The notes below the pieces were generated by a model. That model worked only from the letters and a program-made list of their open reading frames with translations. It ran no database searches and had not been told where the DNA came from. From positions 2,542,001 to 2,606,000 of the forward strand of contig MU004181.1 in assembly GCA_010093605.1 (NCBI GenBank): DNA of 64,000 bases. Reading direction: 5' to 3'. Shown in pieces: positions 1-64,000 of this stretch. How positions within the stretch are numbered: the stretch's first letter is position 1; each line of letters opens with the position of its first letter. This stretch comes from Lophium mytilinum. Taxonomy: Eukaryota. Position numbers and translations under genes: made by a program.

Positions 1-211
1 GGCCGCAGCAGAGCTTTAGCAACCAGCAGGTCTCGTGGCGCTCACGGTAGAAGCAGAGCAGCCATGTCGTGAGTATGCCAACTGCGACGAGGAAGACGAC
101 CGTAGAGACGATGACTATAAGAACCAGCTGTGACGGAGGAGCCGCTTGGTCAGTACCCAAGTCGCTTTCCGATCGAGAAGTCAAGGCTGGGCGTCTGGAT
201 ATAACGGGCAT
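1..211 (-). CDS. Orphan single-pass membrane protein, 3' end runs off the window (array member Z)
   Basis: Manual translation from the ATG at 211 gives MPVISRRPALTSRSESDLGTDQAAPPSQ-LVLIVIVSTVVFLVAVGILTTWLLCFY-RERHE..., open to base 1. It has one long hydrophobic segment followed by charged residues. It is absent from the ORF track because it is truncated. Confidence 0.6.
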   Translation of the reverse strand, partial: MPVISRRPALTSRSESDLGTDQAAPPSQLVLIVIVSTVVFLVAVGILTTWLLCFYRERHETCWLLKLCCG

Positions 212-699
212 ATTCAGGTATTCAGAGGACGATATCACCGAGAGCTACTTGTTTAGCACTGCTGAAACGAAGGAGTCGCAAATCGACAGCTCTGGATGCC
301 GTTGTAGTATTGTGTACCTAAGGACCCGTATTCTCGTGTCTGCGATAGACGTATCTGTGAAAGCAGGTCAGAGTTGGAGGCAGATAGAGAGCCATGGGGC
401 GACTGACTTCTCTTGTAGCAATAAAGAAACGCTTAACAATAGCTTTGTCAAACGGCCGTCTGCGCATTGCGGATGAGAAGACGAGAGCGTGAACAAAGGA
501 TGGCGGGGTGATGGCGAACGAAGGTCGTCGTCTTTGTGAGGAAGTTGCATGACGGCACGTACGAAGGCCCGTGCACGCACCACGAAGGTGAATTAGATGG
601 TAAGCGTGCACACCTATAGACGCTATGGCGGTTACGAAAGGCTGTTACACCTCCTACTGAGATTGGAATGCGTCAGGTAGATAGTCAACTATGGATCGA

Positions 700-2022
700 C
701 TACACTAACGCTGAAGCTTGTGGGAGATCGAAGCTTCTCACCACCGCGAGAGCTACCGGAGTCCATTTCATGATAGAATCATGTCCTAACACCTTCACGT
801 CAGCATTTATAGGCACCATTCGAGCGATACCACTAACCTCCGTGGTATACTATCTCCTTCCTGATGATCCTCTCCCCATCGATCCAACTGTCCACCACCC
901 CGCCGTCGCCGAGATCAATTGACTCCTTCATTTTGTCTATCTCTGTCCTCGTCACCTTGTGCCCCGAAACTGATTCCACGATTCGATAAAAGAGCTCATT
1001 AGACTGGTGGAAAGGCATTACTATATCTCCCGTGGCATGGACCATGGTCATTCGGATCTTTCTGCTTTTTTGCACCACCTCTGCCAACCTATCTGCACTT
1101 TTCCAAGTGTCTTTCACTCTCCTTCCAAGCCATGCGCTTAACCAGGGCATGAGTTTCAAGGGCGCAAAAACGGGCAACACTCCGCCAACGGAGTAGGATA
1201 GGAAAGCATTCTTGGCGTCGCTAAAGCCGGCGCAGATAACAACGCCGGCAATTTGCGAAGGGGGATCCAAATTGATGGCATACTGGGCGGCGGCACTGGC
1301 AACAGCTGTCCCAAGACTGTGCCCTAGTAATACAATGCGGTCCGCAGGGATATGAGCTTCGTTAAGAGCCCAATCAAGTACGGCGATGGCATCATTGACA
1401 CATCCGGCTTCTGTCGGAGTTCCAGTAGAATGGCCAAAGCCGCGGTAATCAAACGTTAGGATGAAGATCTTATCAGACGCACCAGACGAGAGAACGCGAT
1501 ACTCCTCGGTGCGCCGGCCCTGTCCAATTGTTGCCGTGTTACCGTGGAAATAGATCACGAGTCGCGCTTCCGGATCTTGAGCGAGAAGTTGGAAGGCCAA
1601 TCTTTCTTTCACATCAGCAAAAGGGCCAGCTTTTTCTTTCTGGAAGCTCTCAACATGTCTTGCATAGATCCCCAATGGGGCAATTAGCCAGGCGTAGAGG
1701 CGCTCTCCATCATTCGTTGGGATCCGAAATGGGGCGACTTGACTCTCTATTGCGGTCAGCTGTACTTCTCGTTGATAGTTAAAGTAGCCTACTTAAGAAT
1801 CCAAACGTTTCCGGTCTGTCTAGCTTGAACCCCCACCATATTTTGACCCAGTGCAAGTACAACATCCTTTAGGATAATCAACGTGGAGTCCGGTGAGGTG
1901 ACCATAGTATCTTACTGGCGCTGGAACCATGGGATGCTGCAGAGAAGCATACCCAAGATCCATATCCCACTCACAGCACTTAGACATACTGTGATGCGGT
2001 GGTACGCCCCCGTGGCATCCAT
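700..2022 (-). CDS. Alpha/beta hydrolase, ABHD12/ABHD13 (BEM46)-like, multi-exon
   Basis: The ORF 833-1675 has IYFHGN, FDYRGFG and the nucleophile elbow GHSLG. A hydrophobic first exon starts at ATG 2022 (MDATGAYHRITVCLSAVSGIWILGMLLCSIPWFQRQ, then a GTAAG donor). The last exon (GHDSIMKW...) follows YHGG and ends at TAG 700-702. Confidence 0.85.
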
Positions 2023-2505
2023 AATCGGTCAGCCTGTCGTTGAGGTGTAAAGGGCGTGTGAGACGCACTGATCAGCGATCGGAACAGTAGTCCGAAGAAC
2101 TAGTCCCAGTCAGTCAGGGAAGCGGAAGATCCCAACGGTATGGCGGCGGTGCCAACCACAATACTCTCCAGATGTCCAGCGCTTCAACGCATGAATTCAC
2201 TTACTAGGTCTTAAAGTGCTTCTACCTTGCGCGGAATGATGGTAGCAATGTTATCACACTCGCTCTTCGTCATGTGATCCAATCTGACATCGTCAAAGCC
2301 CCGCTCGCATTCAGCCAGTTTCGTGTCATCCACGCGTATCAGCAGCCGCGACGGATTGTCACCTTCCACGGGAAACCTAGTCCGCGGCCGATATGCTGCT
2401 GCCTAGCTAGATTGCACACAGTATATACATTTGACAGAGTCGCCTCTACCTACTCACCCTAGAGCCAGCCTCTATTCTAACAGAAGAACATTTAACGCGC
2501 TTGCC

Positions 2506-3229
2506 ATGTCCGCTCCGGCAGAAACCAGCACTCGAGTCTATAATGGCTCCTGCCATTGTGGTGGGTTTGACTTCAGCCACTATAAACATGACTTCAACTG
2601 AACTGTATAGGGGCGACACAATACTTGGTCAGGTTGACCTTCCCACCGATCCTCGACATCAACGCGAAGTCGATCCGAATCTACAAGTGCAATTGCAGCA
2701 CATGTACCAAAATGAACCTGTTCCATCTTCGTCCGATAGATCCAGCCAGCGACTTCCTAGTCCTGAGTCCCAATCCTGAGACCGACCTAGGGGACTACCG
2801 CACATTCAAGAAGGTCCAGAGCTGGTATTTCTGTAAGGAATGCGGTGTACGATGTTTCGGTATTGGTGGGGAATGGGAGACCACCGAGGTCGATCTTGAC
2901 AAATGGAAGGGGAATGAAGGGTCTGAAGGGAAGACGACAAAGGCGTGGAAGCTCAAAGCTGGAGAATGGAAGTATGAGCATGAGGGGAAGGAGGTTGTCA
3001 GACCATCTTGCTATCTTTCGGTCAATGCTGTTACCGTTGAGCCCGACCAAGAGGGCTTCTCCCTCAAGGAATGGCATGAGAAAGGTTGGATAACATATGT
3101 GGTATGTTTCTTTTTCTCCGCTCTTACGTGCATTCCGTTTCGCTATTCCTTGCTAACAAGTAGCAGGACGCTAGACACCGCGAAGGGGGCCCGAAAGTGG
3201 GCGAACCTTACAAATGGGGTTCCTATTAG
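2506..3229 (+). CDS. GFA/CENP-V (Mss4-like) zinc-binding family protein, 3 exons
   Basis: Exon 1 (MSAPAETSTRVYNGSCHCG) splices to the 2625 frame. The protein carries the CHC, CNCSTC and FCKECG zinc-ligand motifs. The last exon ends at TAG 3227-3229. Confidence 0.85.
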
Positions 3230-3678
3230 CGTCGGATTATTCAGTGGACATGATGAATGACGAAGAGATCGCTACATTTCGCACATTTTCCACGGTGCAC
3301 TCTGAAGAATCGAATTCAACGCTGTATAATCAAGCTTTTGACAAGATCGCCATCTATCGCATTCAAAAATACTGATACTACTCCACACCTCATCGACGCA
3401 CAGAGCTAATCATCTCGGCGAAAAGTCCCTCGTAAGTCCATCGCGGTGTTGATACAGGTGACCTATAGGTCGAACTGAGTGGCTAGGATTAGCTCGTTCT
3501 CGTTTTCGACATTCTTTCTGTCTGCAACGAAAAATCGACCGTGTTTTGAATTTCAACTCCTCTCTCCGCCTTCCGTGCTTGGTGTTCCATAGGATAAAAT
3601 TCTTTATGTCCCAGTCAGGTCTAATTGGTCCAGCCGACACTTTACAGGCTATCATCGTTTCAACGGCGGATGTGTCCC

Positions 3679-4167
3679 TCATCGCACGACCTGCCTCTCC
3701 GCCCCCGTCCAAACTCCGACTCCATTTTCATTTCCTTCTCTCAGCGGCGCCGACCGATCATAAGCTCTCTCTGGCGTCTGCGCCTCACGTCCCGCGACTG
3801 CATGCGACTGCCACAACATCCTATTCAGGGAATCCCACGAGCTTCCAGCGCCACGGTTCCCCTCTGTTCTGGTATGTATATTCCCCAACTCCACACTCTG
3901 CGAGCGCCCTGTCGGATCTGCACCAGCAAGATGTCGCGAACCCGGCCACCGCCACCGCCACCCAATCCGTTGTCCGCGTCTTGGGTTGCTCATCCAATCA
4001 GCGCGGCTGCAAAGCATCATGGTAGCGATGACTAGAAAGAGGAGGATAAATCCGATCATAAAGAAGATGGCGGTGAAGAATCTGGGGGGTAGATCGTAGG
4101 AATATTTCTCGTCTCCGCGTCGGAGAAGAGGAGGTGAGGCAGTGATCGCACCTCTGGCGGGTGCCAT
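3679..4167 (-). CDS. Orphan single-pass membrane protein (array member A)
   Basis: 162-aa ATG ORF with a TM-like segment FFTAIFFMIGFILLFLVIATMML, followed by an Arg/Trp-rich juxtamembrane stretch and a low-complexity tail. Confidence 0.6.
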   Translation of the reverse strand: MAPARGAITASPPLLRRGDEKYSYDLPPRFFTAIFFMIGFILLFLVIATMMLCSRADWMSNPRRGQRIGWRWRWPGSRHLAGADPTGRSQSVELGNIHTRTEGNRGAGSSWDSLNRMLWQSHAVAGREAQTPERAYDRSAPLREGNENGVGVWTGAERQVVR

Positions 4168-4734
4168 TGTAAAGGTGTACTGGAATTGGGATGGTATATT
4201 TCAGGTTATGCTTGATGCAGATAATGGTATAAATTGGGCAGGTCTGGCGAAGATTCCGCTAGCGGCGATGATACCGACAAGGCAGGAAGCTTGACCTCTC
4301 CGCGCTAGGGATTTTCATGATTCTTAAGGACTGCATCAGCATGGTTAAAAAACTTCACTTTCGTATAAGTAAATGCGTGCAGGTATACGTAGGAGATACT
4401 GTGTTGGTAGGTGACGTTACTAGATCGTACGCTTTTGATAGCCACGTCGGTGAAGGTTGAAGATGGCCAAAGTACAGTCACGAGCGAAAATGACGACTGC
4501 CTTGCAAACGAATATGCAAACGTCGCGATGAAGGGAAAGTCTTTTCGAAGATTCACAGATACATATGTGATAATTGGATGGGAGATGAATTCATTGATGT
4601 ATATTCAAGATAGGGAGATAACGAAAGGCTTAGTTTTTGCAAATGTCCTCTAAGAGAATCTAGGTCAGAGAGCCTAAACAGCCTTGCAGGTACTTACAAA
4701 GTCCCTACCAGACCAGTGCTGACTTTTCGGACAA

Positions 4735-5286
4735 CTAGCGCGAAAGGGGTCCCAGTATTGGTTTGGTCAAACGACGACCCGAAGGTTGAGAGGGAGGCTG
4801 CCGAGTGAAGTGATTCCATGGACTGGAGTGATCGAACTCCGGCAGTCGTGGCGGCTGCGAAGGGATGTGATGACCAGGCACGCCTTCCTCCTGCTGCCTC
4901 AAGGACAGGTTAGTCATTTCAATGCCCTCTGAGCCCTCGCATGGCTGCGGCGGTGAAGGCTCGCGCTTACGGTCCCGGTTGCTCTGGTTCTTGCACTTCT
5001 GGCAAGTACCGTCTCTGTAAGTTGTGTAGATCATCAAGATAAGGAACACAGTCATGAAGATGAAGAGCAGAGAGAGACATATGAGCGCGACGATTGGGAA
5101 GGCTGGGTTTGGGTAGCCACCCGATGGACGTTCGCCGGTCACGGTCTGGGTAACAGTCGCCGTTGTAGTGATGGTTGAAACGGACATCTGACTTGCTTTG
5201 GAAGGGTCAAGACTTTTAGTCAAGACCCCGGATAGCCTTTGGGAGGTATGCGCGGAGAAGGTTCCTGGAAGGGGAAATGTGGTCAT
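4735..5286 (-). CDS. Orphan single-pass membrane protein (array member B)
   Basis: 183-aa ATG ORF with a Thr-rich N-region, TM segment PAFPIVALICLSLLFIFMTVFLILMIY, CQKC plus a basic patch, and a Pro-rich tail. A TATATATA lies at about 5401. Confidence 0.7.
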   Translation of the reverse strand: MTTFPLPGTFSAHTSQRLSGVLTKSLDPSKASQMSVSTITTTATVTQTVTGERPSGGYPNPAFPIVALICLSLLFIFMTVFLILMIYTTYRDGTCQKCKNQSNRDRKREPSPPQPCEGSEGIEMTNLSLRQQEEGVPGHHIPSQPPRLPEFDHSSPWNHFTRQPPSQPSGRRLTKPILGPLSR

Positions 5287-6021
5287 CAGAAGGCGATTGA
5301 CAAGTGATATGGAAAGTCTTTAAGATCAGAGTGAGTGGATTCTCAATCTCAGGGCTGCTTTAGTCTGATGCTTTTGTCGTAGAAAACGCGGACATTCCCG
5401 TATATATACCGAATTCGGATTCCGTGCCCATACAATGCTGGTCTTACAATGTTTAGGTTTTTGTGCGCTCCTATTGGTCCAGCACACAAAGGTTTTCTCT
5501 TTGGGTTCTAGAGTATGCTAGGTTGTTATCGAAGACATGTTTTTATTGACCAGGCGCTTCGCGCAATTTGACCTACCACGAGTGGGGGAGACAGGCATTG
5601 TTTAGTGGCGCCCAAAGCTACTGCTCGGAAGCAAGGTAGATCGAATCGCCTGAACTCTGCAAGTGAAAAGCAACGATACTATTTGAAGCTATTCATAAGC
5701 TTTCAGAAAACAGCTATCAATCGAATGCAATGCCATTAGTTTTGATCGAGGACTTCGAATTTAGAGACGAAGGCGAAGTCGTTGCATGAAACACGCCATG
5801 TCCAACATCACTTACAAATGGCATATGAAGTAGTTAGCTGGTCTTCGGATCGAGAGATATTTTTGAGATTCTGAGTTACGTATTCGCTATCGCGGGGAAA
5901 TGTGAGTCGATTCTCATTTCTAACTTCTATCGAGCCAGCGAATAGGGTATTTAGAAGAAGTAACTCAGCCAGCAACATGATCCGAAGTGATCATATCACT
6001 GATCTAGATCAGAAAGCAAAC

Positions 6022-6864
6022 CTAAGTCCGCAGCTCAAATGCCCATGCAGTATCAGGGCCATATTTGGTCTCCGGATGACAGTGGCGCCTAACCTGTACT
6101 ACCTTCCGTGGTGGAAGTGGAGGCGTCGGCGGACTTCGTGCCTTCAAAGAATTCTCGATAGGTGATGATCTAGGCGGGATCGGTGTAAAAGCCCACGCGT
6201 TCTCTTCGTTAAACTCCAAGTTTGGATGCATTCCCGTCTTCAGGTACACACGAGGAGGCTTCGCCGGTTCGGCCAAATTCATCACCATTCTTCTCGGTCC
6301 CCTCGCCATATGTGAGAGATCGGGCCTTTCCCATGGCAATGCAGGCCTTTGCGGAGCTTGAGATCGTGCTTCGTCGTCTTCTTTTGGTTTGAACCACCCT
6401 TCTCTAATGGGATTTGTCTCTTCCTTACCTACTATGTTGTACTCTTTGGGCGATTGCTGCCTTGCTTGGAGACGAGGAGGGGGTTCTCTTCTCGCCTGCT
6501 GAGCTCCGCGTGATACCTGCGTTACTATGGCCAGCGGAGGTGCGTCTGGGCCCCTCCGTCGATGGTGCAGGGTCCTAGCCCCAGCCTCCTCCTCCCTCGG
6601 AGCATTATTCCTCGTTCTGCATCGGCATAGCACTATGCTCAATGCGAACAGTACCGCGAATCCTAGCGCAGATGGTACAAGGATTGCTACCACTTTCTTT
6701 GTATCAAGAGGGTCAGGAGTCTTGTAGGTTTCAGGAGTAGGCACCCCTGAGAAGAAGGACTTCGAGACTGTGCACGGAAAGATCACTCCCGTTTTCCAAC
6801 ATGACGGAATGTTTGTAGGTGCTGGCTCGTCAGCACGCCCGACGAGAGATTGCATTGGAGGCAT
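6022..6864 (-). CDS. Orphan single-pass membrane protein (array member C)
   Basis: The first ATG of the 313-codon ORF is at 6864 (MPPMQSLVGRADEP). TM segment VVAILVPSALGFAVLFALSIVL is followed by CRCRTR and a long Pro/Arg-rich tail. Confidence 0.7.
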   Translation of the reverse strand: MPPMQSLVGRADEPAPTNIPSCWKTGVIFPCTVSKSFFSGVPTPETYKTPDPLDTKKVVAILVPSALGFAVLFALSIVLCRCRTRNNAPREEEAGARTLHHRRRGPDAPPLAIVTQVSRGAQQARREPPPRLQARQQSPKEYNIVGKEETNPIREGWFKPKEDDEARSQAPQRPALPWERPDLSHMARGPRRMVMNLAEPAKPPRVYLKTGMHPNLEFNEENAWAFTPIPPRSSPIENSLKARSPPTPPLPPRKVVQVRRHCHPETKYGPDTAWAFELRT

Positions 6865-7434
6865 GAATACTGTTTCTGACTGCTTAAAGAAGTGGAGTAC
6901 TGACTGCCTGACCCGTATGGAAAAGCTTGCGAAGCGGAAGGGAATTTTTTTCTTATGTTGCAAGCAGATAAAATGTCGTGGTAAGCAATCAACCTCTCGG
7001 GGCTAGTGACTCTTTATGTGTACTTATGGAAAGGCTTTGACAATATCCTTTGTGTGTTTGTACAAACAATGCCGTCCCCTGATGTGCATAGGCGAAAGTG
7101 TTCTAATTTCCCCTTAGGCACCGCAGCTTTGTAATTTCACAATGTCGCACTCCGTATTATCCTTTTCGAACACTGTTGTCCGTGGGATCATCCTCAAAAT
7201 AACTCTCTGCGCATCGAGTCTCGACATCAATAACCATTCTTGAAGGCCAAAAAAATCAAATTTAGTACTGTAGCTGAAGTATCATAGGAGACTGGGATCT
7301 ATTGCTTATCTTACCTAAGTGCGGCTACCATTTTGATAACCTCTATTTACTCATTGCTAGCAAATGAGTACTGGAGCGGCTCACATAGAGCCCGCATTCT
7401 AACTCAGCTTCTCGCCGAGAATCTGCCTGGTCTC

Positions 7435-7909
7435 TTACTTGGGATGGTAGGTTGGTGGTGGACGAGTGAGTAGAAAGCACGCACTCCCACCCGATCCCTC
7501 AACCCAGGCAGGAGCTTGCTGCCCAGGGTCGGTCACTAGAGCAGCTTCAGCCAGGTTGCTAGCTCGAGCAGTGGTTTGTTGAGCCGGTTGCGGTCTACTG
7601 AAGGGTACATCAGCCGCCCATGCCTCGATATCATTGGCGCTGCTTGTAGCACCATTTACCTGTTGATTGGGACTATCAGGCGAAGGAGCTAGCACCAAAG
7701 CTAGCGATGGCGCACAAGATGGCACACAAGATGATTGGTCTGCCATCTGGAAGAGCAGAAGGGTTTGGGTCTGAGGATTCAGCCTTGAGACGGGAGTCTT
7801 GTGGTGGATTTTTCAGGTCCAAAGAGTTTGGGAGAGACTGCGTGTGCTCGTACCTGGGGGTTTCGAAAGCTTTTGGAGCACAGAACTGATGAGGTAACTT
7901 AGCTGACAT
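7435..7909 (-). pseudogene. Frameshifted paralog of array member E (array member D)
   Basis: Two ORFs overlap in different frames: MSAKLPHQ...PIILCAILCAI and LALVLAPSP...NDIEAWAAD...ARASNLAEAALVTD. The second resembles the C-terminus of the gene at 8437-8877. One frameshift near 7700-7715 joins them. Confidence 0.55.
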
Positions 7910-8436
7910 TCCTTGAGTGATATATATGTCCAAGAGAATTGAATTGCGTTTTCACAACTCGACGAACTTTTGCAGGTTTCTTTATTCACACCAGGTCAGG
8001 CGAGCGAACAATGTTTCGCGTTCACAATGCACTCTCATTAGCTATTGATGAAGAAAGTCGCAACGCGCGCCACAAAATACTAGTCTCTAGCGTATGAAGA
8101 GAAAGCGGGTCACGTGTATCGTCGACTGTTGGCGAGTTTCGATTATCACAGAAGTCCTGCATCAAGCAATAGTTGCTCATGTCACAGTATCAGTGTTTTA
8201 AGTTGCATGGGGATGTATGTTATGAGAATTGGGATCTATCGTTTACCTTGAGCGAGTGCTGATATCAACTGGATATCTGTAATGCACCTTTGTGGAGTCG
8301 TGGAGAGCCTACTATCAGCTTAATTGAACCATCGAGCCTCCGATATACCACTGACGGCTCGTTTCTAGAACTCTAAGAAGGCGAAGGGTGTTATCTTGTT
8401 AAAGTTACTCAGTTCGTAGCCAGGTGGTTCGGGGTG

Positions 8437-8877
8437 CTACCGCCGGCTGTCAGTCACCCGAGCGGCAGCGGCAAGGTTGCTGGTTCGGGTAGGTTGGTGA
8501 CTCGCCTGAGTTTTAGTGATTTTTGCATCAGAATCATCTCCCGGCCTCCAATTAGCGGCTCGGACTTCGACATCTTCGACACCAGGTGCTCGCTTCGTCT
8601 TCCTGAATACTTTCGAGATGGCGAAGCCAAGGGTCAAGATGGCAAGTACGCCCACGAAGATCCCCACTATGGCTATAGCCACAAGTATACCCACCTTGGT
8701 ATCATGCTTAATGGATGCGGACGTTGTCGAGAGAGTGGGCACCCACGATGCGGCTGGAGGTGCCCCTGTGGGAGTCGGAGTCCAAGCCGGAAGAGCTCGT
8801 TCTAGAAGTGCATTGACAGTTGCTCCTGGGGTAATGGGTTGCTTCGACACTATTGGGCTTGGAGTGATAAAAGCCAT
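8437..8877 (-). CDS. Orphan single-pass membrane protein (array member E)
   Basis: ATG at 8877 (MAFITPSPIVSK), a Pro/Thr-rich N-region, TM segment VGILVAIAIVGIFVGVLAILTLGFAI, then SKVFRKTKR (positive-inside pattern). Confidence 0.75.
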   Translation of the reverse strand: MAFITPSPIVSKQPITPGATVNALLERALPAWTPTPTGAPPAASWVPTLSTTSASIKHDTKVGILVAIAIVGIFVGVLAILTLGFAISKVFRKTKRAPGVEDVEVRAANWRPGDDSDAKITKTQASHQPTRTSNLAAAARVTDSRR

Positions 8878-9806
8878 GGTAGGTTGCAAGGTTTGCGTTG
8901 GAGCTGAAGAAAGATGAATGATCGAAAGAGAGATCAGTGGGTGTAGGATGGGACTACACGAGACTGCGAAGTTTAAGAGTTTTGGAATGCTGTCTCTGAG
9001 AGTTTTCAGAGAAGAAGACAAAAAGTTCTTGATGCAAGAGATAATCTAGAATTTGTGGTTGTCATCAAGGTTTCGCGAGAGGGTTTATATCCCGAGAGCT
9101 CTGCATTGTGACTTAAGTAGTCCACAAATCTTCAGGGCTTTCTTGCTGTGTAGCTATAAGGAGGAATTTCTGTTCATAGGAGATATACTTTGGTCATCTA
9201 ACAATGTCTTCGTCGGCAATTACCTATGGCTCGCATAGGGTGTCCACACTTCGATAGAACGCTTGCAGTTGCTTTACGTCCTCATCGGAGCAAAGAATCT
9301 ACCCGAAATATATGCCTCCGGCTTGCTTTGTTGTTCTTGTCTGATACCATATGCATGTCTGACGTCCTGATTAGAATTTGAGGATACAAGCTTGATTTTT
9401 CTGAAGAAGAAACTGTTTTCCACGGGGTAGCGTAAAATACCCGTTGCTTTGTAATGTTATTATCTATGTCTAGGCCACGTTGAGCTTTAAGCATCCTTCT
9501 CACGGCTAGAATTTAATGGTCCTACTCTTCAGAAACTATCAACAAGGACTGGGCTTACTTTGAGCTGACGAACATGGCTTCATTTAAAAAATGTCGAGCC
9601 TAGGCCGGAAGATAATTCCGCACGACCCTACCCCGGTCTTATACTTCCAGTATACTTCCAGTACCTCCAGCAAAATGGCGCTTCAGAAGTGCCGACTCTC
9701 GGTCCGTTGGCGGATCGCAAGTTCGGATTAGTTATCTCACGAGTAGTTTGCCGTGGGTATGGCCTCCAAAAGTTGCAGCAGTACGTAGTCGTCTGTGGGG
9801 AAGATA

Positions 9807-9820
9807 CCGAGGCGCCGAGG
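9807..9820 (+). promoter_or_regulatory. Two tandem CCGAGG motifs, putative FarA/FarB (Ctf1-type) fatty-acid response elements
   Basis: CCGAGG at 9807-9812 and 9815-9820, about 110 bp upstream of a peroxisomal thiolase ATG. CCGAGG is the established core for Aspergillus FarA/FarB regulation of beta-oxidation genes. Confidence 0.65.
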
Positions 9821-9926
9821 CACCCTCGAGTTTAAGATCCCGATTCCTAGCTCATCCGCCATCACTCCTTTCTGACACCCTCGCCGCCATTGCAACCTCA
9901 GTATCCTCTATAACGCTCCATTCATC

Positions 9927-11364
9927 ATGGCCGAACGACTCAGCTCCATTCTCTCGCACATCACACCCAGCAGAAGCGGCCTCTCCACCATGTAAGCTAA
10001 GCCAGCTCCATCCGCGGAGCTCTTCCCCGCATTATTCACCGAAATTGAAGAGGTTCTATACGCAAGTTCAATATATACATATACTGACAGTCCTCAGAAC
10101 CACCAAGAATGCCGATGATATAGTCATTACGCTTGCGATCCGGACACCCCTCACGAAGGCTGGCAAGGGTGGCTTGAAGGACACGCCGCTGGACGGCCTG
10201 GTGTATAAGCTTCTCAAGGAAGTGGTCTCGAAGTCAAAGATAGATCCGGCGTTGGTGGAGGATATCTGTTTGGGCAATGTACGCTTCCTCACCCTTGCCA
10301 ATGTCCCCAGCAAGCTCGAGACTGTTGCTTGAACGAAAGCTAATGGCATCTTCCAACAGGTCTCCGACGCTAAAGCAGCCTACTACGTCCGCGCCGCAAT
10401 GCTCGGTGCAGGCTTCCCTAATACCACCGCCGGCTCCTCCGTCAATCGTTTTTGCAGTTCCGGCTTGAAAGCTGTACAGGACATTGCGAACCAGATCTCC
10501 ACCGGTAGCATCAGCGTCGGGCTTGCATTAGGCGCGGAACACATGACCACGGGTGGCGACCGCCTCGAGCGACCCTACTACGACGAGATATTGCAGAACC
10601 AGGAGGCGTGCGACTGTATGCAGCCCATGGGACAAACCTCAGAGAATGTAGGAAAGGATTTCGACATCAGCCGCGAGGCGCAAGACAGGTACGCCACGGA
10701 GTCATACAGGCGAGCAGAGGTAGCCCAAAAAGCGGGCTGGTTTGACGACGAGATTGCGCCCATTTCTGTCAAGGTCAAGGACCCCAAGACGGGCGAGGAG
10801 AAGACCATCACTCTCACAAAAGACGAGGGTCCTCGGTGGGGAACCACGTTCGAGGCGCTGAACAAGATCCGTCCTGCTTTCCTTCCGCATGGCGACCGTA
10901 GTACTGGTGGCAACTCGTCCCAAGTAACCGATGGCGCGGCCGCTGTGCTGCTCATGAAGCGCTCCAAGGCTGAGGAGCTTGGTCAACCCATCCTAGCCAA
11001 ATACGTCGGCGCCACGGTAGCTGGTCTCGCCCCACGGATTATGGGCATTGGGCCCTCCATTGCCATTCCCAAGCTGTTGACGAAGTTCAACATCACCCTT
11101 GCTGACGTCGACCTCATCGAGCTGAACGAAGCTTTTGCCAGCATGGCCGTGTACTGTGTCAACACCCTGAAGATCGACCCAGCCAAGATGAATGTGAGAG
11201 GTGGCGCAATTGCACTAGGACACCCCCTGGGATGTACAGGCGCACGGCAGATAGTGACCGGTCTCAGTGAAGCCAGGAGGCAGAAGAAGAAGATCTTGCT
11301 CACCAGCATGTGTATTGGTACTGGTATGGGGATGGCCGGGTTGTTCGTCAACGAACAGATCTAA
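9927..11364 (+). CDS. Peroxisomal 3-ketoacyl-CoA thiolase (POT1/FOX3-like), 3 exons
   Basis: Motifs NRFCSSGL (catalytic Cys), NEAFAS, GGAIALGHPLG and SMCIGTGMG. Exon 1 (MAERLSSILSHI) contains a PTS2-like nonapeptide RL-X5-HI. Introns lie at about 9992-10098 and 10278-10359. Confidence 0.95.
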
Positions 11365-11722
11365 ACAGAGGAGGTATAAGACGAAAAGAGTGAAGAGCTC
11401 AAGTAACCTAAATTTGTGTATATATTTGCACTAAATCCTGTAAAATGGAGCGTTCCGAAGCTTACTTCTTAGAGACATTCAACCTGACGTAACGCTTGTA
11501 ACTAATTCATCTTCACTGTGAAACTCAGATACGGTGAAACTCTGCTGTCTCTTAGAGACGAGGTAATTCATGTAAATCAGCAGTACCTGGGTACTTCATG
11601 AGCCCACAAGCCCTTGCCTATCTAAATGTACAACCTCTACAGCACGCTCAGAGTTGCTAGCGTCGAGAATCGTGATCAGTGAAGCATCCTGAACGTAAGG
11701 TCTAGATCTCCTCCCTTACCCC

Positions 11723-13649
11723 CTAAACATGCCTCCTTCTCGCCCACTTAGTCAAATACTCTCTCCCAGCCAACCGATATGTATCTTCTTCCACATAACT
11801 ACCCCCTTGCTGCTTCGTCTGCAGCACTAAATTCAACCCCCTCTTCCCATCACTATACTTCGGCCATTTAGGCAACCCTTCCGCATTCGGACTCCCACCA
11901 TTGATAAAATTGACCCACTGCGCGCTCATCTGATCACTCAACTCCTTGTGCTCCGGCCACGGCCCGACAAACTGCGGATTCGCCATCACGAACGCTACCT
12001 CGCTGAAGTGCGCAACGCCCTTGTAGGCGGGTGCCAAGCTCCCCGTAAGATCGAGATACGTCGCGTTCGTGCTGTTGACGAAGGCGCGAGTGTTGAATCG
12101 GTAGATGTACGTAGGGCTGTACTTTGCGTAGTTGCGGGCATCACTGAGACGCGTTGCATGGTAGAATGCATCACCGAGAATGGCGGCGATCCGCTTGTAT
12201 TGATACCCCTTGTCTGCGAAGCGCTCGGCGCCCGTGTTGAGCGGAATACCGAGAGCAGGGTCGTCTGGGTAGAGTCGCATAATCTCGCGGACAGTGGAGG
12301 GCGGGAAGTCGAACCCTGTGCTGTTGAGAAGGTAGGAGTAGACATCGTCGTCCGTGTTGATGACGCCGTCGGCTGGGGCGTTGTCGGTACCCTCATCGCT
12401 GTTAGTTCCGTAGAGATGCGGGATATGGGCGAAGCGGCCAGACTGCAGGAGCTCGGTTGGGTAGTTGGGGATTATGTCGCCGTCGACGGTGGGATAGAAG
12501 CCGGGGCCGCCAACTTTGGAGCTGTCCAAGAAAGGGTATATAGTTTCGTACGGAATAGTGCGCAGACAGGCTAACGTGTCGATGGCCTCAGAGCAGTTTA
12601 CTTGGGATACGAGTGTGTTATAGATTGGTTGGTACCATGAAGAGCCGTTGTACCAGGCGGTAGTCGCACTACCAGATTCCTGAATGGAGCGGTGGAAGAG
12701 GCCTGAAGTTTGACCTCCATAGCTTAGGAGGAGTTGGCCCTAGAAAACCACATGAGCAGAGTTCACTAGATACACATTGGTGACGATGAGCGAAGTTCAC
12801 ATACAATTGCAAACGAGCCAGCCGATTCTCCCCATATGGTTACGCTGTCTTTGTCTCCACCAAACGCTGCTATGTTCTCGGAAATCCAGGCTAAGCCCTT
12901 TCGCATGTCTCGAAGAGCCAGATTGGTGTTTCCAGAGCCCTAGATCTAGATCAGCACTATTTGATAGAGGCAAGAAGAGGTCCCTTACCTGTACTTCAAT
13001 ACTATATAGCATACCCCAACCACCCTTCCGATAGTTTATAGAAGCGCCAATAATAGGCTTTCCGATCTCCACGGATCTTTGAACCAGGTATGTGAGATTG
13101 TAGTTCGGAATACCGCTAGTTCCCACTTGATAGCTGCATACATGTGACTCATTAGTAAAGAGCTCCTTCATAGTTTATTTGACGCTGAGAGAAAGGGCCA
13201 GTCTCAATGCATTCTTACGACCCGAGATGATATTTTGAGTTGGAAATCATCGGAAAAAGAACTGACCTTCCACCATGGATCCAGAGCACTACTGGCAGCT
13301 TCTCATATCCTTTCAATCCAGCCGGCTTCACGATATTGATACTAAGACAATCCTCGCTCATTCCATAAACCCCATCAGACGCCAGGTCATTATCAGGACA
13401 GGCATTTCCGTACTGCTTAGCAGCCCGAACTCCTTCCCACGACTCGTTCAGTCCCTGGGGAATCAGAAACCGATTTTGTCCGCCAGTGTCTTGGGCATAT
13501 GGAATGCCCAGGAAAAGTTCCTGCTTGAATTCAGGTAGAAACAGACCAGAATACGAGCCATTGATCACCTTAACGATTGGATCTGTAGCAAGAGTCACCG
13601 CAACGAGGTATGAGAGAGACAATGCCTTCCGGAGTAGCCGCGACCTCAT
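11723..13649 (-). CDS. Secreted type-B carboxylesterase/lipase, multi-exon
   Basis: Signal-peptide-like N-terminus, then FLGIPYA, SEDCLSINI, WIHGG, WGESAG (about 12815-12835), GTNSDEG and VAHFSEV. Confidence 0.93.
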
Positions 13650-14650
13650 GCTGGGCAGGTAAGTAGGATGCTAGCACAAGTGCTGGCAGCAGATTTGGAG
13701 ATCCTGGAAGGACGCTTGGGAGCGTCAAATGTATCACCACAAGTCTTGTCGGCCGGCCTAGCTTTTCTGCCGTAAACCAGCGTTGAAAGTGGCGTGCTCG
13801 GTATTACGGTTGCAAAGGAGGATGTACTCCGCTCTTGAGGCCAGGGATAGCTGCAGGTACGAACCACAACAAGGCAAGGATCAGCTGCAGAAGAGGCAGG
13901 TGGGATACCAGCACCATCGGAGATTCACAGTGCCGCTGCATTTTCGATCAGTGGAGACTGACTTTCGGTCGAATACTTGAGGATATGATCTTTGGATGTT
14001 CGATGTAGTTGAAGACACATGCGGGAGTATCTTTGGAGGACGCAGTGCAGAGCCTGGCTTTGAGACTGTATCATGGCAATCGCCATCCCAGCAAGATCCA
14101 AGTTCTTTGCTATAAATCTTGCCCCGATGCATATATGAACGAAGCACGAGCTCCTTGAGATGAATATTGATGAAATAGGAAAGCTACTTACACGAGACAT
14201 ATATGAGGCTGGTGAAAGCGACTGGCAGTTCTTCCTGTAAAGTCTCTCTAATTCAACGTGCAATTACAGTGGCAATCGTCCGGCAATACAGTTCTACTGA
14301 TAACAAAACCGGCAATAAATCCATCGCATTTCACAATAATAACCTGCATCTTGGATGATGTTTCGGGCCGTGGAAACGGTATCGTCGGAAGAGATCCATC
14401 GGGGACAGGGGTTGGTCATGCTTATCGATACTCCAGACTTCAGGATCCTTCCACTCCCTACCTACTACCATTCGCTGGACTCGGGATGAAAGCTGCCGTT
14501 CCTCTTCTTAGCTTGTCTAGAGTCAGTAGGGCCAGTGTTGATGAGGGGGGCGGATGAGGGGCTACTTGATGCGCCCATGGATGCTGTGATAAGGTGTGAC
14601 TCTTTCCACAGCTCTCCCCTCCTCGCGTTTCGGAACGAATCTAACAGATC

Positions 14651-16474
14651 ATGGCCGTATCAGAATCCTGGGAAGCCATTGCCGCTCGCAAACAACAAGA
14701 ACGCGATTCCAAGATACCCCCGCAATGGCGGATACCAACCTCTCTCCTTCCAAAGCCCGATGTCCTCGACGTCCACGATTTTCCAAAGACCTCCGGCTTC
14801 TTCACGGATAGGGAGCTGCTTGTGACCGAGTCCACGGCGTCCACAGCCGTCTCTAAGATCGCGTCGGGAGAATGGTCAGCTCTGGAGGTCACCGAGGCCG
14901 TCTGCAAGCGCGCCGCAGTCGCGCAGCAGTTGTTGAATTGCATCACCGAAATATACTTCGAAGAAGCCATCGCACGAGCGAAAGAGCTAGACGAGATATT
15001 CAAGCGGGATGGAAAGACGATTGGGCCACTGCACGGGCTCCCGATAAGTCTGAAGGTACGTTCAATTGCAACTAGATGGAAAGCCCTTTTGCTAATGCTG
15101 TGTACCTACTAGGACCAATTCAATATCAAGGGGCTGGATTCGACGATCGGCTATGTTTCGTACGCCGAGAAACCGGCTACCTCAGACTCAACGCTGGTGA
15201 CGGTCCTTGTCCAAGCTGGAGCGATTTTATACGTCAAGACGAACGTTCCAGCTACGCTGATGATGGGAGAATCCGTGAACAACGTTTTTGGTCGTACAAA
15301 GAACCCCCGGAATAGAGAGCTGACTTCTGGCGGATCTTCGGGGGGTGAGTCTTGCCTCGTGTCATTCCGGGGAAGTTTCATGGGTGTTGGGACGGATATC
15401 GGAGGCAGCATCCGCCATCCCTCATCGTTTACAGGCTTGACTGCGATGAGACCATCTCATGGACGAGTCTCATACCAAAACGCCGTCAACACGTACCTCG
15501 GCCAAGAAGCAGTGCGATCTTGTGCAGGGCCAATGTGCCGTTCAGTCTCTGATATTCGCCTTTTCATGTCTGCAGTCGCAAGCCAGACGCCATGGTTACT
15601 CGATCCTCAGACTCTGCCCATACCATGGAGGTCAGATGACGAGAAGCTACCCGAAAAGCTCTGCTTTGGTTTTGGAATGGGGGACGGAACTGTGATGCCC
15701 ACTCCTCCTCTCATGCGAGCCATGGAGCTCACCAAAGCAAAACTCATCGCTGCAGGCCATTCATTCATTGACTTCATTCCCTCTGAGCATATAGAAGCGG
15801 CAGATATCATCTCCAAGATGTGGGAGGCTGACTCTGGAGAGGAATTCCAACGCGACACGGATGTCTCGGGAGAGCCTCTACATCCGCAACTCGAGTCTTG
15901 GCTAGGCCACACTGCGGAAGTAGAGAAACAAAGCGTTTTTGACACCTGGCAGAATCAACATAAAAGGGCTCTGCTTGCACAGCGGTGGCTTGAAAAATGG
16001 CAAGCTACAGCATCGGAAACTGGGACCGGAAGACCAATAGACGGGCTCATTATGCCAAGCACACCGTTTCCTGCGCCCAGACACGATGCCGGGTATCCAG
16101 TAAGTAGCAGGTCGACGACTGGGATCGATGGATAGCTAACATCTTCAGCACCATTGGGGCGCGTTATCCCCTCTCCTGGACCTGACTACTGGTGTCTTCC
16201 CGGTCACTCAGGTCAATCTGAAGAAGGACGTGATACCAGCAGACTGGAAACCAATCTCAGATACTGATGAGAAGGTGTGGAAGTACTGTGAGTCGCCTCA
16301 TTACGCTCGCGAGATACCAGTGCAAAACTGACACAAGTTTCTTGGAAAGACGGGAAGCCAGAAAACCACGAGAATGCTTTGGTCGGGCTTACCGTCATTG
16401 GGCGCAGACTCGAAGAGGAGAAAGTTACGGCAATGCTGGATGTCATCAACAAAGCTGTGGGTATAGATTATTGA
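14651..16474 (+). CDS. Amidase signature family enzyme (acetamidase/general amidase-like), multi-exon
   Basis: Motifs GPLHGLPISLKD, GGSSGGE and GTDIGGSIR. The last exon GRRLEEEKV ends at TGA 16472-16474. Confidence 0.93.
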
Positions 16475-17084
16475 AGCACTGCCGCTTGCACTTGCTTTGG
16501 TAATATGTCAACGACTCAATCCATCGCGTCTGAGCCATTCTTCGTTGACTTGACTTACCTTGAACTGAGTATCATTCTCCCCCCCTCATCAATCTTGAAG
16601 CACGCCACAGAGTGTCGAACAGTGTTGTAGGATATTTTGCTTCTTCAAGCCTTTAATTTGTATTTCTCCTTAGCGGAGTCGACTTTTGGGCCACACTACA
16701 TTGACCTTCGCCAGGCCGTGTTACATGGATGAACACGATGTAAGAAGCACCAGTATTTCCACTCCGCAACTTGCTCGACAACCTTCTGAGAGAATACCGA
16801 CAGATTTTCCACATGATAGCGCGTGACGAGTATCACGAAATAAGTATATCGTACATTTGTTTCCGTCGTGAATGGACCCACGATCGTGGCCGCTCGGCAT
16901 GAACAGAAACTATACATATCTGCGTTTCCAATGGTCAGCATAGTAAAGGAGAACGGGGAAAGTTCGTACCCATAAGATGCGTCGTGTTAAATCGTATTAG
17001 ACTCCCGTTGAGTCTTTAGAGTGGTTCCCAGATTATGACCACAGGTGAGGAAGGTCTCTCTCACAGTCGGAGGACCGTCGAACT

Positions 17085-18227
17085 TCAATGGTAAGAGTTC
17101 GAGGCCTGGTACGAGTTCGAGCCTCCGATGGTCTGAGCGCCAGCACGGCTGTCGTAAGCCAGGCCATTAGGGCTCTGAGTTCTGCCATCATATGTCAGAG
17201 AAGGGCGTGGCCAGAGCATGAAAGCAGGCATGGAAGGCTGCGAGTAGACAGAGCTACCAAGGACGCGGAACTGCTGATGAGCCTGATACATAGAGTTCCA
17301 CATCGGGCAATGAATAGGGCAGGTGCATTGCATAGGGTATGGATTTGGAGTTGAGTATGGATTCGGAGTTGAGTATGGATTTGGGGCTGAGTAGGGGTAG
17401 TTTTGAACAAGAGAGTGGTCGGGATAGAACCCCATAGGGTGGTAGGGAAGTATAGGTCGTGATTGCATGGCAGGCTGATTGAGAATAGGGACTGAATACG
17501 AAATAGGAGGGAGGTCATCGAACATGCTTGTCCTCGGGCGTCAGATAATGGGAAGTAGTGAGCAAACTGTCGCATACCTGAGTATCTTTGGCTCCCTCAC
17601 AACGTCCTCAACATCCGCAGTATCGGCTTCACTGTGGCTTCTCTTTGTACCCTTCTTCAAGGCAACTCCTTCGTCGTTCTGCCGGGGCTTCTTCGCCTTG
17701 CCCGCCGCCTGCACAGCAATCTGCTCGCCACCATCGGAGTCTACATCTCTGTAGGGTTCTTTCTCCTTTTCAGTAGAGGCCCCTCCTTTCTTTTCATTCT
17801 GCTGACGTGTGTCTTCATCACCGAGGCGGTTCATGGTTTCAAGAAGGCCCTTGTCGCCGAAGTTGTGCGGCTGTCCAGCGGTGTACTTGCTCAGCGCCTG
17901 CTTCATTCTGGCCACCTTCTCATCACCCATTCCGCCTTCCTCGCAACGACGATACACACGCTTGATGAGCTTGATATGAGACTCCTCGATGGTGCAACCC
18001 AATTTCATGGCGAGGACTGCAAGCATCACGATCTCGTACCGCGGCTGCGGGCGCATCTTCTGGCGTCTGTCGAACATCGCCTTGAGCAGGCCGTCATTGA
18101 GCTTGTCAACAGTGACGGCGGGGTCATCGGGAAACATAAGGTCCTCGACGCCAGCTTCGTCGGCGAGGTCGGCTGCGATGTCGTAGTCATAGTCGGACTC
18201 GAGGAAGTTGAAGCCCCAGGCACCCAT
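17085..18227 (-). CDS. Hypothetical protein with an MGAWG N-terminal helical domain (DUF4259-like) and a Pro/Tyr-rich tail, 2 exons
   Basis: ATG at 18227 (MGAWGFNFLESDYDYD). A GTATGC...CTGAC...AAG intron at about 17527-17577 joins it in frame to the 17085-17525 ORF. Confidence 0.65.
17337..17390. repeat. 3 x 18-bp coding tandem repeat (YS[AT]PNP)
   Basis: Units gtatggatttggagttga, gtatggattcggagttga and gtatggatttggggctga. Confidence 0.85.
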
Positions 18228-18960
18228 CCTGAGTTTCAGTGACGTGAGCGTAGTGTGCGTACTGACAGAGAAGTCTCTGAGAAGAGTTACACTGGATGAG
18301 AATGGTGAGGCGAGCGAAGGGAGAGATGGGAGTGATAGGAGAGATGAGATGGAATGACGCATGTTGAGGTTGAAATAAGCTATCCCCTAAGTCCGCCAAG
18401 GTGACCACGTGAGCGTCGCAACACTCCCTCCATCTCAAAGACTACTCAATAAGAAGCCGAGAGATGAGTATAAAGAGCTCAAGTAACAAGCACTGATGTT
18501 GCCGCTTGGATATGGGACATATTGATTCATATTGGCCGCCTTATTGTCCAACTGGATCAAGCTCGAAGTTAGCGAGGATCTAAGGCACGATGACCAACTG
18601 TTGAATCTTGTATTAGGGCAGGATGATAGATAAGTATCTTGCTGTTGGTAACGGTTCGTGCGTGGCATTATTAATCCTACTGCATTAGGTATGCTCCTCA
18701 CAAATTATGTCTCTCTCCCTACTGCATATCGTTTTCTACAACCCACCCTCAACCCAACTCGTCCAAAAGCCAGATCGATGGATCCAATGTCCAAATGTAC
18801 AGACTCCAAAACATGTGAAAACCAACAGTCCAAAAAACTCCGCGGTATGAAGGGCTGAGTCTTCTACTGCGTGCCGCTGAGCAAACCCTGGCAATATCAT
18901 TCAGCATATTTGTCTCCAACAAAGGTGTAAGAATAGCAATGAATCATGTAAGCTCTTGGC

Positions 18961-21749
18961 TTACGAGACTTGAACAAACTGCCCAATGGCAGGGACTCCG
19001 TCCACCAACACATAGACCACGTATGGCCCAGGCGGCGCAATGTTTCGAGTGGGTGGCATATTGACGGTCAGTTGTTGCGCTGAAGCCCCAGCTTTGAATC
19101 CGGTGCTGTCGAGAAAAGCCATTCGGTGACCCATGTGTACTGAGTGTGTCACAAATCCACCATGGTAAAGTGCAACTTTGACACCCTTCGCATTCGTGGG
19201 TGCATTGAACTGGATCCCAAACGATGACCCATCCGCCTGGAGAGTCGTGGATGTCAATTTGACACCTGTGGGGCGCCTTTTAGCAGCATCTCCTTGCAAG
19301 TACGGAGGTGTGTATATCTCAACTCGGAATTCGGTGATAAAAGGGATTTGTGGCGACGACGAAAGCACAGGTTGCTCGACTGGGTTTGATCCGGCAATCA
19401 TGAGGGTGCCATCGAGGAGTAGTAAGGCGACCGAGTGATACAGACGTGGTATGTCAGTACTTGCGCCAGTTGTCCAGCGTTGGCCGAGGCTTTTAGCCGG
19501 ATCGTAAATGAGAGCCTCAAAGGTTGGCCCGGCTGCGAGACCAAAACCTTGGGCTCCTTTGTTGCATCCGTTCAAGAAGATTACTGTACCGTCCGGAAGC
19601 AATGTGCCTTCGACCATACCTCGGCCTTCGGGCATGCTGTCCATCTCCCAGGATGGGTTGGTATCAAGCGGTCGTATACGTCCGCAAGAGGGATCCGTTG
19701 GAGAGGTGATGTCCTGGTAGGCTCCACCGCCGCAAATAATAACGTCTGGATTCCACTGAGAGTCGCTGGATAGTGGCAAGAGGACCGAGCCACCAGTGTT
19801 GGGGTATGTGCGGAAGTCTCCGGGCAGGTCAGCAAAATTGCGGATGGTCTTGCCAGTTGAAACGTTGAAAAGCTCCGATGACTTGGAAACAAACACAAAT
19901 AGTGAGCCATCATTTAGCAGATGCATGAAGGGATACATGTAGTAGGGTTGGGTCTTCACGAGAATATCCATGGAGATACTGTTGCCGTTTGAGATACCTG
20001 AACGATCAAGAATCTCGTACGTGGGATTGTTGTTCGCTTTGACACTGGGATCGAGGCCGTTCAGGCTGCCTGATGCGACAAATATAGTACCATCCGGCAT
20101 GATTTGCGCCGATGGATACCATCTTGCCGTATTAAGCTTATTTCCAGGCTCATTCCAGTCCTTTCCATTGAGCGAATCATCTGTTGCCGACCTATTGAGG
20201 TAGCGGATGCCCGTGAAGCCGTCGCCAACAGTCGGATCCATCCAAGCCAAGGGAGCATTGCCACCAAGTGCAAGAAACTGTCCGTCCGCCAGAAAGATAC
20301 CGCCAGCACAAAATGCGTTCGTTTTGTAGGCTAGAGGGACAACAGAGTTATCTTGAGGATTGAACTCCGAGGAGTACGCGAATTGGCCATTGGGTAGCTT
20401 GAGATCGGTGAAATTTTCGACCTTATCTAGGAAGACGACACGGCCATTGGGTAAGAGACCAGCATGCATAGCAGGCACGCCAGACTTTCCAACCACTTTA
20501 AAAGATCCGGGATTAGGGTTCGCAGGTGCGGGGCTCGGTCCAGGGGCGGGGACCACGGGGCCTCCAAGACAAGGTCCAGACTGACAGCCGTCACCGCAAT
20601 GTGCGGTCGTGTTCCCACAATAGCCATACATTGAACAACATGCTCCTTGGTTCCAATCTCCGCAGACAGTGCCGCCGAAGTTGACACCACAAGAACCATC
20701 AGTAGTAGGCTTCCCAGTAGCAGAGGGATTCGCGGAGATGGTTGACGATGGCTTGCCAAGAACTGGTTCACCGGATGTGGTTACTGAGGGGGGAGTGCTA
20801 GAGACAGGAGGTGTGCATCCACTCTGGCACCCCACGCCGCAATGATCCGGAGTGGTGCCGCAGTATCTAGAAAACATCAATAAGCGAAAGCGAATAGCTA
20901 AGGTATCATATCACTCACCCATACTGTGAACAGCAGCCTCCGTATTCTCCATTTGGGTCACAAGTCGCTCCGCCGAAATCCTTTCCGCATTGTCCAGGCG
21001 GGGGGCTTGAAGAAGGCTCGGCAACTTTGCTAACAGAAGTTGGGACGGTTGTGGTGCTGCAGTCGCTCTGACAACCATTTGCAGGCAAACAGTAATCATC
21101 AGTGCTTCCGCAGTATCCGTATTGACTACACAGTGTTACTATGCGCCTTAGATCTTGGATTTCCAACTCACCTGCAGCATCTACCTTCGGGTTTATTGGG
21201 ATCGCAAACCGCTCCACCAAAGCCTGAGCCACAACGACCATCTAGCCTCGGGGAAGCAACTGAAGCGCTAGGGACCGCAGGGGCCTTATTGACGGGTATT
21301 GATCTACACCCCGACGAACAGCCCTTTCCACAGTGAGCTGGAGTACTTCCGCACTACCCATGATTAGCCATTGTGAGCCCATACTACAGTGGATATGTTT
21401 TACCCATCCGTATTCACTACAGCACGCGAGAGGTCCGAGACACAACGTGTTCCCATAGTTCGGTCCGCATCTTTGGTCGCCTCGCTCTTCTAGTATAGCT
21501 ACGTCACGTCGAAACGATCGAGGGTAGAGGTCTTCGGTTGCAAGAACCGCTTTGCAGCTATTTCGTAATTTAGATTGGTTCCTAAACGAAGGGGATCGCT
21601 CACATGTTTGTTTCGGTGCACCGCTGACCGCGCAGACACGAGCTATGCTCTACCGATGAGTAATTGCATGTCGGCTGTACCCAGTGAAATTTTATGTTGG
21701 CCGTTACGATACCGACGAAGACTGCGATGGAAAGGGTTGAAATTCGCAT
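18961..21749 (-). CDS. Secreted AA5 copper radical oxidase (glyoxal oxidase-like) with four N-terminal CBM18 chitin-binding modules
   Basis: Signal peptide MRISTLSIAVFVGIVTA starts at ATG 21749. Four CCS-x-YG-[WY]-CG hevein repeats are split over small exons. The catalytic domain has NAFCAGG, RWYPS, RTYPNTG, RLYHS and THS, and ends PPGPYVVYVLVDGVP. Confidence 0.92.
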
Positions 21750-22717
21750 AATGAAGATCTGTGTGATGTATCTTGTAAGTCAGTTATGATTGCAACCTGC
21801 CTGGAACCGGACTCAGACAATCCAAAAGCTAATCCAAACCCGGTACGAAGGACGACGCGCCGACGGTAAGAACAGATCGCGTGCAAAGCGAGTGATGCAT
21901 GTAGATCTGTTGAACCGCAAGATGAAGGCACTGGATGAAAACTTAGAGAGAGAGATGCTCTTGACTATCTGAAATAGCAGGGTCCGGGTGCTCTTTCGTT
22001 CTTAGGCGCAAGATATCGATGGCAGATCGATGAAAGGCAAGACCTACCTAGATCAGTTCCCGAGACTTCTTTCGTAAAAGAAAGATGCTATCAAGGAGGC
22101 TGCTGCGGCGATATTGGAAGTTGATTTACACGCTCAATATTCGGCAGTGAAGTATGGAGTACAAGAAGATGAGCCTTCGACGGAATGGTACTCAGGAGAT
22201 GCAAGGCAGCGTAATTTATAGCGAGGGGCCGGCAGATACCCCTAGATGTCGTTGACAAGAGGTGTGGCCTACAGCAGAGATGGAACGAATGACGGCTTCA
22301 AAGCGAACGGCGGCGGTGAACGTTCATCAAGACTAGATCGTGCTAACATTTAACAATGCAGGGTCAAGAACGAGACAGAGAAAACTAAGAAGCTTGATTG
22401 CAGACAGCTAGGGTAGCTAAGCATGGTGGCCCAAGACACGCATGCGGGAGGCTCCCAGCATGGCTGACCCGTGCCGTATCCCGTCCGTCAAGCAGCTCTA
22501 CGACCCACTTAACCATTACCTGGTCACTGCATTGATCGTTTTGGAGATTGTCGTGACAGCTCTAACCCAATATAGCCAATGACAAGGTCCGCGATGTTGA
22601 GTGTCGTGTCGCATCTGGCACTAAAATCTGCAGATGGATCTATCCTGATCATAGGACCGAAGCCTTCATAGGGGCTGGAAAGGTGTTTGCATGTTCGTAT
22701 CGGATCCCGACAAGCCC

Positions 22718-23005
22718 TTAAATGAAGTATTGGGCCAGTTTGTGTTCCCATGAGGCATATCCGGGGCTGAAAGCCTGCCGGGGGATGCGGAAGGGGCGTA
22801 AAGAGGCCAGCGATTCTTGATATGTCATTCGGCGAACTACATCCAGAGTAACAGTTGGATTACCTGAGCAAAAGGGGAGTTGCTTCGATGCCTCAGGGAT
22901 ATCGTGTTGTGTTGAGGGGAAGTTGTCGTTGACGGCGACGTTGGCTAGTGGGTCAGCCCGGCAGCTTAATAATAGACAGGCTATCAGGAACAGGTCTAGC
23001 TTCAT
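22718..23005 (-). CDS. Possible small secreted protein (or gene relic)
   Basis: Signal-peptide-like start MKLDLFLIACLLLSCRA, 95 codons, with a possible in-frame 48-nt GTAATC...AAG intron. No family recognised. Confidence 0.35.
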   Translation of the reverse strand: MKLDLFLIACLLLSCRADPLANVAVNDNFPSTQHDIPEASKQLPFCSGNPTVTLDVVRRMTYQESLASLRPFRIPRQAFSPGYASWEHKLAQYFI

Positions 23006-23404
23006 CGAACTCCTTTCCGTTGCAAAAACACTGGTACAGCATTCGTTATCCCACCACTTGAAGGGCTCCAGGCCGGTATCAATATATTTTCTGAGGTACC
23101 AATGTCACGCCCGGCCCGCTCCGTAAACCCACTGCCGCGAACTTGGTCGTCGACTTGCGTTGCAACCACGAGAAGCCACGATGCCCCGAAGTACACAAAC
23201 CACCATCCTGTGGTTACAGTGAAAGAGTCACAGTCGTACAGAGAAAACTATCTAGCGAACGCATCATAACAATCACCCGATGCAACACAATCATGAATCT
23301 GCTCCCCCCATCAAACGCCGCCTAGAACTGCTCCGATCCTTGACCCTCATATTCTATCGTCACCACTTCGCATCTTTCGCTGCTGCGAATAGGCACCTCA
23401 ACAC

Positions 23405-23965
23405 CTAACTGAATGCGAAACATCCTCTCGCATGCGCTGGAAGTCTCCTCCTATTCGGGCTTCTCGCGCAGAACGGGCATATCGTCGACTCCCTCCGTTG
23501 CAACACCACCTCGAAGACATAGCACTTGCCGCTCTCCCCAAGATTGTTCTGGTTAATATCCGACATCTTTCCAATCTGCTCCATGGCAATGGGAATCAGC
23601 TCCCCGGTTTTGGCGTCTCTGGCACATGTGCTGGGGTTGTTCTCGATGGTGTAGGTGCTTCTACCTGGTGAAGACAGGTCAATCGTTGGCACGGCCAAAC
23701 GGGGTCGCGGCGTGTCGTTGCTGCTGGACCTCGAAGAGCTGGTTGAAGACAGTGTATTGGGAGTAGCATGGCAGGTGCGTGGTGACAGATCTGGTTCTGA
23801 CGGCGGTGGGCATGGCAAAGGTCGGCCGTGCGGTCTCACGAACTGGTGCAGCGGGTTCAGCAGGTTGCTTGTATCGTGAACGGCCCGGTCGAAGCTGCAA
23901 GAGGAGTATTTGGTGAAAAAACTATCGCCGCATTTCCACTTTGGTTCCAGGTCAGTGTAAGTCAT
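23405..23965 (-). CDS. Hypothetical protein with a C-terminal C2HC zinc-finger pattern
   Basis: 186-aa ATG ORF ending CPFCARSPNRRRLPAHARGC (C-X2-C-X11-H-X3-C). Confidence 0.5.
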   Translation of the reverse strand: MTYTDLEPKWKCGDSFFTKYSSCSFDRAVHDTSNLLNPLHQFVRPHGRPLPCPPPSEPDLSPRTCHATPNTLSSTSSSRSSSNDTPRPRLAVPTIDLSSPGRSTYTIENNPSTCARDAKTGELIPIAMEQIGKMSDINQNNLGESGKCYVFEVVLQRRESTICPFCARSPNRRRLPAHARGCFAFS

Positions 23966-25488
23966 GTTCTCGGATCGATGTCTTTCAACTTACAATATGG
24001 AGCGCGAAGTGACACATCTTCGGGTCGAAAGGCGATGCAATGACTCGAGTTCGAGAAGGTCTCGGACAGTCACAGTGTTCCATTCTGCTGCTTCTGGACT
24101 CTGGCATCAATTATAGCTATTTTGTCACCGCTCCTTTTCGATTGCTGGGTCCTGCATCTTTCCCTTCAACGAACGGTCAACGCTGGGATCGAGAAAGAAC
24201 AAACGCATGACCTTGAACGGGCGATATGGCGGTAAAGAAGAGGTCTGTTGACGCGTGCAAAGCGGCCTGAACGCTACCGGCAAAAATAGAGGTATGCGCG
24301 TTATTCCTGGTCATATTCTCGATTGTTCTGGTCGACTTTCGCTCTCATTCAAGTCCTAAAATTTGGCGTATGAGAGCCATCGTGTAGGATCATAGGACAC
24401 GCGTGTAGAGCTTGTGCTATAAATAACACGATCTACTCCGGAGCACATGGCATGTGAGAGCCTACAGCCAAGATATCACTGCGCCTTCCAATCCCACGGT
24501 CACATGACCTGTACCCTGCCAGCCTCCTGCATCACGCATCTCTCCATGCATCGCGCATCAAGTGGGCTTACACCGCTGTGCGCACTACTAACGCCTGTGC
24601 CACACATCAGCCCACCGCTTCCGCTTCTAGATCTTAAGTAAAATCTCCGACCTCGAGTGCATCATCTGCACCAGATATTCCAGATCTTGATATCTGACGC
24701 CCATGTTTCTCTCCGAGCGTCCCTTTCCTGTTTATCTCAGTGATAGTGCTCTCCCTCCGCAGTTCCAGCGTCCGCATGTTTCAGACGAAACATCCTGCCC
24801 CGCCACCAGCTCGTCCCACGTCACACGGCCACGCCAGCCAGGCCCGCGACCAGAAATCCCGCTGCACGTCGGCTTCTTGCGTGGCACAAACGTATTGCCT
24901 GAGACATGCATAGACCTACAAGCTAGGGTGGGAGATGCAAGCGCAGAGGCATGAGGAAAGGGGTCTGAAGGAAGGTAGAGAGGAGGCAGACGCCAGGCGC
25001 GGAGATGGCTGAAGAGGGTATCGTACCTCTCGAGTGAAAGATGTGCAGTTGAGGCAGTAGCAGTGCTAGCAGCAATTCCGAGATCCATTAGACTATTATA
25101 CAATATCCCACAGTATCCTCGCAAAAATAACAGTAAATCCGAAATGTTCTCGAACTCAGGTCCAGCCTGACCGGCCCACTTGCTTCGCGTAAACGGTCTA
25201 ATCCAGCCAGCTTGCGTCGTCCTCCATGTCCAGAATGCCAGATCGTGAAATGAATTACGTCGTCAATCGTATCATGATACGCGTGAGGTCGTTGCTTCGT
25301 CGTTGCTCTCCCATAAGCATTATGCCTCCTTTTCCCTTTTTCCAATGACGTTTGACCCACAAGAAGGATGGAAATGAATACCAATGCGATACGCCCTCTC
25401 CCCACCCCGCCGGAATTAGGCAAATAGAACACATGAGACGCAAGCAGAAAAGCAAAGAAGCGTTGAATCAAAACAACAGTTACCGAAA

Positions 25489-26787
25489 TCAGTCGTCCTT
25501 ACAACCAAAGCACCCGCACCTTGTCCACCTTCGCCATCGCCCTCTTTGCCTCGATTTCCCGTCGACCTCCCTTTCCAAGATCACACCCACACCCGCGCCA
25601 GTAGCACTGCCACTCTCCCTCCTACCCACGAACCCAAAACTTGATCGACTGCCTCTCCATCCTCGCCGCAAATAGTCCACCAAGCCGACCTTCTCATCAT
25701 CATCGTCTTCCCACACGCTCACTGTGTTCTGTAAGCTGTAGCTCGCACGGTGAAGCGGTGTGTTCGCAGAAGTGGACATCCGGGTGGTGCCGATGGTGGT
25801 GGGAGTGGATGGATAGAGGGAGAGGTGATACTCCGGCGATGATGCGAGCAGACTATTTGGGTTGTGGCGCGAAGATGCAGTGCTTGGAGGTGTAGATGGG
25901 GGCGGAGAGGTGATGTTGCTGTGGTTGAACGTCGGCAATAACAGCGGGAAGGAGCAACCGACGGGAGTGGTTGGTTGCGGGACGGGCTTTCGCGGAATAC
26001 GAGAAGCCGGAGTTGATGTTTTCGAAGATGGCAGATCGTGATGGAGTTCTGGGGATTCAGATGGCCGATCGTGCGTCCTAGAATAATCGAGTGATGAAAG
26101 CCGTATGGGAAGCGTCCGTTGATTAGCCTTAGCGGAGCGTTTCGGGGACGTTTGTATGGATTTCGAAGTTGATGATGCTGCACTACTTCGAGAGTTGCTA
26201 GGAGTGTGAAGTTTTTGACGTTTGCCAAGATGGACAGCGGTAGAAGTACGCTGCTCTGTGCTCAATGGTCGTGAGGTGTCCTCAATATGTGGTTTAGAAG
26301 TCGCGGTGGTTTCCTTCGGCTTGCAGTCTTCGCATAACGTCGAAGGTGAGGTTGCTGAATTTTCACATGCTTTGCACATCGTCCTGGTGAGTGATGTTCC
26401 TTGCAGCATGTTCTTCCGCTGAGAGAAAGACGGAGGGGTTCCAATGCGAGGGCTCGGCGCGACTGAGGAGGCAGGTGACGCGGCTGGAGCTTTTGGGGAA
26501 GAATACGGGTCGTAGCTTTTGATGATATCTAGAACCGTACCGCTGGAGAACCTTTGCGACTCCAGAGCTCTCAGATGTAAGCTCGAAAAGGATGTTTCCC
26601 TTGATTTAGATCTTTCCCGTGCGCATCGTTCGTATTCGTCCCAGATTTGCTCCGTATTTTTCGGCGAACATGGCGGTGTTCTTGGATCCGTGCATGGCGA
26701 TGCAGTTCTCTTCAGCGAGGAAGAAGTGTATAGAGGTAGTCCGAGCCCAGCACTCAGAGTAGGAGCACACGATGAAGCGGTCGACAT
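25489..26787 (-). CDS. Hypothetical Ser/Pro/Thr-rich, probably disordered protein
   Basis: Uninterrupted ORF of about 430 codons with its first ATG at 26787. It contains CKAC-X9-CEDC, a WEDDDDEKVGLVDY motif and a Cys-rich C-terminus. Confidence 0.7.
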   Translation of the reverse strand: MSTASSCAPTLSAGLGLPLYTSSSLKRTASPCTDPRTPPCSPKNTEQIWDEYERCARERSKSRETSFSSLHLRALESQRFSSGTVLDIIKSYDPYSSPKAPAASPASSVAPSPRIGTPPSFSQRKNMLQGTSLTRTMCKACENSATSPSTLCEDCKPKETTATSKPHIEDTSRPLSTEQRTSTAVHLGKRQKLHTPSNSRSSAASSTSKSIQTSPKRSAKANQRTLPIRLSSLDYSRTHDRPSESPELHHDLPSSKTSTPASRIPRKPVPQPTTPVGCSFPLLLPTFNHSNITSPPPSTPPSTASSRHNPNSLLASSPEYHLSLYPSTPTTIGTTRMSTSANTPLHRASYSLQNTVSVWEDDDDEKVGLVDYLRRGWRGSRSSFGFVGRRESGSATGAGVGVILEREVDGKSRQRGRWRRWTRCGCFGCKDD

Positions 26788-28570
26788 GTTGAAGTGCAAG
26801 ATGGAGTGCAGGGACCACCTCGAGATGGGGTAAACAGTGGTTGGATGAGCGCAATCAGTGCGATAACCTTGATAGGCGCGTAATCAGCAGCAATCAGTCA
26901 TATGTATAGATGTGGAGATCCCCGCTTGGTTGGTCTCAAGGGGTGAGACACATTGTTTATGAAGGCACAAGAGCAACCGGCTAGGCTGAAGAAGGGGGGA
27001 GGTTGGTAGGAACTGAAGTGGCCAGTTTAGCGGAGTGGGATCCGAGTCCCTGGATTTTGGCCACTTGTTTGGTCTGAGGCTCCACGGCTACAGAATCCGG
27101 ACGTTCTAGAGACCAGTTCGTATCCTTCGTTTCGGCGTCCGGGCCCAACGGTCCAATTACTTGCCGCTTGATGACGAGCATCCCTCCCTCGAGGGAACGA
27201 AGGGAGGACGAAGCAAGGGGCGAGACGTCGGCAATGCACGCAATGGTGGCGCGATGCGAGAAACTGTATCCTAGGACGGAGGCGCACCGAAGAGAACAGT
27301 GCGGCGATCATACGCTCCGAATCCCTCCAAAACAATAAGAACTGATATGATAGTGTTTGGCAAAGAAACGCCCTCGAGAATCGGAAAGCCTGCGTGCATC
27401 CGCATTGGAGAAGCATGGTAACGCAAGGGTAGTGCATCTACGCGACCTGTGGTGAGACATTGAGGAATGCGACCTGGCTGGAGGAGGAAAATAACAACAG
27501 AATACAGGGTAATCTCTGGTAACGTTGTGATGTCTCAAGATGGTCAAGCGAGCCCTGGTCTACGATGGTCGCTTGTGCTCATCGAGTCATCGTGGGCGTA
27601 GAGCAAAGTTTGTATTCTACGGCAAGGTGTTATGTAAATTCCAGACAGAAGAACAGCTGCGTAAGGAGTTGTGGTTGCAGAAATCCTTGCGTGAAAGGAA
27701 GAGCCCGAATAATGGTCTGGACCATGAACTGCAGCTCTCGTTGGAGAAGTGCGAAACTAAGTGCGGAGGATTAGAGATTCCGATGGCTTATGTGGCGTAT
27801 ATAGTGCATGAACGCTGAGAGTCGATGAGCCCGTAGATCGTATGAATCGATTCAGTCTCAGTTTGTGCCTGTGTATCTTCGTGTCGTGAAGGCTGAAAGC
27901 ATGGAGTCGTAGTCTTTAGTGAGTTGCGGCGAGCAGAACGCCTGCGAAAGATAGCATAGCGTCGATCACGGAGGCGTTATTGCGACCTGTGTAGTCCAGG
28001 CCTGCCGTCGTATGTAAATGAGATGCAGTGCTGGAGAGTCGGTGCTGAACTGATGTCGTCAAACGTCGCGAAGACGGCCTTGGAACCACTCCTCCTCCTC
28101 CGCTCCAACCTAACCCGGAAGACAGCCCGGGAGGACCCACCCTTCAGGACGGCTTCAAGCTTCCATGATTCGACTGGATTATTAATATCTACCCTCGCAC
28201 CGCTTTCTGACCAGAGCATCGAATTAAGGCTCGGGAGATCGACCTGCTATGCTCATAATAGCAACTGATCGGTGAGCTTTTGTTTAGCCGTGCGGAGACC
28301 CGTCACGAGAAAGTGGTCGGCTGCAAAATCATCGGAGAATATGCGCCAAGCTCCATCAACCAAGTATCGATTGCCAATGCAATCGCGGAGTCGGGCTCGA
28401 TGCGTAAATATAATTACACAAGCTGGTTCCGCATGTGCCGGATCGTCGTGTCTATTTACGAATCTCTTCTCCATGAATCCACCCGAACCAAAACCCACTG
28501 ATACTTGGTTCTGGTCTTGGGTCTCGACATCGTATCCCAACTAGGATATAGAAAATCCGCATCGTTGACC

Positions 28571-30294
28571 ATGAAGTTTCACAGTCTTAGAGAGTTAGAT
28601 CAGACTGAGGGGACGTTACAGCTTAGAAAAGGTGAATATGTGGTATTGCTTTCTCGAGGTGTCCAGAACTGACCTGCAAATGCAGTATCTAGCGAGTCTG
28701 GCGGCGCGGATTCTTCGCTCGTTCTGTATCCTCATCCATCAGAACATGACCCAAACGATCCCCTAAGATGGCCAACATGGAAGAAACATGTAACTTTCGG
28801 CTCCGTATGTGCCTTCACGTTTCTGACCAACTATGCCATCGGAGGACTGGCGCCTGCTTTCTACATCCTGAGCCTTGAGTTCAATAAAACCATGAGCGAA
28901 ACTAGCCATCTTCTCCTCTGGCCCATTCTAGTGCTTGGAATTTTCAACTTCTTCTGGGTCCCAATAGCCAACTACTTCGGAAAGCGGCCTGTTTTTGTCT
29001 TCGCGTCCCTTCTCCTCTGCGTCTGCTACATATGGGGCGCTACCGCGCAGAGCTTCGAAAGCCTCCTCTGGTCTAACATCGTCGCTGCCGCAGCCGGCTC
29101 ATCAACCGAAGCCTTGGGCTCCGCAGTCGTAAACGACCTGTACTTCGTCCACGAGCGAGGCGCAAAGATGGGAGTGTATATGAACTCGATATCTGGCGGC
29201 AACACCATCGGGCCCCTGATCTGCGGCTTCGTCGTGCAAAGCCTCGGCTGGCGATGGCACAAATGGATGGCTGTGATTTTCACCGGCATCAACTTCCTCT
29301 TCGTCCTCTTCTTCGTCCCAGAGACCCGCTACGATCGGACCAGCGAACCCAGTCTCAGCGCCAACAGCTCTTCTCAATCCATCTCCTCTGCCTCTGAAGA
29401 AGCTATCGACACCGAAAAGGCCACTGAGCCTCGCACGAAGGAGTATCCCGGCTCGCCTCCTTCCGGCTTATCCCCCGTACCCAAAAAGACCTTCACGCAA
29501 GAAATTAGCCTCTGGTCCGGCGTGCCCTCGGACACCAACATCCTCAAAATGTTCCTCCGTCCATTCCCCATGATCGCCTACCCGGCCGTCATCTTCGCGT
29601 TCCTAGGCTACGCCGTCAGCCTTGCGTGGGTAGTTTCCGTCAACATCCTCAACCCCTTCGTGCTCGAAGCACCGCCCTACAACTGGAAGCCGCAGATCAA
29701 CGGCCTCGTCAACATCCCCGGTCTGATCGGCAACATCTTCGGCGCCTACGCGGGCGGGTGGCTGGTAGATAAGTTCTGCGACTGGCGCACGAAGCGGAAT
29801 CACGGTGTCTTTGAGCCGGAAAGCCGGCTGTATCTCCTCATCATCCCGTTCTTGATCACGCCGGCGGGGTGTCTGCTCTTTGGGTACGGGGTGGAGAGGA
29901 CGATGCATTGGGCGACTTTGTTCTTTGGGTATGGTATGATTTCGGTGGGGTTGACGGCTGTGCCAACGATTACGATGGCGTATGTGAGCGATTGCTTGTT
30001 GCCGGTCAATATGGATGCGTTGTTGCTAGTAAATGGTAAGCTCGCTTCCTTCCCTAGCGTTTGGAAACAGACTTATTGAAATGATTGACTGATGAGATTG
30101 CAGGCTTTAAGAACATTGTTGCTTTTGGGTTCCTATATGGAGTCGTCCCTTGGGTTGAAGATGTTGGATACATCGACTGCTTCGGCACGCAGGCCGGCCT
30201 TTACGTTGCCATCATCGGGATATTCGGAGGGTTGCTGGCGGTTTTTGGCGGGAAGCTGCGGCATATCACTAGCCAGTGGCGGATCATTATATGA
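28571..30294 (+). CDS. MFS transporter (HOL1/DHA1-like), 3 exons
   Basis: Motifs DPNDPLRWPTWKK, GKRPVF, DLYFVHERG, LGWRW, VPETRY and GVFEPESRL, with about 12 hydrophobic segments. ATG at 28571. Confidence 0.92.
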
Positions 30295-30720
30295 GGCTTT
30301 GGAGTCTCTGAGGCAAAAAGCTAAAGGAAAAACTAGTTTGAGTGATAGATAGCAATTGGGAGACGCAACGCGACCATTCATGAATGAAGTCTGGGCATCA
30401 CTGCCTCGTTAGGGTCATGCGCACAATCACCTACCACATTCTGAAGCCTTTCGATGCGTGTCAGTGTATTAGCACCAAGAGGAAGTATAGTCTCAAAATT
30501 GGAAGACTCGCATTATCATCGTGTAGAGACGCCGAAGGAGCCGAAACGCCAAACGTCCCAAAAACAAGGTATATGTGGTGTATAACCCACACTGAACGCC
30601 CTATGCACCCAAGATGTAAATGCGAATGTAAATGCAAATGCACGCACACCTAAAATGCTGTGCGGTCCGCAATGCAGTCCCGCATGATACAACGCTGTGC
30701 CGCCGGAGAGACGTCCGAAT

Positions 30721-33344
30721 CTAGAATTTCTCCATCAAGTTCTTTCGCACGGTCCACATGCGCGCTCTCTTGCCGTAAATATACATGGGAATTCTGGGAG
30801 ACAGAAGGTGTTAGCATATGATAGTAGAAGGTGGCGGCAAGGACACGAACGTTGTTGTCAGACAAGCCAGCTGCAACCCGCCTACAGCTAGGAATACCGT
30901 CTTCGCGCCGCTCGACTCAAGCCAATGCGTGAAGAAGAGGGAGAAAACGAGGCCGTGAAATATGTCTGTCGCATGTGATTAGCGCGTTATACTTCGGTCG
31001 TCAGGCTGCAAACATACTCTTGGAGAAATTCAACGTGACGAGAGCTTCTCCTGCGTACTGACGGTAGGAGTCTACGCAAAATGTAATAGCAGTGGTACTA
31101 CCCAGGCTGCATCCAAAGCTGATAATTCCAAAGAAAACGGTTGGTACGATCCAGGCATCTCGCTCCTCTGCGCTCCAGCCGAACCCCATGAGCCCAATGA
31201 CAGTGGAGATGGCGATAGGAATCGCCATTACGAGTCGGAACTCCGGCTCATACACACCGTCATTTTTACTGGCCATGTAGCGGACAATGTAATCGGATAT
31301 CTTGCCTGCAACTGCGGTGCCGATTACGCCGCCTATGAATGGAGAAAGATAGACAAGTCCGGTTTGTAGAGCGGTAAAATTGTAGAGCGCACGATCTCGG
31401 TATATAGCTGCAACGGACTCGGAGAGAACAATAAGCCAGCCGATAGAGAGGGAGTAGACGAGTGTGCTCCAGAGCACAGATGGATATGCGAACAGGATGA
31501 AGGGCCGGATCAAGACACGATGCCATTTATCTTTCACCAGTCTACCGTTCCACGGGGAAAGTGCCTTTACAAATGACTTCGGAGGGGCAGCACGATAATG
31601 CTCGGTGTAGATAAAGGACTGCTGACCAACAGATTGTATACTTGGTGCCGAACTAGGCCGATACAGGTCTGGAGATCCAATCGCTGGTCTAAAAGGGCCA
31701 TCGAAATGTACTGCGTCTGGAGTAGCAGGAATTTGATGTTCTATTGGCACCGCAGCCTCAACGTCTCCAGGGATGGTATTCGGGTTTGCTGAGAAATAAC
31801 CTGGATCTTCAGTTTTCTCAAAGACATGGGTGGCGGTTGTCCCATCTTGGCCGGAAGTTTGGGGCGTCGCAGGTTGGTTTGTTGGAACGGCGTCCTCGTC
31901 ATCCATAGCCACGTAGCTCTCCGAAGGCTCTGCGACTCCTTCATCCGGCGCGAACCCAACGTGAACATTTTTATTAAGGCGTCTTTGAGCTAACGTCGCT
32001 TTAGTAGGGTCTAACGTAGGCAACGTCTCTCCCGATGGAAGATGTTTCTCATGGTCCTGGTGGTGATGGAACCTTCCAAGAGAGGGTAGGTTGAACGGGC
32101 CGTGTTTTCCAGGGCTTCTGCTCCTGTGTCGATGCGTCTGTCTTGCGTGTGGTGTTCTATCCCAAAATGTTTCAGGCACGAATAAGAAGAGCAAAAAGAA
32201 GCATCCTCCAACGACAATAGCGACAACCCTAAGACACTATTAGTGTTTCTGTTCGTTGCCGAATCTAAACTAGAAGTGGTAAGATCAAAGCCTGAAACAT
32301 GAATTAAACTAACCAGAATGTCCATCTCCAGCCCATACTCTGGATGATGGCAGCACTGACGAGCGGGACTAAATTCTTCCCCGCTAGTAACAATAAGGTG
32401 TAAATTCCCAAGCGATACGCCCGCTCGTGGAGGAAGAAGATCTCCGCAACCGTAGCGGAAGGTAGGACTTCTACGGGAGAAACTGCCATGCCTTGCACGA
32501 TTCGAGCGACGACTAGAGACGGATAACTAGGCGACAAGGCACACCAAACAGAAGCTAAGCAGAAAATGATGATCGAGACGAGATAGACTGGCCTCCTGAG
32601 TATATGTAAGCACAATGCCCCTAGAAGATTTCGGCAGGGAGGGGGAAGCATACTTTCCATACAGGATAGCAGTTGGAGATGCGATTACACCTCCTAAGCC
32701 CAATCCCATCATATACAGTCCTGTTGTCAAAGACACCCGTGATATTGAAACATCATAGGTCTGGGCAACATTGTTGAATCCTGCAGCAAGTATAGGCGTC
32801 ATTCCACCTCCCACCATACAGTAGAAGCCAAGAGAATACAACGCAGCATCTCTCCTCCATATTGCCCAGTTCAAGGGGTCATTCTTGGTATCTTCTGGCT
32901 GCGGTTGAAGGACAAACTTTCCATCCTTTGACTTTTTCTTCTCCTCTTTGCGTGTGCTCCTGGTGGTGGTGGAGGAGCGGCCGCTTACGGAGGGTGGATA
33001 GGGCGAAGGTAGGGAGGAAGCAGAGGTGCGGGCGTGCTGGTGCTGGAGACCTAGCGGCTCGTTGCGTTTGTGCACATTAGAAAGAAGAATCACGGAGCCT
33101 GTGAACGGGGAGTTGTTAGCAAGACTCGCCGGTGGTAGATAGCTCCTCTGATAGCAAAGGACGTGGAGGATCAACGCATATGTAACTCAACGAAAATAAG
33201 CATACCGGGCACTTCGTCAGTCTGGAGGTCATTCAATATGCCCAGGCGTGATTTTGCTCGCGCTGGTGAGGGCTTCTCTCGAGTAGTAGGCAAAGGATCG
33301 GTGCTATCTCCAGCAGCGGGCTGTGAGCGCCATTTGGAGAACAT
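30721..33344 (-). CDS. MFS transporter (HOL1-like), multi-exon
   Basis: Motifs NDPLNWAIWRRD, EIFFLHERAYRLG, MGWRW, VPETFW and GVYEPEFRL. ATG at 33344. The last exon YGKRARMWTVRKNLMEKF ends at TAG 30721-30723. Confidence 0.92.
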
Positions 33345-35189
33345 TTGCGCAGCAGGCGTCTAATCCAAGTATACCCAGCTTCAGGACGAAGAATAGCTTT
33401 TGCCCTCTATCTGACAGTTGGAGATACGAGGGATGTGGCGGCTAGGGATATGAATGATGACAGTCGCGAAAGCGGCGAGGAACGGTAAGATGATGTATTT
33501 ATTGGCAAGTGGGCGCTGCGCAGAGAAGACTGTGCCATGGCGCAGGTGACTTGAAGCCACGAGGTGATATCTCGAAGAGCTAGTGTGGATGTGGAGAATC
33601 ATCCTGTGATTCCTAAGGGAAGGATGATTGCGGCGGATGCGCGCTTTGACCGCCGATGACATCAATTTTTGAAGGGTCCAAGGGTCGCGGACTGAAGATC
33701 CAGGGATCGCAGACGGGGAATCACGAACATCTTCGCCATCTCGTTTCGGTTGAGGTCTCAAAAGACACGCGATCGTCAATCTCCACGCGCTTCTGCCCAA
33801 GATAGCTGTTTTTCGTCTTCACGCGTCTGCCGCCCGCCTTCACCGCCGCGATAGCACAGCTCCACACTTCTCCATGCGCCCCGCTACACTGACCACGTGC
33901 TGCAACACCATGGCACCCACCCCGGGGTATTGCTTGTCCATCTGACTGAGTGTGGGTTGCAATGGCTTGACCTTGGGTCCTTACCCCACGGGGTCTGTTC
34001 GATGTTTAGAGTTTTTGAATAATGGAAGAAGACGCCTAGATGTAATATCGATGAGGACCTTTCCACGCTACCTTTGTAGCAGTGCGGAAACTAGTACTGG
34101 AGGTTGCCCAACTACTAGGCTCGATATGCCGATCGCAAGGTCTCACTGCATCAAGGGTCCAACAACCTTGAACCGCATTCTAAGACCCCTCAGTGCCTTC
34201 AAGCTCCACAATACGGGGCGCGCGCCGTCCCTTCAAGTAGCAATGATGCTGTTGTCCCATTCTTGAGAAGATGTAAGGACGATTAACTTCTGTACATTTC
34301 GGCCAGATGGATGGAACGAAGCGCTCTGCGTGGAGGATATGCTACAATCCAAGGCTCAGGGTATGCACTCATATCAGCGCCATGTTCGATTGCGAAGGGG
34401 TCGTGCACTACTTGGGAAAAGTATAAGCCTGTCACGTGACTATGGTTGATATAGGTACCAATTGGCATACCTCCGTACACACTGTCGATCAGCACTTCAA
34501 CTCTCACAGAGACCGCATTCGGGAATGATTATGCGGACCACTACATATCAGATAGCCTAGCCTAAAGCTCGTCCGTGCCTTTTAGGCTTCTCATCTGTCT
34601 GATTCCATGCACACTACGAATTCAAAGTGAACAAGATCTCTACTTTCGACCAGAAGACAGCGTATGCAGGTGTTATATTCGCCTTGGAAGCAGCCGAGGC
34701 TTCGTTCCATTAACGCCTGTAAGACTTAATAAGAAGGACCTTCCTGAACAAGTCAAATATCGGGGAGGAACAACTTCGCGACGCCAACCTCGCATCTCGG
34801 CATCCGTTTGACGGCTGCCTGGCGGAACACGACTTAGCCGACAAGCTGCGTCTCGGAGTCGCAACTGCTGTTTTCGCAAGTGGTTCGGACTTCGGCGCCG
34901 ACACGAAATTACACACGAGTTGCTTTTGAACTGCGACCGGTGCGAATTTGGGTTTGAGAATGACACTGTGCTGCACCAAGAGCCTCCAGTGATGGTGGTC
35001 AGTTGAACAGCCTTACAGACCCAATAACCGGGCCTTGATAAGATTGAAAGACCCGTAGTAATTCCGCACAATTAGTTTAAGCAATGGGAATCCGAGTCTC
35101 GATATGTCTGAGGCCGTCCGGTCTGCACAAAGAGTTCCTGACGTGCCGATGCCGTGAGAGCGAAGATGAGGTCCAAAGCTGCGCCTCAG

Positions 35190-35631
35190 TAGAGCCTTTG
35201 TGCAGCGGTCCTTCGTTGAAGGAAAATCAAAACTTTTCGACGGTCGGCAGAAGCTCGGTTCCGTGTATTCTTGCCGCACACTAAAAGGGTTAGAAAACTG
35301 CCTCACGTGCTAGACTTTGGGCCAGCACTACATCATTACCTCTAATGCAATATTGATAAAAATTAGATATTTTAAGATGCAGCGGTGTAATCACCTAGCA
35401 CTTTAATTTTTGAAATTTATTATGTGTTGGGGGTGGATTTCGTCTATTTAGGTTAGTTACTTTTTTAAAATCCGAAGGAACCTCGAGTTCTTCGCAAGCA
35501 CTCGAGGTGCCTCGCCGGTTTTACTCTCTTGCTTGATGTGGTTAGAGAAAGTTAAAAGGGGTTAGAGAAACAAAACAGGTTAATACCATTGCCAACAATC
35601 AAACACGAAGGACCGCTGCACAAAGGCTCTA
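35190..35631. mobile_element. Probable MITE / non-autonomous DNA transposon: 25-bp perfect terminal inverted repeats flanked by TA
   Basis: TAGAGCCTTTGTGCAGCGGTCCTTCGT at 35190-35216 and its exact reverse complement at 35605-35631. The interior is AT-rich and non-coding. Confidence 0.6.
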
Positions 35632-37044
35632 GTGAATATGCATGGGAGTCTCCCGCTTCGTCATACTTGTAATGTAAGAATGACTGCATATAGTGGTGGA
35701 GAGAAGAAACCCAGCCGGCCGGCCCGGGGAAATTCCCCTGCCAAGCAGTGAAAGCGGTGCATGGAGCACCGGTCGGCCTAGGCGTCACGTTCTCTCCCCA
35801 CTTTACAACCTCTTACCCTCCCTGCGCAGATGAAGCCCAGGCCTTATACCGGTGAGAGGCCCAGACGGGAGACCAGCACGCGAGATACCTGGTTGAGGTT
35901 GCAGACAGGCAGTGCAGCCAGGGGTACCGCTTAGGTGCTGAAATTTCTTTCGACTTCACGATTTTTCTGCCCCTCTCTCTCCCAGCCGAAAACCTCTTCA
36001 CTAACTACATAGTAGAAAGGCGGCGTCCCTAGTCAGGGGCACAATGATGGGTTGCGCAAGCACCATGCGCGGCAAGGCTGATCCGGTCTGCGGGCCAAAA
36101 ATACTGCACCTCTCCTGCACATCCGCCCAACGCTGGCGCTATCGATTACGGCTTAGACGGGCTCCTGGAATTGTTGCCCCTGCGGCCACTCAGCGCCGAC
36201 CTTCTCGACAGTGGCGTGCACGGTGAGCGCGGCCCCTGGCACTAAATCACCTCTAGGCCCTGCCGGCTTGACGCCGGCAGGGGTGGGTTTAACCTTTGTC
36301 TCCACCCGCCTTGACTCTTGCTGCGACCTCGCATGGAAGCGATGTTGCGACAGACGGTAGAGCTGCTACCCCGTTTCCTTGCCGTCTCTTCTCCTGCGCG
36401 GCCAGCATGTCCGCTTCATGTTTCTTCTTCAAGCAGCTCGTGTGGCTTTGCTTGAGGTATACGAGCCTTATACGACGCCTTTGCCGAGCTGAAGGCGCTT
36501 CAGACGGCGTGGAGATTGGCGTAAAGAAGCATGAGAAGAGGGTGACGATTCCTTAATAATCCTCCTTCCCACCATGTCGCAGTGGCGTTCTCTAGCTGTG
36601 CACGAGCCCCGGCCAAAATGTGCCCCGTGACAGGAACAGGTTACTGCATTTCCTAATCAAGCCCAGCATCCTCATTCGATCTCATGTCCGTTCCATTCCG
36701 CGCCTGTAGCCTTGTGATGGCTTGGTATTCTAGGCAGATGGCTTCATGCCACTGGGGGCCACGGCTAGACGCCGACTGGACGCCAGCGTGTCAGCCTCTC
36801 CCGTAGATGGTCATTTCCTAGGTAGATGATGGCGTTCCCTTCCCTTCTTCTTCTTCTCTCGCACACACTCGAGTGGCTTGCGACTTCAATCATTCTTTCA
36901 GAGGCTGCGCTGCTGTAATTCTTGCGGACTTCCGTCTGCGTCCTTTCTTTTGACATTCCTGTCACCACGATCTTTACTGGCTTCGGCCTCTCAATCCACT
37001 CGCTATTCTACCTTTACTTCCTAATTTGAGTTTCTAATTCCACG

Positions 37045-40000
37045 ATGCGTCCAACGACTTTTGCCCGCGCCGCTGCCCTGGCAAGCGCTCTCACTACCTC
37101 TGTCTCAGCAACATTCAATGCCGCTGCGTCTACTAACGTTGTGATGTACTGGGTTAGTACACTACCAAATTGTGACCTCTTTCTTCGACTTGACTGACGT
37201 CGGACAATTCAGGGCCAAGGCAGCTACCAGATTCCACTATTGGAAGTGTGTCAGAACCCAAGTGTCGATGTCGTTGTATTAGGCTTCATCAATGAATTCC
37301 CTACCAAGGTCGGCGGATATCCGGGATCGAACTTTGGTATGGCGCATATCCTAGGTATATGGGTGAAGTCTCTTACTAACCTGATGTAGCAAATGCGTGT
37401 GGTGACGAGACATTCACTGCCCCCGATGGCACTATCACCCACCTCAAGTCCAATTGCCCGACTATCGGTCCCGCCATTACAGCATGCCAGACCACATACG
37501 GCAAGAAAGTCATTCTTTCTCTCGGCGGCGCCTACCCAACTAACTACACTCTCCCGACCACGGCGATCTCCAACTACTTCGCTGAGTTCTTATGGGGAGC
37601 TTTCGGACCCATCACCTCTCCGCCTGCCTCGTGGGTCGCCGCTGGAAGCCCAAGACCGTTTGGGAGTGCTGTTGTCGACGGTTTTGACTTTGACATTGAG
37701 AGCAATATGGCGTCTCCCCCATTCTCGGATTACAAGTCTCGAGGTTATGCGGATATGATTAACCATTTCAAGAACGATCTCTACCCGACTGCAGCTGGAA
37801 CTTACTACATCTCTGGTGCCCCTCAGTGCATTACTCCGGATTCTCACCTCGACGATGCGATGCTAAATGCTCCTTTCGATTTTCTCTATGTGCAGTTCTA
37901 CAACACCCCCTCATGCTCGGCTCGTGCGGCATACAACGGCCTGAGTACTTTCACATTCGACAGCTGGGTTTCGCGTGTTACTACTTTGTCGGCGAACAAG
38001 AATGCCAAGGTCTACCTAGGCCTAGTAAGTACTTTTCATAGTCCTTGTACTAATCAGGCACTAACACAACATGACAGCCAGCTGGAACAGATGGTGCCCC
38101 ATACGATACCGCTTCTTATCTCAACACTACGGAGGCCAACACTGTGATATCCAAGTACCTCAAGAAATATCCCTCTACCTTTGGTGGTGTTATGCTCTGG
38201 GAGGCAACAGTCGATAGTCTGAACGTACAATGCTCCCAAGATTACGCCTACTGGATCAAGAAGAGTCTGATCAGCGCCAACTCAGGGACTACCTTCTCCG
38301 ACAAGTGCCCCACTACCACGTCAACTGCCGCGCCTACCCCGACCGGCGGTGTCTCTCCAAATGGTCTTTGCGGCCCGTCAAACTACGGATACACCTGCCA
38401 AGGATCTGGCTTCGGAAACTGCTGCAGTGAATATGGGTACTGTGGTTCTACCTCCGACTACTGCGGTACAGGCTGCCTGCCCGCATTCGGAACTTGCGGA
38501 TCAGTTTCGACCACCAAGACCTCCACAACGAGCAGCACGAAAGCAAGCACTTCGTCCTTCAAGACCAGCACGCTGTCAACCAAGACCAGCACTCTATCGT
38601 CCAAGACCAGCACTCTGTCAACGAAGGCCAGCAGCTCGTCCACTAAGGCCAGCAGCTCGTCCACTAAGGCTAGCAGCTCGTCCACCAAGGCGAGCAGCTC
38701 ATCCACAAAGGCGAGCAGCTCATCTGTCAAAACCTTAAGTTCCTCCACGAAGGCATCCTCCACGTCTACCAAGGCCTCCTCAACGTCAACTAAGGCTTTT
38801 TCAACGTCGACTAAGGCTTCTTCAACGTCTACCAAGGCTTCTTCAACTTCGGTGAGTTAATGTATTATGACAAGGGTTTTTTGTTGTCGGATTTCCGGAA
38901 GTCCTGCCAAAGTGGGTTTTGTCAGGATTGAGCCTACTAGGGGGTCTTTTAGTAGTTGCTATATGGTACATTTGGATACTCTTGCTGACTTTGAGCCCCT
39001 CAGACCAAGGCATCATCCACCTCTACAAAGCTGTCTACATCAACGAAGCTGTCTACATCAACGAAGCTATCTACATCCACCAAGGCCTTAACAAGCTCGG
39101 TACGTAGGGTTCCGCTAGACACCCGGTCCTCACGTTTCGTTTCATGGAAACATATTTGAGGCAGTGTCAACCTTGATCCGTTCTATGTGTGTCCTTGCTA
39201 ACTCTCCTTTTTCAGACCAAAGCATCATCGTCTTCCACGAAGCCGTTGTCCTCTTCCACAAAGGTTTCTGTACGTATATTCCCAATCCATACGCTGAACC
39301 ATATCTTCTGGTGAAAATCACTAACTTTTCTCGACCTTCAGTCCAGCACTAAGATCTCGACAACCCTGACAACTCTCAAATCTTCGAGCACATCTAAACC
39401 GGCGTCGACCAGCTCAGCAAAGACGAGTTCTTCCAGAGTAAAGACGAGCAGCGTACGTTAAGGCCCGGGAATATATACTAGGTTCTCCTTTGTCAGTTCT
39501 CCTAAAGTACAACTCGAATCGTGTGCATAAAACCACATAAGTCGCGTCTAGATACCCACTTAACCGTGTGTTATAATCCCACTCAAGTGGTCTTTTTGAG
39601 AACTTTCAATCTTTGCGGGGGATCTAGTGTCTATCCCATTCCCCCCGCTTGTGAACGTTTACTAAGTGTAACTTTCGCCATTAGTCCAGCGCGGTTTCGT
39701 CTCCATCGTCCACGGAAGCCTCAACGACCCCATACCCAAGCCCTAGTTCGAGCAAAATCTCCTCGTCCTCCTCGTTGTCGCCTTCTCCAAGTTCTTCCAA
39801 GGCCACCCCTTCCAGCAGCGTTTCGGTCTCTGTAGAGGAAACCCCAAGTATTTCGCTCTCTTCCTCGACGTCGTTGTCTAGCGCGGTCTACCCCTCCAGC
39901 ACACTGGTGTCTAGCAGCTCGTCGTCGTCTGCCCAAGTCTATCCTTCCAGCACACCCGTGTCAAGCAGCTCAGCGTCGTCTGGGGTGTACCCATCTAGCA

Positions 40001-41900
40001 CGCCTGTGTCCAGCAGCTCGTCGTCCAGCAGCTCATCGTTCACAAGCTCATCGTCCAGCAGCTCGTCCTCGTCCGCAGTGTATCCATCGAGCACACCCGA
40101 GTCTAGCAGCTCAACTTCGTCCCTGGTGTATCCGTCCAGCACGCCTGTGTCCAGCAGCAGCTCATCGTCCAGCAGCTCATCGTCTAGCAGCTCATCGTCC
40201 ATAAGCTCGTCGTCCAGCAGCTCGTCGTCGTCGTCCGCGGTGTATCCATCCAGCACACCTGAGTCCAGCAGCTCATCATCGTCCACCGGGCTGTATCCAA
40301 CGGACACCATTACTTCAAGCAGTGTGAGCAGCTCTGTCTCATCCAGTGCGTTTAGCAGTTTGCCTTCGTCTTCGTCTTCAAGCACGCTTGTATCGAGCAG
40401 CCTATCCTCGTCCACCGTATTGTACCCAACCGACACAACTACGTCAAGTAGCGTGAGCAGCTTCGTCTCATCAAGTGCATCCAGCAGGTCGCCTACGCCA
40501 ACGACAGAGTCAGGGTCATCAGTGGCTTCATCTAGCGAGCTTTCGTCTACCTCTGCCACCTACCCAACGACAACGGAATCTAGTTCCCTCTCATCTGTCA
40601 CAAGCTCGTCCACTGAAAGCTACCCTGGAAGCACTGGGTCCAGCGTGATCTATCCGGGAAGTACCTCGACCGAGTCCAGCGTGATCTACCCGGGAAGCGC
40701 CGCGACCGAGTCCACAAGTACAAGCTGCACCGAGAGCAGTGAATCTTCAACGGCGGTCTACCCCAGCACCACTCCTGAATCAAGCGTGGTCTATCCCGGC
40801 ACCACTTCCCAGTCGTCAGTAGTCTACCCTGGCACTAGCTCTGAATCCACAACCTCTAGCTGCACCGAGACGGAATCTCTTACCGCAGCCTACCCTTCTG
40901 GTACCCCCGGGTCGTCCGTCGTCTATCCTTCGTCAGTGGCCTACCCTTCTTCGGTGGTTTACCCTACCGCTGAATCGACAACTTCCAGCTACTCAGAGGC
41001 TGTTACTCCGTACGAGACCCCAAGCTCGGCGTATTCTTATGTTCATTACACCCCGGGCAGCTCCAGCACTGGTGTATTGCCATCGACGTTCGTGTACCCT
41101 ACCGGTGTTCCAGAGAGCTCAATCACACCCGTGGCTGCCTACCCGTCACCTAGCTCAACTTCCGAAGTCACAACAACCGTCATTACTAGTAAGTAGTCTT
41201 TATATCTCCATTGATCACGCGCTAATGTTCTCTAGCCTCGTACGTGGACATCTGCCCAACCGGCTTCACCACCATCGTGACCACAATCACGACCACGGTC
41301 TGCCCTGAAGCTACTGCCACCACTGGCATTCCTGCTGGATGGTACACCACCGTGACCGTCTGCGAGAACTGCGGCCCAGCTCCCACAACAGTCACCCTCA
41401 CCAAGCCGATGGCGTACGCCACCACCGAGGTTGAGGTGACGCTAACTCCGTACGCCGTCAGCGAGACAGCTGCGGCCTACACCGCGGTCACGACAATCTT
41501 GTCGACCCACGTTGAGACGGCGTACTTGACCGTATACCCGACTACGCTTGCACCAGCGGCTTCGGTGCCAACGGCAGCCGCTTCATCTCCAAGCGGCGAG
41601 AGCTACGTCACGAAGGTTGTGACGATGGTGGTGTCCCCGATACCGTACAAGGCGGTGAGCGAGACAGGCGCAGTGAGTGCAGGATATGTTGCTCCTACGA
41701 GCGTGTCAAGCGCGAATGAAGGATATGTTGCGCCCACAGGTGCCTGGAGCGCGAGCGGGAGTGGCAGCGTGCCATACGCTTCAGGCACGGGGCTGCCCTA
41801 CGCCTCTACTACGCCGCTGCCCTTTGAGGGCGCGGCGAGCCGGTCTGGCGTAGGCATGAGCCTCGTTGCCGTCGTGGTGGCGGGTTTCTTTGCATTATAA
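37045..41900 (+). CDS. GH18 class III (Cts1/ChiA-like) chitinase with CBM18, a long Ser/Thr stalk and a probable GPI signal, multi-exon
   Basis: Signal peptide MRPTTFARAAALASALTTSVSA, then YWGQG, LSLGGA, catalytic DGFDFDIE (about 37678-37701), GAPQC, VQFYN and FGGVMLW. CBM18 motif CCSEYGYCG. The hydrophobic C-terminus ...FEGAASRSGVGMSLVAVVVAGFFAL is GPI-signal-like. Confidence 0.95.
38510..41190 (+). repeat. Coding repeats of the chitinase stalk: 21-bp TKASS[ST]S units, then VYPSST[PL]-type units
   Basis: Tandem aaggccagcagctcgtccact-like 21-mers at about 38620-38850, and recurring VYPSSTP/IYPGS peptides at 39880-41100. Confidence 0.9.
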
Positions 41901-43524
41901 GGAGGGCAGCATGGCAGGATTTTTGTAACAAAATACTCTTCAGGGAGTTTCATTCGTATTGTAACAGGGACGAAGTGGGACGGGCAAGCCGCGGGGCTTC
42001 TAGTCAAGTGAATAGGCTTCTGGTGGAGTTGACTGATCTATGGCAACTCCTGAAGAATCTTTGATCAAGCAACGAGGGCAGTTCTACTTGCAGTTCGTAG
42101 AAGCACTTTATGTATTGGAACATAGATTAGATATATGTTCTGGACTTATGACTTTTACTGCTTGCTATATGTTTCTTGAGCCTACGATATCAAAGTTCCA
42201 ATAATGGGCACCTACATGTTTACCTGATGCCTGCCATTCAAATGAAGCCTGAGGCCACAACACTTCGGCGATCTAGTTCGAGATGCAATGGTCTCGGCTG
42301 CACGGGGTTCAGATGCAACGCCCTCCCGACTGGGTCCGGATCTGGAGACTCATGGAATACATGTATAAGACGGCGTGGAGAGCGATTCAGGGTCTTTTCC
42401 AGCCACAAGTCGCGGTGCAGCTCCAGGTAGCAGCCGTCCAAGATCCTAGCTAGACTGCGAGGGCAGAGGAGGGGTTCGCGGCGTGATTGGCCGCGCAGGC
42501 TGTTGGCGATGACGCCGCATTCCGAGGGAGCGGAGGAGGGGAGGGTTGATAAGTGCAGGCCGTGGCCAGTTCACAGCATCAACTGCTCGTGCTTGTGCAT
42601 ACATACATTCACCAGTGCCTCGTTACCTCCATCTTCATGCTTCCACCTCGAGGCTCGGAGCCGCCCCATCCTGCACCATGGGGCCGTCCTGCTTACCGGG
42701 CCGTGGACGAACCCCGGCGCGGGCCCTGGAGTGTCGGCTAAAAATGACGAGGACATGCAGGATGCGTTGGCATGTTGTCTTGTGGTTGAATGTTGAGACG
42801 GGGAGGGAGGCTCTGGACGCATCGCCCTGCCTCTGATCTGGACTCGATCCCCCCAAGTCGCCGCCTTGCCGCTTTGTCGTCGATGCAGCTGGTCGCCGCA
42901 CACTCCATTTCGACCCGTTCTGCGCTCCCACAGAGCCACCCAGCCCCAGAGAGCCGCCCTCGACCGCGCTGCCCTCGAGACGTCGACCCGGAGCGCAAAC
43001 CCCACGGTACTCGCGCGCGCGGTAGCATGTCCTCTCTACCCCATCAATTGCTTTCTCTGCCGTCGCCTGCCCGTCGCTATCGCATTCTGCAGTCGCCAGC
43101 ACCGCCCGTTGTGGCTGGAGCCCGGAGGCAAAGGTGACGTTGGCATCGCATCGCAGCCCTCATCGCAACCTGCACACCAGGGCATCGACATCGTCCGCCT
43201 TGCTTTGCTCACCGCCAACACGTCCAGTGCATCACTGGCGGCGAATTGCGCAGGTCCACGGCGCATCCTGCATCGATACAGCAGTAGACGCCGCCGCTGG
43301 TGAGGCATGAGTGGCCCGTTTGGTGAGCAAGACTTTCGCTTGGCGCGAATTGGTGAAGCTTTGACTCCAGCCTCCCCAACCACCTCCTCTCCATGTATTC
43401 TTCACTGTTCCCAGCCACCCGCCCCACGCCCCTTTGAGTGACAATGACTGCTGTTCCCTTGCAACTCCTCATACTGACCGTAGCCATACCAGGCAATCCC
43501 CCATTTTTTGAGCCCGCCGCCTAG

Positions 43525-46302
43525 GATCGCGGCTCGTCCGTCCACAGTCCATTCTCACCACCACGCGCCCTCTCTCGCTCGCGAGCCTCTCCATCGGCGG
43601 CTTCGACTGCCTTCACGCCAGCCGTTGCCGGGCCTGAGACCAGAGTCGCATTGAGTTCCCCGGGCCCCCCTTCACCCGTCACCGTGTTGCCAACCCAGCA
43701 ACCATCTGACGATCCCCACGACCGCAACGTTTACGAACCCTACACAACCTCTTTGCAGCAACGCCAGCAGCAGGCTCAGGAATATTACCGCCAACAGAAC
43801 CTCTCACGCGTCTCGAGTTCCTCTGGTAGCAGCCCCTACACCCTCCGGCGCACCCCGAACTTCGAGGAGCCGCGTGCTCGTCCCAGAGCTTCGTCCTTCG
43901 ACTCGACCCAAGCTCGGCCGCCTCCAACCGTCAGGTTCGCTGACGACAGCGACCCAGCGACCACTTCTCGCTTCACTCGCCCTCGCGTAACTTCACAGCC
44001 AGCCCCACCCGGCACCTTCACTCCTCATCCTGCCCTCCGCGTCTCTAGACGGACTGCAGCTGCCATCCAATTCACTCTCCAAGAAGCCCTCCAACACCCA
44101 TACCCTTTCACTCCCGATCTTGCTGAGGAGAACGCCTCTATGTCAGAGCTGGCGGGGGGGTCGACCGGCAATGGTCGCGCTGCGAATGGCGGCGCGCGCA
44201 CAACCGCAGGGCCCGTCCCTGTGTCGCAAGGCAACACCGCAGCGCAAGACCAACGTCCCGGCATCATGACACCGCGGGAGATCATGTCCGCACGTCGAGA
44301 GCGCGAGGAACGGCGCGCTGCCGAGGCAAACGCGGCGAGAGCTGCCGAGGAGCAACAACGGCGGGCACAGGAGGACGAGCGAAGGAAGAGCGCGGAACGA
44401 AGAGCACAAGCTGCTGGCGTTGCTGGTACTGCCAGCCAGAGACAACCACAGAATAATCCCCTCAGGAACCCCACTGACGACAGTGGATACGGGACTCGAC
44501 AAAACACGGGCGGAGGAGGTCTGCCGCGAGAGGCCGAGCGCGTTCCTGCATCTGGAGGACCCGTCAACCCTCTCGCTGCAGCACAAGCTCCGGATACAAC
44601 TGCAGGCGCCCAGTACGGTCGAACTCGGGCAACATCACAATCACAACAGCAGCCACGACCGCCGATTCCTGCAGCACCCGGCACAGGCATGCCTGATACT
44701 ACCCGACGACCACAAGCTTCTGCAGCTCATGCGCGCCAGCCGTCTGTCCCCACTGCTGCTGCGCAAGCTCGTCAAGGCCCCATTGGCGTCCCCCCACAAC
44801 AAACTCAAGGCGGCCCATCCTCGGTAGGAGGCCACTCGCGGAACACGACAAATGTGTCTACATTTCCTCATGCATTCGAACGATGGGAGACTTTGTCGTC
44901 TCATTGGGAGGGCCTCACTTCCTATTGGATCCGACGGCTTGAACAAAACACTGAAGAAGTACGGCGAGAGCCACTGGCTCAGCAGATGTCGCGGCAGATC
45001 ACCGATCTATCCGCGGCTGGAGCTAACCTCTTCCATGCCGTCGTCGAACTCCAACGTCTTCGAGCGTCCTCAGAACGCAAGTTTCAGCGCTGGTTCTACG
45101 AACACCGACAGGATCAAGAGCGAGCACAAGAGCTCCAGGCAGGGCTGGACCAAGCCCTCCAATCCGAACGCCAAGCCCATGCTGATGCCGCTGCTAATGC
45201 AGATCGTTTGCTCCGAGAGAAGAACAATGCTGATAGGATGGTAGTTGAGATGCGACGTGAGCTTCAGATTTCGAAGGAGGAAGCACGGAGAGCATGGGAG
45301 GAGCTGGGCCGTCGCGAAGCAGAAGAGCGATCCCGCACAGAATCACTTCGAGATGGCCAGCCTACATTAGTCGGCGGTGTTCAGGTGGTGCCTATGGGAG
45401 CTGGCATGGCTAGCCGGCACGGAAGCGTATCCCAGCGACCTTCGACGAGAGATGAAGGCTATAGTAGCTTGCCTCAAGGAGCGCAGTCGGGTGGTACGCA
45501 AGGTCTACAATCGCAGTACTCCTATGAAGAGGCTGCTTCGCCCACCGATACTGATCCATATGGCGAGTCTACACGACAACCAGCTTCAGGTCTTCGCCAC
45601 GAGCCGGATGTTCCCACCCTTGGCCGCGGCACGTACGGAGGCTACCCAGCTAGTAGCGAGGGAGGCACCTCGAGTTCGACCGTGCGCACCGCTGTCCCAC
45701 CAGCACAGAGTCAAACTCAGGCGCCAGCCCCATTACAGCCTCGTCGTACGGCCGCTCAACAGCCTGCAGTTCAGCCCACCTCGTCCCAGCCAGAAGCATT
45801 TTACCAGCAGCCGGGAACCTACCTTCACGAAGATGCCGCTGCTAGCATTCCCGAGGACGAGCGATCATATGTCGAATCTCAAGGCGATGTAACCTCCGAA
45901 GGCGATGAGGAATATGTAATTGACGGATCAGGGAATTTCGTTCTTGACGAATCAGGCCACCGAGTCACATACCGGGAGCATCGACTTCGCCAATCAGAAT
46001 CGGATGAATTCGACGTACAAGCGGATCGACAGCGAGAGATTGAGCATTTGAACCGCTATGGCACATCTTCCGGTGGCTATGGTGCGGCCACGAGTACCGC
46101 TGGACCAGCATACCCCCCTGTCCAAGGCCAGGCCGGCTATCAGACTGCTGGACCCGTTGATTACAGCGGCTCTGGCTATGGAACCGAGTGGGCTGCTATG
46201 CGCCACCATCATCCTACCCGCTTGAGTGACGTTCTCGAAGAAGACGAACGTAGCAGGACTTCTCCTAGTCGCGCAAGTCAAACAAGCCGGGGAATGTACT
46301 GA
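43525..46302 (+). CDS. Large fungal protein with coiled-coil segments and long low-complexity regions; start uncertain
   Basis: Stop-free frame from 43525 to 46302 with its first in-frame ATG only at 44140. It has an ordered-looking core FPHAFERWETLSSHWEGLTSYWIRRLE...ERKFQRWF, followed by an E/R-rich helical region. Confidence 0.85.
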   Translation, partial: DRGSSVHSPFSPPRALSRSRASPSAASTAFTPAVAGPETRVALSSPGPPSPVTVLPTQQPSDDPHDRNVYEPYTTSLQQRQQQAQEYYRQQNLSRVSSSSGSSPYTLRRTPNFEEPRARPRASSFDSTQARPPPTVRFADDSDPATTSRFTRPRVTSQPAPPGTFTPHPALRVSRRTAAAIQFTLQEALQHPYPFTPDLAEENASMSELAGGSTGNGRAANGGARTTAGPVPVSQGNTAAQDQRPGIMTPREIMSARREREERRAAEANAARAAEEQQRRAQEDERRKSAERRAQAAGVAGTASQRQPQNNPLRNPTDDSGYGTRQNTGGGGLPREAERVPASGGPVNPLAAAQAPDTTAGAQYGRTRATSQSQQQPRPPIPAAPGTGMPDTTRRPQASAAHARQPSVPTAAAQARQGPIGVPPQQTQGGPSSVGGHSRNTTNVSTFPHAFERWETLSSHWEGLTSYWIRRLEQNTEEVRREPLAQQMSRQITDLSAAGANLFHAVVELQRLRASSERKFQRWFYEHRQDQERAQELQAGLDQALQSERQAHADAAANADRLLREKNNADRMVVEMRRELQISKEEARRAWEELGRREAEERSRTESLRDGQPTLVGGVQVVPMGAGMASRHGSVSQRPSTRDEGYSSLPQGAQSGGTQGLQSQYSYEEAASPTDTDPYGESTRQPASGLRHEPDVPTLGRGTYGGYPASSEGGTSSSTVRTAVPPAQSQTQAPAPLQPRRTAAQQPAVQPTSSQPEAFYQQPGTYLHEDAAASIPEDERSYVESQGDVTSEGDEEYVIDGSGNFVLDESGHRVTYREHRLRQSESDEFDVQADRQREIEHLNRYGTSSGGYGAATSTAGPAYPPVQGQAGYQTAGPVDYSGSGYGTEWAAMRHHHPTRLSDVLEEDERSRTSPSRASQTSRGMY

Positions 46303-47429
46303 ACACTCGAATGCAACTCCCGACATCAAATACCTCTCATCAAAGAGGTTTGCACAAAAGACATCAGCAAAACCGGCGGCTCTCAAATCAAACGAGGAAA
46401 ATCATCACCTTGACTGATGACCACACCGATATATATATCTATCATCCCAACATGATGGCCCATCTACACCAAATCCACCCGTTGGTCGTCGGGGTGCAAA
46501 GGTTGCTTTACAAATTTGCCTTTTCCTTTCTTGGCTTTTTAGGGCTAATCTGAGGGATCGTTGACGGCATGGGACGTTAACCTGTAACATACTTTCCACA
46601 GCATGGTTTTGCATAATATATTCCAGTCCACTTCTGCGTGGCGGTAAGCTCTTCCTCGTTTCCCAGAGTCCAAAAATCTTTTCTACTCCTTGCTCACTCT
46701 ACCAGCTAGAACTTAGTTGGGTCGATCAGTGAAGACGGAAAAGATAAAATGGGCTTTTTGGATAGACGAAGGAGAGCAGATGGTGCCGGACTTACAAAAT
46801 CTTCCTTTTTCTTGTGTTGTCTTACGGGTTGTGTCCATGCCACCCTTGCTTTTTCTTGTTTTGCAGTGCAGCGACAGCGTGTGGGAAATTGCTTATACCC
46901 CCGAAAGCTATGCGTCTTCTCTTTGTTTTCCTCTTCTGTGCATTCCTGTTTCTCGTGAAGCGAGTTGATTGCGAGCCGAGCCATCTGGATCTCTTCTTGC
47001 TTTGCTTTGGAAAATGGGCATGCGTTGGTGCGAGGTGAACGGAGTGTCGGTTTGCGGGATATCTCTTTTCTTCTCTCCGCCTGGCGGGATATGGGAAAAT
47101 GGGGATTGGGAATAGGAGCGCATGGCATAGCGACTATTGTATTATAGGTACATCGTGGTAGTGGAAGTAATAAGCGAGTGCGATATGGTCTGAATGTCGT
47201 GCTCTGGGTTGCTATGCTAAGTGTCGCCCTGCACTTGAAGTCCTGACTGCAAGCTTTGGGTGAACGACGTAAACGGCAAGTTTAAGCGACCATCGGACCC
47301 TTCAACGTCATATCAAACAAGGGGCCTCCACATCATCCCACCATTCCGCCTGTCCCTCACGACTTCCATGACTTACAATCCATGATCTCCGCCCTACGCA
47401 AGGGATCAATACGATCAGTAGAGTCCGCC

Positions 47430-48678
47430 ATGAAGCTCGATCCCGCTGTCGTCAAGCTGCTATCTCTGGACCCGGAACACACCACTGTTTCTTCAGCCGG
47501 CGGAGGGGGTTGTTCGTCGGCTTTCACTTCGAAGATTACGGAAAAGGGGAGCGATGGGAAAGAGAGGTGTTTCTTCATGAAGACGGGCAGTGGGAAGGAG
47601 GCGAGGATTATGTTTGAAGGTTTGTGCGTTCTCTGTCTATATCTCTTTTTCAACACAACCCCAACATTGCCCCGAATAAGAGCATCGATCTCATCTATAA
47701 ACCCGTAGTCCCCATTCATTTTCTCTTAGGTCATCTTTCTTTACTATTCAAGCTTCTTCGATATTCATTCCTTACCCGCTTCCTATCAGCTCCAAACCAC
47801 TAACCCCCTCCCCAGGCGAACACGCCTCTTTAAACGCAATCCACACCGCCGTGCCCACACTCTGCCCCAAATCCTTCGGCTGGGGCTCCTTCACCTCGTC
47901 CTCAGGGACCTCTTTCCTAGTAACCGACTTCCTCACTCTTACATCCCGCCGCTCCTCCACCTCCAGCGCTGCGTCTCTGGCCTCTAAACTAGCAAAACTA
48001 CACACCACCCCAGCGCCCATCCCGGACGGCTACGACAAGCCGCAATTCGGCTTCCCTTGCACCACCTGCTGCGGCGACACGCCTCAGGACAACTCTTTCA
48101 AGAGCTCGTGGGCGGAATTCTACGCCGAAAATCGCCTCCGCTTCATTCTGCGCCGCGCCGAGGCCGCCAATGGCAAAGATGGGGAATTGCATGACTTGGT
48201 CGAGAAAACAGCATCAAAGGTGGTACCACGACTACTAGCGGACGACCATTTGAACGGAGGCAAGGGAGTGGTGCCAGTGGTTGTGCATGGGGATTTGTGG
48301 AGCGGGAATGCGGGGGTTGGGGTGTTTGGTACAGACGCGGGAAAGGGAGAGCCGGAAGAGGTGGTCTATGATTCCAGTGCGTGTTACGCGCATAGTGAGT
48401 TTGAGCTGGGGATTATGAAGATGTTTGGGGGATTTGGGGCAGGTTTCTTGAAGGAGTACCATCAGCTGGTGCCGAAGGCGGAGCCGGTTGGGGAATATGA
48501 GGATCGGGTGGCGTTGTATGAGCTGTGAGTGTCCCTGTTCATGTGTTTACGTGGAGGGAGTAGCTGACGGTTGAGTAGGTATCATCATCTGAATCACTAT
48601 GCGCTGTTTGGGGGTGGGTACAGGTCTGGTGCTGCTAGCATCATGAAAGGGCTTGTAAGGAAGTACGGAAGCTCTTAG
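47430..48678 (+). CDS. Fructosamine/ketosamine-3-kinase family protein, 3 exons
   Basis: Motifs FFMKTG, MFEGEHASL, FGFPCTTCCG, VHGDLWSGN, HSEFELGIM and YELYHHLNH. Stop at TAG 48676-48678. Confidence 0.93.
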
Positions 48679-49438
48679 AGACATTCAAAGTGGAAGTACA
48701 TAGATAGCAGTGAAATTACTCTCATAATTAAGTTCATCTGCGTCTTTTTTCGTCTCACTACCCCAGGGCGTGGGGTTTGCACGTGATTTGGTCCCCCGTT
48801 CAAGTGACTTTATGCTTCTTCCAAGTTAATCTATTCTACAGAAGCATGTTATGAGGTCTCCATAATACGAATATTAGACATATACTTACGTCGAAGGCCC
48901 TGAGTCAGGAAGGTATCCGCTTGTATGCACTGTTTTCAAGAGCCTTGTTGTGCCGAAATAAGACTAGTTTCGCGGGACAAAGTATTACTTATCACCGAAC
49001 CACATCCCGAGGTCTCCTCATATCATCACGCTCTTCTTCCTCGCCTCTCATCAATCCAACGAGTCTTTTCTCGACGCTGTTACCTCCTTACCTAGACTCT
49101 ACTGGGTTTCGTCACTCTAAGGCGGATTTGCACTTGAAGCTTATCTCCTGATTTTACTCTTTTAGGGCAACGCTGGCAAAGGTACGAGTCTCCAAATTTC
49201 CATCTTCTTTATAGGGTCACGCCGATCATAACTTGGGGCGATATGATTTGCGGCCGCAGAAGCTTGGCTTCAACGTAGGCATCAGAATGTTACGCGTCGT
49301 GGGTCGGACGAAACCCGCACGAGCCAATGTCTATACATACTTTGTTCCAGCCCCTCTGCCAGCGTTGTCGAGTTGCGGTTACCATTCTGATATTTTTTCA
49401 CCGTCTAGTATAAACTAGGAAATTGAAGTGTTGCCAAC

Positions 49439-50437
49439 ATGGTCGCTATTCAAGCTGTGCGGTCGCACAACGCCGCTCTCAAAGATCTCGGACCTGGCCT
49501 CGTCGCCGTCTTTGTTGGCGGCACCAGCGGGATTGGTCTTTCCACAGCAAGAGAGTTCGTCCGAAACACAACCTCTCCACGTCTCTATCTCGTCGGTCGC
49601 AATCAGGAAGAAGCAACGAAAATAGCGCAAGAGTTCGACCAAATCAATCCCGAGAGCAAGACCACCTTCGTTAAAGCAGACCTCTCCCTCCTCCGTAATG
49701 TCGACAAAGCGTGCAGCGAGATTCAAGCCAAGGAGCCCAAGATCAACCTAATCTTCATGACTTGCGGGTACTTCACCACGAAAGGACGCCAAGAGACCGC
49801 TGAAGGCCTTGATCGGAAGTTCAGCTTGCACTACTATGCTCGTTGGAGGTTCGCACAGAACCTCCTACCTCAGCTTACCGCTGCGGCAACCTCGGATCCC
49901 CTTTCCCGAGTGGTCTCCGTGCTCGACCCCATGATCCGGAGTAATTTGGTCCTCGACGATCTGAGCCTCAAGACGCATTTCAGTCTTTCCAACTGCGCCG
50001 CACACGCTTGTGGCTTCAGCGACTTTGCGGCGGAGGAGCTCGCCGCTGCAAACCCGAACACTTCGTTCATACACGCGTACCCAGGGCTTGTCAATACCGG
50101 ACTTGCGAACACATTTGGACCTATTCTGAGAGTAGGCGCCACGATTCTAATGGCTGCCCTGAAGCCTTTCGCGGTGCCGCTTACAGAGAGCGGAGAGAGA
50201 CATCTATACGCTGCTACGAATCAGGCATATGCGCCGAAGGCGAAGGCTGGCGAGGACGCCGCGTTAGGAAGTGATGGTGTCAAGGGCAGTGGTGCGTACT
50301 GGTTGAGCTGGAATGGAGAGAGGATGGATAGTGATCGCTTGAAGGGATATCGGGCGCAAGGATTGGGAAAGACTATTTGGGCGCACACTCTTGAGGTGTT
50401 TGACAAGATCTGTGGAACCGAAGGGGGGAAGTACTGA
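49439..50437 (+). CDS. Short-chain dehydrogenase/reductase-like NAD(P)-binding protein
   Basis: Intronless 332-aa ORF with the Rossmann motif VFVGGTSGIG, plus LVGRN, ADLS and HAYPGLVNT. Confidence 0.9.
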   Translation: MVAIQAVRSHNAALKDLGPGLVAVFVGGTSGIGLSTAREFVRNTTSPRLYLVGRNQEEATKIAQEFDQINPESKTTFVKADLSLLRNVDKACSEIQAKEPKINLIFMTCGYFTTKGRQETAEGLDRKFSLHYYARWRFAQNLLPQLTAAATSDPLSRVVSVLDPMIRSNLVLDDLSLKTHFSLSNCAAHACGFSDFAAEELAAANPNTSFIHAYPGLVNTGLANTFGPILRVGATILMAALKPFAVPLTESGERHLYAATNQAYAPKAKAGEDAALGSDGVKGSGAYWLSWNGERMDSDRLKGYRAQGLGKTIWAHTLEVFDKICGTEGGKY

Positions 50438-51352
50438 GTATCAATGAATCTCAATGGGGGGGGGTGGTAATGGTGCAGGATTAACGAGTCAAGTTTGGCA
50501 ATTGTACGAGCTGGAGGGATTCCCTTAAAGAGCGTGCTTATATTTTGGAGCCTTGTTATTGAGCGTTTTTCATACCAAAAGATACCTAAGTTGCCTCTCT
50601 TCTATCACGTTTCAAGGCGCCGTCAAATCCCGCAAAAAGCGCCAAGACGCACGGACGATACGAAATATCCTAGAACAATCTCGCTTCCTTCGCCCTCTTC
50701 CATCAACAAGATCAACATCACGCCTTAAAGCCCTTCCGACATCCGCTCATTACTATAGCACAGGGCTATATCATGAGACCCCAAGCTCCGCGGTACTTGG
50801 CGGAAATATTGGGCATCGAAGCCGCACCGAATCATTGGAGTCCATTTGGATGCATCGGCCCGCCGGGACCTGCAGCTTGATATACCCGGAACGAGCTTAA
50901 TTAAACCAGCCACAATGTCCGTCATACATGACACGCGCTTCCCATCTGCCCAATCGAATGCTTTTCTTGTATATTTCTAGAAGACGTCCTGCTTGTCTTT
51001 TCTGCCCTACTTTACATGCAGCTTCGCCTAACATTATTGTGTTAATGAAGTTGATCAATATTGGGTCCGATCATCCTCAATTTCTTGAAAGATGCGTAAA
51101 ACACCTAGTGGCTGGCATTTCATTATAGCAATCTCGTTTTGTTTCTCCGGAGTGGGTTTGCGGGGGGTATGAGATCGCTTCCGAAACACGACCTTGGAAT
51201 TTCATCTGGAAAGTATTTCTCCCGATGATAGTGTATTAAGCTGTTGTCATGGCCTTTACTTATATACTTTCATGACTACTTGCCTATTATCTGTGCCATT
51301 CTCTCTCCTTGATATTGCCGTTTGCTAAACTCAAATCGAGATCCTCGTCGCC

Positions 51353-53235
51353 ATGAAGAAAAGCTTCTCATTAGGAGCCCTAGCTCTCTTCTGGAGAAGC
51401 GCTGTGGCACTTACATGTACCGAAACGTTTACTCCTGTCACCGCTTCAGCATTCGTGGCGGCTTTGAACCCTGGATGGAACCTTGGAAACACGTTGGATG
51501 CTACCGAGACTGAGGGCGATTGGAACAACCCGCCAGTCGTCGCAGCCACGTTTGATGACATTAAAGCCGCCGGCTTCAAGAGTGTTAGGCTTCCAGGTAA
51601 GCTTCATCTACCAAAATCTCGAACATGCTTCTAACCCAAAGCTAGTAACATGGGCCTATCACTTCACGGGAAGCTCCCCGGACTGGACGGTAGATGCCAC
51701 TTGGTTGCAGCGAGTATCAGATGTCGTTGATATGATAACTGCTCGCGGATTCCATACCATCGTCAATGTCCACCACGACTCTTGGATATGGGCTGATGTT
51801 TCTGCATCTGGAGCCAACCTGACAATGATTGAGGAGCGGTTCTATCGCCTATGGTACCAGATTGGAACGAAGTTAGCGTGCAAGTCGCAGCTGGTTGCAT
51901 TTGAGCCGATCAACGAACCACCAGGGACTACCGCTGAACATGCCGCGGAGTTGAATAAGCTCAACAACATCTTCCTTCAGGCTATCAATGATGCAAGCGG
52001 GTTCAACCCAAAGCGTGTGGTCACGCTCGTTGGGCTTGGGGAAGATAGTGTGAAGACTTCAACTTGGTTTGAACCTCCTAACTCATCATTCACGAATCCG
52101 TGGGCTATTCAGTATCACTACTACTCTCCTTGTAAGTGTTCGCTAGCTTTCTGATTATCAGTTTCTAACAAAGCCTCTAGATGACTTCATCTTCTCCGCA
52201 TGGGGCAAGACAATCTGGGGCTCCGACTCGGACAAGGCTACCCTCGAAGCCGATTTCGCCAACATCAGAGGCAACTTCACCGACGTCCCGCTCCTGATTG
52301 GCGAGTGGGCCGCGTCGCCTGTTGCTACCGAGACCACCGGCCGCTGGAAGTACTCTGATTTCCTCGTCAAAACGGCGAAGAAATACAATACAGCGACGCT
52401 GCTCTGGGACAACGGGAATGACTTCCTCGACCGCAGTTCGCACACATGGCGAGATCAGGTCGCAATTGATATCATCACCAACGCGACTGAGGGCGTGGCG
52501 AATTCCCTTCCGGACAGTACTACAGATGGTGCGGCCACCAGCCAATGGAGTTCAGCTTACATCTATCACAAAGCTGGTACATCCGTAACGGACCAGAGTC
52601 TCCCGTTCCTTCTTAATGGTAACACACTGGAATCGATTCACAGCTCTTCAAAGAAACTCGCTGCTTCGACGGACTATGTTGTTGATGGGTCAAACATCAC
52701 CTTCAAAGCGTCGCTGCTTTCATCCTTCATCTCCAGCTCCACGGCTCCAGGCCCTGTTACGAACCTCACGCTCACGTTCTCGGCGGGCGCATCCCTCGTG
52801 GTGACGGTCGTTCAATGGGACGTCCCAGTCCTTGGATCTACGACCTCAAAGGCTGTCTCTGGAGCCGACCTCGCCATCCCGATCACTTGGAAGGGCGTCT
52901 CGAAACCGGCGGCGGTGCAGGCGCTGGAGAGCGACGGCACGTACCTGGAAGACACATGGACGGTGTATTTGGGGCCGCTGCAGCAAGCTAGAACAGTACG
53001 TCTTATCTTATCATATTCCTAGAAGGCCGTCGACATAAAACGGGTTCTAAGCTGAAGACGGACGCTAATTCGCTGGCAGACATACGCCAACCAGTGGAAC
53101 TGGGACTCATCGCACATTATCATCACGGCATCAGCGGTAGCTGACGTCATTGCATCGGGAAAGAGCACCACTTTCACAGTTGAGGCGTATCCGCGGGTCG
53201 CAGGGAACTATGCCAACTATACGCTGACGGTGTGA
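51353..53235 (+). CDS. Secreted GH5 endoglucanase-like glycoside hydrolase with C-terminal Ig-like/CBM modules, 4 exons
   Basis: Signal peptide, then PGWNLGNTLDA, SVRLPVTW, NVHHDSW, FEPINEP (acid/base Glu), YHYYSP, LIGEW (nucleophile Glu) and LWDNG. Stop at TGA 53233-53235. Confidence 0.93.
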
Positions 53236-53792
53236 TGCGGCGCCCCAAGTAGGAGCAGATGGAGGAAAAGAGAGAAATTTGAATGATGGAGCCCAGTGTT
53301 TCTTTGTATATATTTGAGAAATTTGGATCGAATGGCAGACAGGAGTCGTTGTGAATGTCAACTGGAGAGTCGTGACAGTCGTTTGGTGTTGAGTTTTGCT
53401 GGGGGCTGATTGGCGCTCGGTCGCAGTCCAGCGGAAACTTCAAGCGGGCCCAGCCTCGCGACCGTCAACATTGTGCATCGCGAACTCTATTCTCCGAGTT
53501 GTGACAGCAGCAAGCGTGTAGATGACAGGGCGGCATTAAATTAATAGGGACAAATCAAAAGCACTGTCGTGTCCGCCAGCCGGCGTTTCAGGCGTGGCCG
53601 TGCTTGCGTGCGTGGGGATGCGCTGATGTGGCTGTCCCAGCCTCATCTTTCGTCCCAACCACCCGCATTGGATGGAGCACAGAGCCCACCACCAGCCCCC
53701 CCGCATACAAGAGCAAATCGCTCGCTCCATACCGCTGTCATGTTACCGTCCTCCACCACTGCACTTCTTCCTATACATTCTGCGCAACCGTC

Positions 53793-56593
53793 ATGAGCCT
53801 TGAGCCCCCCTTCTCTCTGAAACAAACCAACGGTCAGCCTCTCCCGTCTTCCAGCCCGAAACTGAATGCTAATGCCATGTCGCATATAGTCAGTCGCCCC
53901 CAATTACTGCACTCCGATTCCAAGCAGAGCATCACTGCCTCCGAAGACTTCTTCTCCCTCTCCGATACCAACTCGAGCGAGAGCGATGATCCCTCGAAGC
54001 TCACAAACTTCCGATACCAGACCCCACCCTCGCGCTTCAGAACCCCACAACAAAGCCATGAGCGTGTGCACTCTCAGACTACACTTCCTACGGTGAACAT
54101 TGGCAAGAAGAGACTGCCTCCGCAGGCTCAAACTTCCCACCTATCTCCATCATCACCCACATTCAGCGAGAAGTCTATCGCTCGGAAGCCCGTCCCGATT
54201 TCACCCTCCGACGCCCAGAACCCCGAGCTGAGGGACAGCAAGTTCTCGCAAATACCACATCCGATGGATTCCGAATCCCTTTCTACGACGCCCGGCATGG
54301 ACGATACTCCCTACATCCGCTTTGCCATCGACCAGCTCACACGGGACGAGGAAGTAAGAGGCTCAAGACAGTACACCACGGCTGAAGACGAAGACTATCC
54401 TGTGGACCGAATAGTCTCAGATGAGGGCCTGGGATATGGAGCTCAAGAACGGGATAGGCAACGGAAAATGTCTCGCGGGCTACCACCCCGGCATCCTCAG
54501 CATACTGCTCCCAGCAAGCCCGCCCCACTAGCTCGACGAGACATCTTCGTGCCTCACCAGCCAGCGCCCAATTCTTTACAATACCCTGCTCTCAACTTCA
54601 TGCCCGGCATCCTTGGACCCCTCTGGCTGGGACTCTACTTGTTCCTCTGCCTACTCATGCTCGCCGGCCTCATCTTCAGTGCTGTTTACTCGAACCAAAA
54701 CCAAGGTCTTTGGGATTACATATCTTTTGGCGACAGCCGATACTTCGTTTTTGAATACTTGCCCACCTTTTTCGGCATCATCCTATTAATGTGGCTCTTC
54801 CAAATCCAAATCGCCCTTCAGAGAACTGCACCCTTCATTGCCATGGCATCCGAATCACAAAGACAGCGCTCTGAAGCTGTCTTCCTTGAGTTGTATCCCA
54901 TGCAATTCCTCCTCCCAAAGTTTGAGCATTTCCGCGCTGGTCAGCCAGTTATCGGGGTTTGCTATGTAATATTCTGGCTCTTTTCCTGGACTGTACCACT
55001 TCTTGCCTCTTCTTTCAACGTTCGATACGATACAGAATCGGGGAATTGGAGATGGATTGCTGTACAGGGCGTCATTTGGACTACCGCCGTCCTCTACATA
55101 CTACTAATACTTGCACTAATTGCTCTTGGAGCGTACATTTCCCACAAGACGACCGGATTAAAGTGGGATCCGAGGTCTATTGCCGATATCATTGCTCTTC
55201 TCGAACGATCCAACATCATGAACGACTACAACGGCTCCGAGACTTTTGTTGAAGACGAGTTCCGCCAACGCCTGGGCAACCGAACGGATCGCATTGGATA
55301 CTGGCACACTTCGAAACGCACCAGCGATATCTTCTACGGCATTGGAGAGGAGGGTGGAGCGACGAGGCGGTACTCCATCGAGCAAGGCAGGATTCGGGAG
55401 AAGGCTCCTGAACGGCAATATCCAGCGACCGGAGATGTCGAAGCTCAACGTGGCGACTTCTCTATCCGCATGGATATCCGCTCGGCAGGTGTACGCTTGA
55501 GATATCTTCCTTGGTATCTTAAAGACACTTTTGTCATCATGTGGATTGTCATCGCAGTTGTCCTTCTCCTAGCATTCTTCGTTGTTAGCTTCGTCAATAG
55601 CAAGACAAAGCATGGCTTCCTGCCGCAGGTTCCAGCAAGAGCCAATTCTGGTAAGTTATCCCTATCCGAGTAGTCATCGAAGCAGACACTAATTGCGTAT
55701 TAGCTGGATTCTCCGCGTCCAACTTCCTCTTCTCCTTCGTCCCCGCCGTCATTGCCCAGTTCCTCTTCCTCGCCTTCCTCTCCCTCGACTATTCTCTTCG
55801 AGCTCTCCAGCCTTACGCTTCCCTCTCCGCTCCAGGTGGTGCTACGGCTGAGGCATCCCTTCTCGCCGACTACCCCTGCCGACTCCCCCTCTCCGTCACC
55901 GTCTCCGCGATCGCCAACCGCCACTTCCGCATGGCCTTCGTTTCCCTCGTTTCTCTTACAGCAGCAGCCCTCCCCGTCCTCGCTGGCGGCTGCTTCTGGA
56001 CGCAATTCTACCCCAACAGCACCGAAGTTCGCGTCGCAGCCCATCTTCCCGCCTACTACGCTCTGTGCTTCTTCCTCGCCCTATACGCAATCAGCCTCTT
56101 CGCCCTGCTGCCAGAACGCAGGCGTGCCGCACTCCCACACCGCGCCAGCACCCTCGCAGAGATTATCAGCTGGCTCTACCAAAGCCAAATCCTCGCCGAC
56201 CGCGCCTTCGCACGGCCTTACACCAAGGCCGACCTCGTCACGAAGCTCATGGGCGCCGCCTACATGGAGAAGGGATGGGCAGCGCGCAGCCTCACGGCTT
56301 TGACGACACCATCCCGCCGCAACCTCCGCGAAGAGGAAGCGGGCCCGTCTGTGCTCCCTGTTGCTGAGAAGCGCGGTAAGGGCAAGGCTCCCATGGGCGA
56401 CGAAGAGGATGATGGCGGCAAGCGCATGAGCCTCTTGGATCCCGGCGCGATCAGGTACGGCTTCGGCATCCATGTCGGCCGTGATGGGCTCGAGCATCTC
56501 GGCATCGACCGCGTGAAGCGGGGTGGCCAGTACGGGCGCGAGATGGTGCTTTATGAGGAGCAGAGGAGGAGCTTTGGGGAGCAAAGAGTTTGA
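53793..56593 (+). CDS. Multi-pass membrane protein, DUF3433-like, 2 exons
   Basis: ATG at 53793. A disordered N-terminus (PGMDDTPYIRFAIDQLTRDEE) precedes two repeated hydrophobic blocks (EYLPT...RTAPF; SFVPA...LQPYA) and TGLKWDPRSIADII. Intron at about 55650-55703. Confidence 0.8.
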
Positions 56594-57753
56594 GCATCGC
56601 GGAAAGGCTGCTTCCGTTTTCTTTTCCTTTCCCTTCATCGAATCGTGCATTTCAGCGAGCGAGCGAGCGGGCTATACTACAGGTTTTATGGGCTATGGGT
56701 TACGGTTTTATGGGTCACGGCATGGCATGGCATGGCATGGAGCACAGCTCTGCCCTCTTACGGATATATATTGTACGGTATGGAGTGGATTGGATGGGTT
56801 GGATGACTGTCGATAATGTATTATGGATAGAGAAACGATGAGGTCCCCCTTCTGATTTCTGCGCTTGAGACTTGATTGTGATTGTTTCTGTGCTTTTGAT
56901 CGCGCATCGCTCTTGATGATATCGCATACTACCTTGATCCCCTTCTCGCTCTTCTCCATTCCTGTCACTCGAAGCAGGGCGTCCGAGCGTTCGCCGAAAT
57001 CCGAGAGGAAGCCGGCTGGGAAACTTGGCGCGTCAATTTCGCGCTTGGATGACGTCAACGCGTTTTGGTGGGATGGTGGGGTAGTGAGAGGGCAGTGCTG
57101 GTGGTGAGTTTGGGATGCGTTAATTGCTTCACTTGAAGATAAATACCTGGAGACGATCTCATTATCTAGGAGGGGAAATCAGCCATAAACCCACAAATTC
57201 ATCAAATCACCATCAATGGAAAAGTTTCAAGAATTAGAACATCTGTCGTTCTGATTTTGAGTATGAACCGAGACATCGAATGCCGGGTGCCCGAAAGCGA
57301 GAACCGGGCTTACAGTCAATGGTATGCTCGTTCAATTCCAATATCGCAAAGAGTAGAGCAAAAGAGACTATTTACACAGAGCAAGAGCACTAAGGAAAAG
57401 ACATCATCCTGCATCCCGAAGGCGCTGATTCCTGATCCGGCTCGAGAATCCATGAAACAATCAAAAGAAAAGGAAATCCGTGAGAACAACAAAGCATGGT
57501 ATGGAGAGGTCAGCACCACCAAAAGGTAGCACTATCTGTCCAATTGATCAAAGATCAAATATTCCAGCTCGTCATATTCGCAGCAAAAGTCCCTTGAACA
57601 AAAGAGAAGATTTGTCCATCCGTGTATGTGATTATGGGGAAAAGCAAGTGCAGATGTGTCGGTAGTGTAAGGGGAATTGTGCAAGTGATGGTGATGTGTG
57701 TTGGGGATTGTATGTTCTCCGATCAACCCGATCAGCAGCACATTGCCAGAGGT

Positions 57754-59681
<1,928 letters not shown>

Positions 59682-60719
59682 GGCTGTACTGGAGCGAGTG
59701 GAGGATTGGCGGGTGGGCTAATGAGGTGTAAGCACGAAGTTTATGAGAATGTTGTGAGGAGGTTGTGAGGATGAAGATGGAGTGCAGCGGTGTTGTGACG
59801 AGGCGCTGATTTATAGTTTGTCGCCAAGACGCTAGTCCAGAATAGGCAAAATCGACTTACAGAGGAAAGGGTGGCTGACGAAGCCCATATCCTACTAAAA
59901 AATTGCTAAGTAAGAAAGTTAGCTGAAGCCCTTCCGAAAGGTACGTTAAGCTGAGAAAACAGAGGAGAGGAATACACGCTCCAAAACGTAACATCTCATC
60001 TGAGGGTTCGAAAACAAGCTGAAGTCCGCCTAACGATTGCAACCCGTAGGAAAGAATAGGAGATCTGAAAGACCATTCGTAGTGGGAGGGAACAAGAGTA
60101 TGAAGAGCAAGAGCGCACACACAAGCGTGACTAAATAGAACAGAAGTGTGTACGTAAATGGGACCAAACAGAGCCAAAGCGTACACATGAACGTAAAAAA
60201 TTACAACGAAAACATTATTAAACTTACTCCCAGATGTACCGCTGGTACACCCCCCAGCAGCAGGGGCAGAGTGGCCCAGTGACCACCTGCCCCCACCCTG
60301 GGAGCCAATAGACTAGGAGCGCCGACACGGCGCACGAACGAATGCCACAGTAGCGGCATAGTCTAATTCACAGTCTAATTAGCATTACATTCTACGATAC
60401 TCCCAAAATCAAAGCTTGCGTTCAAGAGCCTTGTGAATGATGATCCATTGTTGTAGGTATTCCAAGAACGTCCAGAATTCCGGGAAGCGAGGTCCAAATA
60501 CACAGTATGGCGGATTATACATCGTGTTCCAGGCAGTCGTGATTAGTCCAGGGGGGCAAGGCAAGATTTCAGGTGCTGTAAGACGTAATCGCGGACGGAG
60601 CAGATATACAGAGCCATATACTTATGGCAGCATACCATGTACCGAAAATAAAGGCCAATATAAAGCACCCATTGATGTTGTTGAGGCTTCAAACCGTTTT
60701 GAATGGTCCAAGGGGATCA

Positions 60720-61790
60720 TAGCATGATTCCAGATGCTGCAGCCGTATTCGAAGAGGCAGCAAATATATAATGGGGAGTCGGTAGTGTGAAAGCGAGTAG
60801 TCCAAAAGCGACAGCGAGATATAGGTCCCGACGGAAGGTGCATTAGCCTCCAGGAAGCTGTTGGTAGGCGAAGGGGGTAGTAGCAGGGCGCCATGGTACG
60901 CAATGAAGAACAGAAAAGAGTAGGAAACAAGGCTTAGGGAAATATGCCAGAGCTTTGTAGATATTCTCATGTCCGTGGAGCCAGTCTAGCTAGGTGAAGA
61001 CATTTCGGAAATGAGGCCCAGATATGAAGCTCGGTAAAATGTGCATCACGCCTCGGGAAAATGGGCTAGGGGGGTACAGCATGGATGCTATACACCGCAG
61101 TCGTATCCAAGGAAGGAGCGCATACACATGACATAGTATACTTTGGGACACCGAGTAGCCCAAAAGCGAAAACGAAACAGACAATTCGGCAAGTAGTAGT
61201 ATGTTCTGGCCCCGTCTGAGTTGGCCTGGAGAGCTTTGAAGCTCGCCAAAAGTGTCGTTTTCTAGCTCTTGACCACTTATGGGGGCACCTCATGCGGCGG
61301 TAGACAAGTGTCAGCAGGCCTACGTGCTGAAGTCGTATCCAAGGGCGGAGCGGATACACGATGTCTTTCACGACTCGACAAGTGCCAGCTCATTTCAACA
61401 CCGTCTGGGTTGACCTGGCGAGCGATCCGACTTGCCGAAAGGGTGGTGTGCCAGTCCCTCGAAACCTATTGGGCACCCCAAGCGGTGCTAGACAAGTGCA
61501 CACAAGCTCTGAATAGGTGTATATCCAAAGTTAAGGAAGCTTGAAGATCGAAGCCCCGATACGCAGACTGCCACTCTTTGTTCCAGGGAGCCTGAGGGTT
61601 GGCACCGCAAGATTCCAGATGCTGTAGACATTGGCAAGGAAGAAGCGGACATTGACAGCGATATGACTGAGGCAGGGCGCCAGTAACATGAGAACAGGGG
61701 CCAGATCTGAAGGACAAACGAATGTGCATTTGCTCCAGAGATTTAGAGATGGACTAGGGGCGTAACAGATGCGGCCTAGATGGCGCAACC
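60720..61790. repeat. Degenerate direct-repeat tract (3-4 partial copies)
   Basis: Shared blocks: gattccagatgctg (60726, 61611), agtcgtatccaagg (61099, 61331), cgagtagYccaaaagcga (60794, 61152) and ccagatMtgaag...aatgtgcat (about 61018, 61701). Confidence 0.7.
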
Positions 61791-62248
61791 GGGACGAAAT
61801 GAGGAACAGATTTGGGTGTAAACTGAGCCAACATCGTTCCCGAGCCATCATGAGTAGTTGAAGGAGGCCAATACGGAAGTCTAAAGACCACGTAAAAGAT
61901 GGTCAGATCTGGAACGTAGCGACACGACCATCTTCCTCCAGGAATTGCAGATAGGCCATGGGGAACGCAACAGGACACCGTGAATGCCAATCAAGACAAG
62001 AAGAGGGTTGAAAATGAGGTGCGTTGAAATTTGCCATGTGCGCGCCGGTGTTTGGTGGCTCGAAGACTTCGGCTGTGATATCCAAGAGCAGAAGGCTATA
62101 GGTAGAGCGTCGATGAATGGCATGAGCTCCATGGAATGTAGGCTTTGGCCAGGGGAACAAGGGACAGGTGACAAGCTCTTCCAATGCCAGACAGCAAAGA
62201 GATAGATGTAGACTCCACGTTAGAAGACATCTCCTTGACGAGCTCTGG

Positions 62249-63159
62249 TTATCTTCCTGGGGCGCCTTCGGAGACTTTCAAAGCCAGCAAGTTCCCGGAG
62301 AGAGGCTCCAGATAAGTAAGTAGCACAAACAAGCCTACTTGAATTGTGGGTATGCTGTTTTGTATCTGGCTATAGGACTTCGAACAACGTCCAAGAGTGC
62401 TTCGTGTTCGGACCCGTGTTTTCAATATGAAGCAGGGCGAGTTCGCGATTGCAGTGCAAGCATAGAAACATGTAGCCATTGCTCTCGCTGCAGTCTCATG
62501 AGGTGTCCCTAGAGGCTATGACTGTACACCAAAGGATATTTGTGAGATGTCGTTTTGAGCCCGGGTAACAGTCTTGTCCTGGCTGTCCTCGAATATCGCA
62601 ATTGCCGCAAGGTGGTCACCTCAGATCGAGCGGTAATCCGGTGTCGGATGCAGACTTAAGATCTTGGTGTGGTCCTATCTTGAGCATGCCATAGCTGGCA
62701 GGCTGAGGAATTCAGCTGTCTGATATGAAGTGGACGCCTCGCAAAAGGCTTCAGAGGAAGCCAATCTGGCCCCAGTTAGTCAGTGCTAAGTAACACGAGG
62801 CAGATGTGACGGAGATGACTTACAGTTTTTGAAGGAGGTGACACGCGTCCAAGACGCGCCTGAGGCCAGCCAGCTGGATGACCAGCCGACTACTAGTAAG
62901 GAACACAGTCACAGGTGCTGCACCTGGCGGTATCCAAAGGGGCTTCAGTCCAGATCCAGGTCCGGGAAATCCTGGAGGTGCCTGCCAAAGGTTGACGGGC
63001 TCGGTCCGTAGAATCGTCTCGTGGAACTTTTCCGACCATCCACAAGGCTCTTTCGCAAGCTCAGATCGCACAGTAGCGACCTGGGGAGTTAGATCACTAA
63101 GAATGGGTTGTTACTTACGGAAAATCGGTCGGGCGTAGGGCGGGCACGACGTTGGCCAT
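62249..63159 (-). pseudogene. Possible decayed spliced gene
   Basis: Two canonical-looking minus-strand introns (63081-63118; 62766-62823, GTAAGT...CTGACTAAC...CAG). The frames joined across them contain stops. Confidence 0.3.
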
Positions 63160-64000
63160 TAGGGCGCGGTGTGAAGGAGAGAAGAACGGTGGGTCGAAAA
63201 TTCGCGTAGATGGACAGCAGCAGGTTGCCAAGCTTCCCTACCCACCCCTGTTCCAGCATATGCCGTCACCTTCCTAGCACGCCTAGCAGGACTTTCAACG
63301 CCATATCTACCTGATATCTGACCTCAGACGCGCGAGTAGCGAAAGGCCCTATATTCTTGAAGCTGTCACAACAACACCACCAGCAGCAGAGCAGTTTACC
63401 CGCTTCTCTGTGGGCCATGGCTCGCTGCTACATGCCACCGAAGCCGCCTCATACGGTTACAGCGGTGTGCAATTGCTGCTAGAAGGTGCACTGATAAACA
63501 ACACCCTAAGGAAGGCTTTGCTGTTATAGCGAGTCTCCAGTAGGGTGCGGCAACAGCCTCCTATTTGCAAGCCGGAGCAGAAGCTGAAAACCAACAGGAG
63601 ATGCCGTCGAGCATGCTTCGAAGCGGCAACAACAACATCAAAGCTCGAGCTCGTTAGGCCCGATCGATACCTTCCTCCGATCGCAAACGAATTCGGGCAT
63701 AAACCCAGAGGGGTATGAAAGCAACAAGACAGGAGAATGGAAGCGGCGGTCACTCGAACGGCCGTTTGACTACAAGAAGAATTGGACGACACACTCCTAG
63801 GGGTGCGAGGGAAGAGGCACATATTCAAACGTCAGCCGCAAGAATACGGTTTCAGGGTAAGACTACTCGTCACAAATTAGTGATAACTATGTGGAACGAG
63901 GAACATATGACAAAAGAATGGAATTTAGGACGCTATGAGAAGCGGCCTGGACTCGGAACAATGCTGTCGAGGGCACCAAGGTCATTCAAGAGCACAGGAA

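Follow-up and report, generated by a model that had tools for sequence, protein, structure and literature searches.

The left end of the analysed window (64,000 nucleotides of contig MU004181.1 of Lophium mytilinum) carries a row of helix-bearing ORFs on the minus strand, which raises the question of whether they encode one co-regulated surface-protein family, separate genes, or mostly noise. The preliminary description had placed six such ORFs here, with two enzyme genes between the first and the others. ATG-initiated minus-strand ORFs were found at five of these positions, and the two enzyme genes, an alpha/beta-hydrolase gene and a GFA-like gene, do lie between A and the rest. The presumed single ORF at 7435–7909 turned out to consist of two ORFs, E1 and E2, which overlap but are read in different frames. 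The ORFs are lettered from left to right as A, B, C, D, E (E1 plus E2) and F, giving seven translations in total. RNA evidence comes from contigs of one RNA run, which do not rank expression. The features are as follows:

2..211, minus strand: ORF A, N-terminal 70 codons only, open at the left edge of the window
355..407, minus strand: RNA-confirmed intron (CT..AC on the plus strand), between the hydrolase stop (~635) and the ATG of A (211)
2028→635, minus strand: CDS of the alpha/beta-hydrolase gene, with five RNA-confirmed minus-strand introns within its span
2407→3226, plus strand: GFA-like gene, between the hydrolase gene and ORF B
3606..4025, plus strand: competing ORF of 139 aa, antisense to the tail of B
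3679..4167, minus strand: ORF B, 162 aa, helix at residues 33–53, public gene model P0004
4664..4738, plus strand: RNA-confirmed GT..AG intron, CTGAC branch 15 nt before the AG, abutting the stop codon of C
4735..5286, minus strand: ORF C, 183 aa, helix at residues 65–86, followed by YTTYRDGTCQKCK
6022..6864, minus strand: gene D, 280 aa, own public model P0001, orthologue P0002
7239..7314, minus strand: RNA-confirmed intron (CT..AC joint, one contig, side 61), 375 nt upstream of the ATG of D
7435..7746, minus strand: ORF E2, 103 aa, tail with an F-like motif
7676..7909, minus strand: ORF E1, 77 aa, a 58-aa N-tail plus helix, stop inside or just after the helix
8437..8877, minus strand: gene F, 146 aa, own public model P0003

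This row of helix-bearing ORFs on the same strand is far beyond chance. The window holds 68 ATG-initiated ORFs of at least 100 aa, only seven of which have a strong helix, and B, C, D and F account for four of these seven. When positions 3400–9500 were simulated with a first-order Markov model, none of the 500 simulations contained any helix-bearing ORF of at least 140 aa. Four members have public gene models, which agree with the plain ORF for B, D and F but not for C. The claim that no introns are needed thus holds for the raw ORFs only and fails for the public model of C, which has a 77-nt intron. RNA-confirmed minus-strand introns are also located just upstream of A and D.

The common architecture ascribed to these ORFs was supported at the level of prediction. 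A, B, C, D and F have no N-terminal signal sequence and a single helix with a basic or Cys-bearing C-terminal flank. Each shows one 19-residue Kyte-Doolittle maximum (2.5–3.2), with the best 19-mer starting between residues 29 and 65, and the preceding N-regions are 28–64 residues long and contain 28–45% Ser/Thr/Pro. In all five ORFs, the 15 residues that follow the helix contain more Lys/Arg than the 15 that precede it (A, 2 vs 0; B, 4 vs 2; C, 3 vs 1; D, 4 vs 3; F, 5 vs 2), the margin in D being small. Within 15 residues after the helix, A and C have two Cys each and D has one, plus another at the helix end. The only Cys of B is the last residue of its helix, and F has none in the 15 residues after it. 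In the lack of a signal, the short N-tail, the single helix and the charge bias (5/5), the five ORFs resemble N-exo/C-cyt signal-anchor ("type III") single-pass proteins, a topological class rather than a homology family, and would fit this class by sequence rules. The topology is thus predicted, and the class is silent on function. Such proteins would be inserted into the membrane via a reverse signal-anchor, with no signal peptide cleaved. The short Ser/Thr/Pro-rich N-tail would face the outside or the lumen, where it may be glycosylated, the single helix would cross the membrane, and the basic, often Cys-bearing flank after it would be a candidate S-acylation site. The tail is predicted to be cytosolic and disordered, so that any action, possibly as an adaptor, would be exerted via short linear motifs.

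D is a real, conserved gene. Its orthologue in Mytilinidion resinicola is full-length and 72% identical (E 7e-128), with 204 of 283 alignment columns identical, a single 3-residue indel and no frame break. The identity is 74% in the N-tail, 78% in the helix and 71% in the tail. D consists of a 57-aa N-tail with two conserved Cys, the helix (residues 58–80), the segment LCRCRTR and a 200-aa tail, in which the short motifs PPLPxRK and two AWAF are kept in the orthologue. In the AlphaFold2 model, a helix at residues 66–86 is the sole predicted structure (mean pLDDT 44). A profile of D had no match among solved structures at E ≤ 1, and none of the 215 pattern matches from a metagenome scan was confirmed. 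In Atlas, the neighbours of D are clusters of hypothetical transmembrane proteins from fungi, with scores of 0.94 and 0.91; they serve as a lead only. D defines a small conserved family, as yet uncharacterised, whose short motifs are clear. The intron at 7239–7314 is most simply a 5′-UTR intron of D, in which case the transcript of D would start within the E2 ORF or just below it. Conservation in close relatives, which the preliminary description treated as critical, was established for D and was not found for C and F. The search for homologues of C and F covered the annotated proteins of the sister genus, and the same database yielded the orthologue of D.

At the left edge, the helix of A (approximately residues 29–47) is followed by the Cys-rich stretch LLCFYRERHETCWLLKLCCG. 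RNA contig record 2 covers positions 1–354 and a further 479 nt to the left of the window. The hydrolase frame stops at 635, and the intron at 355–407 is crossed by no reading frame. It is probably a 5′-UTR intron of A, or else a 3′-UTR intron of the hydrolase gene.

The coding status of the remaining ORFs was assessed by codon log-odds, a measure that separates coding (0.133 ± 0.092) from non-coding (−0.076 ± 0.113) sequence poorly. It is a weak test for low-scoring tails, because the tail of D scores below the coding range even though D is a real gene; the tail of C, as a plain ORF, also falls below it. Gene F scored +0.131, close to the coding mean of 0.133 and top of the six frames. Its helix (approximately residues 62–81, with a hydrophobic run to ~86) is followed by the basic SKVFRKTKR and a short tail. 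RNA contig record 4 (745 nt, 8303–9047, no joint, strand ambiguous) spans F with margins of 134–170 nt. At E ≤ 0.1, F matched only its own model P0003 in a search that included the annotated proteins of the sister genus.

The public model of C (P0006) is a spliced 138-aa protein that starts at Met34 of the ORF (5187). Its first exon extends to 4971 and is followed by the 77-nt intron (4894–4970; signals GTAAGC, CTAAC and CAG) and by a second exon, which is in a different frame from ORF C and ends near 4694. The log-odds were +0.159 for 5188–5286, +0.238 for 4972–5187, −0.065 for the ORF tail and +0.117 for the second exon of the model. The coding look of C is confined to the N-terminus and helix, where the score is in the coding range and top of the six frames. 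No homologue of C was found at E ≤ 0.1 in the protein search that included the annotated proteins of the sister genus. The conflict between gene model and plain ORF is flagged here as an annotation problem.

E is likely a frameshifted remnant of an F-like gene, as its two ORFs are in different frames. E2 and F share a 29-residue motif with 14 identical residues (BLASTP E 3e-4, with this pair as the sole comparison), which suggests descent from a coding ancestor. The DNA alignment of E and F is limited to this motif (~40 nt at ~77% identity).

In B, the N-terminus and helix (4006–4167) scored +0.19 and the tail (3682–4005) −0.155. The tail has a GC skew of +0.33, a value that none of the 63 training windows reaches (maximum 0.251). 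B looks coding in its N-terminus and helix only, and its tail is compositionally anti-coding. The plus-strand ORF at 3606–4025, antisense to this tail, scored +0.122 (top of the six frames), and its start codon is the first ATG encountered when RNA contig record 3 is read on the plus strand. It had no match in Pfam and no usable match in Atlas, where recognition was low. Record 3 (1826 nt) carries the intron at 4664–4738 (joint 4659/4735, cut +4), where no CT..AC results from any of the five possible cuts. This spliced plus-strand RNA is antisense to B and C, is the sole RNA contig over both, and begins 60 nt past the end of the contig of the GFA gene. Since it carries a plus-strand intron, the RNA over B and C may be wholly antisense. 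The anti-coding tail and the antisense spliced RNA make the coding status of B doubtful, and B, flagged as a second annotation problem, may be a shadow of a plus-strand feature. No homologue of B was visible among 50%-identity cluster representatives, a set in which a close orthologue would be missed.

Next, the seven translations were compared in all 21 pairs by Smith-Waterman alignment against 200 shuffles, where whole-sequence shuffling favours helix alignments. The scores of 18 pairs were no better than those of shuffles. The exceptions were E2–F (z 3.6, best of the 21), A–B (z 3.0) and D–F (z 2.95). A–B and D–F align mainly via their helices, D and F having the helix entry DTK(K)V-ILV in common. 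Sequence similarity is thus almost nil overall, as had been claimed, but the outstanding pair is E2–F and not D–E (with the letters in order). The E2–F motif would be one weak trace of local paralogy. Six two-copy matches of 15–29 nt were the only DNA repeats in 1–9600, and none of them connects two ORFs. These comparisons speak against the old tandem family that had been proposed. The proposed co-regulation fared no better, as no common upstream words were found. In the 450-nt upstream regions of A, B, C, D and F, no k-mer (k = 7, 8 or 9, either strand) occurred in at least four of the five; the shuffle mean at k = 7 was 0.42, and the test is a weak one. No pointer to a role in mating, fusion or recognition was found either, the neighbours being ordinary metabolic and CAZyme genes. 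A Pfam scan of the seven translations gave no family match, with ten matches listed at E ≤ 1; HMMER filters drop most matches above E ~0.1.

In our reading, the genes in this row are separate and mostly lineage-restricted, and each encodes a small N-out single-pass membrane protein; we give this reading about an even chance of being correct. D would be a conserved representative of the type. The real but young or fast-evolving genes would be F, probably A, and C, the latter at least as far as its N-terminus and helix are concerned. B would be doubtful, and E would be a frameshifted F-related remnant, the members being not demonstrably one family or under joint regulation. A less probable, though serious, alternative is that only D, and perhaps A, is functional, and that annotation noise or proto-genes account for B, C, E and F. 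These would be frames that are open in a gene-poor stretch with low transcription, some of it antisense RNA or read-through from the plus-strand GFA gene, and the hydrophobic segments they encode would reflect the known helix-like tendency of young or non-genic ORFs. Excerpts of PMC7005711 and PMC10063215 describe de novo emerging yeast ORFs with transmembrane propensity, which PMC7005711, in the excerpt, derives from thymine-rich sequence. B, C and F resemble these in being short, with one predicted helix and no homologue found, and D differs from them in its conservation across genera. The spliced plus-strand contig over B and C, the skewed, anti-coding tail of B opposite a better-scoring antisense ORF, the disagreement between the C model and its plain ORF, the broken E and the lack of a Pfam match also favour this alternative. 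It is opposed by base composition, as the ORFs here are not thymine-rich (T fraction of A 0.262, B 0.208, C 0.220, D 0.192 and F 0.210, compared to 0.223 in 20 training ORFs). Moreover, four helix ORFs of at least 140 aa on one strand contrast with 0/500 simulations, F and the N-terminus and helix of C have coding-range codon scores, each top of six frames, the N-out charge bias is present in all five ORFs, and the E2–F motif implies a coding ancestor.

It is unlikely that all six ORFs form one old, fast-diverging tandem family, with similarity decayed and architecture alone left, or a co-regulated surface-protein cluster for fusion, mating or recognition. Five to six adjacent ORFs do have architecture and strand in common, and the E2–F motif, the D–F helix entry and the Atlas neighbours of D, the latter as a lead, point in the same direction. 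However, two of the three pairs above shuffle level align through the helix, DNA repeats between ORFs and common upstream words were not found, an orthologue in the sister genus was detected for D alone, and the neighbours provide no mating or fusion context. A more far-reaching idea, to which we assign a distinctly low probability, is that genes for small N-out membrane adaptors are born and lost in the 3.6–8.9 kb block, which would act as their birth-and-death nursery. New genes with a single helix would come from non-genic DNA or from local duplication, as for E/F and perhaps D/F; most would decay fast like E, and now and then one such as D would be fixed as a conserved, palmitoylated scaffold with motifs. 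The block would then allow the gain and loss of membrane proteins to be traced across a few related genomes. Read as a run of separate genes, the locus is a local grouping of small "hypothetical" membrane proteins of a kind common in fungi. It would matter more if synteny revealed descent of one member from another, or an origin of some members in non-genic DNA. The close-set stages (conserved gene, orphans and broken copy) are useful for studies of membrane-protein origin.

Among known systems, the vertebrate transmembrane adaptor proteins LAT, PAG, LIME and the like (excerpts of PMC2194117, PMC3342071 and PMC2803307) offer a "works like" analogy. The likeness lies in a short outer stub, one helix, a juxtamembrane Cys (A, C and D) and a long unstructured tail predicted to be cytosolic, which in D carries conserved short motifs. 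There is no sequence relation, and tyrosine motifs with Src/Syk-type kinases are not a fungal system. In addition, F lacks the Cys, and the conserved motifs of D are Pro- and Trp-based. Homology to LAT-type adaptors was not supported, as the D profile had no solved-structure match at E ≤ 1 and no Pfam match was obtained. Fungal single-pass sensors and anchors with Ser/Thr-rich outer parts include Opy2, Mid2/Wsc, SKG6-type proteins and Psg1. They resemble the predicted layout of the ORFs described here, in which the outer segment is rich in Ser/Thr/Pro, a single helix follows and a docking tail lies in the cytosol. Opy2 is listed among the transmembrane proteins of the HOG pathway in an excerpt of PMC13233613. 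The Opy2, Mid2, WSC and SKG6 families were absent among the ten Pfam matches listed at E ≤ 1. The only related matches were to Psg1 (PF14610), from A (12.1 bits, E 0.17) and D (14.1 bits, E 0.042), below the cut-off of 30.1 bits, and both matches are confined to profile positions 143–186, which correspond to the helix.

The minus-strand ORFs for candidate single-helix membrane proteins were compared with a listing of ATG-ORFs over positions 1–10500 of the window. ORFs A, B, C, D, and F of the preliminary description were recovered, whereas its single ORF at 7435–7909 resolved into two ORFs, E1 and E2 (together E), that overlap in different frames. A is indeed set apart from the other members by two genes: one, on the minus strand, encodes an alpha/beta-hydrolase, and the other, on the plus strand, is GFA-like.

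Features of the ORF row and its immediate neighbors
2–211, minus: ORF A, 70 codons, open at the left edge of the window
355–407, minus: intron from an X3 joint, between the hydrolase stop and the ATG of A
2028→635, minus: CDS of the alpha/beta-hydrolase gene, RNA-confirmed introns removed (Abhydrolase_1, E 3e-14)
2407→3226, plus: GFA-like gene (GFA, E 0.0036, under the Pfam cut-off)
3606–4025, plus: ORF antisense to the tail of B, 139 aa
3679–4167, minus: ORF B, 162 aa
4664–4738, plus: intron from X3 joint 4659/4735, GT..AG, CTGAC branch 15 nt upstream of the AG
4694–5187, minus: P0006, the public model of C, starting at Met34 (5187), with a 77-nt intron (4894–4970) and then another frame to about 4694
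4735–5286, minus: ORF C, 183 aa
6022–6864, minus: ORF D, 280 aa
7239–7314, minus: intron from a spliced X3 joint, 375 nt upstream of the ATG of D
7435–7746, minus: ORF E2, 103 aa
7676–7909, minus: ORF E1, 77 aa
8437–8877, minus: ORF F, 146 aa

One strongly hydrophobic 19-mer is present in each of A, B, C, D, and F (Kyte-Doolittle 3.2, 2.89, 3.08, 2.53, and 3.06, respectively). It is preceded by an N-region of 28, 32, 64, 57, and 61 residues, respectively, with a Ser/Thr/Pro content of 28–45%, and the extreme N-terminus was hydrophobic in none of the five in the Kyte-Doolittle scan. In all five, the 15-residue stretch following the helix has more Lys and Arg than the one preceding it. A, C, and D have Cys shortly past the helix; in B it forms the end of the helix, and F lacks it. 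Across the whole window, 68 ATG-ORFs reach at least 100 aa; seven of them have such a helix, and four of these seven are B, C, D, and F. When region 3400–9500 was simulated (500 first-order Markov runs), the mean was 0.198 ORFs of 140 aa or more, and an ORF of this length with a helix appeared in 0 of the 500 runs. The row of helix-bearing ORFs is real and non-random.

Transcription was followed in X3, a sequencing run in the form of contigs, labeled as RNA by guess only (none of the three runs is on record as RNA). Among the pieces listed, its contigs matched the window without differences (7/7 pieces at 99% or more) and contained 11 joints with canonical splice ends, which were absent from the DNA run X1. 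X3 is therefore RNA-derived. Its contigs give no expression level and reveal the strand only through splice sites. The pieces listed left bins 5601–6000 and 7601–8000 uncovered and covered 6001–7600 very little, which says nothing about whether D or E is expressed. One RNA contig (record 2) covers A and continues 479 nt past the window edge; no reading frame runs across intron 355–407.

D is a gene and the sole established member of the row. It corresponds to the public model P0001 and has a single orthologue, the 283-aa P0002 from Mytilinidion resinicola, which it matches over the full length (E 7e-128), with 204 of 283 alignment columns identical and one 3-residue indel. The N-tail is 74% identical, with Cys22 and Cys31 both kept; the helix reaches 78%, the tail 71%, and the final 100 residues 79%. 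The short motifs kept between the two proteins include TLHHRRRGPDAPPL, PPLPxRK, and two AWAF; PPLPxRK fits PxxPxR, the pattern typical of SH3 ligands of class II. AlphaFold2, run on the weak basis of a two-sequence alignment, predicted only a helix at residues 66–86 (mean pLDDT 44), and this output fits a disordered protein. The D profile gave 0 matches in the PDB at E ≤ 1 and, in metagenomes, 215 pattern matches with 0 confirmed. In the Atlas, the neighbors of D (scores 0.94 and 0.91) are clusters, without names, of hypothetical transmembrane proteins from fungi, a lead only, as they share 154 features or fewer, under the guide of 170. The simplest reading of intron 7239–7314 is as a 5'-UTR intron of D; the D transcript would then start in or adjoining E2. 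The codon-usage score, which separates coding from non-coding sequence poorly here and is a relative guide only, was −0.05 for the conserved D.

F corresponds to the public model P0003, and its codon log-odds of +0.131 was the highest of the six frames (coding mean 0.133, non-coding mean −0.076). A 745-nt X3 contig (8303–9047) spans the whole ORF with UTR-like margins. No further protein matched F at E ≤ 0.1 among proteins of 80–256 aa; the three word-based protein searches covered 0.55–1.75 times the query length. The frame of E breaks at the end of its helix, and the E2 tail shares the motif SNLAxAAxVTD with the tail of F (14/29 identical, E 3e-4 as a single comparison). We read E as the probable remnant of an F-like gene that underwent a frameshift. 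An intron linking E1 with E2 is disfavored: the candidate donors are weak (GTGCGC and GTGTGC) and the helix would be lost.

C matched only P0006, the 138-aa model of its own genome. The N-terminus and helix common to both have codon log-odds of +0.16 to +0.24, and the tail scored −0.065 in the plain ORF versus +0.117 in the second exon of P0006. The P0006 intron has strong signals (GTAAGC, a CTAAC branch, and CAG), and its splice was seen in no X3 contig. The preliminary description had held that no introns are needed, which for C is at odds with this public model. The stop TAA of P0006 lies inside GTAAGT, a possible donor (candidate minus-strand intron 4650–4697); joining C to B through this intron gave no coherent frame beyond it.

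B corresponds to the public model P0004, and its only other match was the 2580-aa repetitive protein P0005, in a database of 50%-identity representatives that would hide a close orthologue. P0005 was rejected as a homologue, since B residues 46–93 align with eight of its stretches at 23% identity, a low-complexity match. The codon log-odds of B is +0.19 in the N-terminus and helix and −0.155 in the 108-codon tail, whose GC skew of +0.33 lies above that of every one of the 63 training windows (mean −0.123, maximum 0.251). The plus-strand ORF at 3606–4025 (codon log-odds +0.122) is more coding-like than this tail in both codon use and GC skew; it had no Pfam match and no usable Atlas match. Antisense pairs of open frames also occur at 11726–12739 (minus) and 11831–12571 (plus), where a carboxylesterase exon (E 1.5e-32) makes up the minus frame, and at 17544–18386 (minus) and 17562–18239 (plus), where both frames are without a Pfam match.

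Both B and C are spanned by a 1826-nt X3 contig of low depth (3493–4659 and 4735–5393). None of the five possible cuts of its joint 4659/4735 gives CT..AC, and the joint can be cut only as plus-strand GT..AG; it follows that at least some of the RNA across B and C is antisense to them. No plus-strand frame runs across this joint, and a coding reading of the spliced RNA was rejected. The contig begins 60 nt past the end (about 3432) of the contig that covers the plus-strand GFA gene, so this RNA could plausibly stem from that gene by read-through at a low level.

We give about an even chance to the explanation that the row consists of separate genes, most of them lineage-restricted, each encoding a small N-out single-pass membrane protein. 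The outer stub of each protein would be rich in Ser/Thr/Pro, the inner flank would be basic and often Cys-bearing, and the cytosolic tail may be disordered and act through short motifs. Such proteins would functionally resemble membrane-anchored adaptors (vertebrate LAT-type proteins and yeast Opy2), by analogy only; when tested for membership, the ORFs could be assigned to neither family. The main alternative, less likely in our judgment, is a stretch with weak, partly antisense transcription in which B, C, E, and F represent proto-genes or noise of annotation. The yeast de novo model (PMC7005711) would predict thymine-rich ORFs, and contrary to it the present ORFs are not thymine-rich.

The family or co-regulated surface-protein system of the preliminary description appears improbable. 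Only E2–F (z 3.6), A–B (z 3.0), and D–F (z 2.95) stood out among 21 pairwise comparisons with 200 shuffles each; the latter two alignments run mainly through the helices, and whole-sequence shuffling favors such alignments. No DNA repeats were found between the ORFs, which, with so few pairs standing out, speaks against a tandem family. Co-regulation found no backing in the upstream regions, where no 7–9-mer was common to at least four of five. No Pfam family was found for the ORFs (best E 0.014–0.17, all under the cut-off and confined to the helices). Nor did the window contain a mating or fusion gene context that would back the suggested role in these processes: elsewhere it has ordinary genes, for a thiolase, carboxylesterase, amidase, glyoxal oxidase, MFS transporter, GH18, GH5, and others.

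The window is fungal, with short spliced introns and a GC content of about 50%. The glyoxal-oxidase-like protein (18964–20910, minus) carries a chitin-recognition domain at its N-terminus, the GH18 frame and the next frame, which contains a chitin-recognition domain, lie at 37380–38857 (plus), and the GH5 is accompanied by CBM_X2 (51468–53019, plus). Two adjoining long frames at 53526–56590 (plus) each contain DUF3433 (E 2.6e-15 and 5.9e-24), and a simple hydrophobicity scan additionally gave three helix-like segments in the first. Four long frames without a Pfam match at E ≤ 1e-5, at 43525–46299 (plus, 925 codons), 39685–41193 (plus, 503 codons), 25492–26883 (minus, 464 codons), and 31004–32236 (minus, 411 codons), are probably further uncharacterized genes.
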